Source: Kudoa neothunni (Eukaryota; Animalia; Cnidaria). From it: a stretch of DNA of 64,000 nt. This document shows, piece after piece, positions 1-64,000 of the stretch. Position numbers and translations under genes: made by a program. How positions within the stretch are numbered: the stretch's first letter is position 1; the number at the start of each line of letters is the position of its first letter. Location: the NCBI GenBank assembly GCA_964304625.1, contig OZ199840.1:5631200-5695199 (forward strand). Reading direction: 5' to 3'. The notes beneath the pieces are model-generated. The model was given only the letters and a program-made list of their open reading frames with translations. It made no database searches and had not been told where the DNA came from.

Positions 1-213
1 GGTTCCTGCCCAGGAGTTAGAAAGCGTGCCGTTGTCCTGAGAAAAACCATCTATCCTCAAACCACGAGAGTTGCTCAAGAACAAGTCTCCCTCAAATTCA
101 TCGATACCTCGTCCAAAATGGGCAATGGTAGATTCCAAACTCAAGCCGAGAAGACTGCTTTCATGGGTCTCTTGAAGCATCAACGTGAAGTGGAGATTGT
201 TGCAAAAGTCTGA
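1..213 (+). CDS. RPL3: 60S ribosomal protein L3 (uL3), C-terminal fragment running off the window start
   Basis: Frame 1 translates to [60 protein letters not shown]...KV*, with TGA at 211-213. [17 protein letters not shown] is the conserved RPL3 C-terminal motif. Confidence 0.95.
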
Positions 214-1371
214 ACAGTGTGTTGTTACTAAGTTGATCCGTTAATAGTAGACTCTTTGACTATAGATAAAACTCGTTTTTTTGCGTGCTGTTAAATTGAA
301 TTCATGTGACGTTAACGAAAAGAAGATTTATCCTTTATTAATTTTGTATAAAGATATATAATATTATTTTACAGCAGAATGCGCATCAAATGGATGAATA
401 AAATTTTTAATTAATTTTGATTGTATTGTCCGCGTTTTTCGTACATTTCGAATCCCTGTGGAGGATACGAACGAGTAGTCACCCACTGTATTTCGTTCGG
501 CGCATTATAGCTGGTAGAATTTTATCACCTCTAATTAACTTACCCTTCTTGTCCTGGGCGAGTATTTCGTGCCTCATAGTTACTGTTTTTCTCCTAATAT
601 TAAACGTGCTCTTTTTATTTTCGCCATAACACACAAATAATTTTAAGTTCTAAAGTAGAGATTTGACACTTTTTGGTTCATATGATACCATTTTTCTCGG
701 AATTCTATCGGCATAAATTTCTCAAAATTTTTATTTATTTTCAAATATTACTTATTAACAATCGTAAAATATAAACCTATGGTTTTAAAGTCACCAATTT
801 CGTTGAAATTTAGCAATTTTTATGATCTTAGAGAGTTGAGGATCGGTGAAATCAGATTTATATTGTCACAAAACAACCTATGTATTTTCAGATACTACAA
901 ACATTGTAATAAATTCTATTATTTTTAATGTATTTTGATAATATTTTACAAACGTCATACAGTTTATCCAAAAATCATTTTATTAATGTTTAAATATTAG
1001 AAAATAAAAAATGAATGGTCGATATGTTCGGTTGTCATTGGTTCATAGGTAAATTAGAATTTTTTCGTTATTGGAACGGTAAAAACTTTTCTAAGTAACA
1101 TAAATGTATTTCATTTAATTATGAATCAAAATAAGCAATGAGAATGTGGGATACTTCCGGAACACAAAACTGCTTTATGTTAAGCAGGAAATCCAAACCT
1201 ACCTTGTGGTTTTACCCAAGATCTCGCGATTTTTCTACTAAGTTTGGGTTCTTGGGGGTTTTTGTTTATTTACAAAATTTGCAGATTATTGAATTCTTTG
1301 AGATCAATTTATAAATTGTGTCTTAGAATTAGGTAGAATAATCAAATTTATTGTTTTAGTAATGGAGAAAA

Positions 1372-1552
1372 TTAGATAATCACGGAGTGTGTGGCTCCAA
1401 AATTTAACAGGGCTGCACATGCCACCCACATTTTCAACTTAATTCAATATTAACTCAGCACAATTTTTAAATATTGAGTGATGAGGAAACAATATCAAAA
1501 ATTATTAAATAATATCCTCACATTTTACTAGTCGTGGCCATTCGGATGTGTC
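1372..1552 (+). repeat. Left copy of a ~180-bp imperfect inverted repeat (partner at 4702-4880)
   Basis: ctcagcacaatttttaaatattgagtgatgaggaaa...gtggccattcggatgtgtc is the reverse complement of gacacatccgaatggccat...ttcctcatcactcaatatttaaaaattgtgctgag. Confidence 0.85.
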
Positions 1553-4500
1553 ATGAAAATAGATTACGAACTCGGGGCAAGATTACCTAATCGCTTTAAT
1601 CTTATTTTTGAATGCTTGTTTAACTGATTTGTCGTAAAAACTTCGATTTTAATTTTCTTTGTTGCATCAAGTTTACTGTTTTTGATTTAAATAGTATTAA
1701 ACTACATATTTTAATAGTATTCATGGATTTTATTGTAAAAATGAACGAGTTCTTACAATCAATTGTTCACTTGTTAATTTTATGCATATGTTTTGCAATA
1801 CTTTCTTTAAATTCAGTTAACGTATGTCGATGAGAATCTTTTAGTTTATATATTTTTTAAATAGTATTTGTTTTTAATTCTAACAAAGTACGCAAAATCT
1901 AACAAAAACAAATTATTTCCTATTTAAGCTCAGTTTTTATAAAAGCTGTTTAGACAATAGAAAATTATTGGGACGTTTTATTGATTTTTTTATGAACAAA
2001 CCCAAAGTTTGATAAAATTTTGAACAATTTTATAATTATTATTTTAAGAAAGATATGGCAACTAGGGAATTTTTGAGATTTAATCGAATTTTGTCAAATA
2101 ATAATTGTTTAAAAACTTGGATGGTTTACGGTATTGAAAGAATATCAATTTATTTATGTACAAAATGAGATCAGTAAAATAATTTGGGATGTTATATCAT
2201 AACAATTGCATATTTTTAGGCTGTTTAGAGCTCTATTTCAACGATCCATCCTCAAATCGACAGAACTAAATCAAGTCTATTATAAGTACACAACCTGTAT
2301 ATATATACATATTTTCTTGTTCGTTAAAAGAAATTTAATATCTAAGCTTTTAGATTGATGATATTTACCTGACCTTTTGGGATACTTTAAAACAGATAAC
2401 TCTAAAAAGGATGTACAAGTGTTACGAAAATTAACTTAAAAAATTTGTAATACTTATAAATATGAATTATATTTATATTTAGTATTAATGATTATAGATA
2501 ATTAATTATTTCGACGCATTTATATGAATTTTTTATGAAATTATAATATGCGCGAACAAAAAAATAATAAAGGGCAATGATGAGAGTATTATCTTTTAAG
2601 GAGAGAGTAGATTTATCTCGTTTTATCGGCTAGAAGATTTTCTAAAGTCATACGAAAAACAAATTATTATGTAACTTAATAGATAGTGATTAAACAAATT
2701 GTTTATATCAAATGAGTAATCTTCCAAAAAATTTAATGGGAAGATGGTGTACTATTATATTTAGTACATTTGTTATTTGGGCGATCATTATCGTCATAGA
2801 TCAAAGGATGTAAGAGAGGTTAAAACTTTGTGAGGCACATACCAGGCTCACATTAAAATAGGAGTAAGCTCCGATGGAAAAAAATGTGAAATAAAATTTT
2901 TACACCTACAAGATAACCACAGAAAAAAACAGGTTTTCTTCAAGTGTACAGCCACAACGTAAATTTGACAATAATAATAAATTAACATATGAATTAATTT
3001 CTATATTTGCCAATGAAAAAATATCGCAGTCTAAAATACAATAAGAAACAGGTGAAATAATTACCCGCTAGACAATAAATATACGAAAAATATATCTTCC
3101 TAACGTAGTCAAATGAACCATTTCATACGATTTTAACTCTGGATCATAACTATGATGTTAAAATTCTTACTGAAGATGCGAATCGGCTTTACGCAATAAT
3201 ATTTATATAAGATGGGATGAAGGTTTTATCTTGCTGCTAGAACTACTTATGTTGGTTGATACAACCTAAAAATCACTGGAATCACGATAAAAAACTCAAT
3301 ATTCATAATTTATTTATTTTGTAAACTCTCAATTTTATTAGATTTTCTTCAGTGTTCCTCAATACCTAACAGTTAACGTTTTCCCCTGGCACGAGCAATA
3401 AAGTAATGACTTTATTATTTATAAAAAAAGTTATTTAAAACTAGTATATTAATAAATTAATATTTATTCTATCATCGATTAAAGAGGAGGTACTTTCTGT
3501 AATCACCACCAAACATTTGAAACTCTCGAAAGCCTTGAAAAACAATTCTCTGAATGTTAAACTAATTATATGTAAATTTCACGTTTTTCAAATTTGTGAG
3601 TGGTACACATTGTTTTGAACATATAATATCATGCGTGAATTAAAAGATTTGATGATAGAAATAATTCAAAAAATAATCTTCGTTAGAAATTAAGATGATT
3701 ATCAGAAAATGTGCACTGAGCCTAACCGCTAAACGTTGAGGATTTTAATTTGTATATTCAAACAAATTTATATCCACTTAGATCACAGTGGATTAATTTA
3801 CCAGACAATATAAAATTAATCAAATCTACTAGAATTCTAAGGTTTTAGTTTCGGTGTATCTTCCTACGTTTTTTGCAGATTTTACACTTCCTAAAAGCCT
3901 AGAGCAATATGAAGACTAAGAGGTTTTAGAATGACTGCGATCGGGGGGAAAAACTACATAATAGAATTATAATAAAGTTTATTATTCGTGTTTTGTCAAT
4001 CATTCTTGCGTAATTTTTTCTATTTATCGTAAAATTCAAAGATACTCGAAGTTCAATCAACGACTATATGGTCCCTATTTAGACTTACGAAATCGACGTT
4101 GTGTTTAAGATATCTATTCGTTATTTTTTAAACTTAATAAGTAAATTACTTTATCATAAAAAACTTAATAATAACTAAGTAACTATTAAATCAAGTGTGA
4201 CAAATACGCGGTTATATGCTACAAATGCCAAAAATTAGATAAATGAATTTTCATATGAAAATTAGAATTTTTATAGTAAAAAAGCTTCCCAATAAAAATA
4301 TGTAAGGAAAAATTCGTTTTCGTGGCAATAGAAAACCACGACATAAGATCATACGCTAGCGTAGTGATAGCCACTGACATTCCCTCATCGCCAAGGGGAT
4401 TACGTACGACCGATCCATAACTGTATAACGTTTGACATTTCGACCCCACATCTCCCATCGGTTGCCGAAATCTGTTTTTACCGAAGAAATAACGATCAAA

Positions 4501-4701
4501 AACAAACAAACGATGCTCTCTAATCTTAAATTATAAATAAATTCGCTTGTACAAAATATCCCAATTAAATCACACTTTTTAAACTCAATATCGAAAAAAA
4601 ATCGTTTGTGTATATTTCATATGAAATTAAACTAATTTTCGACAAATAAAGAGTGAACAAACTCTCGTAAAACGATACTTGAGACGATAACGAGGATCCG
4701 C

Positions 4702-4910
4702 GACACATCCGAATGGCCATGACTAATAAAATGTGAGAATATTATTTAATAATTTTTGATATTATTTCCTCATCACTCAATATTTAAAAATTGTGCTGAG
4801 ATGATATTGAATGAAACTATGAATGTGGGGCATGTAAAACCATGTTAAATTTTGGACCCACACATTCCGTCATTACCTTAACGAATTTAAGACAGGCGGG
4901 TTTAACTGTA
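4702..4910 (-). mobile_element. Right copy of the inverted repeat, ending in a Tc1/mariner-pogo-like terminus
   Basis: Homologous to 1372-1552 in the opposite orientation. The outer end reads TA|CAGTTAAACCCGCC on the minus strand, typical of TA-target DNA transposon TIRs. Confidence 0.55.
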
Positions 4911-6167
4911 TATAAAATCCGCTGTTTGTTAGTTCGTGTCGCTATGTAGGCACATTCGCAAGTAATTTTTAAAATACCAGTATTCCTAGGAGTTTAAAAT
5001 GTTATAAATGCTGAAAAATTATGATATTATCTATTATAGCGAATAGGTACTCACTAAATAAATGTACCAATACGACTGAATACTATATAGGTTATTAGTG
5101 ATTTCTCTGAGTCGACACTCTCTCATTTAATGTACGCGTATATTGTTACACTCATTAAATATGCTCAGCGACCACATTCGTCTAAAATGTGTTAAATCCA
5201 ATCTTAGATGCGAGAAAGCCGATTAGATTATCATCGTAATAGGATTACATTCGTTAATTTCGTAGAAGTAGACAATTAACATAAACTTAACGTTAATGTA
5301 CACAAATTCGACCTGATCCAACTAAAAAGTGGCCGTAAAAGCATAAATAAAAATGGAACATTAAAAAATTATGAATTCTTTGATACGCAAGTAAATTTAG
5401 ATCTATCCAGGTTAAAATGTAGAATAGTGGTCGTATTTTCCAATTAAAGATTATAATTAGTTCGTACATTAATCCTACATATTTTAAATTCATGTGATAT
5501 CTGTTGAACATCTAATGATAGGAATGAATGGATTTCATCCAACAAATTATTATTTAAATTAAAATTATACAATCGTTACAATTAGGCAGCTAATGTTTGT
5601 ATAAATAATGAAGAACCTATTCTTACAGATATGGAATCAATAATATACGATTGCTAAGGATGAAATACGACAATCGATAAAAAATCAATGTTGTCACTCT
5701 TAGATATTAGGATGAATAGAACAATCTTTACTCGATCGATTAAATGATATGGCCTGCGGAAATAACTGCGAGGGGCTAGCAGTTATATAAAGAATATATT
5801 ACAGCAACTATTATTAATAACAAATACAGTGCTGATAGTAACCTACTGGTGATGAAACAATAATAAATCCAAAAAACTAAAATAATCAATAGGTTCGATT
5901 TTTATCCTAGTCGCTTATATGGATTAGAGCCAAAATTCAACATTTTAACCCTAATATTATATAAAGCCCCGATATGATATTGGATTAACGTTACCTGCAA
6001 CATCCGAATTAACCATAATCTTAACGAATTCAGATTAATTGAAAAAAATACGTTAAGTATAAATTATTAAATAATTTATAGTAATTCTACAAGTTACATC
6101 CAAAATAGAATACGAAATATAATTTAGTGAATAAAAGTCAAAAAAAATCATGCCCCCAAAGACTCGT

Positions 6168-6239
6168 GGGGGTATAGCTCAGTGGTAGAGCATTTGACTG
6201 CAGATCAAGAGGTCCTCGGTTCAAATCCGGGTGCCCCCT
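6168..6239 (+). tRNA. trnC-GCA: tRNA-Cys (anticodon GCA), intact and intronless, 72 nt
   Basis: GGGGGTA TA GCTC AGTGGTA GAGC A TTTGA CTGCAGA TCAAG AGGTC CTCGG TTCAAAT CCGGG TGCCCCC T folds into a full cloverleaf with A and B boxes. Anticodon at 6200-6202. Confidence 0.97.
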
Positions 6240-6244
6240 GACTC

Positions 6245-6275
6245 TTTTGATTTTTAATAGTTATTTTCTTTTTTT
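6245..6275 (+). terminator. RNA polymerase III oligo-T terminator(s) for the tRNA-Cys, lying inside the retroelement 5' leader
   Basis: T4 at 6245-6248, T5 at 6251-6255 and T7 at 6269-6275, directly after the tRNA discriminator base. Confidence 0.7.
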
Positions 6276-6294
6276 GTTTAATTTGCTGAATCTA

Positions 6295-9200
6295 ATGATG
6301 CAATTTGGGACGGATTGTGAGCCGGGAACCTTGACTTCTGTGATGTCGTATTTGAGTCGTCGATATTTGGAGTGTAAAAGTAGTCGTCAAAGGATTCCTG
6401 TATTGTACAAAAGTGCAGCAGAGTATGTGAGGGTGATGGCTAGAATTTGGGATTTCCAAAAGTTGACTGAGCCACTGGACAAGAATGGTAAGGCGAGATA
6501 CAAACGTGCTCAAAACAGCAAGGAGAGGATACTTTTATCTATTGTTGAATGTCTTCAGAAAGATTTTGTTGAAGGTACTATGGATGCTGGATTAAAGGAA
6601 CTGATAGACGAGGGAGGAAGAGTACAATTGACAGCGAATTTTAAATTTGTGTTGGAAGGATATGTTTCTATATCCAATCGTATCGTCGAACAAATCGACA
6701 AAACTGGATCGCCCACTATTTCTGAAGAGAATGAAGTGAATGTTGATACTTTAACTGTTACTAGTGAACCGATAATGGTGAATTCTGGTGAGAATGTGGA
6801 CGCCGCCATTATTGACGCGCACGCAATTCCGCCATTAAATTTAAATAAAATTCAAAAAATCAGTGAAATTTTCAAGGTTTCCAATGAAAATTATCCAACT
6901 AATTCTCAAAATGATGATTCTCAAAATTCCTGTTTTTTGATTGAGAAGAGAAAACGCCCCTGTGTTCCTAGTGATGATGAATTTATTTGCACCCCAAAAC
7001 GCAAGAAGTTTATTGAATCCGATGGACAGTCAACCGACTGTGAACAAAGAGAACCATCGAAAGTTCTCACTACACAAGATATTGAGGAATTTATCAAATC
7101 AACAAGACTTGAAAATCCCGACAATTTGAGAAGTCTCTTCAAACTAGATTCTCCCGTTTTGAACGACTCAATTCCGTCTAATCATAACGAAGATTTGAAT
7201 ATCTTCATTCCCATTTCAACACCACTATCTTCAACCTTTGTCCCCGAATCAGTAGACCTAAATGAAATTAGTTTTACAGACCAACCTCCTCCAACCACCA
7301 CGTCAACTCAACAAATTCAAGCAAATCCACCTATTGTAGAAAACGCAGAAAATCGAAGTCAGCTGAATCCAGCTCCATCTTCTGAACCCGTTGAAGAATC
7401 ATCTCAATCCCAGAGAAAGAACTACAGACAACAGAAGGAAGAGCGACTCGCGAAGATCCAACATCTGTCAGAAGAACTACGAGATGTCATGGCAAGAAAC
7501 AACAACGATGACACTTTAACTATCTACTCAAAATTCATTGAGGTTGCTGTAAAAGGCGCCCAAGATGTCCAATTCTTCCAAGCCCCATACAAAAGAAATG
7601 AGAACAACCAAAATCAAAGCAGACTGCCACCTCCACTACAACTACTACAACGAAACCAAGAGTTGACTCTTAGTCAAAAACAGAAACGTTTGAGAGGACT
7701 CTATCGTCATAACCGCCAAAGATGTTTCCGTGAGATAACAGAATCCCCACCCAAATGGTGCCAACTCTCGGCAGATGAAATTGCTAGTGGACTCGCCGGT
7801 CAATTTCCTCCTGTAGTGATACCTCCACATGAAAATAGACCTACAATAGAAATATCCACTACTCAACAAAACGCAGATCCCTCCCAAAATATCTACTATA
7901 ACCCTCAACTATACGACGATTTCTATATCGAGCCTGAAGAAGTGAGACTTGTCATTGAACGAGCCAAAAGAGACAGTAGTGCTGGAACTGACGGCATCAA
8001 GATGATATTTTGGAAGAAGATCCCTCAAATCGAATATCAACTTGCTCCACTCTTCAACAAGATTCTAAAATCATCCACCATCCCACCTCAATGGCTTGAA
8101 TCACGACTCATCCTACTTCCGAAATCTGACAACCCCAACCAATTCAGTACCGATGACTATCGTCCAATATCCATCACCCAGACTATATACCGCCTCTTCA
8201 TGTCTGTTCTAAATAGGAAATTGAGAAATGGTTATGTGTCTTTTTCCAAATCACAAAAAGGTTTTGAACAATGCGATGGATGTGTTGAACACTCGTTTGC
8301 CGTCCAAGAAATTATCAATGTTGTTAGGAGATCAAACAAGAAACTGACCGCCATCTGGATCGATATCAAGAAAGCCTTCGATAGTGTTCCCCATTTCCTC
8401 ATTCTAGAATCCCTTTACAAACTCAGTGATATCCCTCCATATGTGACCCAACTAATCAAGAACTTGTATGACAGTTGCTACAGCTCCATCTCCGACAGTG
8501 ATGGAAGAAGTGCCAAAATAAAGAATGAAGGAAGGGGAGTGAGACAAGGATGTCCGTTGTCTCCTCTCCTGTTCAACCTCATTGTTGACAAATTCCTCGT
8601 CACTGTGGAACAAAGCAGCATTGGTTTTGAGCTAGAAGACAAAAAGTTTGGAGCCCTCGCCTTCGCTGATGATATTGTACTATTATCCCACACCGAAGAA
8701 GAAGCAACCAGCTTACTGCAACTATTTGAACAATTCGCCAACCAATCCCAACTCACTGTCAACGTTAACAAATGTGCTCTTTTGAATGTCAAATATCATC
8801 TTGGAAGAAGAGTTGTCAACAATATCTCTGATCATAATCTGTTCAAGCTCTCCGATCAACCCATACCATTTATGACAGACTTTTACAAATATTTAGGAAC
8901 CCACACCAATCTAACCACCTTTAAGGAAAAACTTCCTGCGATTGAGAAATTTGAAGAGAAGCTCATCAAAATAAGCGATTCCCCCCTGTTTCCATTTATG
9001 AAGCTTGATATGATGCGAATCTATCTTTTCCCTACTCTTGATCACACTCTCAAAAGTCATTGTATCCAAGTCGAAGAACTGAGGAAAACAGATGCACTTA
9101 TCAAACGAGAAGTGAGAAAATGGTTAGACCTGCCACAATCTTCGACATCCAATCTGTTCTACGTGCCAACATCGCTCGGTGGTCTTGGTCTAAGATCATT

Positions 9201-10316
9201 GGTGAATGAATATTGGGCCCTAGACTTTCATCTGGATTAAATCTACTTCATTCGAAGGACGAGAGAATTGAATCTGTAGCCAGGAAAGTCCCTATCAACG
9301 ATTATTCAGAAGAGAACCAAAAACAGACTCACCCCCATTGAATATCTGCAACTTGATAGAGAGCTAGGAAAAGTCCATGATATTCGAAGTCTTCTTTCAT
9401 CTCTTAGAACAAACAGAAAGGCATTAGATATCAAATTCAGACTTGCCGAAGAAGAATCCTCCCGAATCAATCGATCTTGACCTCGATTCTCTCAAACCAC
9501 CCTACATTAACCAAACTCCACCCTACGAACGTAATGACCAATCCTACATTAGTCGAGTGAGAAGACTAAGATGGCATATCCAATCCACATTTGTTGATCA
9601 GTGGATGTCGCAACCCAGATCAAGGAAGATCTTTTATCTGTTTTGCCGCAAATGCCCAAAGCAATTCTTGGATTAGAAATTGTCCCTTAAAGATCTCCAC
9701 CTACCGTTTTGCAGTCCGAGCAAGGATCAACGTATGCCCCACAAAAGCCGTCCTAAAGAAAGCCAAGAGTGTCCCTGATGCAAGATGTCGTCGTTGTAAT
9801 TGTGAGGTAGAAACCTTGGGGCACGTCCTCAATGGTTGTCGCTACAACACACGCCTTATTCAACATCGTCACAACACTGTTTCTGGATATCATTTCCAAC
9901 CAAATCAAGAAAAAATCCAATATCACTGTGAAAATCGACCAAACCATCTCCCACCTCCAAAGCAGTAAGAGACCCGACATCCAAATCATCGACGAGGAGA
10001 ACAAAAGGTTTTACCATTGTCGACCTGGCAATCTGCTATGAGAGCGGTCCCCAACGAATGGCTGAAGTGGGAGAAGCAAAAATCCAGAAATACTCTCCTG
10101 AAGTTATCCAGCTGCGAGAGATGGGATACCGAGCCGTAAGTGATGTGATTATTTTAGGTACTCTCGGTTCACATTATCCACAAAACGATGAAGTGTTCAA
10201 ACGCAATAAATGTGAAGAAGGCCCGAAGAAAGCAATTCCTACGCAAACTGACGGAAACCATTCTGGAACTATCGCGAGGAATTTGGGCTCACCATGTCCA
10301 AACACGTTCGTCCTGA
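6295..10316 (+). CDS. Retrotransposon protein (RT + zinc knuckle + restriction-like endonuclease); contiguous to 9240, then split by several 1-bp indels
   Basis: RT motifs SAGTDGI, W.ESRLILLPK, YRPISI, QKGF...GCVEH, WIDIKKAFDSVPH, GVRQGCPLSPLLFN, AFADDIVLL, YKYLG, GGLGL. Downstream frames give CRRCNCEVETLGHVLNGC, RHN, KRPDIQI...IVDLAICYE...KIQKY, LGTLGS and SRGIWAHH...TGA (10314-10316). First ATG at 6295. Confidence 0.9.
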
Positions 10317-10392
10317 AAACCCAAATATTTTTGTCGGCTTCAGTCCTTAGTTTTTAGTTATAAACTCAAATTGTCACTATTATATTATTGTT

Positions 10393-10428
10393 ATCAAGAG
10401 GTCCTCGGTTCAAATCCGGGTGCCCCCT
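10393..10428 (+). pseudogene. Isolated 3' half of tRNA-Cys (positions 38-73) at the junction between the two element copies
   Basis: ATCAAGAGGTCCTCGGTTCAAATCCGGGTGCCCCCT is identical to 6204-6239. The preceding bases are the element tail (tattattgtt), not the tRNA 5' half. Confidence 0.95.
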
Positions 10429-11350
10429 GACTCTTTTGATTTTTAATAGTTATTTTCTTTTTTTGTTTAATTTGCTGAATCTAATGATGCAATTTGGGAC
10501 GGATTGTGAGCCGGGAACCTTGACTTCTGTGATGTCGTATTTGAGTCGTCGATATTTGGAGTGTAAAAGTAGTCGTCAAAGGATTCCTGTATTGTACAAA
10601 AGTGCAGCAGAGTATGTGAGGGTGATGGCTAGAATTTGGGATTTCCAAAAGTTGACTGAGCCACTGGACAAGAATGGTAAGGCGAGATACAAACGTGCTC
10701 AAAACAGCAAGGAGAGGATACTTTTATCTATTGTTGAATGTCTTCAGAAAGATTTTGTTGAAGGTACTATGGATGCTGGATTAAAGGAACTGATAGACGA
10801 GGGAGGAAGAGTACAATTGACAGCGAATTTTAAATTTGTGTTGGAAGGATATGTTTCTATATCCAATCGTATCGTCGAACAAATCGACAAAACTGGATCG
10901 CCCACTATTTCTGAAGAGAATGAAGTGAATGTTGATACTTTAACTGTTACTAGTGAACCGATAATGGTGAATTCTGGTGAGAATGTGGACGCCGCCATTA
11001 TTGACGCGCACGCAATTCCGCATTAAATTTAAATAAAATTCAAAAAATCAGTGAAATTTTCAAGGTTTCCAATGAAAATTATCCAACTAATTCTCAAAAT
11101 GATGATTCTCAAAATTCCTGTTTTTGATTGAGAAGAGAAAACGCCCCTGTGTTCCTAGTGATGATGAATTTATTTGCACCCCAAAACGCAAGAAGTTTAT
11201 TGAATCCGATGGACAGTCAACCGACTGTGAACAAAGAGAACCATCGAAAGTTCTCACTACACAAGATATTGAGGAATTTATCAAATCAACAAGACTTGAA
11301 AATCCCGACAATTTGAGAAGTCTCTTCAAACTAGATTCTCCCGTTTTGAA
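10393..11350 (+). mobile_element. Second, head-to-tail copy of the retrotransposon, 3'-truncated (5' ~960 bp only)
   Basis: Matches 6204-7163 apart from two 1-bp deletions I could see (near 11021 and 11121). Identity stops abruptly after ...cccgttttgaa at 11350. Confidence 0.93.
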
Positions 11351-12360
11351 TGTATCATTTCGATTAATTCAAGATCAGGATCTAAGTGTAGTGGGTTGCC
11401 CTAATTCATACATTTTTTATTTTTCGCATCTTCTGAATCAAAATTGAAGGGTAATACATAATAATATTTCATGAGAATAAAGTATTATCTTTCTTAAATT
11501 TTAATTGTATTGCATTTTTCATGTATGTACTTCTAATTCATAATTTTCAATTTTACTCGGAAACAAATGGTATAAAGGGGGAATACTGAATGAAAAGGAA
11601 GAAAAGAATCAAATGTTAGTACAGTCTGTCACCTAAGAAAGCTAAAACTATTGCAAAAAACACGATGACATAGAAAACATTGACCAACTGGCTGGAGCAA
11701 TTTGATCTGTTAGTGACCACTAATGAGAACGATCCTCGCACACAAAAAGTCGCAACTATTGATCAAAGTTGGAGATTTTAATGATAATTAGAGAGCGAAT
11801 GGAATTTCAAAAAAATCCCGAATACTGTGAGTAGAAAACTTCCTTCGAGCTCGTTACGGGAAATATATGGACACGCACCTCAAACCGAAAAACTTCCGTA
11901 TTCGTATCCAACGATCTAGGAAGACTTATGAGGTATATATGGGCATTCCGCAATCAATCACTACGAAAGACGTTTCAGAAATGGATGAAACTGGTCTGAA
12001 CAGTTTGATAACGAATAAATTCGTCTCCAATGTTTAAAATATAGCCGTGAAAACATTCTGTTTTATTGACTATACAAATTTGATCGAATACACAACATCG
12101 ACTGCCAAAAGACATCATATGGCTCACGAAGGAGTTGTAGAGAGGGAAATCGAGCATATCGATTCAATAAGCACTTCCAAATATGAGTACGGTTGGTCCA
12201 GGACGGAGGACAGAGGTGATAAAGAAATCCCTCCAGTCAGTTGGTCACATCCAACCCCTTATTCAAGTTCCCCAACTTATGAGGGGTACAGCATCCCGAT
12301 CTGTGGAACACGCTCGCTGTGACGTACACGCACAAGACGTTGCAACTACAATAGCCACGT
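11351..12360 (+). mobile_element. Possible decayed LTR (Gypsy-like) retrotransposon remnant
   Basis: Begins with TG exactly where copy 2 stops. Fragments read WLEQFDLLVTTN (gag-like, ~11690) and TP-FELVTG/YGHAPQT (integrase C-terminus-like, ~11840-11885). Heavily frameshifted. Confidence 0.3.
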
Positions 12361-12739
12361 GATATATAATAAAAATGGCAATGTCTATTGGCCCGTACAA
12401 ATTCGGTTTATTGTATTTTTGAATTACTCATTATTTAAAATGTATATTTTCGGATTGAAATGAACGTTTAAAAATTTAATTAAGTCTCATATTGATAAAA
12501 TTTTGATTTTACTTTCTTATAAAATTAAATTATGTATTCCTCACTTGATGGTATAATTATAAATCATTGAATACAATTGAGATGTTTCTACATTCACACC
12601 AATAATAGAAACAATGGAATTGTTACATCCAAAATTTCTGATTATAGTAGGAGAAAAAGTGATTTTATTTCATATGTCTACGAGGAATGAATACCGAAAG
12701 GAATAACACAAGTCTAATAATATTATTGCTGAAAATAAT

Positions 12740-13800
12740 TTCTTCTATATTGGAGTTTCATGTAACAGTTTTGAAGAATTAAAATTGAAACTTGAGGTAA
12801 TCGAATTAAATGGTGTGCACAGTTTATCCATATCAATTTTTTAACCATTGAAACAGCAAATATTTGATGTGATAGAGTAATAAATCCTGCTATTCAATAT
12901 TATCAAATAAAATATTGTTGTATTCATGGTGGAAAAAATTAAAATTTTTAAAAACTTAATAACGTATAAATAATTACAGTAATATTGTCTATTATTTAAG
13001 AGAAACCGATCGCCTGGTAAAGGAATTCAAATTTTTCTTACAAAGAATACTCTATGTTTTTGAAATTTTAGTAGATTTTGACGGGGAAAAGCTCGTATTG
13101 AAATCACTCAGCCTTCCCCATAATCATGATTCCTTTAATTTTTCTTCAAAATTGTTATGAAATAAAAAAAAACACGATGAAGTCGATTTTATTTCTCAAC
13201 ATTTAGAAGTGAATGAAAATTCAAAGGTTATCCTAGATATGTTGTTTCGAGAAAAAGGAAAGCTTATTTCTCTAAAAAAATTAATCAACATGAAATATTC
13301 AATGAAATCCCACTCAAAGAAAGTAGAATTTTTACAAAATCTAAAAAAGAAACAAGACATATGGATAGAAATACTGGAAAAGGTTTATCTTTCCAAGTTT
13401 TAAGCGGATAAAAAAGCCTTGATGCATACCCAGAAATTATTTTAATCGATGCTCCCTAAAAACTACTAGATTTCAGAGCTCCTGTATATTTTGGTGACAT
13501 TATAGACTCCGGAGGAACAACTGAGATAGTAGCGACCTGAATACTTTAAGAAGAATCCTAAGGAAGTTCCACTTGGCTTATTAAAAAAATAAAACATAAT
13601 AATGAAAACTAACATGAAAGTCTTTATTATGGAGGAAGACATAGATGAACGAAAAGTCATAAAACAAATTTTTATGACCGCAGATTTGCAAATGTTTGTA
13701 TCATGTTCTAAAGTATTTCAGTCTTGTTTTAATGTTTCAGATTACATGCAACATCAGTCATGGGAACAACTTTGTGATGCGTAATATAAAAATTTGATCC
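12740..13800 (+). pseudogene. Decayed Mutator/MULE (ZSWIM-like) transposase
   Basis: Broken-frame motifs in the expected order: YYQIKYCCIHGG (~12900), HNHD (~13120), AYPEIILIDA..KL...PVY (~13425), VFIMEEDIDERKVIKQIF..ADLQ.CLYHVLKYF (13620-13720, CxxH motif). Confidence 0.7.
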
Positions 13801-15010
13801 CAACATTTTTTAAATTAAATTACCAATAAGTAGTTATATATCGGGAATTGTCAAACAATATTTTAATTATGGATTAAAGTTAGAGGATGGATAATCAGAT
13901 GCTAACATGTTTATTCAGAACGTAATATTTGAATTAATATTATCAAAATTACACTTTAAATACAAACTCTAAATAAGTGAGTATATAAATAATCATAATT
14001 TATTTGTGTTCAATTATGGTATAAATTACAGAATTAATGTTGAGACTAAAAAAAATAAATATTTCATCATTTACTATAATTGAGGGATTCCATATAGAGG
14101 TTATCGTCAAAAACGTCAACATTGGGCATTCAGTGCTCTTTAAAGTTTTTGCGCTGATGAGAATCAGTACAATAACTTGAATCCGCATAAAAAGTTTATA
14201 ACTATAAACGATATGGTTTATAGTGAATTTTGTATGCCAACAACATCATATTGTATTGTATATAGAGCTATGAGGTACCCTGATGATAAAAATTATAAAA
14301 ATAATTCATTAAAAAATTAAAAATGAATCTATTAATAAACCAGATCGTCTATTGTATTAAATTACAAGAATAATAATGTTTTATTTTTCCTAAGTAACGT
14401 CGTTTAACACATGTACCCACCGAACAAAATCCTTCATTTTTACATATTAATATATAATCTACTATGGTATTTTTTAAGGGATCGTAATTTAAAACAGATT
14501 GCTTAACAACAGCAAACCGAATTTAAAAGGGGCCAATAGACGCTGCTAATAAAAATCCAATATTTAAAATATAGATTATCCATCACTGAAACATTGTCAC
14601 GTCGAATGGAATTTTTGATAAACATGAAAAAATTCTGGAAGCTTATGAGAATATCATGCTTCCTATGAAAACAAAATCAATAAGAAAAGGACATGATACA
14701 GACACTGATTAGTGTGTTTACGAATAGTTTCATCGGATTCGATCAAAAAATATAGCAATTTCGCCCCACGAAATCTTTAATAAGAGGAATGGAATCGGTT
14801 TATCTGAGAATAAAGAATTTAAAAATATGGTATGATTGATGTAGAACAGGGGTTATTAACTGTTTTTTGTAAATGTACCCCCTTAACTTTGAAGCTAAAT
14901 TCATATTACTTTAGGTTGTATATTCACTTAAGTATTTTTAGGCAACATTTCTGCCAACATCTTAATTGAGTTTAACGGGCTGAATAATACAACTCCCTAG
15001 AAATCCTTAA

Positions 15011-16163
15011 ACCTTTGGAGCACACATGGGGCCCAATGGATCCCATGTGGGTTTAATTTAGCCTAAACACTTAACTGGAGTCATCTTTTGCTTTACAAAA
15101 ATGTTACTCGCATATCTTTGTTTATTTAACACCTGTTTTTAGAGAACAGATAGATTTTAAAAAAATTTTTAGACGTGAAAATGGCAGTTCAAATGTGTCA
15201 GACATGGAATCTTGTAGCCGTAATTTTTGTTATGATAATTTATTTGCGTTTATAAAGCAATAAAACCAGTTCCGAATATTAAAAAAGTAATAATCAAGAT
15301 GATTTAATTACACATGATTCAATAGGAGAAATTTTGAAGTCCGTCGATGAGAGGCTTTGTGGTAAAAAATCCGAATTGTCTGTTTACCCTGTGAAATCAT
15401 TTTCTAAAAAGAGGAAACACAACATCGATATCCTTGATGATGTTATTAAGGAAAATGACACTTGAAATTAATTTTTTATGGATAAAATATTAAACAGTAT
15501 AGTTAGCTCTACGAATAGTTTATCCAATATAACTTTAAATTTTAAAATTTCGTTAGTTTGTTAAGCTCATTATATTATTGGCCAATAATAAATTTACAAC
15601 ATCCATAAAACTCCTAGAAATTATTTCATTTTACAAAAGGAGGAATAGGCACAATTGATATAATTTTTGTTAATTGTTTAACCAATCGAACAACGAAAAG
15701 ATGGCCAGCGGTTATGTTCCACACTTTTTTAGATATTGTGTCAATAAATGCACATGCATTATACTATGCGATAGCAGAGACCCCAGTCCGAAGGAAAGAC
15801 TTCTTGAAATTGTTTTGTATGCGATTTAAAGAAGAGTAATTGAATAAAACGATAAAAAATAATATAAAATAATTTAGAGATTTTATAGAAGCGATAAATA
15901 TAAATTGAATGCAATAATCTAACTCTATTTCGAAAAAACGGCGTTATCTCTGTGTTTGTCAAAACGAAAGAAAAACGATAATACATTGTTTAACTGCTTA
16001 AATTCGTTTTATAAATAACTCTCAACAATATATGAAATAATTGTTTCCAAAAGTAATTATTTACAATAGTATGCTACAAATTAAACCAATCTTACCGCTT
16101 GAGGTCCATTGGACCAAATGCGTGCGGGCTTCGAGTAATATTTTTTGTGCATATTCCGGAGGG
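15011..16163 (+). mobile_element. Internally deleted piggyBac transposon
   Basis: TTAA at 15007-15010 and 16164-16167, ends ACCTTT.../...GAGGG, and a subterminal inverted motif (gcacacatggggcccaatgga vs rc gcacgcatttggtccaatgga). Residual transposase reads TKRWPAVMFHTFLDIVSINAHALY (~15693-15765). Confidence 0.8.
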
Positions 16164-17749
16164 TTAAGTACGTAACAAACCGCATTATAAAAAAATTTCA
16201 AATATCCAATTTAAATAGCTCTTAATTTACCCCATACTATCAAAAATTACTGATCTAATTGGTAAAACATTTGTACCTTAGTTCGAAGGTTACTAGTTAA
16301 ATAATAATCCGGTACGACGACGTTAATTTAAAATGAATTAAAATAATATGAATCGCTACATTTAAGGTGAAGAACATAATTATTTACATTTAAAAATATA
16401 GTAAATTTAAAAATGAATCAACGGTGCATTTTTGTGACGTTTATTTGCGCAAGTGCACAGAACAGGAACAATTATGCCGGATATACTTTGAATAGCGTGA
16501 GAAATTGGAAATAAATTGTTTTATTATTGCTTCATTCTTCAAATTTCCTTCTTATAATTATTTTAACAGATAAGGTTCGGTTTTGTTCTTAAAATCCATG
16601 ATTTTATAATGAAATCTCTTCCACTGTTGATAGAAATATGTTAAATATACAAATTCGTACTTAATAAATTGAAATTTGGCATTATAAATGAATTTATGAA
16701 TAAAAAATATATATAGTCTAAGAATTTTTAGACTATATATTTTTAAGTTATGATATGATGGTCTAAATAAAACTTTGAAAAACTATATTTAACTTACTAC
16801 ATTTCGTTGACAAGTGATTAAAAAAATTATTATAATACGCGCGATTCACATGTCAACTTAAATTAGTTAACAGAATCAAGTTGTAATAAAAACAACAAAA
16901 TGAATTTAAAAATATTCCTCCCTTCAGAATACATTTATACTGTTTATTTTCTTGCGAAAAAGTTTTTTACGTATTTTTACTATATAAACGCTATTATTTA
17001 TATTTTGGGCAAATTTAGGTATGCGTGTAACTTCTTTTTATCTAAAGTGAAAAAATAAAACGTACAACTCCATTATTTAAGAAGTTTTACAAGCACTATT
17101 ATAACATAGAATACACGCGGGGAAAAAAGAAATAAAATAATTTCTAAAAGGTGCTGATATAATATATAATAAGCGCTGACTGTTCATCCCCCAGATATTC
17201 GAGGGTAAAAAAGCCCATTCTGACTCCACAATGGAATATGTATCATAAAACGTAAGTTAAACAACCTCACTCATCGCAAGACACATGGTAAATTATTACC
17301 ACTATAGTTATTTAAATTTATTATCATTGCTTTCTAAAGAATACTTAGTTAGCATTTTTATTAAAATTTTTCTCGTGATCATCATATCAAGAACTTCAGA
17401 TCACTGCTCAGGCTCTACTTTATTAATTATAGCCCATTTAGTCGATAATTGATCCATTCATAAAATAACCAAAAATCTCAATTAACCCCACACCTTATCA
17501 AAAGATGATATTTGGGGTATATTATGAATCACATCGAAAATAACTCAACGAAATGTTCACAATTCAACTATCCAGGAAATCAGACACAGCCTTTAAAAAT
17601 AACTCGATGGGCTAATTAAAGCAGCCCATCAAAAAAGAATTAATAAAATGTAATATTTTCAATAAAGAGAAAAATTGCTTGAAATTTTAATCGGAGATGA
17701 ACAAAACAACAACAACAACTTATCGTAATGTAGAACAACTAATGATCTT

Positions 17750-19854
17750 TTAATTTTTTATTAAATCGATAGGTGCAGGCTTAACAAATTTGACAAATTT
17801 CATGTTATCTGGAATGTAAGGATGAAGACATTCGGGCAATCGGATGCCATCCTCCTCTTGGAAATTCTCCAATAGACAACATATAGTCCTTGTGGTAGCA
17901 CACATAGTAGCATTCAACATATGGACAAAGTCCACCTAAAATATCAACATATCAACATAACATATCAACGTTAAAGAACCGAATCATCAGTATAATTCAA
18001 ATACATCCTTGTTGAGTTTTTTTGTTTGGCCGAAACGAATAGAAAGACGGCGAGATTGATAGTCAGTGCAATTTGAGCAGGAGACCAATTCTTTGAATGA
18101 TTTGCTTCCAGGAAACCAAGCTTCAAGGTCGAGTTTTTTCGCAGCAGCATTATTGAGATCGCCAGATGGAATGTTGATTACTCTGAATGGTATTCCTAAT
18201 GTTTCATAGAATTGCTTTGCATTTCCAATCATTTCGTCAAACATTTCCCACGAAGTTGTAGGCGAGGTCACACAAAATTGTTCCACCTTCTCAAATTGAT
18301 GCACTCTGAAAATGCCGGTGGTGTCTCTACCATGAGAGCCGACTTCTTGTCGAAAACAAGTTGAAAGACCGGCGTATTTTAGTGGAAGTAGCGCAGGATC
18401 AATCCACTCATTTTGATGGTAGGCAGCAATGGGTTGTTCACTAGTAGCAATGAGATATTTATCTTCAGTTTTGGTGTCATTTTTGTCCTCGCTTTTGGTG
18501 GTCACCTAAAAAATGGCAGGTGGTGTGTCGATATACAACAACAACAACAACAACAACAACACATCGAACTCACCTTATACAATTCTTCATCGAATTGGTT
18601 GAGCTGGGCGACACGACTCATCGAGTCTTTGTTCATGAAAAAAGGAGTGTACAATGGGTTGAATCCTTTGCTGTAGAGTAGTTTCAACGCTAGTTGTATC
18701 AAAGCTTGTTCGATGAACACAGCGGCTCCCTAACCAAACGAAATAATTAAATTCGAACTAGGTTGCCATTAAAATCAATATACTTTGAGGAAATAACCTC
18801 TATTACCAGCCACTCGATTTCCACGCTCGTAATCAACACCATCAATCATCACTAGCAGATCAACATGAGAATATTTCTTCACAGATTCAACGTCTCCTGA
18901 AAGAGTAACAACCTCGGTGACTTCCTAATATATATATGGACATTCGGTTAAATGTAAACCCAAACTAATTTTTACATCTTCACGGGCAACTGGAACAGAT
19001 GGGTGAATGATATTTCCAATCTCATATATAATAGCACTTCTTTCACTTTCCAACTCGATTAGTCTCCTATTTGCTTCAACAATGTGTTTATCAATTGAAC
19101 CTTTAACGTTTTTAATGGTGGCAATATTGAGAGTCTATTGGTTGTCGTTAATTTTTCAACACACACACAATTTGTTATTGGAGTCAATAGCCAAATTAGG
19201 GCAAAAACTAACATGAGTAAAGTGACCCAGATTAATTTTCACAGCCACAAAGGCTAGGTGGTTACTGTTTAGGTTTTAGTTGCTTGTAAAATTTAAAATT
19301 TGGATAGTGAAAATATTGAAAATGGTTGTTATTAGATTTTAATTTATTTATAACATTAAAATAAAGTACACTAAAAATTATACAATATAAATAGGTGAGG
19401 TCCAAATTGTTCAATGTTATGAGAGTTAATCCAGGTTAATTCAACAAAAAAATTCCATCCTATAAATTACCCTGGCGAAATCGTTGGTAAAATCAATAAT
19501 TTGTTGTTTCGATAGAGCGTTAGATGAGTCGAATTCACCTTGGGGCTCTTTTTTCTACGATCGATCCATCGATTATAGTTATTGAAGGTAAAAATCGAAT
19601 GTGTGTACTTTCATTTTTTCGGCCACAGTTTTGCTACAAATATTCTTTGATTTGTTGTATGCATCAACCTCAAATCGCACTATCGAAAATAAACACAAAC
19701 TCCAACCATTCAAAAAACCTTTGCGCCACAGCTCATCAATTTCAATCACTTTGTCGACAACACTTGGATCTTTGAATCTTTTGCGTTGATTCTCACGAAT
19801 TAACTCCGGATTCCCACCTTTCTCAGCTCTGAAATAATTGATATCAAGTACCAT
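17750..19854 (-). CDS. SARS1: Cytosolic seryl-tRNA synthetase, multi-exon
   Basis: N-terminus [29 protein letters not shown]; [14 protein letters not shown]; [27 protein letters not shown]; [16 protein letters not shown]; [17 protein letters not shown]. Short GT-AG introns. Confidence 0.97.
18534..18562. repeat. (CAA)n microsatellite inside a SerRS intron
   Basis: acaacaacaacaacaacaacaacaacac. Confidence 0.9.
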
Positions 19855-20536
19855 CTTTCTCGCTCGGAGGCTAAACAATCCAGTCGATATCAATTGGGAT
19901 CGTGTAAATATCGACCACGTGTAGTTCATAAAAGGAACAATCGATTTTTCACGAGAATTGGAGAGGCGTTGAAAAGTTTGATGTGTGCTGAGAACTCATG
20001 CCTAGTATGCACAATTAAGATTTATTAAAAATTAATTCCTCAAATTATGTAGCTGTCACTTCTTAGTGATCTTTAAAGACAGTTTTAATAACCGACAAAT
20101 TTTTTTCTTTCGTGAAATTTTGATCGAGACTACATTCTAATATTCGATCGTAAACATAGTTTCAATTGTGGTGTTAATAAAATGGTAGAATAAATTTTAA
20201 TAAAATTTAACGCCTGCGTCAAGTTATTTGTTTTAATTTCTAGTTACTAGTTGGTTGAATATAGTTCTGAATTTCCGTTAGTTAATTCAAATAATTATGT
20301 AAAAAAATTTAATGCGTATAAAGTCCAAGTTTTATTGAGAATCAATGTACGATGACTAGTAATGAGGTGTTAAAACACCGCCCCTTTTTCCTGGGGCACT
20401 CACGTTCGAGTCCCACCTACGATACCAATTCAGCAGAGAATATAAAGGATATTTTAGAGGAAGATGTAATACAGTTGGGGTAGGGTATGCAAGGATTTGA
20501 TTTTATGCCGCGTTTAACTTTAATGATATGGCTTAA

Positions 20537-21656
20537 TCTACTATGTACTAAATATATAAAGCTGGAGTGTCCGTGTGTCAGCAAGTTCGCATGTGTGTAA
20601 AAATTTATTCCTTATAGAGAGATATTTTGGGTTTTTTTTAAATCACAATGTTTCAACAAATATTTAAATCGTTTTTACACTAAAAATGTTCCATAAAGTG
20701 TCTAGAGTATAGTGATTTTGCCGATTCAAAGTTTGTTTATCAGATTACTTGAGTTTAACAATAAGATTAACACTTGCTTATGACCTGCTAATTGTCGGTT
20801 GAAGTTGATTTTCCCCTTTATATACCCAGTCAAATGTTGATTAACTGCCGCTATCCGACTTTGTATATAAATTTAGTGTGTAAATTTGGGCGTTCGTGCA
20901 AATACACTCCTTATTTCTGGAATTTTAACGTGTATGACTTGATAAGTATATTTGAAAAGTTTTATTAATAGTTAAAAATATGAGGAGAGTATATGTATGT
21001 AGTATTAATAGCGATTTGGTAAGGAATTCTATAATCAGATAGATTGAAGCTTTATAATACAAGCGCCATGTCTGCAGATTTTATTGAAGCCACTCGCTAA
21101 GTTTGACTTTCTGTGATTAAATTCAACTATGATGGTTGTACTCTTACTTCATCTTATTATTTGAATTATTCATGTTGATATTCACTCTATTTAAAACTGT
21201 TCGTGCGAAATAGTGCATTAATGTTCATGCCGGGACAAGGGATAATAATTTGAGCGTTAAAAATCAATTATCGTATATTTTCTTTTATTTCTATTTGTTT
21301 ACCTCCCAGAAAAGAATGGCAAAAACTCTGTGAGTCGGGCCAAAATTCGACTTTTAAAAAGCCTCCGGGTCAAAAAATAACGTTTTAGATAACACTTTAA
21401 CTTTAAGGTAATTTAAATTATTTAGCGTTGATGCCGAGTCACGAAATTTATAAATAAACGCCGGGATTGGAACACTCCTTCAAAGAAATGACCATAATTT
21501 AAATTTAATAATCCAAATCGTTAAAGTATATTGCTTAAACTGTTTAGTTATTTTTATTCTATAGGTTAATTCACGACTTTAATATATTTTGTTAATGTTA
21601 TTAAGAAGCGTATCTATGCGGAATCTTCCCAAACAACGCTGGACAGTTCACGCTAG
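20537..21656 (+). mobile_element. Non-autonomous Helitron (~1.1 kb)
   Basis: 5' end A|TCTACTATGTACTAAATATATAAAGCTG and 3' end with a degenerate GC-rich hairpin (cccaaacaacgctgga) followed by CTAG|T. This is the A|TC...CTAG|T signature with no TSD. Confidence 0.6.
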
Positions 21657-23236
21657 TCTGATTAATAAAGTTTATAAATATTAAGGTATTTCTGTATAGT
21701 TCAAACATCCCTCTTTCAAATTTAAATATCATGTAAGGTTCTTCATACTCCTTATAACAATAAATATCATTATTTCATAATGCTTATACATTTTTAAACT
21801 ATTTTTCGTATTTTATTACATTTTAGTAATTATTATTTTGTTCACAATTAAATACATTAAAGACGAATTATTGTTTTTCCAATAATATGTTTTATTAGAA
21901 TAAAAAGTGTTTATATGACAAAATTCAATGTTTTTTTGAATTATTAAGTTTATTCCGATGTAATAATTATTATCTTTTTAACAACATTTAATTAAAAAAG
22001 ATAAGCTTTCTAATGGAATCGTAGTTACCAATAAATTACGAAACTCGATGTTCACTCCAGTTATTCAGAATCACGAAAATTTAAAAGAGAATTGATAAAA
22101 AACGGAATTTTCACATTGTTAGTTAAACACTTTTATAAACCTTTTTAATTTTTAAGTAGATTTAAGAACTTTATTTTTTAAACTTTCACAGTAAGGTAAA
22201 CGAATAATTTCAAAAACTATTATTATTTTTATTAGTATTATCAATGAGAAATTCAAGCTATAATGCTCTATATTTTTAGTATCATTTTTTAACTTGTATC
22301 AATTATGCAACAGTCATTCTTTTTGCATGATGCGGTAAGAAATGTGATTGGAAAACAACAAATTGGATCTGTAGAGTAAATCAAGGTAATTTGAAGTGAG
22401 AATACATTAGGATTACTTCTAAACTTAAAGCAGAGTCGCATATAGAAATATTCTATATCAGGTAATATAGACTAAAATTGGAGCAACAATATTTAACGTA
22501 AATGGAGTAGATTTGTTGAGACCGATGTATCTATTAATCAAGCGTGTAAGTGAATATTATGTTAAGATCTTATAATTAGATTTGGAATAATTTATTTAGT
22601 TGTTAAGTTGTATTTAACATTACAAAATTGATAAAAATAATTTTTAAAATTCGAATATGTTAACAGTTTGTTTAAATTATTTTGAGTTAAAAATAAACTA
22701 GCATTTATAAAAAAATTCACTGCTTAACTTGTCTAATTTGCACTGTTAATATGGTTTCTTACGCCGTTCTAATTTAATTTAGAGCACACCATTTTCAGTA
22801 AACTCTATATTCCCAAAAATATATAATAAACCAAATATACAGCGTATAAAATAAAATATAATTGTATTTACACCCTCGATTAACCAACCGCACAATGAGA
22901 TAGCAGCGCTATGAGAATTGGATATTGTCTCTAGGTCACTATCGTACACAGACAGTAAAAGTGATTGAAGCGCAACTACTATCAACAAAACTATATCAGC
23001 TTGTAATATTGCAATATCGAGAGCAACTGATGCAGCCCAAAGGTCCTTAATATAGGAACGATTATGTATTAGTACGCTAGGCTAATCTATCAGGTAGATT
23101 GCGGAACTATTGGCGGAATTTGAATTTAAATAAAAATCCAGTTAACCAATTCTTAGGCGAGAGAGAACGCTGTTTAAGAGAGTAGGAGCTAATTGGATTG
23201 GAAGGGTCACCGATCAAAAAAATCGCTTCAATAGAT

Positions 23237-25170
23237 ATGGAAAGCACTCCACCATCCACCCCGCAAAGAGGTAATAAGATACACAATAAGATTTTGCGTC
23301 AAAAACCATCATACCAATATATTTAATTTGTTGGAATTGGATAATTCATGGAATAATAATAAAAATAATAATAGTGGCTGGGTAAAGCCGCATCTGCTTT
23401 TACTATTGTTATTACTAGTAGAATTGTTCAATAATTTTAGGTGAGAAGAGAAATAGCAATGGGATCAACCAACTCGGGGGAATGTTCGTGAATGGTAGAC
23501 CACTACCTACGACTACTAGAATAGAAATAGTTCAAATGGCTTTGAATGGTGTTCGTGCTTGTGATATTTCGAGAAAGTTGCGAGTCTCACATGGATGTGT
23601 TTCGAAAATCCTAGACAAATACTACGAGACTGGCTCGATTCTGCCAGGTCTTATAGGTGGTAGTAAACCAAAGGTAATCGCATAATCGCATGAATGATTG
23701 GTTCACTTTACACCCAACCAACTATGCTAGATTTGTTACGCAAACACACACACACACACACACTTACTTTCTTACTTACTTACTTACTTACTTATTTGCT
23801 TATTTGCTTTTACATAGGTGGCCACAGATGGAGTTGTCAAAAAAATTCTTCATTACAAGTGCGAAATGCCTACCATATTTGCGTGGGAAATCCGAGAAAG
23901 ATTGCTCAAGGAGAAAATCTGTTCCAAGGACAATGTGCCAAGTATCAGCTCAATCAACCGAATTGTGAGAACAAGACTATCTCGAATCAAAAATGATAGC
24001 AAGTCAGGCGGCAGCGGAAATAATAATTTCGGATGCTCAATCGTCCCCAACCAGCACCACCCCTCTAAATTGTACCCCGCACAGTTAATGCCTGATAACG
24101 AATTTTTCACTAACCAACAACTTCTCAATAATATATGTGTCAGCGGATTTAATTCCAACAACGGAGACACTTTTAGTCAACCTTATCAAGGTAGCTGTTA
24201 TAATTACATCCACATGAACAACGATCCAATGTACATAAACATGGCCGCTGGGCACCCGTTGCCACCCACCCAACAGTCAACATTATCTTTCTATCACCCC
24301 ACCCCATCGGCAACCATCCAAATGGATTCCAATAAACAAACATTTGAATCTAACAAGTTTGTGTGCTGTTTTCGGTATTTCTTGTCTATTTTGAATTTAG
24401 TTTTAATGCCCAACAATTTCCACCCATGAATAGAAGCCGTTTTGTTGTCCAAAATAACTTCGATCCCAATCAAAATCACGTAAACTTATTCTATTTTTAA
24501 TAGCTTTATGTAACGGAATGTATAATAAATACCTACCAACGAATATAGTTAAACCCATATGGAGATGGATGTCGAAATGGTGACAATGCTATTGGCAATA
24601 ATAAAAAATCTCAAAACAACACATTCAACGATAATAGTTTTATTCAATTAATATTCCAGATAACAATAGTATTATTTAGTGAAGTTTTTGCCATTTTAAG
24701 CATGTAATTATTTAGATTACTCTGGTGGAGCTGTTACGAACAGTTTCCCCTACGATAACAGAAATTATTTTTATTGTAACGATGACAGGTCTACAAATAG
24801 AACCGATTTCAATAATATCAACCCACCTCAAATAATCCCTTTTCCCATATATGAGACCATGAACAATCAAAACCTCCGTAATCGCATATAAATTATGTTA
24901 ACCCTTCTACATAATACCTATTTAGAACTACCAAGCAACATCAACTACAATACAATAAACAACTTTAGCGGTTCTTATAGTTTGTCAGGTATTATCTCTT
25001 ATTTAAAAAATACTGGAAGATCTGTTATTTTCCTTTTAGATATCTCGTTGAATCAATCCACGGTTGCTAGTGAAAATGATATCCATCCGATTTCTAACCA
25101 AAATCGATCGTCTTTTCCTGTGTTCAACACCGATTCATTGGCCATCAAACACGATCATTCGTCTCTCTAG
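23237..25170 (+). CDS. Paired-box transcription factor with no homeodomain detected (cnidarian PaxA/poxn-like or Pax2/5/8/B-derived)
   Basis: Exon 23237-23270 ([11 protein letters not shown]), exon 23441-23673 ([16 protein letters not shown]...[34 protein letters not shown]), exon from 23818 (VAT...[13 protein letters not shown]...[12 protein letters not shown]). Followed by N/Q/P/S-rich exons whose 3' boundaries are approximate. Confidence 0.9.
23744..23806. repeat. (CA)n plus (CTTA)n compound microsatellite in the Pax intron
   Basis: acacacacacacacacacac ttactttcttacttacttacttacttactta. Confidence 0.9.
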
Positions 25171-27919
25171 CACATCAGTAGGATGGGATGTGACTTTTAT
25201 TAACTGATATGTGGTTTCACGCAACTATTGCTTTACTATATTTTGCACACATTTTCATTGACTCTATTTTAATTTCTTTAACTCTGGCGTATATTAAATT
25301 CCTTAATTGGCTTTATGATATCCAAATATTATATCTAGGGTAGAAAAAGATTTAAAGTTATATTATTTATATTTAATCCTAAAATACATGAGAAATGAAG
25401 TTACATGAATACTAAGAGATGATTACTTTTGTCATTTCATATTGTTATATGAGACAATTAAAATAAAAATATTAAAAGCAGATAATTCATTGAAAGACAT
25501 TATTTCGTTTACCTATAGAAATTAAACATAAAAAACTTTTATAATAATATTAGGTATAAGTATTTCATTGAATGCACGATGATAAAATATATATAGTCTA
25601 AGATCGATCCTCTTATAATAAAGTATGAAATATAAAAAAAATTATAAAGAATATTTTAGGTATCTGTTAACTTTTTAAGTAGCAAGATTACCATTATTTA
25701 GTTTTAATTGTTGATTATAGTTAAGAAGTCAATTCGTACTATGAGGAAAAATTGCTCTGTCAATAATTATTCCAATGTTTATTAAAGATTCTTCATTAAA
25801 TTTAATGTTATTTTACGTCTGACAAATCTTCCAAAGCCAAAATTAGACAAAATTCTAAATAAAGGTTTTCGATATTGGTAATAAATTACATGTTTATTTA
25901 ATTCCTTTGAATTATATTTAAGAAAAATTTAAGAAAAGATGCACAATTTTATGTATTATACTTTTGTAGAAAATAAAAAAGTGGAAGGTATTATATTGTA
26001 GTTTTACTTAAATTAATTACATTACGGATTTAATAATTTGTTTGTCATTACACACACTGCATTTATTAATGATGGATCAACAACTTTCGCAGGTAAAATT
26101 TATGCACTTTGAGCATGCCATTTTACTTTTTTCTGCGAATATTTTGAAAAAATATAACAAAAAAATCGTTCTTAATAATGCTCTATTCTCTTAGTCCTAT
26201 AAGCTATTCGATGCGTAATGCTACTAATAGCTTATTTTGAAATAAGCGTATCTTTCGCTACATATATAATTAATCAACTTATTACTCATGTTATTCCTGC
26301 AAAATATTTATAATATAGGATAATACTTGAAATTTAAAAAATATATTGAATATATATTTTTTATTAGAAGACTATTTTCCGAAGGTTATGAAATTAATTA
26401 CACCCTAATACACTCATATTGTATCGATTTTTGGAACTTTAGAAAGTTGGCTAAATATTTTCTAATTTCTTCTATTTCTAGGGACGAGTAAATCACGGGA
26501 CATGTTTAATTACTTAAAATCAACAAACTAATGTAAATAATATTAAAATTATTGAATTTAAAATTATAATGATAATAACCTAATCAATTGGTTATTTCGG
26601 TAATTTCTTATACTTAGTGTGATATTAAAAATAAATTAATTAGACTTAAGAAATCGTTAATTTTTAATTCATCACACAATGAGAATATGAGAAGTAAAAG
26701 AATATTCATTACAATCCTATTTTGTTGTGATAAGGGGATTTTACTGAAAAAATATTAATTTTGTTCATAAAAAGACTAATTAACGAAGTTATAACATTGT
26801 TAAAATAGAACACAGATATTTTTACCAAGTCAAATAATCGATTCCATTTATAAATGATTATAAAAAATGCACCTTCTCTAAAATTTCCAATTCAATTCCA
26901 AGTATTGTTGGTAGTTTTCGTAAATATTCATACAATTATACTTCGTAGCCAAGGTCACCTTTTTGCTTAAATAAAATAATAATGCATAAATTTGATTAAT
27001 ACTTTATTTAGAAGTGCACACAAAACATCCTGGAACTATTATGAGCATAAGCAAACAGGGTGTGCTTGAAAAATCGCTATCATTTATCTTTATAAATTAA
27101 AAATAAATGTATCAGCTGAGGTAAGGACTATTTATTTAGAATAGAAAATTATATAATTGATCAAATAAAATTATTGACTAAAGAATATTTGTAATAACTA
27201 CAAGCGGGTCAGAAAATGACCAAAAAATAATCGCTGGTTTAACATAAATAAATAAAATCCTCACCTCTATAATGTGTCTGAAAATATCGCATTGAATAAA
27301 TAATACATTGACGACATTAAAACTTTGTTTTTTCATTTCAAATGTCATAATTAAATTAATCTAATTTGTAGAGAAATAATATTTATTTTCATTTCGTCTA
27401 AAATGTTGAACATTGCACAAAGTTTTTAGCTGTTGACGTGGAAAAAATATAACAACAAATTAGATCGAAAAAAAATATCGGCATTCTGAGAATTTTGTTT
27501 TTTCTGTATTTATATACATTTATCTCGTGTTCTACATTAGAAAATCGAAATCAATGACAATTTTTCTAACTTACTGTGATTAATGACCTCATTTAACTCA
27601 ACCGTCAAAATTTATCTACAAGTAAATCCTCAATGGAAAAGTCTACGTAGAAGGTTCAACTATAATCTAAACAGTGTACTGCGATTAATAAGTATTTTCA
27701 AATTTCATAAAATACAAATTAGCACTTCGTAGTATGCATCATGGCAAGTTTCCATGTGAACATTAATTTAATATTATACAATCTAAATAGAAAATAGCAA
27801 GGGAGCCCATTCAAACAATATATGAATATTAGGAGACTTTCACGCATTTTTCTCAATAGACGCAAATCACTAGTGTGATATATATATTTAGAGTGCGTCT
27901 TTCGATTATAACCCCAAGC

Positions 27920-28493
27920 ATGATGTTGAAAATATGCATTCTAGTACTAGCATTCTCATTTTATAATATCGAGTCCAATATAGGTAAATAAGTAGAATCT
28001 ATCAAATATCACTCTATCGAATATAAATTTAGGTATGTGTGGAGCCCATTGTCCAATGATATGTGCACCGCTATGTGCACCAGAATGCTGCGAAAATCCA
28101 ACCAATAATGATACATCTGAAAATACCAAAGGACCCCCTGGTTCACCTGGATCAATGGGTTTGATGGGACCTGCGGGGCCGGCAGGACCTCCTGGCCCAC
28201 CTGGACCTCCAGGACCGCCAGGGCCTGTTGGAAGTCCGGGTAATGTTGGTCCAATCGGTCCAGTTGGCCCGATGGGTCCAATTGGTCCCTCGGGTCAACC
28301 AGGCTCTCAAGGTCCTCCAGGATCTCCAGGAGCTGCTGGAGCTGCTGGAACAGCAGGCACTTCGGGAAGCAATGGTGGCTCAACTTCTGGCGGTTCAACG
28401 ACAGGAACAAACAAATATTGTCCTCCAGGATGTACGCCCGGTTTGTACACTCTGTCTGCTTGCCCCAGCTTTTGCCCTATGCAATGCTGCTGA
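27920..28493 (+). CDS. Minicollagen (nematocyst/polar capsule wall protein)
   Basis: Signal-peptide exon 27920-27983 ([21 protein letters not shown]) and a 49-nt intron (27984-28032). N-terminal [21 protein letters not shown], 28 consecutive Gly-X-Y triplets, C-terminal CRD CPPGC...[10 protein letters not shown]. Confidence 0.93.
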
Positions 28494-29602
28494 TAAATCA
28501 CAACATCATAGAATAATGCAAATTTTAGTATTAGATTAAATGCCTATTTTCGTGTTCAAATATTGAGTTCTTTTGCTGACTTGAGATATTGAATAGATTA
28601 TATATAAGAGAAAATTTAAAAAGTTATGAAAATTTATTCTCGCTATTCATTGGGAGAAGGCATTACCCTCCAAAAAGAATCAATGACAACCATCGTAATC
28701 TAAAAAACCTTAAATCTACACTCTCAGTTTACACCAGGTTAGAATTAAAATTAACTGTGAAAGGAATTATCCAATTAACAATTGTTTTAACGAAAATACT
28801 ATTTATTAGAATTTTCCTATCGTCTCATCATTATTGTTACATATAATTCAACTATAAAAAATTGAACCTCATCCAAAGAAAAGTGAGCTGTATAGAAATA
28901 TTGCAGGATTTATTATTCTTTGTACGAATATTTTTACTATAAATATAACTAAAATTAAACATACTATTCAATTGAATTATTATGTTTAAAGAACTTATTT
29001 CTTATATTATTATAGTATAACATTTTGTAGACGATTTCGATTATTTTCATATCGTAAACTTCATAACTTAATTATTTTTATATTTTTTCTAAACTTTATT
29101 ACTTACTTTAGTTTATAAATTTTTTCCAATAAACTCTAGATATATTTAATTATTAACACAAATATTTTAATCTAATTTTTCTAAAACCTATTTTATAAAG
29201 AATTTCAATCTCATAAATCGAACATTTTAGTTAAAGTAAAAAATCTAACAAAGGTAATAAACTAATTTCAAAAATATTAGTACACATAATATTGAAAAAT
29301 ACAGTTAGAGAGAAAATTTCGTTCTACTTTGTTTTATCAATGATAAATAACAATTATTCCTGTTCGGTTGTTGATCGAGATTTCACAGATACTTGTGTTT
29401 AAGGCGTTTTTTTGAATTCATACTCCTGAAACAATTACGCTGATATGGGATTCGCAAAGATGGAACCCTAGATAACTGGGGGTTCATTGTACATTATTTA
29501 GAGTTTGGATGCAAAGCTCTGTGTAAACATTACGATTAGTTCGGTTAAATTTGCTAACTATTTATAATCTTTGATGTTTTCCCCCCAACACCAAAAGATT
29601 AC

Positions 29603-29787
29603 TTAACCCTGCTCTAGAATCTTGATTAACCTTCTTAATGACTTCAAACGACGGCAGATGTATTATGGCGGGTCCCAAATCTTTAGACTGTGGAATCGTT
29701 AGGTCGCAACTTCAAGCCCGGTTCTAGACAGATAATTGCTTCTGTATCTCTATTTCGTAATGGAAATTGTGGCCATTTATAAAATAA

Positions 29788-29821
<34 letters not shown>

Positions 29822-30027
29822 TTAACCAACAAGTACAATTTGGTCCAATTATAAAATAGAATCTTTGGAGTTGTACTAGGCAATAAAAATTAGAACGCTC
29901 CAGAAAACCAAACCTCTTAATTTTTGAAAGGATTCGGTTTGGCCTAGTGGTCATCTGGTTAAGATAATGATTAGTATGTTAAATACGCCCGCTGTCATAG
30001 GTCAGAGAAAAATAGAGCAGGGGTTAA
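29603..30027. repeat. Pair of short inverted DNA-transposon-like termini with an internal (TA)n tract
   Basis: TTAACCCTGCTCTAG at 29603 and TAGAGCAGGGGTTAA ending at 30027. Either one piggyBac-type MITE or two outward-facing hAT ends; (TA)n at ~29791-29819. Confidence 0.45.
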
Positions 30028-30190
30028 ACGCAACTGAATCGTAGCTTATAATTCAGCGTTAATTTAGACGAACTTTCAAACAAATGTTCTTTTTTATGAA
30101 CGATTAAGTTATCAAAAATAAAAATTCTTGTCGTCAAATAATAATAACAATAATAATATGAAAGCTAAACAAGATAGGTGGCAGTAAATG

Positions 30191-31194
30191 CTATCGTTGT
30201 TTGTTTTCCTTCTCCAGCTGAACCATACGGCGAATATCATTCTCACCCCAATCATATGACCTTGTTATGCCAAGCGATTGCATTATTTCTTCATGAGGAA
30301 ATTTTAACGAGGGTACGTAACTATTCGAAAGGGCGTCACTTGGAAGAGTGTCGTGTGTTCCAGCTTCCAAAGACAAATAAAAACACATCTCCATAGGAAC
30401 TGCTTACTTTTAGTCATAAAACAATTGTAAAATCTCTTCCCAAGACGGTTGTTATAAGGTTTTGGAATGATTGTACCACTTAGCTTGGAAACTCGTATCA
30501 TTTCTCCATTTTCATCTTTTTCCATAGTTATCCTGGTAGGAATTCTAGATATCCCACAATTCAAAGACTTGAAAAAACCAAAGAGAGTACCTAGCAACTG
30601 GATCAATTAGAAGAAACATTCGAGGATCATAAAACGTTTCGTGAGCTCGATAGACTGTTTCATCGTCGACGGTGGTACTCAAAAAAGTCTAGATTTGAGT
30701 GCAATTATCAGCACTTGGATACACTCACAAATATTATACATTATCCGAATCGAACACTGAAACTGACACGTTTGCTCGATTGCAATAAACAGTTCGAATC
30801 ACATATTCTTTATTGGGAATTATTCCTTTAATTTTATCAATATTTCTCCATTTGGGATCGATCATCACCTAACAACAAATTCATAATAAAAATTAGTTTC
30901 AATTATCTAAGTTTATTTAAAGAAAATTTATCAACTTATATCACTGATTTGTCCACATACTTTATCGCCTACATACAAATATTTCAATATATTGAATCTT
31001 TTTCTAACTTCCAGCATCGATTGGACGGGCTCAGCTGGTCTAGGATACTGGTTGTTTTTCATTTTATTAATCGCATCCAGTATTCTCAAAAAGTGATATC
31101 GGTAGACTTTACTCATTTCGTGGGGAAAAACAAAATTTAACCGAAAAACGTGTAAGTTGTGCATGCGCGGAGTCGCCATTATTTTTTGTTGCAT
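30191..31194 (-). CDS. MRPL24: Mitochondrial ribosomal protein uL24m, multi-exon, one apparent 1-bp frameshift near 30810
   Basis: LYVGDKV (KOW-like), LIDP...PTRI...GEMIRVSKLSGTIIPKP and C-terminal GTHDT...ALSNSYVPSLK..EEIMQSLGI, matching the MRPL24 pattern. Confidence 0.8.
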
Positions 31195-31389
31195 GATAAA
31201 ATTCCAACATTGAGGTCGATTCTCTTACACCACATCATTAACTATTTTATTTTATTCAAAAATTGTAATATATTTAGACATTATTTATTAAATAACATTC
31301 AAATTTAAAAGTCGGTTGGTATCGACATATTTCGCCATATAAGTATTAAAACGTTTTTTTAAGATTGTAGGTTGTATAGAAAAAAATTA

Positions 31390-32657
31390 ATGAGCACGAG
31401 TAGAATTTTAAGGAGTTTGAAAAATTTGAAAAACACTTATACTTTGAATTTGCTCAATAATAGACGGATAGGAATATCGTGTGGAGCAGTGTTTTACACA
31501 ACTATGTTGGGATTTTCATCAAGAGAAATAACAAAATTTATTTTATGTGATACGGAACCTATTCCATCAAATGTGAGCATACTAAGAAGTGTAAGTAATT
31601 GAAAATCCATGTATAGAGTGATAAGGAAGAATTTTCATTGAAAAAACTACTGGCAAAATGTTAACAAATTCATCCCTAAATGGATTAAAAAATTTGAAAG
31701 TATCAAATTTATTGAAAGGCACGCCCAAAGTCTACTGAATGCTTTCCATATGGCTGATCTTCCCGGCGTACTTTCCATACCGCTGTTATTGATCTGCACT
31801 TCTTTGATCGATCTTTGCAGTTGGTACGTGTGTATGACGCCTCGTTTTAGATTTTTCAATTACTTAAGATGTGACACATATAGATTGTCACTATAAATCC
31901 GCACAACATATGGCTGTTGTTCGCGATCAATTTGTAAAAGATTACTATAAGGGCAAGATTCCTAAAAGCTCGCCGTTTGACCCTAAAAATTTTTGGATAC
32001 GATTCAACAAAGATGTCATTTCATGTCGAATTATTGTAATTATGTCGTCTTCAGAATAAATCCAAATTATATGATTATTTGCCTATTGACTGTAGTTGAT
32101 GGCATTGATTCTATGCCAAGTGTATTTGATGAGTATGTCACTAATGATATTATCATTGGGAGAAGATCGAGTGATCAAAAATCCATATGATGAGGAAGAA
32201 ATGGAAGCTTCGAAGAATGGCTTGAAAGAGAAGCGACCCTCCCAAATATTATGGAGTATCAACAATTCCGATGATTACACTTGTGTGGCTGTTGCAGTTA
32301 TTTTCTCATTGCCAGCTGTAATCTGGTATTTACTGCTGTGGTTTGGAACTTTTATCTTTAGCTAATCAAAAGAGATCCTCGAAGCGTTATCATATTCCCT
32401 ATGGCATATGCGATTGCGTTGATTGGCAACCAAATTCCAATTGGTTACAGTTTGATAGGTCTCGCTTGGATGGCTAGTGTGTATATAAATATGAAATTTG
32501 CGAATGTTTTTTGGTTGTCTCGTGTACTCAACAAGGAACAACTTTCTAATCTTGAAAGATTATATCGAGGTGATTTAATCAATAGTAAAAACAACTTTTG
32601 ATTAATTTTTTAGGTCATTACGAACGTATTGCGAATATTCATCGACTCAAAAAATAA
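31390..32657 (+). CDS. Mitochondrial inner-membrane protein, probably a divergent Oxa1/Cox18 (YidC family) insertase
   Basis: R/K/S/L-rich presequence-like N-terminus. AQSLLNAFHMADLPGVLSIPLLLICT resembles the Oxa1/Cox18 'LL..H...LPWW.SI' segment; further hydrophobic segments follow (VAVAVIFSLPAVIW, IALIGNQIPIGYSLIGLAW). Short introns. Confidence 0.45.
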
Positions 32658-32811
32658 CTCATTTTATCAAATTGTAGAAACTAATATATTTTTATGTTTA
32701 ATTCTAATTTTTTTATTTTCGTATTTTTTTAATTTAAAGGAGCATTGAGAATACTCCCAGTGCAGGCAGTAAATCTCGAAAATAGTAATAGCAGTATAGT
32801 TGAGAGAAGCA

Positions 32812-34423
32812 TTAGAGGCTGGCGAGATAAGATTCCAACAAATCCATGGTCTCTTTGCTTTTCAGAATATTTTTATGACCCACTTGATGTATTACTTCTA
32901 CTTTGGTGGGGTAGTTGGTGATTTTTTTCGCAATTTCTACGCATGATTTCAACTCCGCCTTAGTAAGTGTACCATCCCCGTCACCATACTCTATATCGTC
33001 TTCAACCAATGAATAGTCCTCAGTTATCGATACTTTATTGACGGTTGTTTTCCCCAAACTGTAAATACAGAAAAATGGAACATTCACCGGTTTGTCAAAC
33101 CAGATATCTCTTATGTTCATTTGTCTGATCTTCTCATCAGCAAATCCAATAACTTTTTTCTGAATTTCAGTGATATTTCTAATGGTGTAAACTTTGTCCT
33201 TCATTTCGGCTAATACCTAAGTAATAAAGGTAGAAATAAAGGTAGAAATAAAGGTAGAAATAAAAGTAGAAATAAAAGTAGAAATAAAAGTAGAAATAAA
33301 AGTGGTAGTTGAAATGCATATTATTTGAATGAATGTAAATATTTAGTCACTCTATCGGGTCCAAAGTATGATTTGCTCGGCAAAAGGTAATATAATGATG
33401 GAAATGTCCCCAGAAGTTCGGCAATATTCTTTAAACCAACAAATATCTTAGCTGGTGCCAAACTGGAGTAACCGAATGTTCTTGAAATAAATGCCTGAAT
33501 TGAACCTGCTAATGCACCATTCAGCGATATCCAACTTGCGATATGGGTGTCTTTCCAGCTTTGATCTTGCTCGGTCAGAAACCAATGCATCAATGAACTG
33601 CCCATGCTATGTGAGACAAGCACAACCTTTTTGTTGTTTTTCTTGTAGGCTTCCTCAATAAGGTTTTTAAGCATACGGAAAAAATAACGTCTGTAGTTTG
33701 TAGCTAGAATCAGGTGATTAGTTTGGTTTCAGAATAAATAGCAATGTTTTACTTGGCAGTTTTCTAAAATCATAAGGAGCTCCAAATAGATCCTTCATAT
33801 TTTCGTAACCCTTCTCTTTTAGAAAATCAATGATCTTGTTGAAATATCCCAAAATATCAAAGTGTGTCTCGTCAAGTGAATAAACTGTCTTTGTGTGGCC
33901 AAAAAATGCGGATGAAATGTATGCACCAGTGTTGTCTTCCATTTGTTTGCTGGTAACGTTATAATCTAGTCTATTTCGATTAACATACACATGAAAAAGA
34001 TACAACAACAAAATATGTATTTCCTTGAAAAATTACTTAAACCAATGGAAAAAACAATCTTTGGGAATCAAATCTTTAAAACGAACCCATATCAAATGGA
34101 GATTTGTACGATCTGGGCAGTGAGATGGCACCCAAGGTCCTGGTCCAAGTTTTCCATAAAGTCGACTTCCAAACAATCCCGGTACTAACAAAAATACCAA
34201 AATTATCACATCATATGTAACATTTTGAGATCGAACCTAAAATAATCGGGTTCTTTGTTGGTGATCTTTTGGCGATGTCGGCTCGTCTGTCATTTTCTAC
34301 ACGAACACGTAGATCTACCCCATGGAGGACTATTCAAGGGAGTATTAGAAATGAGAACCAAAAATTCAAATTTTTCGTACTGATAAGAATAAAAATGTAT
34401 TTTATAGTCGATCCTTTCAACAT
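32812..34423 (-). CDS. Secreted LCAT/group XV phospholipase A2 family lipase, multi-exon
   Basis: Signal peptide MLKGSTIKYIFILIILHG; NPIILVPGLFGSRL; LFGAPYDFR; nucleophile motif VVLVSHSMG; GDGDGTL; VGHKNIL. Confidence 0.88.
33223..33303. repeat. 12-bp intronic minisatellite (AAATAAARGTAG, about 6.5 copies)
   Basis: taaaggtagaaa x3 then taaaagtagaaa x3. Confidence 0.9.
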
Positions 34424-36399
34424 TCTTTTTTTAAAAACCAATTATAATCATCACTTCGCATTAAATTTCTCAGCTTCCGTGGTTTGATTATCGATTGCGC
34501 CAATGTATTTCTAATTGCTATGACGAGTTGAATGATTTTTAGTAATCTAACTAACACCCACTACATTGGATTCCAGGGATTTCAATATTGAATGAGTACA
34601 ATAGAGAATGGACGAGATAAGTAACTAATTTGGTTTAAAGGTCATGTAGTCATGTTATACCATAGTGACCTCGAATCTTACCAATATATATATATATAGA
34701 TAAATAGAACGGTTAATTAAAAAGATATTAGTATTTTTTACTTTATCTGATACTAGTGCGAAATGCCCAGCTTTTTCTAGTATCATGAATATTTTGGGTC
34801 GTAAAATAACTCTTAAAACCCATATAAAAAATACGCGTATACTTACAGTTAATTTATAGAGGATTATACTAAAAATATGTTAAAGTATCATCATTTTTAA
34901 AATTGCGATTCACAAAATTAAAATTAAGGTCATTTTAGGAAGATTATTAAAATAGAAAAAATTATACAGCTAGGTGAAAATATAAAATAATTGATTTTTG
35001 TATCTTAAATTGATATCTCTTTATTCGGGATAATGTGTACTACATTTATTACTAAAAACAGCTACGAATACTTTAAATATCAACCTAAATAGTTAAAATC
35101 TGTGGATCCTAACCTTTTTACTCCAATCGAATCCTTCCTTTTATGGTAACTTTTTTGTCATATTTTAAAAAGGCAACTCCATTATGTATACATATAATAA
35201 AAATACATTTTCTTGCATAATGGTTATGATTTCAAATATTTTAAATAATAAGTGTTTATCATTTGTGAACTAATTATTGATGTGTACATATGGAATTAAT
35301 TTTATATTTACATATATTTGAAAATGTTGACATATTATTATAGAATTTTTTTTTATTTATAAAAATTAAACTCTTTATTATATTAATGATGATAATTTTT
35401 AAAATAATTATTTTACAAAAAATAAAATTTTATAACCAATTCGATAATATCGGCAATTAGCTAAAAAAATAATTAATTAATGATGAAAAAATATTTTTAT
35501 ATATGATGAAAGAAATGATGAATACATTAACATTTGAAAATCGTTCATTAAGTGTCCCAATAATTTATAACATATAAGTCCCTTGTCAAAATTTTGCAAC
35601 ACATTAAGTCATAAATAGTTTAAAAACGAACAATCGCTCATTAAGTCCCCTAATGACAATATCACTTCAAAATACTCGTTTAAATTTGAGTAGTATTTCT
35701 CCTAGTTTCTTTTAAATTAAAAAAATTTAATAATTTATTCAGTGGTATTATAAAAATGAATTTTATTTTTAAAGCACTAGTGGTAGACCAATAAGGGTTA
35801 AGTTATATTTTCTGTATCCAAATTAATGGCACAAAACCGTTAAGGCGACTTTTAATAAAACTTTTATTCATGTTTCTCGTGAAAATTACAATAACTACTT
35901 TACATCAATTATTTAATAAATAGATATATCAGATTTTAAGTTATATTTTTTTCGTGTAAACAACTTAATTTTATGCAAATCCTACGTCCAACGTCATATT
36001 TAATAAATATAATTATTATTTAAAAAAAATAAAATTATGAATTTCCAATCGCAAAATTAGGAGTGCCTTTTTTATTATCGCGAATAGGAACAACAATATT
36101 TTCCAAAAAATATTTAAAATTTTATTATATTTTTCATTAATTTTTTTAGAAATTCTAGACTCAACTTGAGTCAATATTATTCTTATGTCGCCTTCACAAT
36201 TATATATCAAGTTGAGGGTTGAGCCTAAGTTGACTTGAATTCCGATCCTCCATTTTTTGTGATAATATGTCGTTGTTTATTGTAACGTTAATATACATAT
36301 TGTTAAATAAAGTTATGGATTTTTAAATATATTATTTAAGATATATAATTGAATAAATCTGAAATTTTTCCAATGCAATTTCGTTATTAATTGTTAAAA

Positions 36400-37198
36400 T
36401 TTCTCTCTCCATCTATATAAACAGTCTAGCTGGCGTATTATTCCTTGACGTTGATGTGTTTGATAAGCGTCATGGAACCTTCATGTAATAGCAGTAATCA
36501 TATCCATAATTCAGATTTGAAAAGTGTTGTCTGAATGTAAAAGTTTGTGAATCTTAATTTCAATGACCTTTTAAGGATATTTGTCATTTTCATAGAAAAT
36601 GAATTCATAATTAATCCGCCATTGAAATGAGGCCTATCTAGTTTTGCAACCAGATGCAAAGATTAGTATGGTATCACTAAAATGGGATTCTAAATGAGAG
36701 TAAATCTAGACATGTTAAAGTTTATGTCTGATCGAGTTTTAGTCTTTTTGCTTCAAGATCGGTAATGAAAACATTTTTATATTGGTCACCCTCATGGAAG
36801 TTTTCAAAGTGGTCACATAACGTTGCATCAAAGAAGCTATAATTGCTTAGTTATAGCATTACACAGCATACATTGTGAACACTAACTTCCATCGTCATCG
36901 GTTTCCATAGGGAACCCATACTCTTCTAACCATTTTCTCGTTTTTAACGCATATTTATAATAATTAGCAATGCTAAAAAAATAATGATTAATAGTTTAAT
37001 TTTGAGATTTTTTACAAAAATATTATAGTCTAATAAAAGAGTTAATTTTTGTAAATATTATTTTATGTCAGCAATTGTTTTTGCAGTTAAATGAGTGGAG
37101 AAAAGTTACTTTGAATATTCTTGGACCTGTCAAATACTTTGTACAGAACGAGCAATAAAAATGTACTCGTCCGTTGAACCTCGCTTGGGAACCACTAA
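36400..37198 (-). mobile_element. Decayed hAT (Buster/Charlie-type) transposon, 5' part
   Basis: Minus-strand terminus TAGTGGTTCCCAA at ~37198. Broken-frame motifs EEYGF...QCMLC...L.DHFENFH (BED finger), LVAKLDRPHFNGGLI (cf. IAK..KPHTIGE.LI), SDNT and QLD. Confidence 0.6.
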
Positions 37199-38200
37199 TT
37201 TATAAACTATTATCACCTTATGATCAAAATGATACAAACTTAAAATCTAAAATATTGATCAAGAAAAAACTGTAAAAATTAATTGTTGCTATTAGTTATT
37301 ATTTTATATTAGATATAACAAGTATTGAACCGATATTAAAATTATTTATTTTTTGAAACATAAAAAACCTTGAGCGTAAATTCTTAGTCAGAAGTATATA
37401 AATATCGTTAGTTGATTATTTGAGAGTAAGTGAAGAAATATGTATTGTCAATAATGTATGAAATCTACACGTTGATAATGGTCTGTTGGTATTATTTTGA
37501 TTGAGAATAGAATATTTTATACAATTAGTTTCGTATAAATGAATTAATGAAATCTTAGATTATTTCTAATCATTAATCCAAAAATTATATTATATGTTCA
37601 AGCTACAATGTAACATCCAGTAATTATCAAATAATACTCACATTATATCAGATATAGACTCTAGAATTGATAAATTATATATATTATCAATTATAAGAAT
37701 CCAATATAACCACATGTATTGAATAAATTTAACAGTAGAGTGAAATAATGCTATCACTTTCTTCTATTTTACTTATGTAGATTATAACTATAAACGAATT
37801 TTTAATACCAAAACATTTATATTGAATGCCAGTAAGATCATCATCCGTATTTTCACTAAGGATTATATTGAAAAATTTCATTAAAACATTTATATATTTC
37901 ACACGCGAATTGTTAGAAGGTTATTAAATAATTAATTTTACGTTATTAGATATATAATAGAAATAAAAAATCATATTCGACTATGCGTAAAAGATATATT
38001 GTTTGTTCTACATATTAATCTCATTTGGAAACTTTTTTGGAACCTTTATTTTATATATTTGGGATGTTATGTTCGAATGAGTGCATACGAATGTGATTCG
38101 CTCATATTTAAACCTTATTGTGCTGTTAATGAATGGGAATTAAGGGCAAGTCTATATCATGTCGAACAAAGACGATATAGCCCACAACGACTAACTTAAA

Positions 38201-39519
38201 ATGAGAACTCTATTGTCTATAATTCTCCTTTTCAGCTCACTTTATTTAGATCAACTTGCTAGTATTCATAAGCTTAATTATACAAATTAAATATATTATA
38301 GGAATAGCCTTCGCAGATTACTCATTAAATGAGGGAGTTTGTCCTCACGAAGCAGGACAAACAGTTGATACAACTTGCTTTAAATTTGACAGATGGTACA
38401 TTGATGCAGCCACTCGAGAGTGCAAACCATTCAAATATAAAGGATTTGGTGGAAACTTTAACAACTTTGCTACTGAGAAACAATGCAAAGATCATTGTAT
38501 ATCTATTAATTTACACATATAGAATATAAATATAATTAGTCACTATTACTCCTAACGATAAAGCAAAGGGATGTTCAGAAGATGCTGCTAAGTCTGGGGA
38601 ATGTGGACCAACAACCGGTGTAACAAAATGGTCATATTACCCAGGGGAATCAAATGGAGAATGCAAATCATTTACATATAAAGGGTGTGGAGCAAGCAAT
38701 AATGTTTACGATAGCCAGGAAGAATGTGAGGGATATTGCAAAAGTAACAACTTTATATTGATGAATAAATGTATTTGTTTAATTTAGAGGAACATTCAGC
38801 GATTAATAAATATGATTGTCATGTGAAGCCTGAGATAAACGATAGTAGCCCACAAACTGGTATAATAGCACACACGAAATATCGTCGTTGTGTATACGCG
38901 GCGGTTCAAAATGACAATCATAAGAATGCATGGAGTACAACCAACCCCAGGCCCCGAGGAGTCTTCAAATCATTCCAAGAGTGTGTGAAAACATGTTATC
39001 GTAGCTTATTAGAGAATAAATTAATCTTTATTTTAAAAATCTAGCAACTGAGGATAAAAAAATTCCAGCCTGTAGAACTAACACACCTCACATATTCCCT
39101 AAATCAGATTCAGCGTGGAAAAATAATAATGTGGTAGTTCGATATTATTACAATAAAGGCGAAAATAAATGCCACCGGATGGAGAGTTGGCCTGGAGAAT
39201 TCAACCCAAATAACAATATTTTCGGGTCTAAGGATTTGTGTTTGAGTTATTGTGGAGGTAATAATTAAAATAATTGTTGAATATCAAATGAGATATTACA
39301 GGTGTAGACGAGGATTTTGAAACTGCTGAAAATATATGTGAGATGAGTGTTGAATCAGTATATGACGAAAAGAATGAAAATACCAAAGGAAATCTAAATG
39401 TAACGAGATATTATTATTCTCAATCAGACCAAACATGTACACCTTTTCAATATGGAGGCGTTGGAGGAAACGGAAACAACTTTTTAACAAATGCGGTTTG
39501 TGAAAAAGTGTGCAAATAA
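38201..39519 (+). CDS. Secreted five-Kunitz-domain protein, copy 1
   Basis: Signal exon MRTLLSIILLFSSLYL, then one Kunitz/BPTI-like domain per exon (RWY...CKPFKYKGFGGNFNNF..C..C; FTYKGCGASNN; RYYY...FQYGGVGGNGNNF). Short phase-1 introns. Confidence 0.88.
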
Positions 39520-41099
39520 CAACTCTAAATGTTATTGCATAAACGTTTGATATTGATATTTTAGAAAATGTCCAATTTATTAATACTATAATTTTGTCTT
39601 ATTAATTTACTTGTATTGTTTTATTGAGTATTTAAATAATTTAAAAAATTTTCAACAACTTTAATTAATGGGTGATTTATGGATATAGGATTATAATGGT
39701 AAAATTCGATTCATGATTTTTTAGGATTTACAGTTTATTTTTATCCAACATATATGATTCCAAAATAAATGCTTACAAGATTTAAATATATATAGTTGAG
39801 TATCAGATTAAATTGTTTTTACGAAAATTAAGTTTACATCTTCAAATAAGACTGATTTTTATGGATTGAAATAATGTGGAATTCCTGGTAAAAAAATGAT
39901 AATTTATCATTTTGGTAGCGCATTTACCGACGATCCTATCCGTATAATAAAATATGCAATTAATGAGCTATTTTGCTAGATTATTTATAAAATAATCTTT
40001 AAAATACTCACTGGGTGGTTCTATTAGTAATAAACCAGGATTTTATCCTCAAATTTAGAATATACGAACGACCAACTTGAACATATTTATAAGGTAAATA
40101 AATATTCAAAAATATTAGATGATGTTAATTATTGCAACTTCATTGTGATATTGAATCTAAAATTTTAAAATACATTTGCATAAAATGTATCATTACTTAT
40201 AAATATAACCCTATAACAATATGTTAATGAGTAATCTTATGAATATTTTGTAATTCAACTGAAAAAAATGAGAATGTTCCTCACAATCGCATATACCCAA
40301 CTAAGGAATAAGAAAATTAAAAATGCAAAAGTTGTGAGTAAGTGTTTTTTTAATCCATAAATATAAAGAGAAAATTATATAATCAGAAAATATTTTTTAT
40401 CCCCTTTTTAGAATTTTTATAATACGAAATATTTTTTATTTAACTCTATCACATCCATGGTGTATATAAACACATGTCCGAAATTTAAATATTATGAAAG
40501 AATACTTAAAACTGAAGGATTTAAATATATACTATTTTATTATGTCATATCAATTGATTTTGCTCAAAAAAATTATATTATATATTTATAAATAGGAAAA
40601 GAAAGATTTTGAATATAAACCTATGGAAGACATTATTTAAATAGCATTGGTTTGATATTATAATAATTCTGACTGTTTGTCCACAATAAATAGATCGAAA
40701 TAATAGTATACTTATAAAGAAATATTTAAAACTTATATTTTTTAGTCAATATAAAAAATTATTTCATTAAAGGATATGCCAATTAATGGAAGTAGATAAC
40801 CGATTTCACGCACTACGTTCGAGAGAAGAATAAGATATGTACAATTTCTCACGTCCGGTTATAAGTAGATTTTAGGGGCCAGAGCTGTTAAGAAAATTTA
40901 TTTGTTTAACGTTATCGAAACCATTTTTAAAAATAAAATTTTGTTATTTTATTAGTTAAGGTCAGCATAATACGCTGTTAATGAGAAAATCTATTAAATT
41001 ATCTATGAGAAAAATATTTTTTTAATTGGATTTGTTTCAATTCGTTTGAAGGAATCATGAGTATCGACTCATGTTCTGCTTTTAAAATAACATTTAGAT

Positions 41100-42050
41100 T
41101 ATTTTTCTGCATCCTTTCAAATTATTTTAAACAATGCGACTATTCTAAATTCTCTAAATATTTAAGGGATGTTTTGGAGAGAGTTTAATTTCGTTTGAGT
41201 GATTCACCCAGCCGCCTGGTAGGTCCGCGTCATGACGATAATATCCCAAAGGATTTATTGGAAAATAAAGGCATAAATAATCTAACTAATTACATTATTT
41301 GACCATTTCGGATGCAAAAATAAACTCATTTAAATAAAGGGTTTTCATATGGCTACTACTTCTCGTTGATCATTTCAGTTGTTTCATTCACGGTCAAATC
41401 ACTACAAACGTTTTTCATTAATATCGACTAATAAATTGTCTTTCGATTCAAAAGAAATATCGTGAGCTGAGGCAGATCTTAGACAGGAAAATACTGCATT
41501 AAATAATTAAGTGTATATCTTGAAAAAATCATCAAGCTATTTGAATTAATCCCTAACTCCGAGATGTTTGGTAGGAGCTAGCTTTATTCCTCAATAGAAG
41601 AACAAGGAATAAAGCGTGTAATTATCGTTCCTCTTATAGATGGATTTAAAGAATGAATGACTCTTTGATCAGACAGGTACAAAATCTTGTTTTGATTTTG
41701 GTGAAAAATACATATTTCACGTTAGAAGAATATTTGGAAACAAGAAGGTCGCATTATCTAACAGTAATAAAACATTTATAGTAGAGTTTCAAGATGTACC
41801 TTAAGAAAATACATCGAGTTATCCGAGTCCTTTTGTTAGAGTCGAATAAATGTTGGTAAACTTCTTAATATTTTAGAAAAAACAAGGGATTTTATTACGT
41901 CCGATTTGCCAATGGATCTTGCATAACGATAACATAATGATGCTTTCAATATTATTGTCAAACGATATTTTATAGACCCTCTCGGATGGATCACATAACG
42001 ATTATCTTAAAATAAATTTTTTTATATTTAGCAACCTGTTGTTGGCAGAA
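41100..42050 (-). pseudogene. Possible decayed LTR-retrotransposon integrase fragment
   Basis: Minus-strand remnants HYVIVMQDPL (~41910-41940) and LSDQ (~41665-41676) occur in the order expected for the first two residues of the DDE triad. Many stops. Confidence 0.3.
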
Positions 42051-44298
42051 AAGGACCGGTTTCATCAATATTATGAGGGAAAATCCCTCTCAATTCTCTA
42101 CAAGTTTACATTTCCATTACGATGTAATTTCAAGATCAACGCCAACAGATACATCAGAGAAGTTAACTTTTAAGTAATTTACCATTTTTAAAACAATGAA
42201 GATTTCCATTAATTGCAGTTAAATTAAATTTTAATCTCAAAAACTTATTTTTTTGAATGATAATGTTTGTGGTACTTACTCGACCCCTTTGCCCTGTATC
42301 TGATAATTCCATTTTGTTCCTCTTTAGTGAACGTATCATTTTCCCATAATCAAATATTGCATTTTATTTCAAAATATACCATCCTAATAAATTTGAAACA
42401 TCCCCCCTTTTTGCATTTACGTTAAGAGTTGTAATCGAAGTATGTTGAAAATGCTTAGTGATAGCGTCTTCTGAATCTTATGATGAAAATCTATGCGAAT
42501 ATTTTGTGAAGTATTTCTGTTATATAAAGTAATTTTTATTTCTTTTATAAGATCTTTAACAGCCGACGCCACTGTCAAAAAACTTATTCCCAAAAAATAT
42601 GCAGGAAGTGGCCAATCACGTGACGTCGGGTATATGTTTTTAAAAACTTTATATTTTTGTATATTATTAACATTGACTAAAATTTAAATGAATCATTATT
42701 GTATCAAAATTAAATATTTACACAAAATAGTCTTCTTTTAAAAAATGATTGACATTGGCTACCTATTGTATAATTTATCCTGTCGGTTTTGATTAATTAT
42801 TTCAAAACTCATCCTTTTAAGTAAAAAATAGCCAAGAAATATACATGTTTTTAAATCTAACAATCGAATATCAAACTTTTTTATTTATGTTTTTCTTTGA
42901 AGTTAACTCTTCAACTTTCTAACAACCAGACAATAATAAATGGTCATTTTTAATGAAAATTCTTGTTTGAATCGTAATCGAAAATATCTACTTATTCATA
43001 TTAATAAAAAGGATTTTTGTAATCCAAACTTTAAAACTTCCTAAAAACCTCTAGGAAGTTATCCCCTCCCTATTTTTGCTGATATGAAAAATAGTGATAT
43101 TTAGTTTTCTGCTGAAAACTATAGCATAAAGACAAAATTAATGATTGGAATAATTTATTAATATAATCATTAATCAACTGAAAAAAGGAGAAAATATCAT
43201 ACTAATAGTGAAGGTATTATAAATCAACCAAAAGTTTGCTCCAAACCTATATATTTTTCATATTTTTTCGTTACATAAGACATGAGATCTAAAAATTTTG
43301 ATTACATGCACCTGATATGATCCATACTTAAAAATTGTTTTATATCTTGTTCAGTATAAAATAATATAATCAAAGGAATAAACTTGTTAATTTATTTGGA
43401 AATTATCAAATCATATCAAGTTAATCTTATTCGTAAGAATTATTCTCAAATTATTTATGCAAGTTTAGCATCTGTCATGAATTGCAAGTAATTATTCTGT
43501 ATTTATCTTATTGAGCTACACAGATCAGAAGAATCGTGAATGTAATCATTTAGCTCTTTCACGCCACACCTGCAATTAAACGAACAGCCAAAAAATTTAA
43601 TTAAATAGGAGGAAAAATTATTTTCTATTTAACAATTGAAGTGCTTACTTTTAGATATACTAATAAAATATATGCTGGAGTATGAAATGAATAGAAGGTG
43701 GCATGGTTCAAACAGAAGTTATATCCATATTATTATTGACTATGTCAAATATTTTATATTATTTTAATATATATATATATATCGAGGTATTCCATTAAAA
43801 TCAATGCTGATGGTATAAGAAACCCCGATCGTTAATTAAAAATCAAAATTTTATGAGTGCTTTCAATAATTAATATGGAATATTAATCCAATGATGATCA
43901 CAATAATTCTACACTATTAATAGCTTTATAGACATTTGTATCTTTCAGTAATTCTTCAAATCATTATGTATCTTATGAAATAATAATTTTTATTATTTGT
44001 ATAGCTAACGTTACGAGGGTACATAAAAAATTCGCATCACCATAAATTGAAATCACGGAAAATAGATGAAAGTGTTTTATTAAACATATAAAAAAGTCAT
44101 TAATTTCTTGCTATTGATTGAATGATTAAAATATCATTAATCTCGTTTTATATTAATTTCAAAAATTATATTTAAATTGGAATCAACCCAAGTGATTGAG
44201 TCGCGATTAAATCTTATTGATCTATTATTGAATTAATATTAATGATAGTCTGCATTAAATCGAACAAAGACGATATAACAAACAAGAACTAACTCATC

Positions 44299-45624
44299 AT
44301 GAGAACTTTATTGAATTTAATTTTCTTCTTCAGCTCACTTTATTTAAATAAACTTGATAGTATACTTAAACTTAATTATAAAAATTAAATGTATTATAGG
44401 AATAGCCTTCACAGATTACTCATTAAATGTGGGAGTTTGTCCTAACAAAGCAGGACAAACAGATGATGCAGCTTGTTTTGAATTTGACAGATGGTACATA
44501 GATGCAAGCGTTCCAGAATGCAAGTTATTCAAATATAAGGGATTCAGTGGAAACTTTAACAATTTTGCTACTGAAAAACATGCAAAGATCATTGTATTTC
44601 TATTAATTTACACATTTAGCATATAAATATAATTAGTCACTATTACTCCTAACGATAAAGCAAAGGGAATGTTCAGAAACTCCATCTATTTCGGGTAAAT
44701 GTGGGCCAACAACCGGTGTAACAAAATGGTCATATCACTCAGGAGATAAACAATGTAAAGAGTTCACATATAACGGGTGTGGAGCAAGCAATAATGTTTA
44801 CGATAGCCAGGAAGAATGTGAGGGATATTGCAAAAGTAACAACTTTATACTGATGAATAAACGAATAAGCGTAATTTAGAAGATCCTTCGGAGGTTAATG
44901 GATATTGACTGCTATGTAAAGCCTGAGATAAATAATAATAGCCCACAAACTGGTAATAATAGCACACACGAAACATCGTCGTTGTGTATACGCGGCGGTT
45001 CAAAATGATGATAATAAGAATGCATGGACTGCAGCCCACCCCCCAGGCCTCGAGGAGTTTTCCAATCATTCCAAGAGTGTGTGAAAACATGTTATCGTAG
45101 CTTATTAGAGAATAAATTAATCTTTATTTTACAAATCTAGCAACTGAGGATAAAAAAATTCCAGCCTGTAGATCTAACACACCTAACATATTCCCTAAAT
45201 CAGATTCAGCGTGGACAAATAATAATGTGGTAAGTTCGATATTATTACAATAAAGGCGAAAATAAATGCCATCGAATGGAGAGCTGGCCTGGAGAGTTCA
45301 ATCCAAATAACAATATATTCGGGTCTAAGGATTTATGTTTGAGTTATTGTGGAGGTAATAATTAAAATAATTGTTGAATATCAAATGAGATATTATAGTG
45401 TAGACGAGGATTTTGAAACTGCTGAAGATATATGCCAGATGGATGTCGCATCAGTATATGAGGCAAATGATGTTGAAAACAAAGGGAATTTAAACATAGC
45501 GAGATATTATTATTCAACTACAGAGCAAAAATGCAAAGAGTTTCAATATGGAGGGGTTGGAGGAAACGGAAACAACTTTTTAACAAATTCGATTTGTGAA
45601 CAAGTGTGTAATACTCCACTCTAA
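44299..45624 (+). CDS. Secreted five-Kunitz-domain protein, copy 2 (several 1-bp indels: pseudogene or assembly error)
   Basis: Same six-exon layout as copy 1. Frame-breaking indels near 44580, 44668, 44905, 44956 and 45232. Confidence 0.8.
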
Positions 45625-45924
45625 CGACGAACTTTCATAATAAATAAGAGATATTTAAAATACGTATAATTTTTGGTTATCTTCCCACTACATATCTAGC
45701 TTTGGGAATTTTTTCTTTTGTGTTTTATAGTTATTATCTTGTTGTGGCAATCATGTCGTCCAATGGAACACACTGAAAAAAGTTTTCTAATTGACTAATA
45801 AACAAGTTTATAACATTTTTCTAAAATACAAATATTACATATAATGTTTGAATATTGCTCGAAAATATTATTCGAATGTAAATTATAAGTTTTTAGTCTT
45901 ATATTGTATTTGGTGAGTGGATAT

Positions 45925-46829
45925 ATAACCCCTTTTTTAATTTTTTGGAAATAATAATTTTTCTAATATATCATTTTTGTAAGGTAAATAAAAAATATAT
46001 ACGTCAAACATCATATTTATTATATTTCCTAACATTTTGTAGATGTAACTGTTTTATCGCAAAAGTCTTTTTCATCGTGTGTAAAGTTCATAAAATGATT
46101 AGAAAAATCGTTATATTTAAGTATATTTTCATTAATTTTTAATTTATTACTCCCGAATAGTTTTCTACAAACAGAAAAATATAACTCATCGTCTGTCTAT
46201 AGTTCCTGCGATTAAGTTAAATTTTACTGATTATGTTGAAAATTAACGCAAACCAATAAATGTCTTAGGATTGCACAAGTCAAATTCAGTGCAATCTCCG
46301 TAATCATGCGAAATTTGATTTGATCTTTTTCAAATTATTAGTTCTATAATGCATATTCTATGGAATATTTCTTCAGGGATAAAAGACTCCAAATATGATA
46401 ATTCGTGTAAATATTTCCTGATATTATTATTTGGTTTTGTCCGTAACTATTTCGTTTTTTTAATTTAAAAATAATCCCATAGCGCGTATTGAAACCATTC
46501 AAACTTGTAATACTCTACTTTTGGTTTATATTTGGATTTGAAGTATGTGAAGCTTCGTTAGTATTTTCTCAAGTATTACTTCTTCATAGTTTTGAAAAAA
46601 GATTGTAACATTTATTATCAAATAAAGTATCACGGCTGAAGTCGGAGAAATATGAATCATCACTATTGAGGCTACAAAAATTTTCGGGTCCATAAAATTG
46701 AAATATGTTATTAAATAGTCAAAAAGATGCGAACGCATACGATCTAGAAGAAGTATATATTGTTGAACACGAGTTATTGGGTAATGAAAATAACGTGGGT
46801 TCATTTGACCCCATGCGTGCCATAGAGGG
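45925..46829 (-). mobile_element. piggyBac-family remnant between Kunitz copies 2 and 3
   Basis: Minus-strand end TTAA|CCCTCTATGGCACGCATGGGGTCAAATGAACCCA (46833 down) resembles the 15011 terminus. Residual FIPEEIFHRI...TN and KTFIGL motifs. Other end uncertain. Confidence 0.55.
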
Positions 46830-47184
46830 TTAAGTAATGTACTCAATAATTATATATCATATGAAAAAATAATGAATATTATTTTTACAGCTAACATTGT
46901 TTGGTTACATAAAATATTGGAATCACATTAAATTGAGATTCTAGAAAATAGATGAGAACGTTATTAAAAATGACATACTAATTCATGAATTTTTTGTTTA
47001 TTTATTGCATGAGTAAAATATCAATAATTTTTACTATATTGATTTGAAAAAGTTTGTTTAAACTGAATCATACGCAATTGATTCGGTCGTGATTAAATCT
47101 TATTGACCTATTATTGAATGGGTATTACTGACAATCTTTACTAAATCGAACAAGAACGATATAACACACAAGGTCTAACTCATC

Positions 47185-48510
47185 ATGAGAACTCTATTTA
47201 ATTTAATTTTCTTTTGCAGCTCGCTTTATTTAAAAAAACTTGATAGTATACTTAAACTTAATTATAAAAATTAAATGTATTATAGGAATAGCCTTCACAG
47301 ATTACTCATTAAATGTGGGAGTTTGTCCTAACAAAGCAGGACAAACAGATGATGCAACTTGTTTTGAATTTGACAGATGGTACATAGATGCAAGCGTTCC
47401 AGAATGCAAGTTATTCAAATATAAGGGATTCAGTGGAAACTTTAACAATTTTGCTACTGAAAAACAATGCAAAGATCATTGTATTTCTATTAATTTACAC
47501 ATTTAGCATATAAATTTAACTAGTCACCATCACTCCTAACGATAAAATAAAGGGGTGTTCAGAACCCCCTGATGTATCTGGTGCATGTGGGCCGACAAAC
47601 GGTGTAACAAAATGGTCATATCACCCAGGAGATTCAAATGGAGAATGCAAATCATTCACATATAAAGGATGTGGAACAAGCAATAATGTTTACGATAGCC
47701 GGGAAGAATGTGTTGGATATTGCAAAAGTAACAACTTTATACCGGTGAATAAATGTATTTGTTTAATTTAGAGGAACATTCAGCGATTAATAAATATGAC
47801 TGCTATGTAAAGCCTGAGATAAATAATAGTAGACCACAAACTGGTATAATAGCACACACGAAATATCGTCGTTGTGTATACGCGGCGGTTCAAAATCACC
47901 CAAATAACATATGGACTACTGCCAACCCCAGACCTCGAGGAGTTTTCCAATCATTCCAAGAGTGTGTGAAAACATGCTATCGTATCCATATTAGATAATA
48001 ATTCAATTCTAATTTAATATCTAAAGCAAATGACGATGATAAAATCCCAGCCTGTAGACAGAACAAACCCCACATATTCCCTAAATCAGATTCAACGTGG
48101 ACAAATAATAATGTGGTAGTTCGTTATTACTTCAATAAAGATGATAAAAAGTGCCATCGAATGGAGAGCTGGCCTGGAGAGTTCGATCCAAACAACAATA
48201 TTTTCGGATCTAAAGATTTATGTTTGAGTTATTGTGGGGGTAATAATTAAAATAATTGTTGAATATCAAATGAGATATTACAGGTGTAGACGTAGATTTT
48301 GAAACTGCTGAAGATATATGCGAGCTGGATGTCGCATCAGAATATGTTGAAAATAATGTCGATAAAACGGGAAATTTAAACATACAAAGATATTATTATT
48401 CGAAAACAGATAAAACATGCAAAGAGTTTCAATATGGAGGAATTGGAGGGAATGGAAACAACTTTTTAACAAATTCGATTTGTGAACAAGTGTGCAATAC
48501 TCCACTCTAA
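47185..48510 (+). CDS. Secreted five-Kunitz-domain protein, copy 3
   Basis: Same six-exon layout, ending CEQVCNTPL* at 48510. Confidence 0.85.
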
Positions 48511-48621
48511 CGACGAACTTTCATAATAAAATAGGGATATAAAATACGAACAGTTTTTTGATATCTTAATATCACATATTTACCTTTTAATATTTTATTC
48601 TATTTTATCTTATAGTTATTA

Positions 48622-49393
48622 CCCTAAATAAAATGGGATAGATTTCTACCCCAAGTGAATTTTGCCAACAGTATTTTAGTGTATAAATGGAACATAATAT
48701 CTTTCCATGTATTTTACTCTTTTATATTTATGAAAGCTTTCAGAAAAACTAGTAGAAATTTTTTTTGTCATATATGAAACAAGTTAGTGTAAAAAACACC
48801 TTCCAAATAAAATTATTTAAAATATTGATTCATGTGATTTTTATAAAGTTACGGAAATTCTATCGAGTAAATAATGAATAAATAACGAAACACCCTATTC
48901 GCGATGTCAGTACGCACGCACAGCGTCGATATAAGCACGGTGCTCTCTTCTTAATACAACGATAGTTTCTCATTCTCTCATTATTTCTATACCAGTTATT
49001 CAAAATACGATGACTTCATAAGTTTACTTATTTCCACGTTTTAGAGAGCATTAAAAAATATATATGATAACTTATTTGTGAAATAAGCACTATTACCCTG
49101 CGTTGTTTAAAATTAGATAAATTAAGTGGCAGCTGTTATGAAATTTGAATTAAATTTAAAAATTAAAAATCCGCAGAAATACACCTATACAAACAATTTT
49201 ACTCCATACAAATGTAACAACATAAATATGCGCACATGCGTACACAGAATAAAACTTTAATAATTGGGTATTTATTCAAAATTTATTCGATGAATTTTCC
49301 TCATATTTTTTCAGTCAATGTTGAATTTCATTTGAGACAATTTTATCAAATAAAAAAGTGGGGTAGATTTCTACCTCATTTTTATTTGGAGGG
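48622..49393. mobile_element. MITE-like element with ~33-bp imperfect TIRs
   Basis: Left ccctaaataaaatgggatagatttctacccca vs reverse complement of right ccctccaaataaaaatgaggtagaaatctacccca. No ORF inside. Confidence 0.6.
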
Positions 49394-52300
49394 TGTAAAT
49401 TTTTCAGCTACTTAGAAGGTTAAACAAGTTTTATTGATATTATTAGAAACACCATGATAATAATATATTTAATTGTATTAATCACCCCGGGGGTCATGGA
49501 GGTTATTTCGTGATCCGATTTTCGATATATCGACTTTCTGATTTGCGTACGTCCAAAAAAGATTTAATATGGATGTTTATATTCCAAAAAATGCATCATA
49601 ATTTCATAATAGAAATATTGTGTAGTAATTTGATTTTTTTGTGTTAATAAGTTTGATGATTCAATGATGAAATGTGGTCCACATGGGCTCCAATTTTCAT
49701 ATTTCATCCTTTTTTAGGCCTACTTAACTATTAATGTGTTTCTATTTTCACTAATAGCTTAAACATTAACCTTCGCAGTAAATATTATTTTCAAACGGGA
49801 ATATATTTAAATATGACTGGGAAAAAAACCTTAGGTTTTAGTTGAATGTTTTGGAAATTTGCCTAAAAATGGTTGTATATAGCGCTTACACATTATATGA
49901 AAACATATAAAGGCGAAATAAAATATTATTCGTTGGAAAATGTTGAATGTAATAGATTTCCAAGTGTAATACATTCTTAGTCAAATTCAGCTGAAAGTAT
50001 TGCTAACTTGTTTGTAAAAATTTGGGGATTTTTTAAACGCTTTCCATATGAATTAATAATCTTTTTAGATTTCATCGATAGATTTTCGTTTAGAATGAAA
50101 TTAAGGTTTTGTGTTTCCAAAAATCGGTTTAAATTGTCTTTGAATATCTGTAATGGCTTAAGTTTGAATCAAATATTATATCTGACCAAACTCTCTTTGA
50201 GGATATAGCCTATAAATATTGCAAAGACAATTTGTTTAAGCCATTGCAACATCTCTAATTAGGGTTTATCAAGATTCGAGAGCTGTTTGTGCATTATACT
50301 GAAAGCGAATGGATTTAGATGATTATAATATGCCTCCAAAATGTAATGTGAAGTATCAAAATCAACGGGACTAAATGATTTTTGTCATTATATTTTTTTC
50401 GATTCAAAGTAATTTTAAAACGTCGAAGAAATATCGAAAAATTATAATTTAGAAGTGAATTTTATATATCTCAAGTTTAAGTTGACCGCTAATTGCTTCT
50501 ATTCGATCATTCTTTAAGTTTTCATAGGAATGATATGTTACACTTAATCCCACAACACATTCAACAGCGATAGTCACGAAATTTTATTTAAAATGGTCAA
50601 TAAACTTTCAATCGCTTTCGTTTTAAATATTTTCACAAAATGCTATTGTAATCTGCTTTATTCTTTTAAAATATAATATTATTTTGAATTTTTTAACAAT
50701 TGACCCTGTTTATTTTTAGTGATATTATATCGTGTAATGGTTACCTTACGTCTAGAATTTTGTCATATGTGAGCTACAATTATAATTAATTTAGAATTTG
50801 AGAAACAACTCTCCATGCACATTCTTAAAGTGTAATGTTGTCAATAATAATAATAAATTTGGTGATACGTTTATTATTTGGAAAACATACCTCTTATAGA
50901 CTCTTCTGTATCATAATATGAACTACACAATGATGATATGGATTTGTCCAGTGGAATCCTCAGTAACAGAAAAGTACGAAAATACATTAGTATATAAATA
51001 AATAAATAAATTAAACAATGGTTAAAACAAAACTCAATAAGGTTACCTTGGATGCAGCAGTTTATATGTTGTATCAACCATCAATTGTGCTAGAAAGGAG
51101 TCCAGCGTATTAGGAATTTATTGATCAATGCGACAAATAAAGCATACGTTGTTGTTATCGTCGGATAAAATAGTCACCTTATAATTATATTCCTTTTTCA
51201 AAATTGCAAAAACCATGTTTATATTACCAGGGACAATTTATAAAAGATTTTAGTATTATGCAGCGAATTTAATGAAATAAAAAAATACCTTATTACTGTA
51301 TTCTCTTTATACTGAAAAGATAGAAAAGCTGTTATACCTAAACAGTTATTAACCATAATAATTGGTATGGAAAAGTAAATATAGAAAAATTTAACATGAA
51401 AAAGCAGGATAAGTAGGTTAAAAAGACTTAAACTAGAGTTAAACCTAATTAGTATATTATCTTTAATAATATAGTCTCATACAGGCTGACAGATGGCAAG
51501 GACTTTTAACCATTAGATTGTGACTCCGAAGGTTGTCAACTCAACTCCCAGGCAGATTACTGCTTGCGATATTATCTCTATTAACAAATGAAATATTTTG
51601 TTAAAGAGTAAACTCATCATTTCGATCAATGTGTTTGCAGTTATAGTTCGATTCGATGAATGAATGTTGAATTATCTATGACTTAAAAAATAATAAAACC
51701 ATGTTGCAGAGGCCATAGAACCAATGATAGTGAATTTCGAAGAGGTTAAATTTATTCTAGGGCGTGCTCACAAGACGAGGAGATCAGGAGTTAAGACCCT
51801 CACTACTACAGTAAGGTAAAGAAAATTGATTCACCTAACGTGAATAAAAATAGGTATTAAAGATATACGTCATTTTCAAATATATAAAAAAAGGAATTTT
51901 ATCTTAAAGCTCCTATTATTTCATGACTTCTTAATATCATGGAGATATACTAAAATCAATTATGACTCAACATTCAACAAAATGGAACATCTTAAAATTA
52001 AATTGAACCATATTTTATTAATTAAAATTAATTCTATAATTATATTAGAATTATTTACATCAATTATTAAATAGCTTGATGTTAGATAATAACCATTCAA
52101 ATAAGATATTTGAATATACTATCTACAAATATCAATTTCCTTTAAATTCATATAAAGCCTGATAAATATAACGAAAATATGAATATATTTTGAAAAAATA
52201 ATATTTATGGAAGAATTTAAGTTTAAAAGTAGTTAAAATTAATTCATTCATTCAACGGAAAAACATGATAAAAAATTATGTATCATATCTTAATTCTACA

Positions 52301-52727
52301 AAATAATAAAGCAATTTATTATAAAATTTTCAGGAAGAAATAAATGAATTTTCCGTGTATTTATTTTTCATAGTTTTTAATGTTCGGTTTCGAACATAAT
52401 TGAAAAAGTCACTTTTTGAATGCACAGAATACTCAAAAGGCGAGATTTAATCGTTAAAGTAACAATGTTGAGTTTAAGGTAGTAAGAATTTTTTTAAAAC
52501 ATGAGGAATTAACATCGATTAAACTATGAGCTTTAATGCGCATGTGCCTCCCTTTATCGATTTCAAATTTTTCAGTAGATATTACAACTACCTGATAATT
52601 AAACCAAATTTTATTTCTACCTCATTATAAATTAAAAATATAATTATAAACAACCCGTAAAAACATAAGCCAACAAATCACGTTACCACGAGGCAGGTTA
52701 GTACGAGTTTGATGTGGTATTGGCAGG

Positions 52728-53955
52728 ATGACACCTTTGATCAATTTAATGAAATTTTCCACTGATATGGGTTTAAACAGCAGTCAACTCAGCTCGATAA
52801 GAGTGATGAATCGTTATCGGTTTTACTTTTTGCGTAGAATCCATAATAAGGGAGATCAGTCCCATAACGATAAGTTTACAAATGCGGAAAATGTGATTAT
52901 AATTATATATTCGATTTTTAAACTAATTTACTATCACTTATTAACTAAAAGATATCAAGTGGTGGTTCTATTGCAGATTCTACAAAAACAACGTCACTTT
53001 TGAATCCAAGAGAAAAATATACTGGAATCGTATCTGAGAATAAAAAACTCAATGATTCATTATTCAGTACAAGTACACTGGATTCGATTTGCGAGAGTTA
53101 TTTTTCCAAGGTTACGAATGTGTTGGATCCATTAGGCATCCCATCGACGTATATTTTAGCATTTCTGATGATGCCGAATATAGCCTTGAATCTGTCCGCT
53201 CATTTTCTGTGTAAATTTCTCTATTCGATTTTTACCAATAAATGGATATTTTTGTGATCGGTAGTCAAGAAGGATAAGGTTAAACTTGCCAAAGCCCAGG
53301 CTGAATTGATGCATCTCCAGAAATTGTACGGTAATCAACCTCCAGATGATCCCAAAAAGAATGCTCATTACATAGAAGGCTTACAGAGTGTGAATCGATC
53401 ACAGATGCACGTAAAATGTTAAGTGTGCGTGTGCTGTTGACAATTGTGACAATGTTAGAGATGGTTTGTCGGAATATTAAGAGGACTGTTGTTTATGATG
53501 TCATTTTATCTGTACAAAAAATGTCCCGATGAATATTTGAAGTTTCCTGTAAAATATGAACCAGATTGGAGTTTTGATGATGTGGGCCACGACAACACTG
53601 CCCTCTTAACTGACAGCCACATCGAGGAATATGCAGACAGTGTGTTTTCTGCAAAATCTCTACGACAAAAGGATGCGTCCTACATTATGCCAATTATTTA
53701 CCTAACGGTTTCGTTGTTACCATTTGTAAGCGATTATTTTGTTTTTGGTGAGTTATGCTTGTTATTTTTGCTGATATTTTAGTTGATGTTATCCAAAGGA
53801 AAAATAAGATTTTTAGCCATTCCGCTGGGATTGTTTCTTTTTTCCTATATGAAAAATATGGAGATTGGATACTTGGTAATACTTTCAAGCGTTATCTTTA
53901 TAAACTTCTGCGTCAACTTTCTGATGACACGACCAACCAGCCTAAAATTATTTAA
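52728..53955 (+). CDS. Multi-exon gene of unknown function, boundaries uncertain
   Basis: GC-elevated open blocks separated by short GT..AG introns (ISSGGSIADSTKTTSLLNPREKY...; VKKDKVKLAKAQAELMHLQKLYG...; CPDEYLKFPVKYEPDWSFDD...). No family recognised. Confidence 0.45.
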
Positions 53956-55587
53956 ACTACCGGATACTGCAGCCATTACAAAACTTCATTCTGGTACTTT
54001 TTTACAGCTGTAATATTTTCTTCTAACAGCGGACTATCAAATTTAGAATATTTGGGGAAACAATTCAAGTTGAACTCGATATACGATAAAATTGAAGGGA
54101 AACAACTTTACAACAAAAAGAGGGTCATCAAAAATACTAAAAATATATAATTCTTGTTTTTTAGTCAACTTATAACTCGTGTTTATAGTAAAATGTGGTT
54201 TAAAGTTTATATAAAACTTTCAAATTTTTCTCTCTCTAAAAGTCGAGACTTTGAAATCTACACTCCAATTCGAAACACAAACTAAACACTTTCAGTTATC
54301 ATAAATTCGTTTTAGAACTAATGAATTTAATCCTTCTCAATTATCAATGTCATTAAAGTATTGACGCTATAATCTACCTTAAAAGATAATACAACCAAAC
54401 CAAAATATATAATTTTTATAGAATTGAAAAATTGAGAATTAACGCATTTTTAGACGTCTTTAAGAGAATTACACTTAGTTAAATAAGTCTAAAGGACTAG
54501 ACGATTAGTCGGAGGTTCCATAGATTCATAAAGCAGTTAGATTAATTATTTTACGAAAAATTTTTAAATTATTAATGATGAATTTAACTCACATGAATTA
54601 TTAATTTCAGAATAATATTAGGATATCAAAATAATTAGGAATATTTCAAAATATGATTTTTAATGTAAATAATGAAAAATTATGTTAATTAGAGAAAGTG
54701 TAGGTTTCGGAGTTATTATAATAATTGTTGTGACAAAAAATTACTCATATAATCTTTTTCAGTATTAACTCGAATTAATAAAAAAATTCTAATTTAATTT
54801 AGAAATATGCCTTAAACATTTATAGTTCTGATTCACTAACCATAAAATGCATTAAAATAACTTTAATATCAAGAGTTCGTTGAATATAACAGCAGAAATC
54901 AATTTTAACCTATTAGGATAAATTCACCTATTGGAGTGTGATTATATATTTTCATAATGTAATTTTTGAATTATATGTATAGTTTTTAGTAAATAAATAA
55001 ATAAATAAATTAATTAATTAATTAATGAGGATTCAAAATAATATCGCAGTTTTCCCAACCTTTGGGAGCCGAGCATTTTCATTTCTGGAACATCTCAAAT
55101 TAATTTATTCGTTTGTGTGAGTTTCCTATAGTTCAGATTAATATAACAAAATAAAATTATTTTTGGTTATAAACTGTGAAATAAAATAAGTTTTATATTT
55201 GAATAAACAATGGTAATTATCAAATTAAATTAATGAGTTAATATTTATTCATGATATCATATAATATTCAAAAAACTAGTTGAATAAAAAATATAAATAA
55301 ATTGTTTTAAATTTTCATTCGAAAGAATGAATTAATATGAATAAATATGTTGTAAGTAAAATGTTGCCGCCATATAACCAAATTCGGACGGACTCGAAGG
55401 TCTCAATTTTTGCTTTAAAGATTCATTGAATCGATTGATGATAATGACATATTAGGTAAAAAGTATAATATAAATATGTATATTTTTTGTATTAAATTAC
55501 GAAATAAGAAGGATATAAGCATTAAAAAATGCATCCTAATTAAAACCAAATTCAAATTGAACGAGTGAATAGAAAAGTATAGCTTAA

Positions 55588-57079
55588 CCTTTTAGCACCC
55601 AATGTTGATTTAGAATTTAAATGAACAGGAGAAAAATTTTTTTACCTTCATGGCATTCTTTTTTTGAATATTTTCTCCGAAATAGTTTTAAAATTGACAA
55701 TAATTTTTATCTTTATAAGAACAAGGTAAACATAATTTTAATAAATTGTAACACCAGAATACTCATTCAAAAGTGTGTAATCGCATAACTTTAAACAAAA
55801 TTTATTTTTAAGCATAATCATAATATATTCCAAAAAAATTATTTGTTAAAATATTTTTTTTAATAGGTTAAAAACAGAGAAAGTACTTTCGTTTGTTCTT
55901 GTTGGTGACAACATTTTTGCTAAATTTTAAATTATTTCGTGAATCGTTCGTTTTCGTTTCACAATGACGGTTTGAAATTAGTCGTCTCTGTTACAATTAC
56001 CATCACTTATAAAATCACTAATATTGGCGTCATTTTCAATATTGTTTCCGCTCCACGCCCTCGCTGGTTTTTGGTAAACTTTATTATTTTATATTTCTCT
56101 ATTAAAGTACTAACTCAATTTATTGCACCTTTTTTTAAAAACCTCAGCCTAAAATATTTTTAAAAATAGAATAGTTTTGAGAATGAGTTGACACTAGGGT
56201 TTCTGTGTATCACGCGTCACGTGGGGAGATGCATCACAATTCTTCGCCTCTCGTCAAGGTTTTCATCGCGCTCAACCTTTTTGGAAACTATAAAAGCTAG
56301 GTGTTACTGATACAATCCTCTTTATGATAATAAGGAACATGCATAGATAGTGTAACTGTTCTGTTGTTATTGTGTGCTTCTCGCATCGTAACACTAGCGT
56401 ATTAGAATCCGGTTAATAAACGACCGCGCTGTATATAAAAAAAGACGTTTTTACGAATAATAATACAAACAAAATGTTTTCTTCGCCCTTAAATGCACTA
56501 TGAACTTAAACTTATTTAGATTAACCATAAGAAAATTATGGAGTAATTACATTTGAGAGTATATCGAACTAAGGTTTTTTAGCTGAAGTTCTAAAGACCA
56601 CAGTTTTGTCATTCTTGCCACAATCAATCCGTTTTTGATGTAACGAATATCACTTTAGCATTTTAACAACTCCGCACGTCATTCCACATTACGCTCACAC
56701 TCTTGTTATCACACACAACAACATATTTTATCGATCTCATTCTTTTCCATCACGCTCCACTTTTTAGAAAATCTACTTGACACTTAAATTGGCGCGCAAT
56801 CACAAAAATTGATCGATGGATGCATTTTGATTATATCAAGCCATTGGTTACAAATCAGACATTAAATAAATTTTCAATGCATTTAAAGGAAGCGTGAAAT
56901 TTTTACTACGTTATGATACATACGAATAGTACATTTAATTTTCAGTTTTTCCGATAACTAGATGATAATGACTTAAAAACTAGTTTTTAATCATATAAAC
57001 TTTTCAAATCGTTAAAACTGACCAGTTTTACATAATACATTATTTTCAGACCATCAACAAAAATTTAAGCATTAATGGG
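55588..57079. mobile_element. Non-autonomous TTAA-flanked (piggyBac-like) element, ~1.5 kb
   Basis: TTAA|CCTTTTAG at 55584 and ATTAATGGG|TTAA ending at 57083. Internal 56400-56545 is homologous to 63760-63900 in inverse orientation. Confidence 0.55.
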
Positions 57080-58610
57080 TTAAAATATTTAAAATAAAAT
57101 TAAAAACAGGTGCATTTTAGCAAAAATAACTTTAGGGTTTACTATAATGAATTAAATAGAAAACGTCTATATTACTCAACAGTCATTTGGTATATGGTGG
57201 CACATTAGGTCTTATGTATTATGAACTTATATATTTTTATAGCCGATATGTAATAAACAAATTAATTAAATACCTTGTTTACGATTCTAAGGCTATAATT
57301 TATTAAAAATATTAATAAAGCTGATACATTCTTTTCCCTACTGTCAATACGAATACACGATGATAAATTATTCTCTCTCGATTAAAGCTCTGAAAAAGAC
57401 CCTTAATATAATTATAGGTTCCCATTTATATTCTCTATTTGGAAAGTTAATTCAATTCATTAACCAAAGAGTTGATTCATTTGCAATTTTTCTAACAATC
57501 TAAAAAAATCAGTGAAAATATTTCAAAGTGATGAAATCGTCATCATTACACATTTATTAAAATTAAAAAATATGAAGTTAAATTTCGTAAAACAGGCTTT
57601 AAAAAGAAAAAATAATAATCTAAAGATATAATGGGATAACAGACTTTTCGTAAAGATCCCGAAGTTCGCTTTGATTAACGGCGGTTAATTCTTTAATCCA
57701 CTTAACTCCAATCCACTTCTCTGGGAAATTCCCCTTAAATAGTTGAACTGAAACATACATTATAATCTGATGAAAATCACTAAATCAATTACAATAGTAA
57801 AATTCAATTACACGTGGGTCAAGATTTTTTAGATGAAAATATAACAAGTATAGCGTATAATCCACATCCATCCAACTTCAAGTAGGGAGTGTGGTTAGAT
57901 CGCAGAATTAAAATAGAACAAATTATCAGTTCAATTCTGCGATAACATAGAATCACATTAGCATCAAAACAGCTTATTCACCTAAATTAAGCTCGCGAAT
58001 GTTGGATTTGTATGTTTTAGGTAGATGTATAATCCTGTAGTTTTTTATTTTAAAAATGTAGTTTACTACCGAACTTTTTATAGTTGTGTTTAAAAGATAA
58101 CAACCAATCTAGAAATAAATTCCCTCGATACAATATTAATATTATTAGTATAGTATTAAAAGGATAAAAAATGTTTTTTTCATGTGCCAGTGATAATATT
58201 GCAATTTGTAGGATAATTCACCTAGGAATCACAGTAAAAAATGTCTTAATTATCTACAATGGATCATATTGATATATGAAATTATTCAAACTTGAATTAG
58301 AAATATGAATTGAATAGTAATGAGTCAATAGAAGTTCGTGGGGAAATGAATTTAGCTCCTGTGGTATTAAGTGGACTATTCAAAAGTTCGCACCTTTTCA
58401 CAATTTACTCATTAACTATCGGTATACACTTTAAATTTGATTCTAAAAAGTAGAGAAATCATTTCAAACTAGAACCTTATTGAGAATTGAGAACAGTAAC
58501 AACTGGTAACCATTTTCTGATATAATTAAGGCGGATTAGTTACGCATGCCCATTAAAAAATATTAAATATTTCGGAAATCTACCATCGGCTGGAAGGTTA
58601 CACGTTTTTG

Positions 58611-61600
58611 ATGAATATTGAAGAGGAAGGATTGGGGAAATCAAAAAATACAATCAATGAAGAGTATTCCGACCAAGTTGAGTCTACGATCGATCAGCCA
58701 ATTTCTAGCGTAATTATTAATCATTGATAAGTCCTAATTGGGATTGTGATGTACATTCTAATACATGTATTATAGAATAGGATGAACTCGATTGTAGAAA
58801 AGAGCAATTCAAAACTTGAACTGATGAAACAACTCCATCCTGACATTGATATTGATGGTGAAGTTATATTAGATGGTATATAATAAAATATGCCTATAAA
58901 AATTACGATTTAATGCTATGAATATTATTCTATTATTAAAAATCGCTTAGATTTTTATTGTTCCATACACAAGGAAATAATCATCAATGGACGACTAAGA
59001 GTGTGTATTAGGCACATATGGTTCTATGCTAATATCTTTGGAATAGAAACATCGGTAATTATTTATTAGATAATTGTGCTTGATATGCACGTTAATTTAC
59101 ATATTATTCTAAACAATAGGTTGTCCTCAGGTGGTCAGATATAATAAGTATAACCAGACAAAAATCAGCAATAATAATTCCCAATGCTATCGAAATTTTA
59201 ACTCCAACAGAAAAGGTATTTGCACTAATTATTATGAGTTGTGTGACCGGTAACTTAAGGCGTTTCTGAGTGGTTTTGTGAATCGGGACAAAACCTATTT
59301 ATTATTGCATCAACTATGGCATTTTACATTAAATAAACAAGTATATGCGCCATAGTGGAATTTAAATTTGATTGACGTAAATTTATCCATAGAATGCTAT
59401 TCTCCCTGACAAACTTTACAAGATGATAATTAATTCGGGACCCTCAATGTCAATTTCCGACCGAACAACAAGTAACTATATTTAGCAAAATAAATTATTG
59501 TATAATTTTTATTGAATACAGTTACAAAATCCTCTAAAGAACCATTTCACAAAGGTCTAACGCTGGACAGACTGACATCCGATCCAACCCGCTATTCTCC
59601 AATAAACGAACATTCAAATAATAACCTTGTAACCAACCCACAATTGGTTAGTGAACCAGGTATTTATTTTACATAGTTATCGTTATAGTCTAATTTGTTT
59701 TTTTCAAATAATAAAATCTTAGCAATTTCAAGAAAAGATACAAAGTACGTTCAAATGATTTATTTATTTGGCTATCTAGTTAGAGATAATAAGCGATTTG
59801 ATTCAGCCTATGCTCATCATCGTAATCTTACTCTCGCAATTGACAGTCGTTCTTGTTTAGTAGTTTTCGAAGGATGTACACAGTTGACAATTACCAACCA
59901 CTGGATCATGGCAGTAAGCTACCGCAATCAACCACCAACGGATCTAGTGGCTCCTCCACCTCGGACAACAGCAATGGTACAGCTCCGTCAACTGTGTGTG
60001 CAATTAACACTGAAAACTACGAACAAAATGACTCCTCTGATTACAAATCACTTTCAAAAACTGATTCAACTCGCTCAAAAAGGGCAATTAAACTTGGACT
60101 CAAAATTTTTAAGAAGAAAAAAAAAGATAAGAAGACAGAAAGTGGATCAAGGTCCTTTGATGCTAAATACCCGATGAGTGAGCTTAGCAAAACCGAAGAA
60201 ATATCTAACGACACTACTACTTCTACTACTACTACTACTACAACCACAACTACTACTAATATCAGCTGTTCTGATCGATCCAGTGCGGTGCTCAATCCAG
60301 ACACTGTTTATCATCCGAACGACATCAGCCATTCTACAAGTATCGATAAGGTTTTTACTTTTAAAGATTCGGAACCTCACGAATTGGCATTGGCATTTCC
60401 TCAATCAAAACTCTCCAATAACACCACACAACGTAATCTTGATACTTGAATCTATATAGTTATTCAAAACTTAGCCGATTATGAGAATACTGATGAAACT
60501 CTTGGTGTAGGTTCGTCGGTGAGTTCTGACGAACATGACAGTTCCAACGAATGTGACTGTGCTTACCTCCCCAATCACATCGTTCAAGAACTAATATACA
60601 TTGACTATTTGGATTTATTTGACGACATATTTTCGCCAGAATCTGATGTAAATAAGGAATTTATTCGAATCAAAAAATTATCAAGTACTTACTTACCTCT
60701 GAAAATACTTGATTGAGATATAATGTGAAACAATGCGCTTTTCTAGAATACGCCTCCAAAGATATCTCGTTCGAGAGTAGTGAAAAATTTGTACGTGAAA
60801 TCACTTATTGCATACCTTTACAATGGTGCGGCAAATCTATCAAAACAATTGCCAAACACGTAATTATTGTTGTTTATTGTCGAGTATTATTCATTTTTAT
60901 TAATAACACGCTCTGTTTATTGTTTAAAAATTGGATTTCGTGCCTCCCAACTAACTCATTAATTATCAATTGTAGTATGTAACCAAAAGAAGAGGCCACA
61001 TCAAAGTTTCAGTCAGCTCTACTGCCGACGGAATGCCCTATGGCAACACGTTTATCACTCATGTTCATTATTGTATCAAAGCTATGGGTGAAAAATGCTG
61101 TGTGGTCAAGTAATAAAAACTAATACTTTAATAAAAAATTATGAATCTAATTGTTTATTAAATTGCTTAATTGTTTAGTGCGAGCTTCTCTATTGAATAT
61201 ACACGAAGTGTGTGGGCGGTCACGCGTAAAATTATCGACAAAGAAGTCAAATATAACATCAATGAATTTATTATGCTGCTGTGTAATTATTATATAAGAA
61301 ATTTTTAAAATTAATTTGAACTCGCATTGCTATGCTACCATTAGTGCAATTAGTGAAAAATAAAACCAACAAATTACAATCATTCTCATTACGAGAAAAC
61401 AATGATAGAAACTTTGCTAATGACGATTCCATTAAAAATCCATTACCGCAAACTTCGTTACCCCCTAGAAAATGTAGTAGTGCTGTGGGTAGGTTTTCTA
61501 TAATAAGTGCTCATACAGGCAATTCTTATCGTTAGTTATTCAACTCATTCGTGAATACGTCTTCTGAAGGGTTGCCTGCTATTGTTTCAGTACAGGTTAA

Positions 61601-62078
61601 ATTTGTTTCGGTTTAGAACTCAAAGTATCTTCGATTCCTTCGCCAGTTAAAAAATCAGCTGCTGTTAACGATTTTACCATCAGAAACACATTAGAACCTA
61701 ATTTCTACAATCACACAAACCCATATTTCAACGGCGGTGGCGATCTAGTGAAATCTATTTATAATTCAATGGTCCAAGGCCTGAACATCATTAAAGATTC
61801 GACGGTTCCGGCTGCTCGTATTTCGGAAATTGTTGTGCAAAAAGTCACTGATGCCTCCTACCTAAATTCTGTTTTTGCGTTGCTGCTGTATGTTGTTTTT
61901 CTAACTATTTTGGTTTATGATTACTTTTAGGTTTATTATTTCTATCGCCTTAGTTTTTATATTCCAATCACTAAACAACATAAACCAAACTCTTAAAGAA
62001 TTAATTCATTATCAACATTCGGAGGTGTGCCCTTCTGCAGGAAATTTATATGCTCATTACCATTCTCCTGGATGGTAG
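58611..62078 (+). CDS. GRAMD1: GRAM + VASt (StART-like) domain ER-anchored sterol transporter (GRAMD1/Aster/LAM family), multi-exon
   Basis: Spliced GRAM domain DFYCSIHKEIIINGRL..IWFYANIFGIETS|VVLRWSDI...AIIIPNAIEI.T..EK|..FVNRDKTYLLLHQLW. VASt-like REITYCIPL, MPYGNTF..HYCI, RKIIDK. C-terminal transmembrane segment; stop TAG at 62076-62078. Confidence 0.85.
60213..60258 (+). repeat. (ACT)n trinucleotide repeat encoding poly-Thr in the GRAMD1 linker
   Basis: [17 protein letters not shown] in ORF 59853..60449. Confidence 0.85.
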
Positions 62079-63324
62079 AATTTGTTAGTATTTTTTGATA
62101 TTTTATCAGCATACCACTTTTATTTTTACGGCGTTTTATATTTCGGTGCAAATATTTTTAATCATTTGTTGTATACGATCATTTTTAAACCTCATTGTAA
62201 TATATATTAATGCTGATTTATCAGTGTTCTTCTTTTTTAAATTAAATAATTTAAAAAGCTTACAATAGCTTTTTTTAAATCAAATGAGTTCTGCTGAATT
62301 GTAAACGAATTCGTTGTTAATCCTCGTCTGAAATGCAATTATTTGTAGAGACTAATTTTCAATGAGATTCGCTGAAAAATTATTGTGAACTCATCTTTGA
62401 AAGATGTTGTAATGCGAAAAAAAATCAATGACAACAGTAACAATAAGACAATTAGTGTTATTGACGATTTTTTGGCCTACGTGTATTTTTAGATGTTAAG
62501 TTAACTAGAAAACATTATTTATTTGTCCATCTAACGGGATGGGTGAACTATTTTTGCCATTGCTCATAAACTGGTCGTGTGATTATAGATTATATGATCG
62601 AACTTGGAGTTTTTTGAATATACAATAGGCTCTCGATATTGCGAGGTTCGATATAGGATGTCTAGTCGACATTTTTGTAAATTTTAAAAGCAAAAATATT
62701 TTATCCGAAACTTCTTTAGGCGAATAAGTGTAATAAATTGTGGTGTTACATTTTAGTCTACCCGCTTTCATTAACAAGTTTATTTGCACCTTATATATAT
62801 ATATATATATATATATAAACAACCTATATTTGATACTTAATCACCATCAAACATGAATTAAGACTTTAAAATGATCATGAATGTAATTTTCGTTAGTTAC
62901 AAAAAATGTATTATTCAACTAATCAAGCCTATGATAGGGTGGGTTATAATTAAGCATTGGCATTTTAAACGTGTATCTTTAATCCGACAGTTCGCAATAG
63001 CACTATGCCCAAAAATGGGAGAAACCAGATTTCAAAATCAAAGGTTGTTAGTAAATTAGTTAATTTAACAAAAAAATGTAAACCTCCTTGTGCTTTCTAC
63101 TCCTTTCATTAAAAGTTTTGAAAAGAACATGGCCGAAGAATCACCTGAAAATAAACAGCGAAACTTTTAAAAAAATTCGAACATTTAAAAGGAAGAAAAT
63201 CGATTTTAATCAAAAATGGCAATACCTATTTATAATTGTTGATTATTAACCTAATTGTACATCATTTACTTAATATCATTATAGTAAAATTTACCTAGAT
63301 TTAATACACGGTGCCAAGCTTATT

Positions 63325-64000
63325 ATAACCTTAATAGTAAATGTTACGAAAAAAAGAACGATTTTTATTTTTCCCTTAAAAATCAAAATAGGATGTACGT
63401 GTAAAATCTTTTGAATAAAAATACCTATCTACTCTATTTTGTTTAATTTTTTAACTTAAAAAAAATGTTATAAGGAAATGAAGAACTTTAAATGCTTTAT
63501 TTCTGTAAAATAAACATTAAAATTAGAATTAAAGTTTTTACAAAGTGTGAGCGTGATGAAAAAACGTTGCACTTGATGGAAAAAACATGAGCGAAATAAA
63601 AAAAAGTGATGTCGTTCGAAATGTGGGGATTCTAAAATATTAAACGTGATATTTTTTATATTAAAAACGCGAATGGATTAAGCCAACCGTGTTATTATTC
63701 AGATCTCCAACTAAGAAATCTTATATCGATATACTCTCCAACCCAAAAATTAGCATAAAAACTCTATAATTTTCTTATAGTTAATTTAAATAAGTTTAAG
63801 TTTATAGTACATAAAATGGCGAACAAAAAACATTTATTTTTATTCGTAAAAACGTCTATTTTCTATAAATAGCGCGTTCGTTTATTAACCTAATTCTAAA
63901 ATCCTAATATTTATGATATTCGAAAAGGATGAACGTGATGAGAAAGTGTGATACGTGATGCATTTCACACCCATCACGCTATATCACGAGCGTGACGTGA
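63325..64000. mobile_element. Second, inverted copy of the 55588-57079 element family, running off the window end
   Basis: Reverse complement of 63760-63900 (ttagaattaggttaataaacgaacgcgct...gacgtttttacgaataa...aacttaaacttattta.attaac.ataagaaaattat) aligns with 56402-56545. Shared (C/T)ATCACG motifs. Left boundary approximate. Confidence 0.7.

What the first reader, a model, noticed from the sequence alone, without database searches (positions are those of the whole stretch)
6168..10428. tRNA-Cys-targeting RLE non-LTR retrotransposon that leaves its target tRNA intact
Seen: the layout is tRNA 5' half (6168-6203), tRNA 3' half + oligo-T + RT/CCHC/RLE ORF + short tail (6204-10392), then the tRNA 3' half again (10393-10428) heading a second copy. 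Known: RLE-type elements insert by target-primed reverse transcription into fixed sites in multicopy RNA genes (R2 in 28S, R8 in Hydra 18S, NeSL in SL RNA, Utopia in U2 snRNA, YURE in a Ciona tRNA) and normally disrupt that copy. Inference: this element nicks tRNA-Cys in the anticodon loop and restores the 3' half with its B box, either by carrying it at its own 5' end or by an unusually long (36 bp or more) target duplication. The host would keep a working tRNA, paralleling bacterial phages whose attP replaces a tRNA 3' end. I know of no described tRNA-Cys-specific family of this kind but cannot search to confirm novelty.
Basis: partly seen in the sequence, partly recalled or inferred. Interest (0 to 1): 0.95.

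Follow-up and report, generated by a model that had tools for sequence, protein, structure and literature searches.

The report
Retrotransposons that rebuild their tRNA target
A decayed jumping gene sits directly behind the genome's only detectable cysteine-tRNA gene; it belongs to a family whose members each occupy a different, mostly single-copy tRNA gene, entering at the anticodon loop yet leaving a complete tRNA gene in front of them.

Summary
An intact tRNA-Cys (6168-6239) is followed by a 4.2-kb RT/CCHC/RLE element. After the element's 3' end comes an exact second copy of the tRNA 3' half (10393-10428), then a 958-bp 5' fragment of a second copy.

- This Cys copy is dead (one in-frame stop, at least four frameshifts) and is the only Cys-family locus.
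- The same 40-Mb, three-chromosome genome holds related elements, many with intact ~1,800-aa ORFs, behind 15 other tRNA genes.
- Wherever a 3' junction was recovered (12 tRNAs), it lies at tRNA position 36-40. The tRNA in front is always complete.
- The genome has about one tRNA gene per anticodon. Cys, Phe and Gln-TTG each have a single intact gene, and it is the occupied one.

The elements form one clade beside Utopia/NeSL-like elements. Relatives in two metagenome assemblies and on a stray contig of a fish genome assembly carry tRNA 3' halves too, matching the Asn, Lys and Gln targets of their G000 relatives where placed. How the tRNA is rebuilt is unresolved: a long staggered-cut duplication or an RNA-borne copy.

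First-stage readers noted the same design at a tRNA-Lys array on this chromosome. I found no published description.

The parts
6168..6239 (+). Intact tRNA-Cys(GCA), the head of the locus. Its 5' part (6168-6203) is unique; its 3' part (6204-6239, with the B box) is the duplicated module.
   Evidence: ARAGORN. Rfam tRNA 70.3 bits. The only full match of this tRNA in the 40-Mb genome.
6240..6294 (+). Trailer and 5' UTR. It holds two T-runs (6245-6248, 6251-6255) that look like a Pol III terminator for the rebuilt tRNA. The first ATG of the long frame is at 6295.
   Evidence: Sequence. Every sister family starts with the same kind of double T-run. Native trailers of unoccupied tRNA genes look alike. 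Frame analysis.
6295..9240 (+). N-terminal region plus reverse transcriptase, in one frame that ends in a premature in-frame stop at 9238-9240. The RT domain is about 8119-8799.
   Evidence: the ORF listing. Pfam RVT_1 E=2.7e-34 at aa 625-851. Homology to intact relatives continues past the stop to 9456.
9470..10316 (+). Broken C-terminal part: linker, CCHC zinc knuckle (about 9786-9839) and the remains of the restriction-like endonuclease, spread over frames 3, 1, 3, 1 (at least four frameshifts).
   Evidence: tblastn of four intact sister ORFs. zf-RVT E=3.2e-7 on the piece 9591-9968. The RLE is identified in the intact relative by alignment to R2 structures.
10317..10392 (+). 3' UTR. It ends in a degenerate version of the AT-rich terminal motif (TATATTGTATTATT-like) shared by the sister families.
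   Evidence: Alignment of nine 3' ends. Junction listing.
10393..10428 (+). Second copy of the tRNA 3' half (nucleotides 37-72), directly after the element's 3' end. This marks the 3' junction, that is the inferred bottom-strand nick site.
   Evidence: 100% direct repeat. The half is the only other match of the tRNA in the genome.
10429..11350 (+). 5' fragment of a second element copy (trailer, 5' UTR, first ~300 codons). It is identical to copy 1 except for two 1-nt deletions and ends abruptly in unrelated DNA.
   Evidence: Local alignment. Sequence at the break.

Best explanation
[quoted passage not shown] The clade lies beside Utopia/NeSL-like elements. Each lineage is tied to one tRNA gene.

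Inferred life cycle:
1. The ORF protein nicks the bottom strand of its cognate tRNA gene in the 3' side of the anticodon loop (tRNA position 36-40).
2. It primes reverse transcription of the element RNA from that nick.
3. The finished insertion carries, in front of the element, a fresh copy of everything from the nick to just past the tRNA's Pol III terminator.

The result is: complete tRNA + terminator, then element, then an orphan 3' half. Because the target is rebuilt, it can be hit again. That gives head-to-tail arrays and lets the elements live in tRNA genes present once per genome.

My preferred version of the rebuilding step (about 45%) is a long target-site duplication. The top strand is cut some 50-65 bp downstream of the bottom-strand nick, beyond the terminator. 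Second-strand synthesis is then primed where the T-rich trailer, or a resident element's 5' region, anneals to the end of the cDNA.

Status of each step:
- Shown: the architecture, its recurrence, the phylogeny, and the single-copy status of three targets.
- Inferred: the nick position, target-primed reverse transcription, tRNA function, and the rebuilding step.
- Confidence: identity and target regeneration about 0.9; the staggered-cut version about 0.45.
For: Architecture
- In the window.
- The same layout occurs behind 15 more tRNA genes: Gln-TTG, Gln-CTG, Asn, Ser-AGA, Lys-TTT, Lys-CTT, Thr-TGT, Thr-AGT, Phe, Val-CAC, Val-AAC, Ile, initiator-like Met, elongator Met, Trp.
- 3' junctions were recovered for 12 of the tRNAs and fall at tRNA position 36-40. 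All duplicated halves run to the tRNA end, including the 45-nt half of long-armed tRNA-Ser.

Protein
- RT, CCHC and RLE are homologous to solved R2 proteins (E=3e-77, C-terminal stretch aligned).

Phylogeny
- All genome copies plus four metagenome proteins form one clade (SH-aLRT 99-100).
- An exhaustive search of 1.84 billion representatives finds only six members, then a drop to 33% identity or less.
- Target is conserved across species. The relative on contig L055 carries an Asn half and is sister to Asn_1. L059 carries a Lys half and is sister to Lys-CTT. L057 carries a Gln half and falls inside the Gln group. L090 is a three-unit array with an initiator-Met-like half.
- Purifying selection acts between species: pN 0.17 against a saturated pS of 0.75.

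Single-copy targets
- Cys, Phe and Gln-TTG each have one intact gene, the occupied one.
- 36 typed tRNA genes show about one gene per anticodon.

For a locus-derived duplication
- The two distant Asn lineages share the trailer up to the end of the second T-run within this genome. They share a different trailer within L055. The sequence after the T-run follows the lineage. The boundary is the same for the two Lys-TTT lineages.
- Relatives make long duplications. Planarian LIN15_SM in tRNA-Arg has a 5' flank reaching about position 65 and a 3' flank starting about position 25. A 28S element on L061 has roughly 170 bp duplicated. Reptile Utopia duplicates 20 bp.
Against: - No read-level or RNA evidence was obtained.
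- The Cys family itself gives one locus only, and its copy is dead. Its targeting is therefore argued from sister families.
- Against a plain staggered cut: none of roughly 28 array units is 5'-truncated, although a duplication would protect the tRNA even then.
- The duplicated stretch ends 15-22 nt past the tRNA, tracking the T-run rather than a fixed distance.
- At Met, Ile and the end of the Asn array, the trailer behind the complete tRNA differs from the trailer behind the last half, although the halves are identical or differ by 1-2 bases.
- In the Gln array, variant halves travel with the downstream unit.
- No N-terminal zinc fingers or Myb were found, so how the DNA is recognised is unknown.
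- Three weaker RT loci were not tied to a tRNA: one examined upstream without finding a tRNA, two not examined.
Confidence: 0.8

Rival explanations
1. Same element and same target, but the tRNA is rebuilt from RNA rather than by a staggered DNA cut. There are two versions. (a) The element RNA is a co-transcript that carries the tRNA, or its 3' half, plus the trailer at its 5' end. (b) The reverse transcriptase, on reaching the 5' end of the element RNA, switches template onto the Pol III pre-tRNA, which ends at the terminator. In both versions the end of the cDNA is complementary to the tRNA and pairs with the cut target.
For: - No 5'-truncated unit among roughly 28. Only full-length cDNAs would restore an essential gene.
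- The shared module ends at the Pol III terminator in three independent lineage pairs. This fits version (b).
- Trailers behind the head tRNA differ from trailers behind the last half at Met and Ile, while the halves are identical or nearly so.
- In the Gln array, variant halves go with the downstream element.
- In the Lys-TTT lineages the long ORF is open from an ATG inside the T-arm. In one of them no other ATG precedes the conserved N-terminal motif. This fits version (a).
Against: - Version (a) predicts lineage-specific trailers, but trailers are shared within a locus and differ between species.
- No ribozyme or other known RNA family was found in the 5' regions.
- The T-runs would stop Pol III, and no promoter was identified.
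- There is no precedent for obligatory template switching onto a pre-tRNA. Long duplications do have precedents among relatives.
Confidence: 0.4
2. The tRNA belongs to the element rather than to the host. On this view it is a LINE with a tRNA head used as a promoter, like a SINE head, inserted at arbitrary sites. The downstream halves would be by-products of tandem duplication.
For: The tRNA and the element are always contiguous. The halves carry the B box.
Against: - Each head tRNA has a different anticodon. Together with the unoccupied genes they make one non-redundant set.
- Cys, Phe and Gln-TTG have no other gene.
- Each family occupies one locus.
- Loci with a single full-length element also end in a half (Phe, Met, Ile).
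- The 5' half is never duplicated.
Confidence: 0.03
3. The Cys locus is only a DNA-level tandem duplication or an assembly artefact next to a tRNA gene, with no targeting involved.
For: - The two copies differ by only two 1-nt deletions over 958 bp, although copy 1 is heavily decayed. The second copy therefore probably arose by DNA-level duplication or conversion, not by a fresh retrotransposition.
Against: - The repeat boundary falls exactly at the position used by the sister families.
- The same design appears in independent assemblies.
- Three sequencing runs of one study (one sample) hold 87-92% of the stretch's sampled words. They may be the source data, so this is weak.
Confidence: 0.05

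Closest known systems
Utopia and NeSL (RLE non-LTR retrotransposons specific for U2 snRNA genes and spliced-leader genes; Kojima and Jurka 2015, PMC4640811)
   Same: - Single ORF with RT, CCHC knuckle and restriction-like endonuclease.
- Precise 3' junction inside a small-RNA gene.
- Tandem arrays joined by target fragments.
- Low-copy targets.
- In my trees the tRNA clade is sister (SH-aLRT 99) to a group holding an element that sits in a U2 array (L056), oomycete RNase H+RT elements and a Ulp1-protease-bearing element.
   Different: - Identity is only 27-33%.
- No N-terminal zinc fingers, no Ulp1 protease and no RNase H.
- The target is a tRNA.
- Utopia leaves disrupted U2 copies lacking their first 38 bp. 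Here a complete target gene always remains.
LIN15_SM, LIN25_SM (planarian) and NeSL-1_TV (Trichomonas): RLE elements specific for tRNA-Arg, tRNA-Glu and tRNA-Pro
   Same: - Insertion inside a tRNA gene, in the same orientation as the gene.
- LIN15_SM ends in an AT-rich 3' tail resembling the terminal motif seen here.
- Its published flanks overlap by about 40 bp, which is a long duplication within the tRNA.
   Different: - The LIN15_SM 3' flank starts near position 25, not 37.
- Its upstream flank stops near position 65, so the tRNA is not restored.
- Its hosts have multicopy tRNA genes.
R2 and R9 (28S rDNA-specific RLE elements)
   Same: - The RT-to-RLE region aligns to solved R2 structures (E=3e-77).
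- Target-primed reverse transcription is established for R2.
- R9 is reported to make an exceptionally long duplication (title cited).
- A 28S element with roughly 170 bp duplicated is among the hits (L061).
   Different: - The target there is a multicopy rRNA gene, and insertion inactivates the hit copy.
- R2 has N-terminal zinc-finger and Myb domains.
- R2 proper falls in the other half of the tree.
Phages and integrative elements that integrate into bacterial tRNA genes and carry a replacement 3' end (own knowledge)
   Same: Functional analogy: insertion inside a tRNA gene with restoration of the 3' part, so that an essential, conserved site can be used safely and repeatedly.
   Different: Those use DNA recombination by integrases. 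There is no reverse transcription, they are prokaryotic, and the restored part is clearly element-borne.
Homing endonuclease genes in introns, and tRNA-proximal retrotransposons (Dictyostelium TRE, yeast Ty3; own knowledge)
   Same: They exploit a single-copy or essential locus without destroying it. The tRNA-proximal elements use tRNA genes as safe landing marks.
   Different: - Homing endonuclease genes rely on splicing to spare the host gene.
- TRE and Ty3 land outside the tRNA and use APE or integrase enzymes.
- No APE domain is present here.

Membership tests
RLE-type (R2-like) non-LTR retrotransposons | Non-LTR-type reverse transcriptase in a single long ORF | tested here: met
   RVT_1 E=2.7e-34 in the window ORF. 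Sister ORFs of 1,645-1,901 aa carry RVT_1. They align to R2 structures.
RLE-type (R2-like) non-LTR retrotransposons | CCHC zinc knuckle followed by a PD-(D/E)xK restriction-like endonuclease at the C-terminus | tested here: met
   zf-RVT was found. The C-terminal 230 aa of the intact Gln-family ORF align to the knuckle and RLE of R2. In the window copy the region is present but frameshifted.
RLE-type (R2-like) non-LTR retrotransposons | Sequence-specific, precise 3' junction with the target | tested here: met
   About 30 junctions in 12 tRNA species, all at tRNA position 36-40.
RLE-type (R2-like) non-LTR retrotransposons | N-terminal zinc-finger and/or Myb DNA-binding domains | tested here: not met
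   No Pfam hit in the ~1,000-aa N-terminal regions. No C2H2 pattern was found. The atlas feature search was blank.
Utopia / NeSL | RT phylogeny places the element inside the group | tested here: inconclusive
   The tRNA clade is sister (SH-aLRT 99) to a group containing a U2-array element, oomycete RNase H+RT elements and a Ulp1-bearing element. No named Repbase references were available, and the clade is separated by a long stem (0.56-0.83).
Utopia / NeSL | Target is the U2 snRNA gene (Utopia) or the spliced-leader gene (NeSL) | tested here: not met
   The targets are tRNA genes.
Utopia / NeSL | Accessory domains: N-terminal zinc fingers, Ulp1 protease (NeSL), RNase H (oomycete Utopia) | tested here: not met
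   None found by Pfam or pattern search.
Planarian tRNA-specific LIN lineage (LIN15_SM) | Insertion inside a tRNA gene with a long duplication and an AT-rich 3' tail | tested here: inconclusive
   The published junctions show these traits, but at another position (about 25 and 65) and without restoring the tRNA. The 3' tail motif is similar.
Planarian tRNA-specific LIN lineage (LIN15_SM) | Protein phylogeny with LIN/R5 | not testable with these tools
   No LIN/R5 protein sequences were at hand. A flatworm (Paragonimus) hit has 30% identity.
R2 proper | Insertion at the conserved 28S rDNA site | tested here: not met
   No rRNA is present at these loci. The element falls in a different half of the tree.
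APE-type tRNA-proximal elements (TRE-like) | Apurinic-like endonuclease; insertion outside the tRNA coding region | tested here: not met
   No Exo_endo_phos domain was found. The junction lies inside the tRNA.

The most novel reading that the evidence does not exclude
These retrotransposons break the rule that site-specific elements need multicopy targets. On this reading they behave like homing elements in single-copy, essential tRNA genes. They rebuild the gene at each insertion by letting the reverse transcriptase continue from the element RNA onto the gene's own Pol III pre-tRNA. That would explain three observations: the rebuilt module ends at the terminator, it is locus-specific rather than lineage-specific, and no 5'-truncated copies exist. 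The functional 3' halves and terminators of two-fifths of this organism's tRNA genes would then be products of reverse transcription.
Probability: 0.25. Interest if true: 0.95.

Novelty: new variant of a known kind. Interest (0 to 1): 0.85.

Why it matters
Site-specific retrotransposons are thought to survive by hitting multicopy genes and sacrificing the copy they hit. Kojima and Jurka called even low-copy U2 targeting hard to explain.

Here a whole clade lives in tRNA genes present about once per genome, including the only Phe, Cys and Gln-TTG genes and an initiator-like Met gene. It does so by leaving a complete gene plus terminator. This matters in four ways.
- It gives a eukaryotic, RNA-based counterpart to phage integration into tRNA genes.
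- It predicts homing-like spread into empty alleles.
- It shows repeated switching between tRNA targets within one protein family (16 targets, with two lineages sharing Asn and two sharing Lys-TTT). That makes the basis of target choice testable.
- R2-type proteins are being developed for gene insertion (one search lists such reviews). A natural variant that inserts without destroying its landing gene would be of practical interest.

Tried and rejected
One exception by oversight: the Rfam scan of 6300-64000 covered, by reference, the identical 36-nt copy at 10393-10428. Later work on these bases was local scripts only.
- No RNA run holding the stretch was found.
- Ribozyme or other known RNA in the 5' or 3' regions: none found.
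- N-terminal domain: no Pfam hit, no zinc fingers, atlas blank. Structure prediction was not attempted, because conservation there is about 20%.
- Organism identity. SL1 RNA search was blank but uninformative. Contig ends carry no telomere repeats. cox1 is very divergent with 8 in-frame TGA. Kunitz-domain genes suggest an animal.
- Using array order as a time record was rejected. Identical units are interleaved with divergent ones in the Gln array, so unequal crossing-over must have shuffled it.
- Phe as a clean single insertion was rejected. The DNA after its last half is an 81%-identical remnant of an older element's 5' region.
The broken Cys ORF was only compared piecewise.


Full report
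OBSERVATION

The window holds one tRNA gene, tRNA-Cys(GCA), at 6168-6239. From tRNA nucleotide 37 (6204) onward the sequence is repeated exactly at 10393, 4189 bp downstream. The unit 6204-10392 has these parts:
- the tRNA 3' half;
- a trailer with T4 and T5 runs;
- a 997-aa frame with an RVT_1 domain;
- a stretch with a CCHC knuckle;
- a short 3' UTR.

Two details differ.
- The ORF is broken. Four intact sister proteins align in frame 2 up to 9456, across a stop at 9238-9240. The alignment then continues in frames 3, 1, 3, 1 up to 10304.
- The second copy is only a 5' fragment. It is identical to copy 1 except for two 1-nt deletions, and homology stops near 11350.

THE CYS ELEMENT IS ONE OF MANY

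The Cys 3' region and the tRNA-Cys sequence each occur only at this locus in the 40.26-Mb assembly, which has three chromosomes and an 18-kb contig. The RT does have 66 matches of 35-55% identity (69% for one 26-residue piece) elsewhere. Many lie in arrays with a period of about 5.6 kb and ORFs of 1,645-1,901 aa.

Every array or single element that I could examine begins directly after a complete tRNA gene on the same strand. The 16 occupied tRNAs are Gln-TTG, Asn, Ser-AGA, Lys-TTT, Thr-TGT, Phe, Val-CAC, Lys-CTT, Ile, Thr-AGT, Val-AAC, Gln-CTG, an initiator-like Met, Trp, an elongator Met, and Cys.

Wherever the 3' end of an element was recovered, it abuts its own tRNA's sequence from position 36-40 to the tRNA end. 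For tRNA-Ser, with its long variable arm, the duplicated half is 45 nt and still runs exactly to the end. All elements start with two T-runs like those behind unoccupied tRNA genes. Three weaker RT loci were not tied to a tRNA. One was examined upstream without finding a tRNA. Two were not examined.

THE TARGETS ARE NOT MULTICOPY

- Whole-genome searches find one intact gene each for Cys, Phe-GAA and Gln-TTG. In each case it is the occupied one, plus its orphan halves.
- Thirty-nine tRNA genes were located, and 36 of them were typed.
- Each anticodon appears about once. No anticodon of an occupied gene recurs among the 20 typed unoccupied genes.
- The census is incomplete, since only 63 of 2,556 first-look candidates were scored.
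- The head tRNAs score 54-71 bits against Rfam tRNA.
- It is an inference, though a strong one, that they are the working genes.

WHAT KIND OF ELEMENT

The RT-to-C-terminus of an intact Gln-family ORF matches solved R2 proteins (E=3e-77). A second aligned stretch covers the zinc knuckle and the restriction-like endonuclease. Pfam sees RVT_1 and zf-RVT, but nothing in the ~1,000-aa N-terminal region. There are no C2H2 fingers.

In RT trees, all copies from this genome plus four metagenome proteins form one clade (SH-aLRT 99, stem 0.83). With the longer RT-RLE alignment, a subset (five intact genome ORFs plus two metagenome proteins) is again one clade (SH-aLRT 100). That clade is sister (SH-aLRT 99) to a group that includes the following:
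- an element lying in an array with U2 snRNA fragments;
- oomycete RNase H+RT elements;
- a Ulp1-protease-bearing element.

This is Utopia/NeSL-like company as described by Kojima and Jurka. R2 proper lies in the other half of the tree. An exhaustive HMMER search of 1.84 billion representatives finds six clade members at 48-82% identity, then nothing above 33%. The clade is therefore rare and well set apart.

THE DESIGN IS CONSERVED IN OTHER ORGANISMS

| Contig | Source | tRNA half carried | Position in tree |
|---|---|---|---|
| L055 | metagenome | tRNA-Asn half every 4,954 bp | sister to the Asn_1 lineage |
| L059 | metagenome | ends in a tRNA-Lys half | sister to Lys-CTT |
| L057 | metagenome | tRNA-Gln half at both ends | inside the Gln group |

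A 12.8-kb unplaced contig of assembly GCA_027704905.1 carries three tandem units joined by an initiator-Met-like half. A preprint lists that assembly as the fish Muraenolepis orangiensis. The half differs from what I recall of the vertebrate initiator tRNA, so the contig may come from an associated organism. This is an inference.

Between the Gln element here and its metagenome counterpart, pN is 0.17 while pS is saturated at 0.75. The ORF has therefore been kept functional over a long time at the same target.

Target switches also occurred. The Lys-TTT and Asn arrays each hold two distant lineages, and Asn_2 groups with the Ile and Met elements.

HOW THE tRNA IS REBUILT

The 3' junction is determined by the upstream element. 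In the Lys-TTT array the half starts at position 39 after one lineage and at 40 after the other. This is what target-primed reverse transcription from a bottom-strand nick predicts. The rebuilding of the head is less clear.

Evidence that the rebuilt module comes from the locus:
- In this genome the two Asn lineages share the trailer up to the end of the second T-run. In L055 their counterparts share a different trailer. The sequence after the T-run follows the lineage.
- The tRNA T-stem also differs between the two species, yet is the same in both lineages of each.
- The boundary is the same for the two Lys-TTT lineages.

This argues against a half that is simply inherited with the element. 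It fits either a long target duplication or copying of the pre-tRNA. Long duplications have precedents:
- The published flanks of planarian LIN15_SM in tRNA-Arg overlap by about 40 bp.
- A 28S element among the hits duplicates roughly 170 bp.
- Reptile Utopia duplicates 20 bp.

Evidence against a plain staggered cut:
- No unit among roughly 28 is 5'-truncated.
- The module ends at the terminator, 15-22 nt past the tRNA, rather than at a fixed distance.
- Trailers behind the head and behind the last half differ at Met and Ile.
- Variant halves in the Gln array go with the downstream unit.

At Ser, identity between the head unit and the next unit is complete for 115 nt and then decays. This suggests that the 5' junction forms by annealing to a resident element's 5' region.

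I therefore favour a staggered top-strand cut beyond the terminator, with homology-assisted second-strand priming (about 45%). RNA-borne restoration comes next (about 40%, of which pre-tRNA template switching is about 25%).

THE CYS LOCUS ITSELF

Copy 1 is decayed, yet copy 2 shows no substitutions against it. Copy 2 therefore more likely arose by DNA-level duplication or conversion than by a new retrotransposition. The Cys lineage looks extinct, leaving a dead element as the permanent neighbour of a complete tRNA-Cys gene.

UNEXPLAINED

At all four loci with one full-length element (Cys, Thr-TGT, Ser, Phe), the last half is followed by a 5' fragment of another copy and never by a 3' fragment.

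LITERATURE

tRNA-specific RLE elements are known: NeSL-1_TV, LIN15_SM and LIN25_SM. Targets of such elements are described as multicopy, and the hit copies as disrupted. Seven full-text searches found no description of target-regenerating insertion into single-copy tRNA genes. Repbase Reports and subscription journals were not searchable.

EARLIER NOTES AND LIMITS

First-stage notes of this scan describe the same design at the tRNA-Lys-CTT array 2.26 Mb upstream. I confirmed its head tRNA and one junction.

The one oversight is that one search covered their 36-nt duplicate by reference.

Noticed in passing
window 38151-48540: Three tandem, diverged copies (66-94% identity; spacing 6.1 and 2.9 kb) of a gene segment whose exons encode Kunitz/BPTI domains (E down to 2e-14). 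This points to an animal genome.
   Followed up: partly
window 17987-18505 (-): A 172-aa exon with a class II aminoacyl-tRNA synthetase core domain (PF00587, E=1.5e-39). Apart from the retrotransposon, it is the longest ORF found in the part listed (5000-20000, ORFs of 150 aa or more). No other ORF in the window reaches 220 aa, so the genes here are split into short exons.
   Followed up: no
L043:8330-8399, L014:196-265(-), L025:126-195(-), L020:3974-4043, L019:162-231(-): The 3' UTRs of most sister families end in a shared AT-rich motif (TATATTGTATTATT-like). It is preceded by a 4-bp palindromic hairpin with a 3-5-nt loop. This is a candidate recognition element for the reverse transcriptase, and it resembles the published 3' tail of planarian LIN15_SM.
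   Followed up: partly
L061:9397-9562 and 14565-14675: A metagenome rDNA unit carries a related RLE element (30% identity) in the 28S gene. 28S model positions 967-1124 lie before it and 955-1062 after it. That is a target duplication of roughly 170 bp, as reported for rotifer R9.
   Followed up: partly
L056:4226-4733, 20099-20196, 24802-24944: A 25-kb metagenome contig with four tandem RT ORFs (33% identity to the window RT) separated by U2 snRNA 5' fragments. This is a Utopia-like array, next to 47-bp and 32-bp satellites.
   Followed up: partly
L090 (GCA_027704905.1, contig JANIIK010003181.1): Three tandem units (period 4,265 bp) of a clade member joined by an initiator-Met-like tRNA 3' half. 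They lie on an unplaced contig of an assembly that a preprint lists as the fish Muraenolepis orangiensis. The contig may come from an associated organism rather than from the fish.
   Followed up: partly
L062 (G000:C4:2716-3945, -): The 18-kb fourth contig carries a very divergent cox1 with eight in-frame TGA codons. It is a mitochondrial genome with TGA read as Trp, from a fast-evolving lineage.
   Followed up: partly
L037 (-) around 448 and L038 (-); also L048: In the tRNA-Lys families the long ORF is open from an ATG inside the tRNA T-stem. In one Lys-TTT lineage no other ATG precedes the conserved N-terminal motif. If that ATG is used, the mRNA must include part of the tRNA half.
   Followed up: partly
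L058:3540-3600: On one short-read metagenome contig, the end of one ORF runs straight into the 5' UTR of the next unit, with no 3' UTR or tRNA half between them. This is either a deletion or a collapsed assembly.
   Followed up: no
G000:C2:687909-688179 and C2:698377-698647: Two identical tRNA-Gly(GCC) genes with identical trailers lie 10.5 kb apart. Among the 36 typed genes, this is the only anticodon confirmed to occur twice. It looks like a recent segmental duplication.
   Followed up: no
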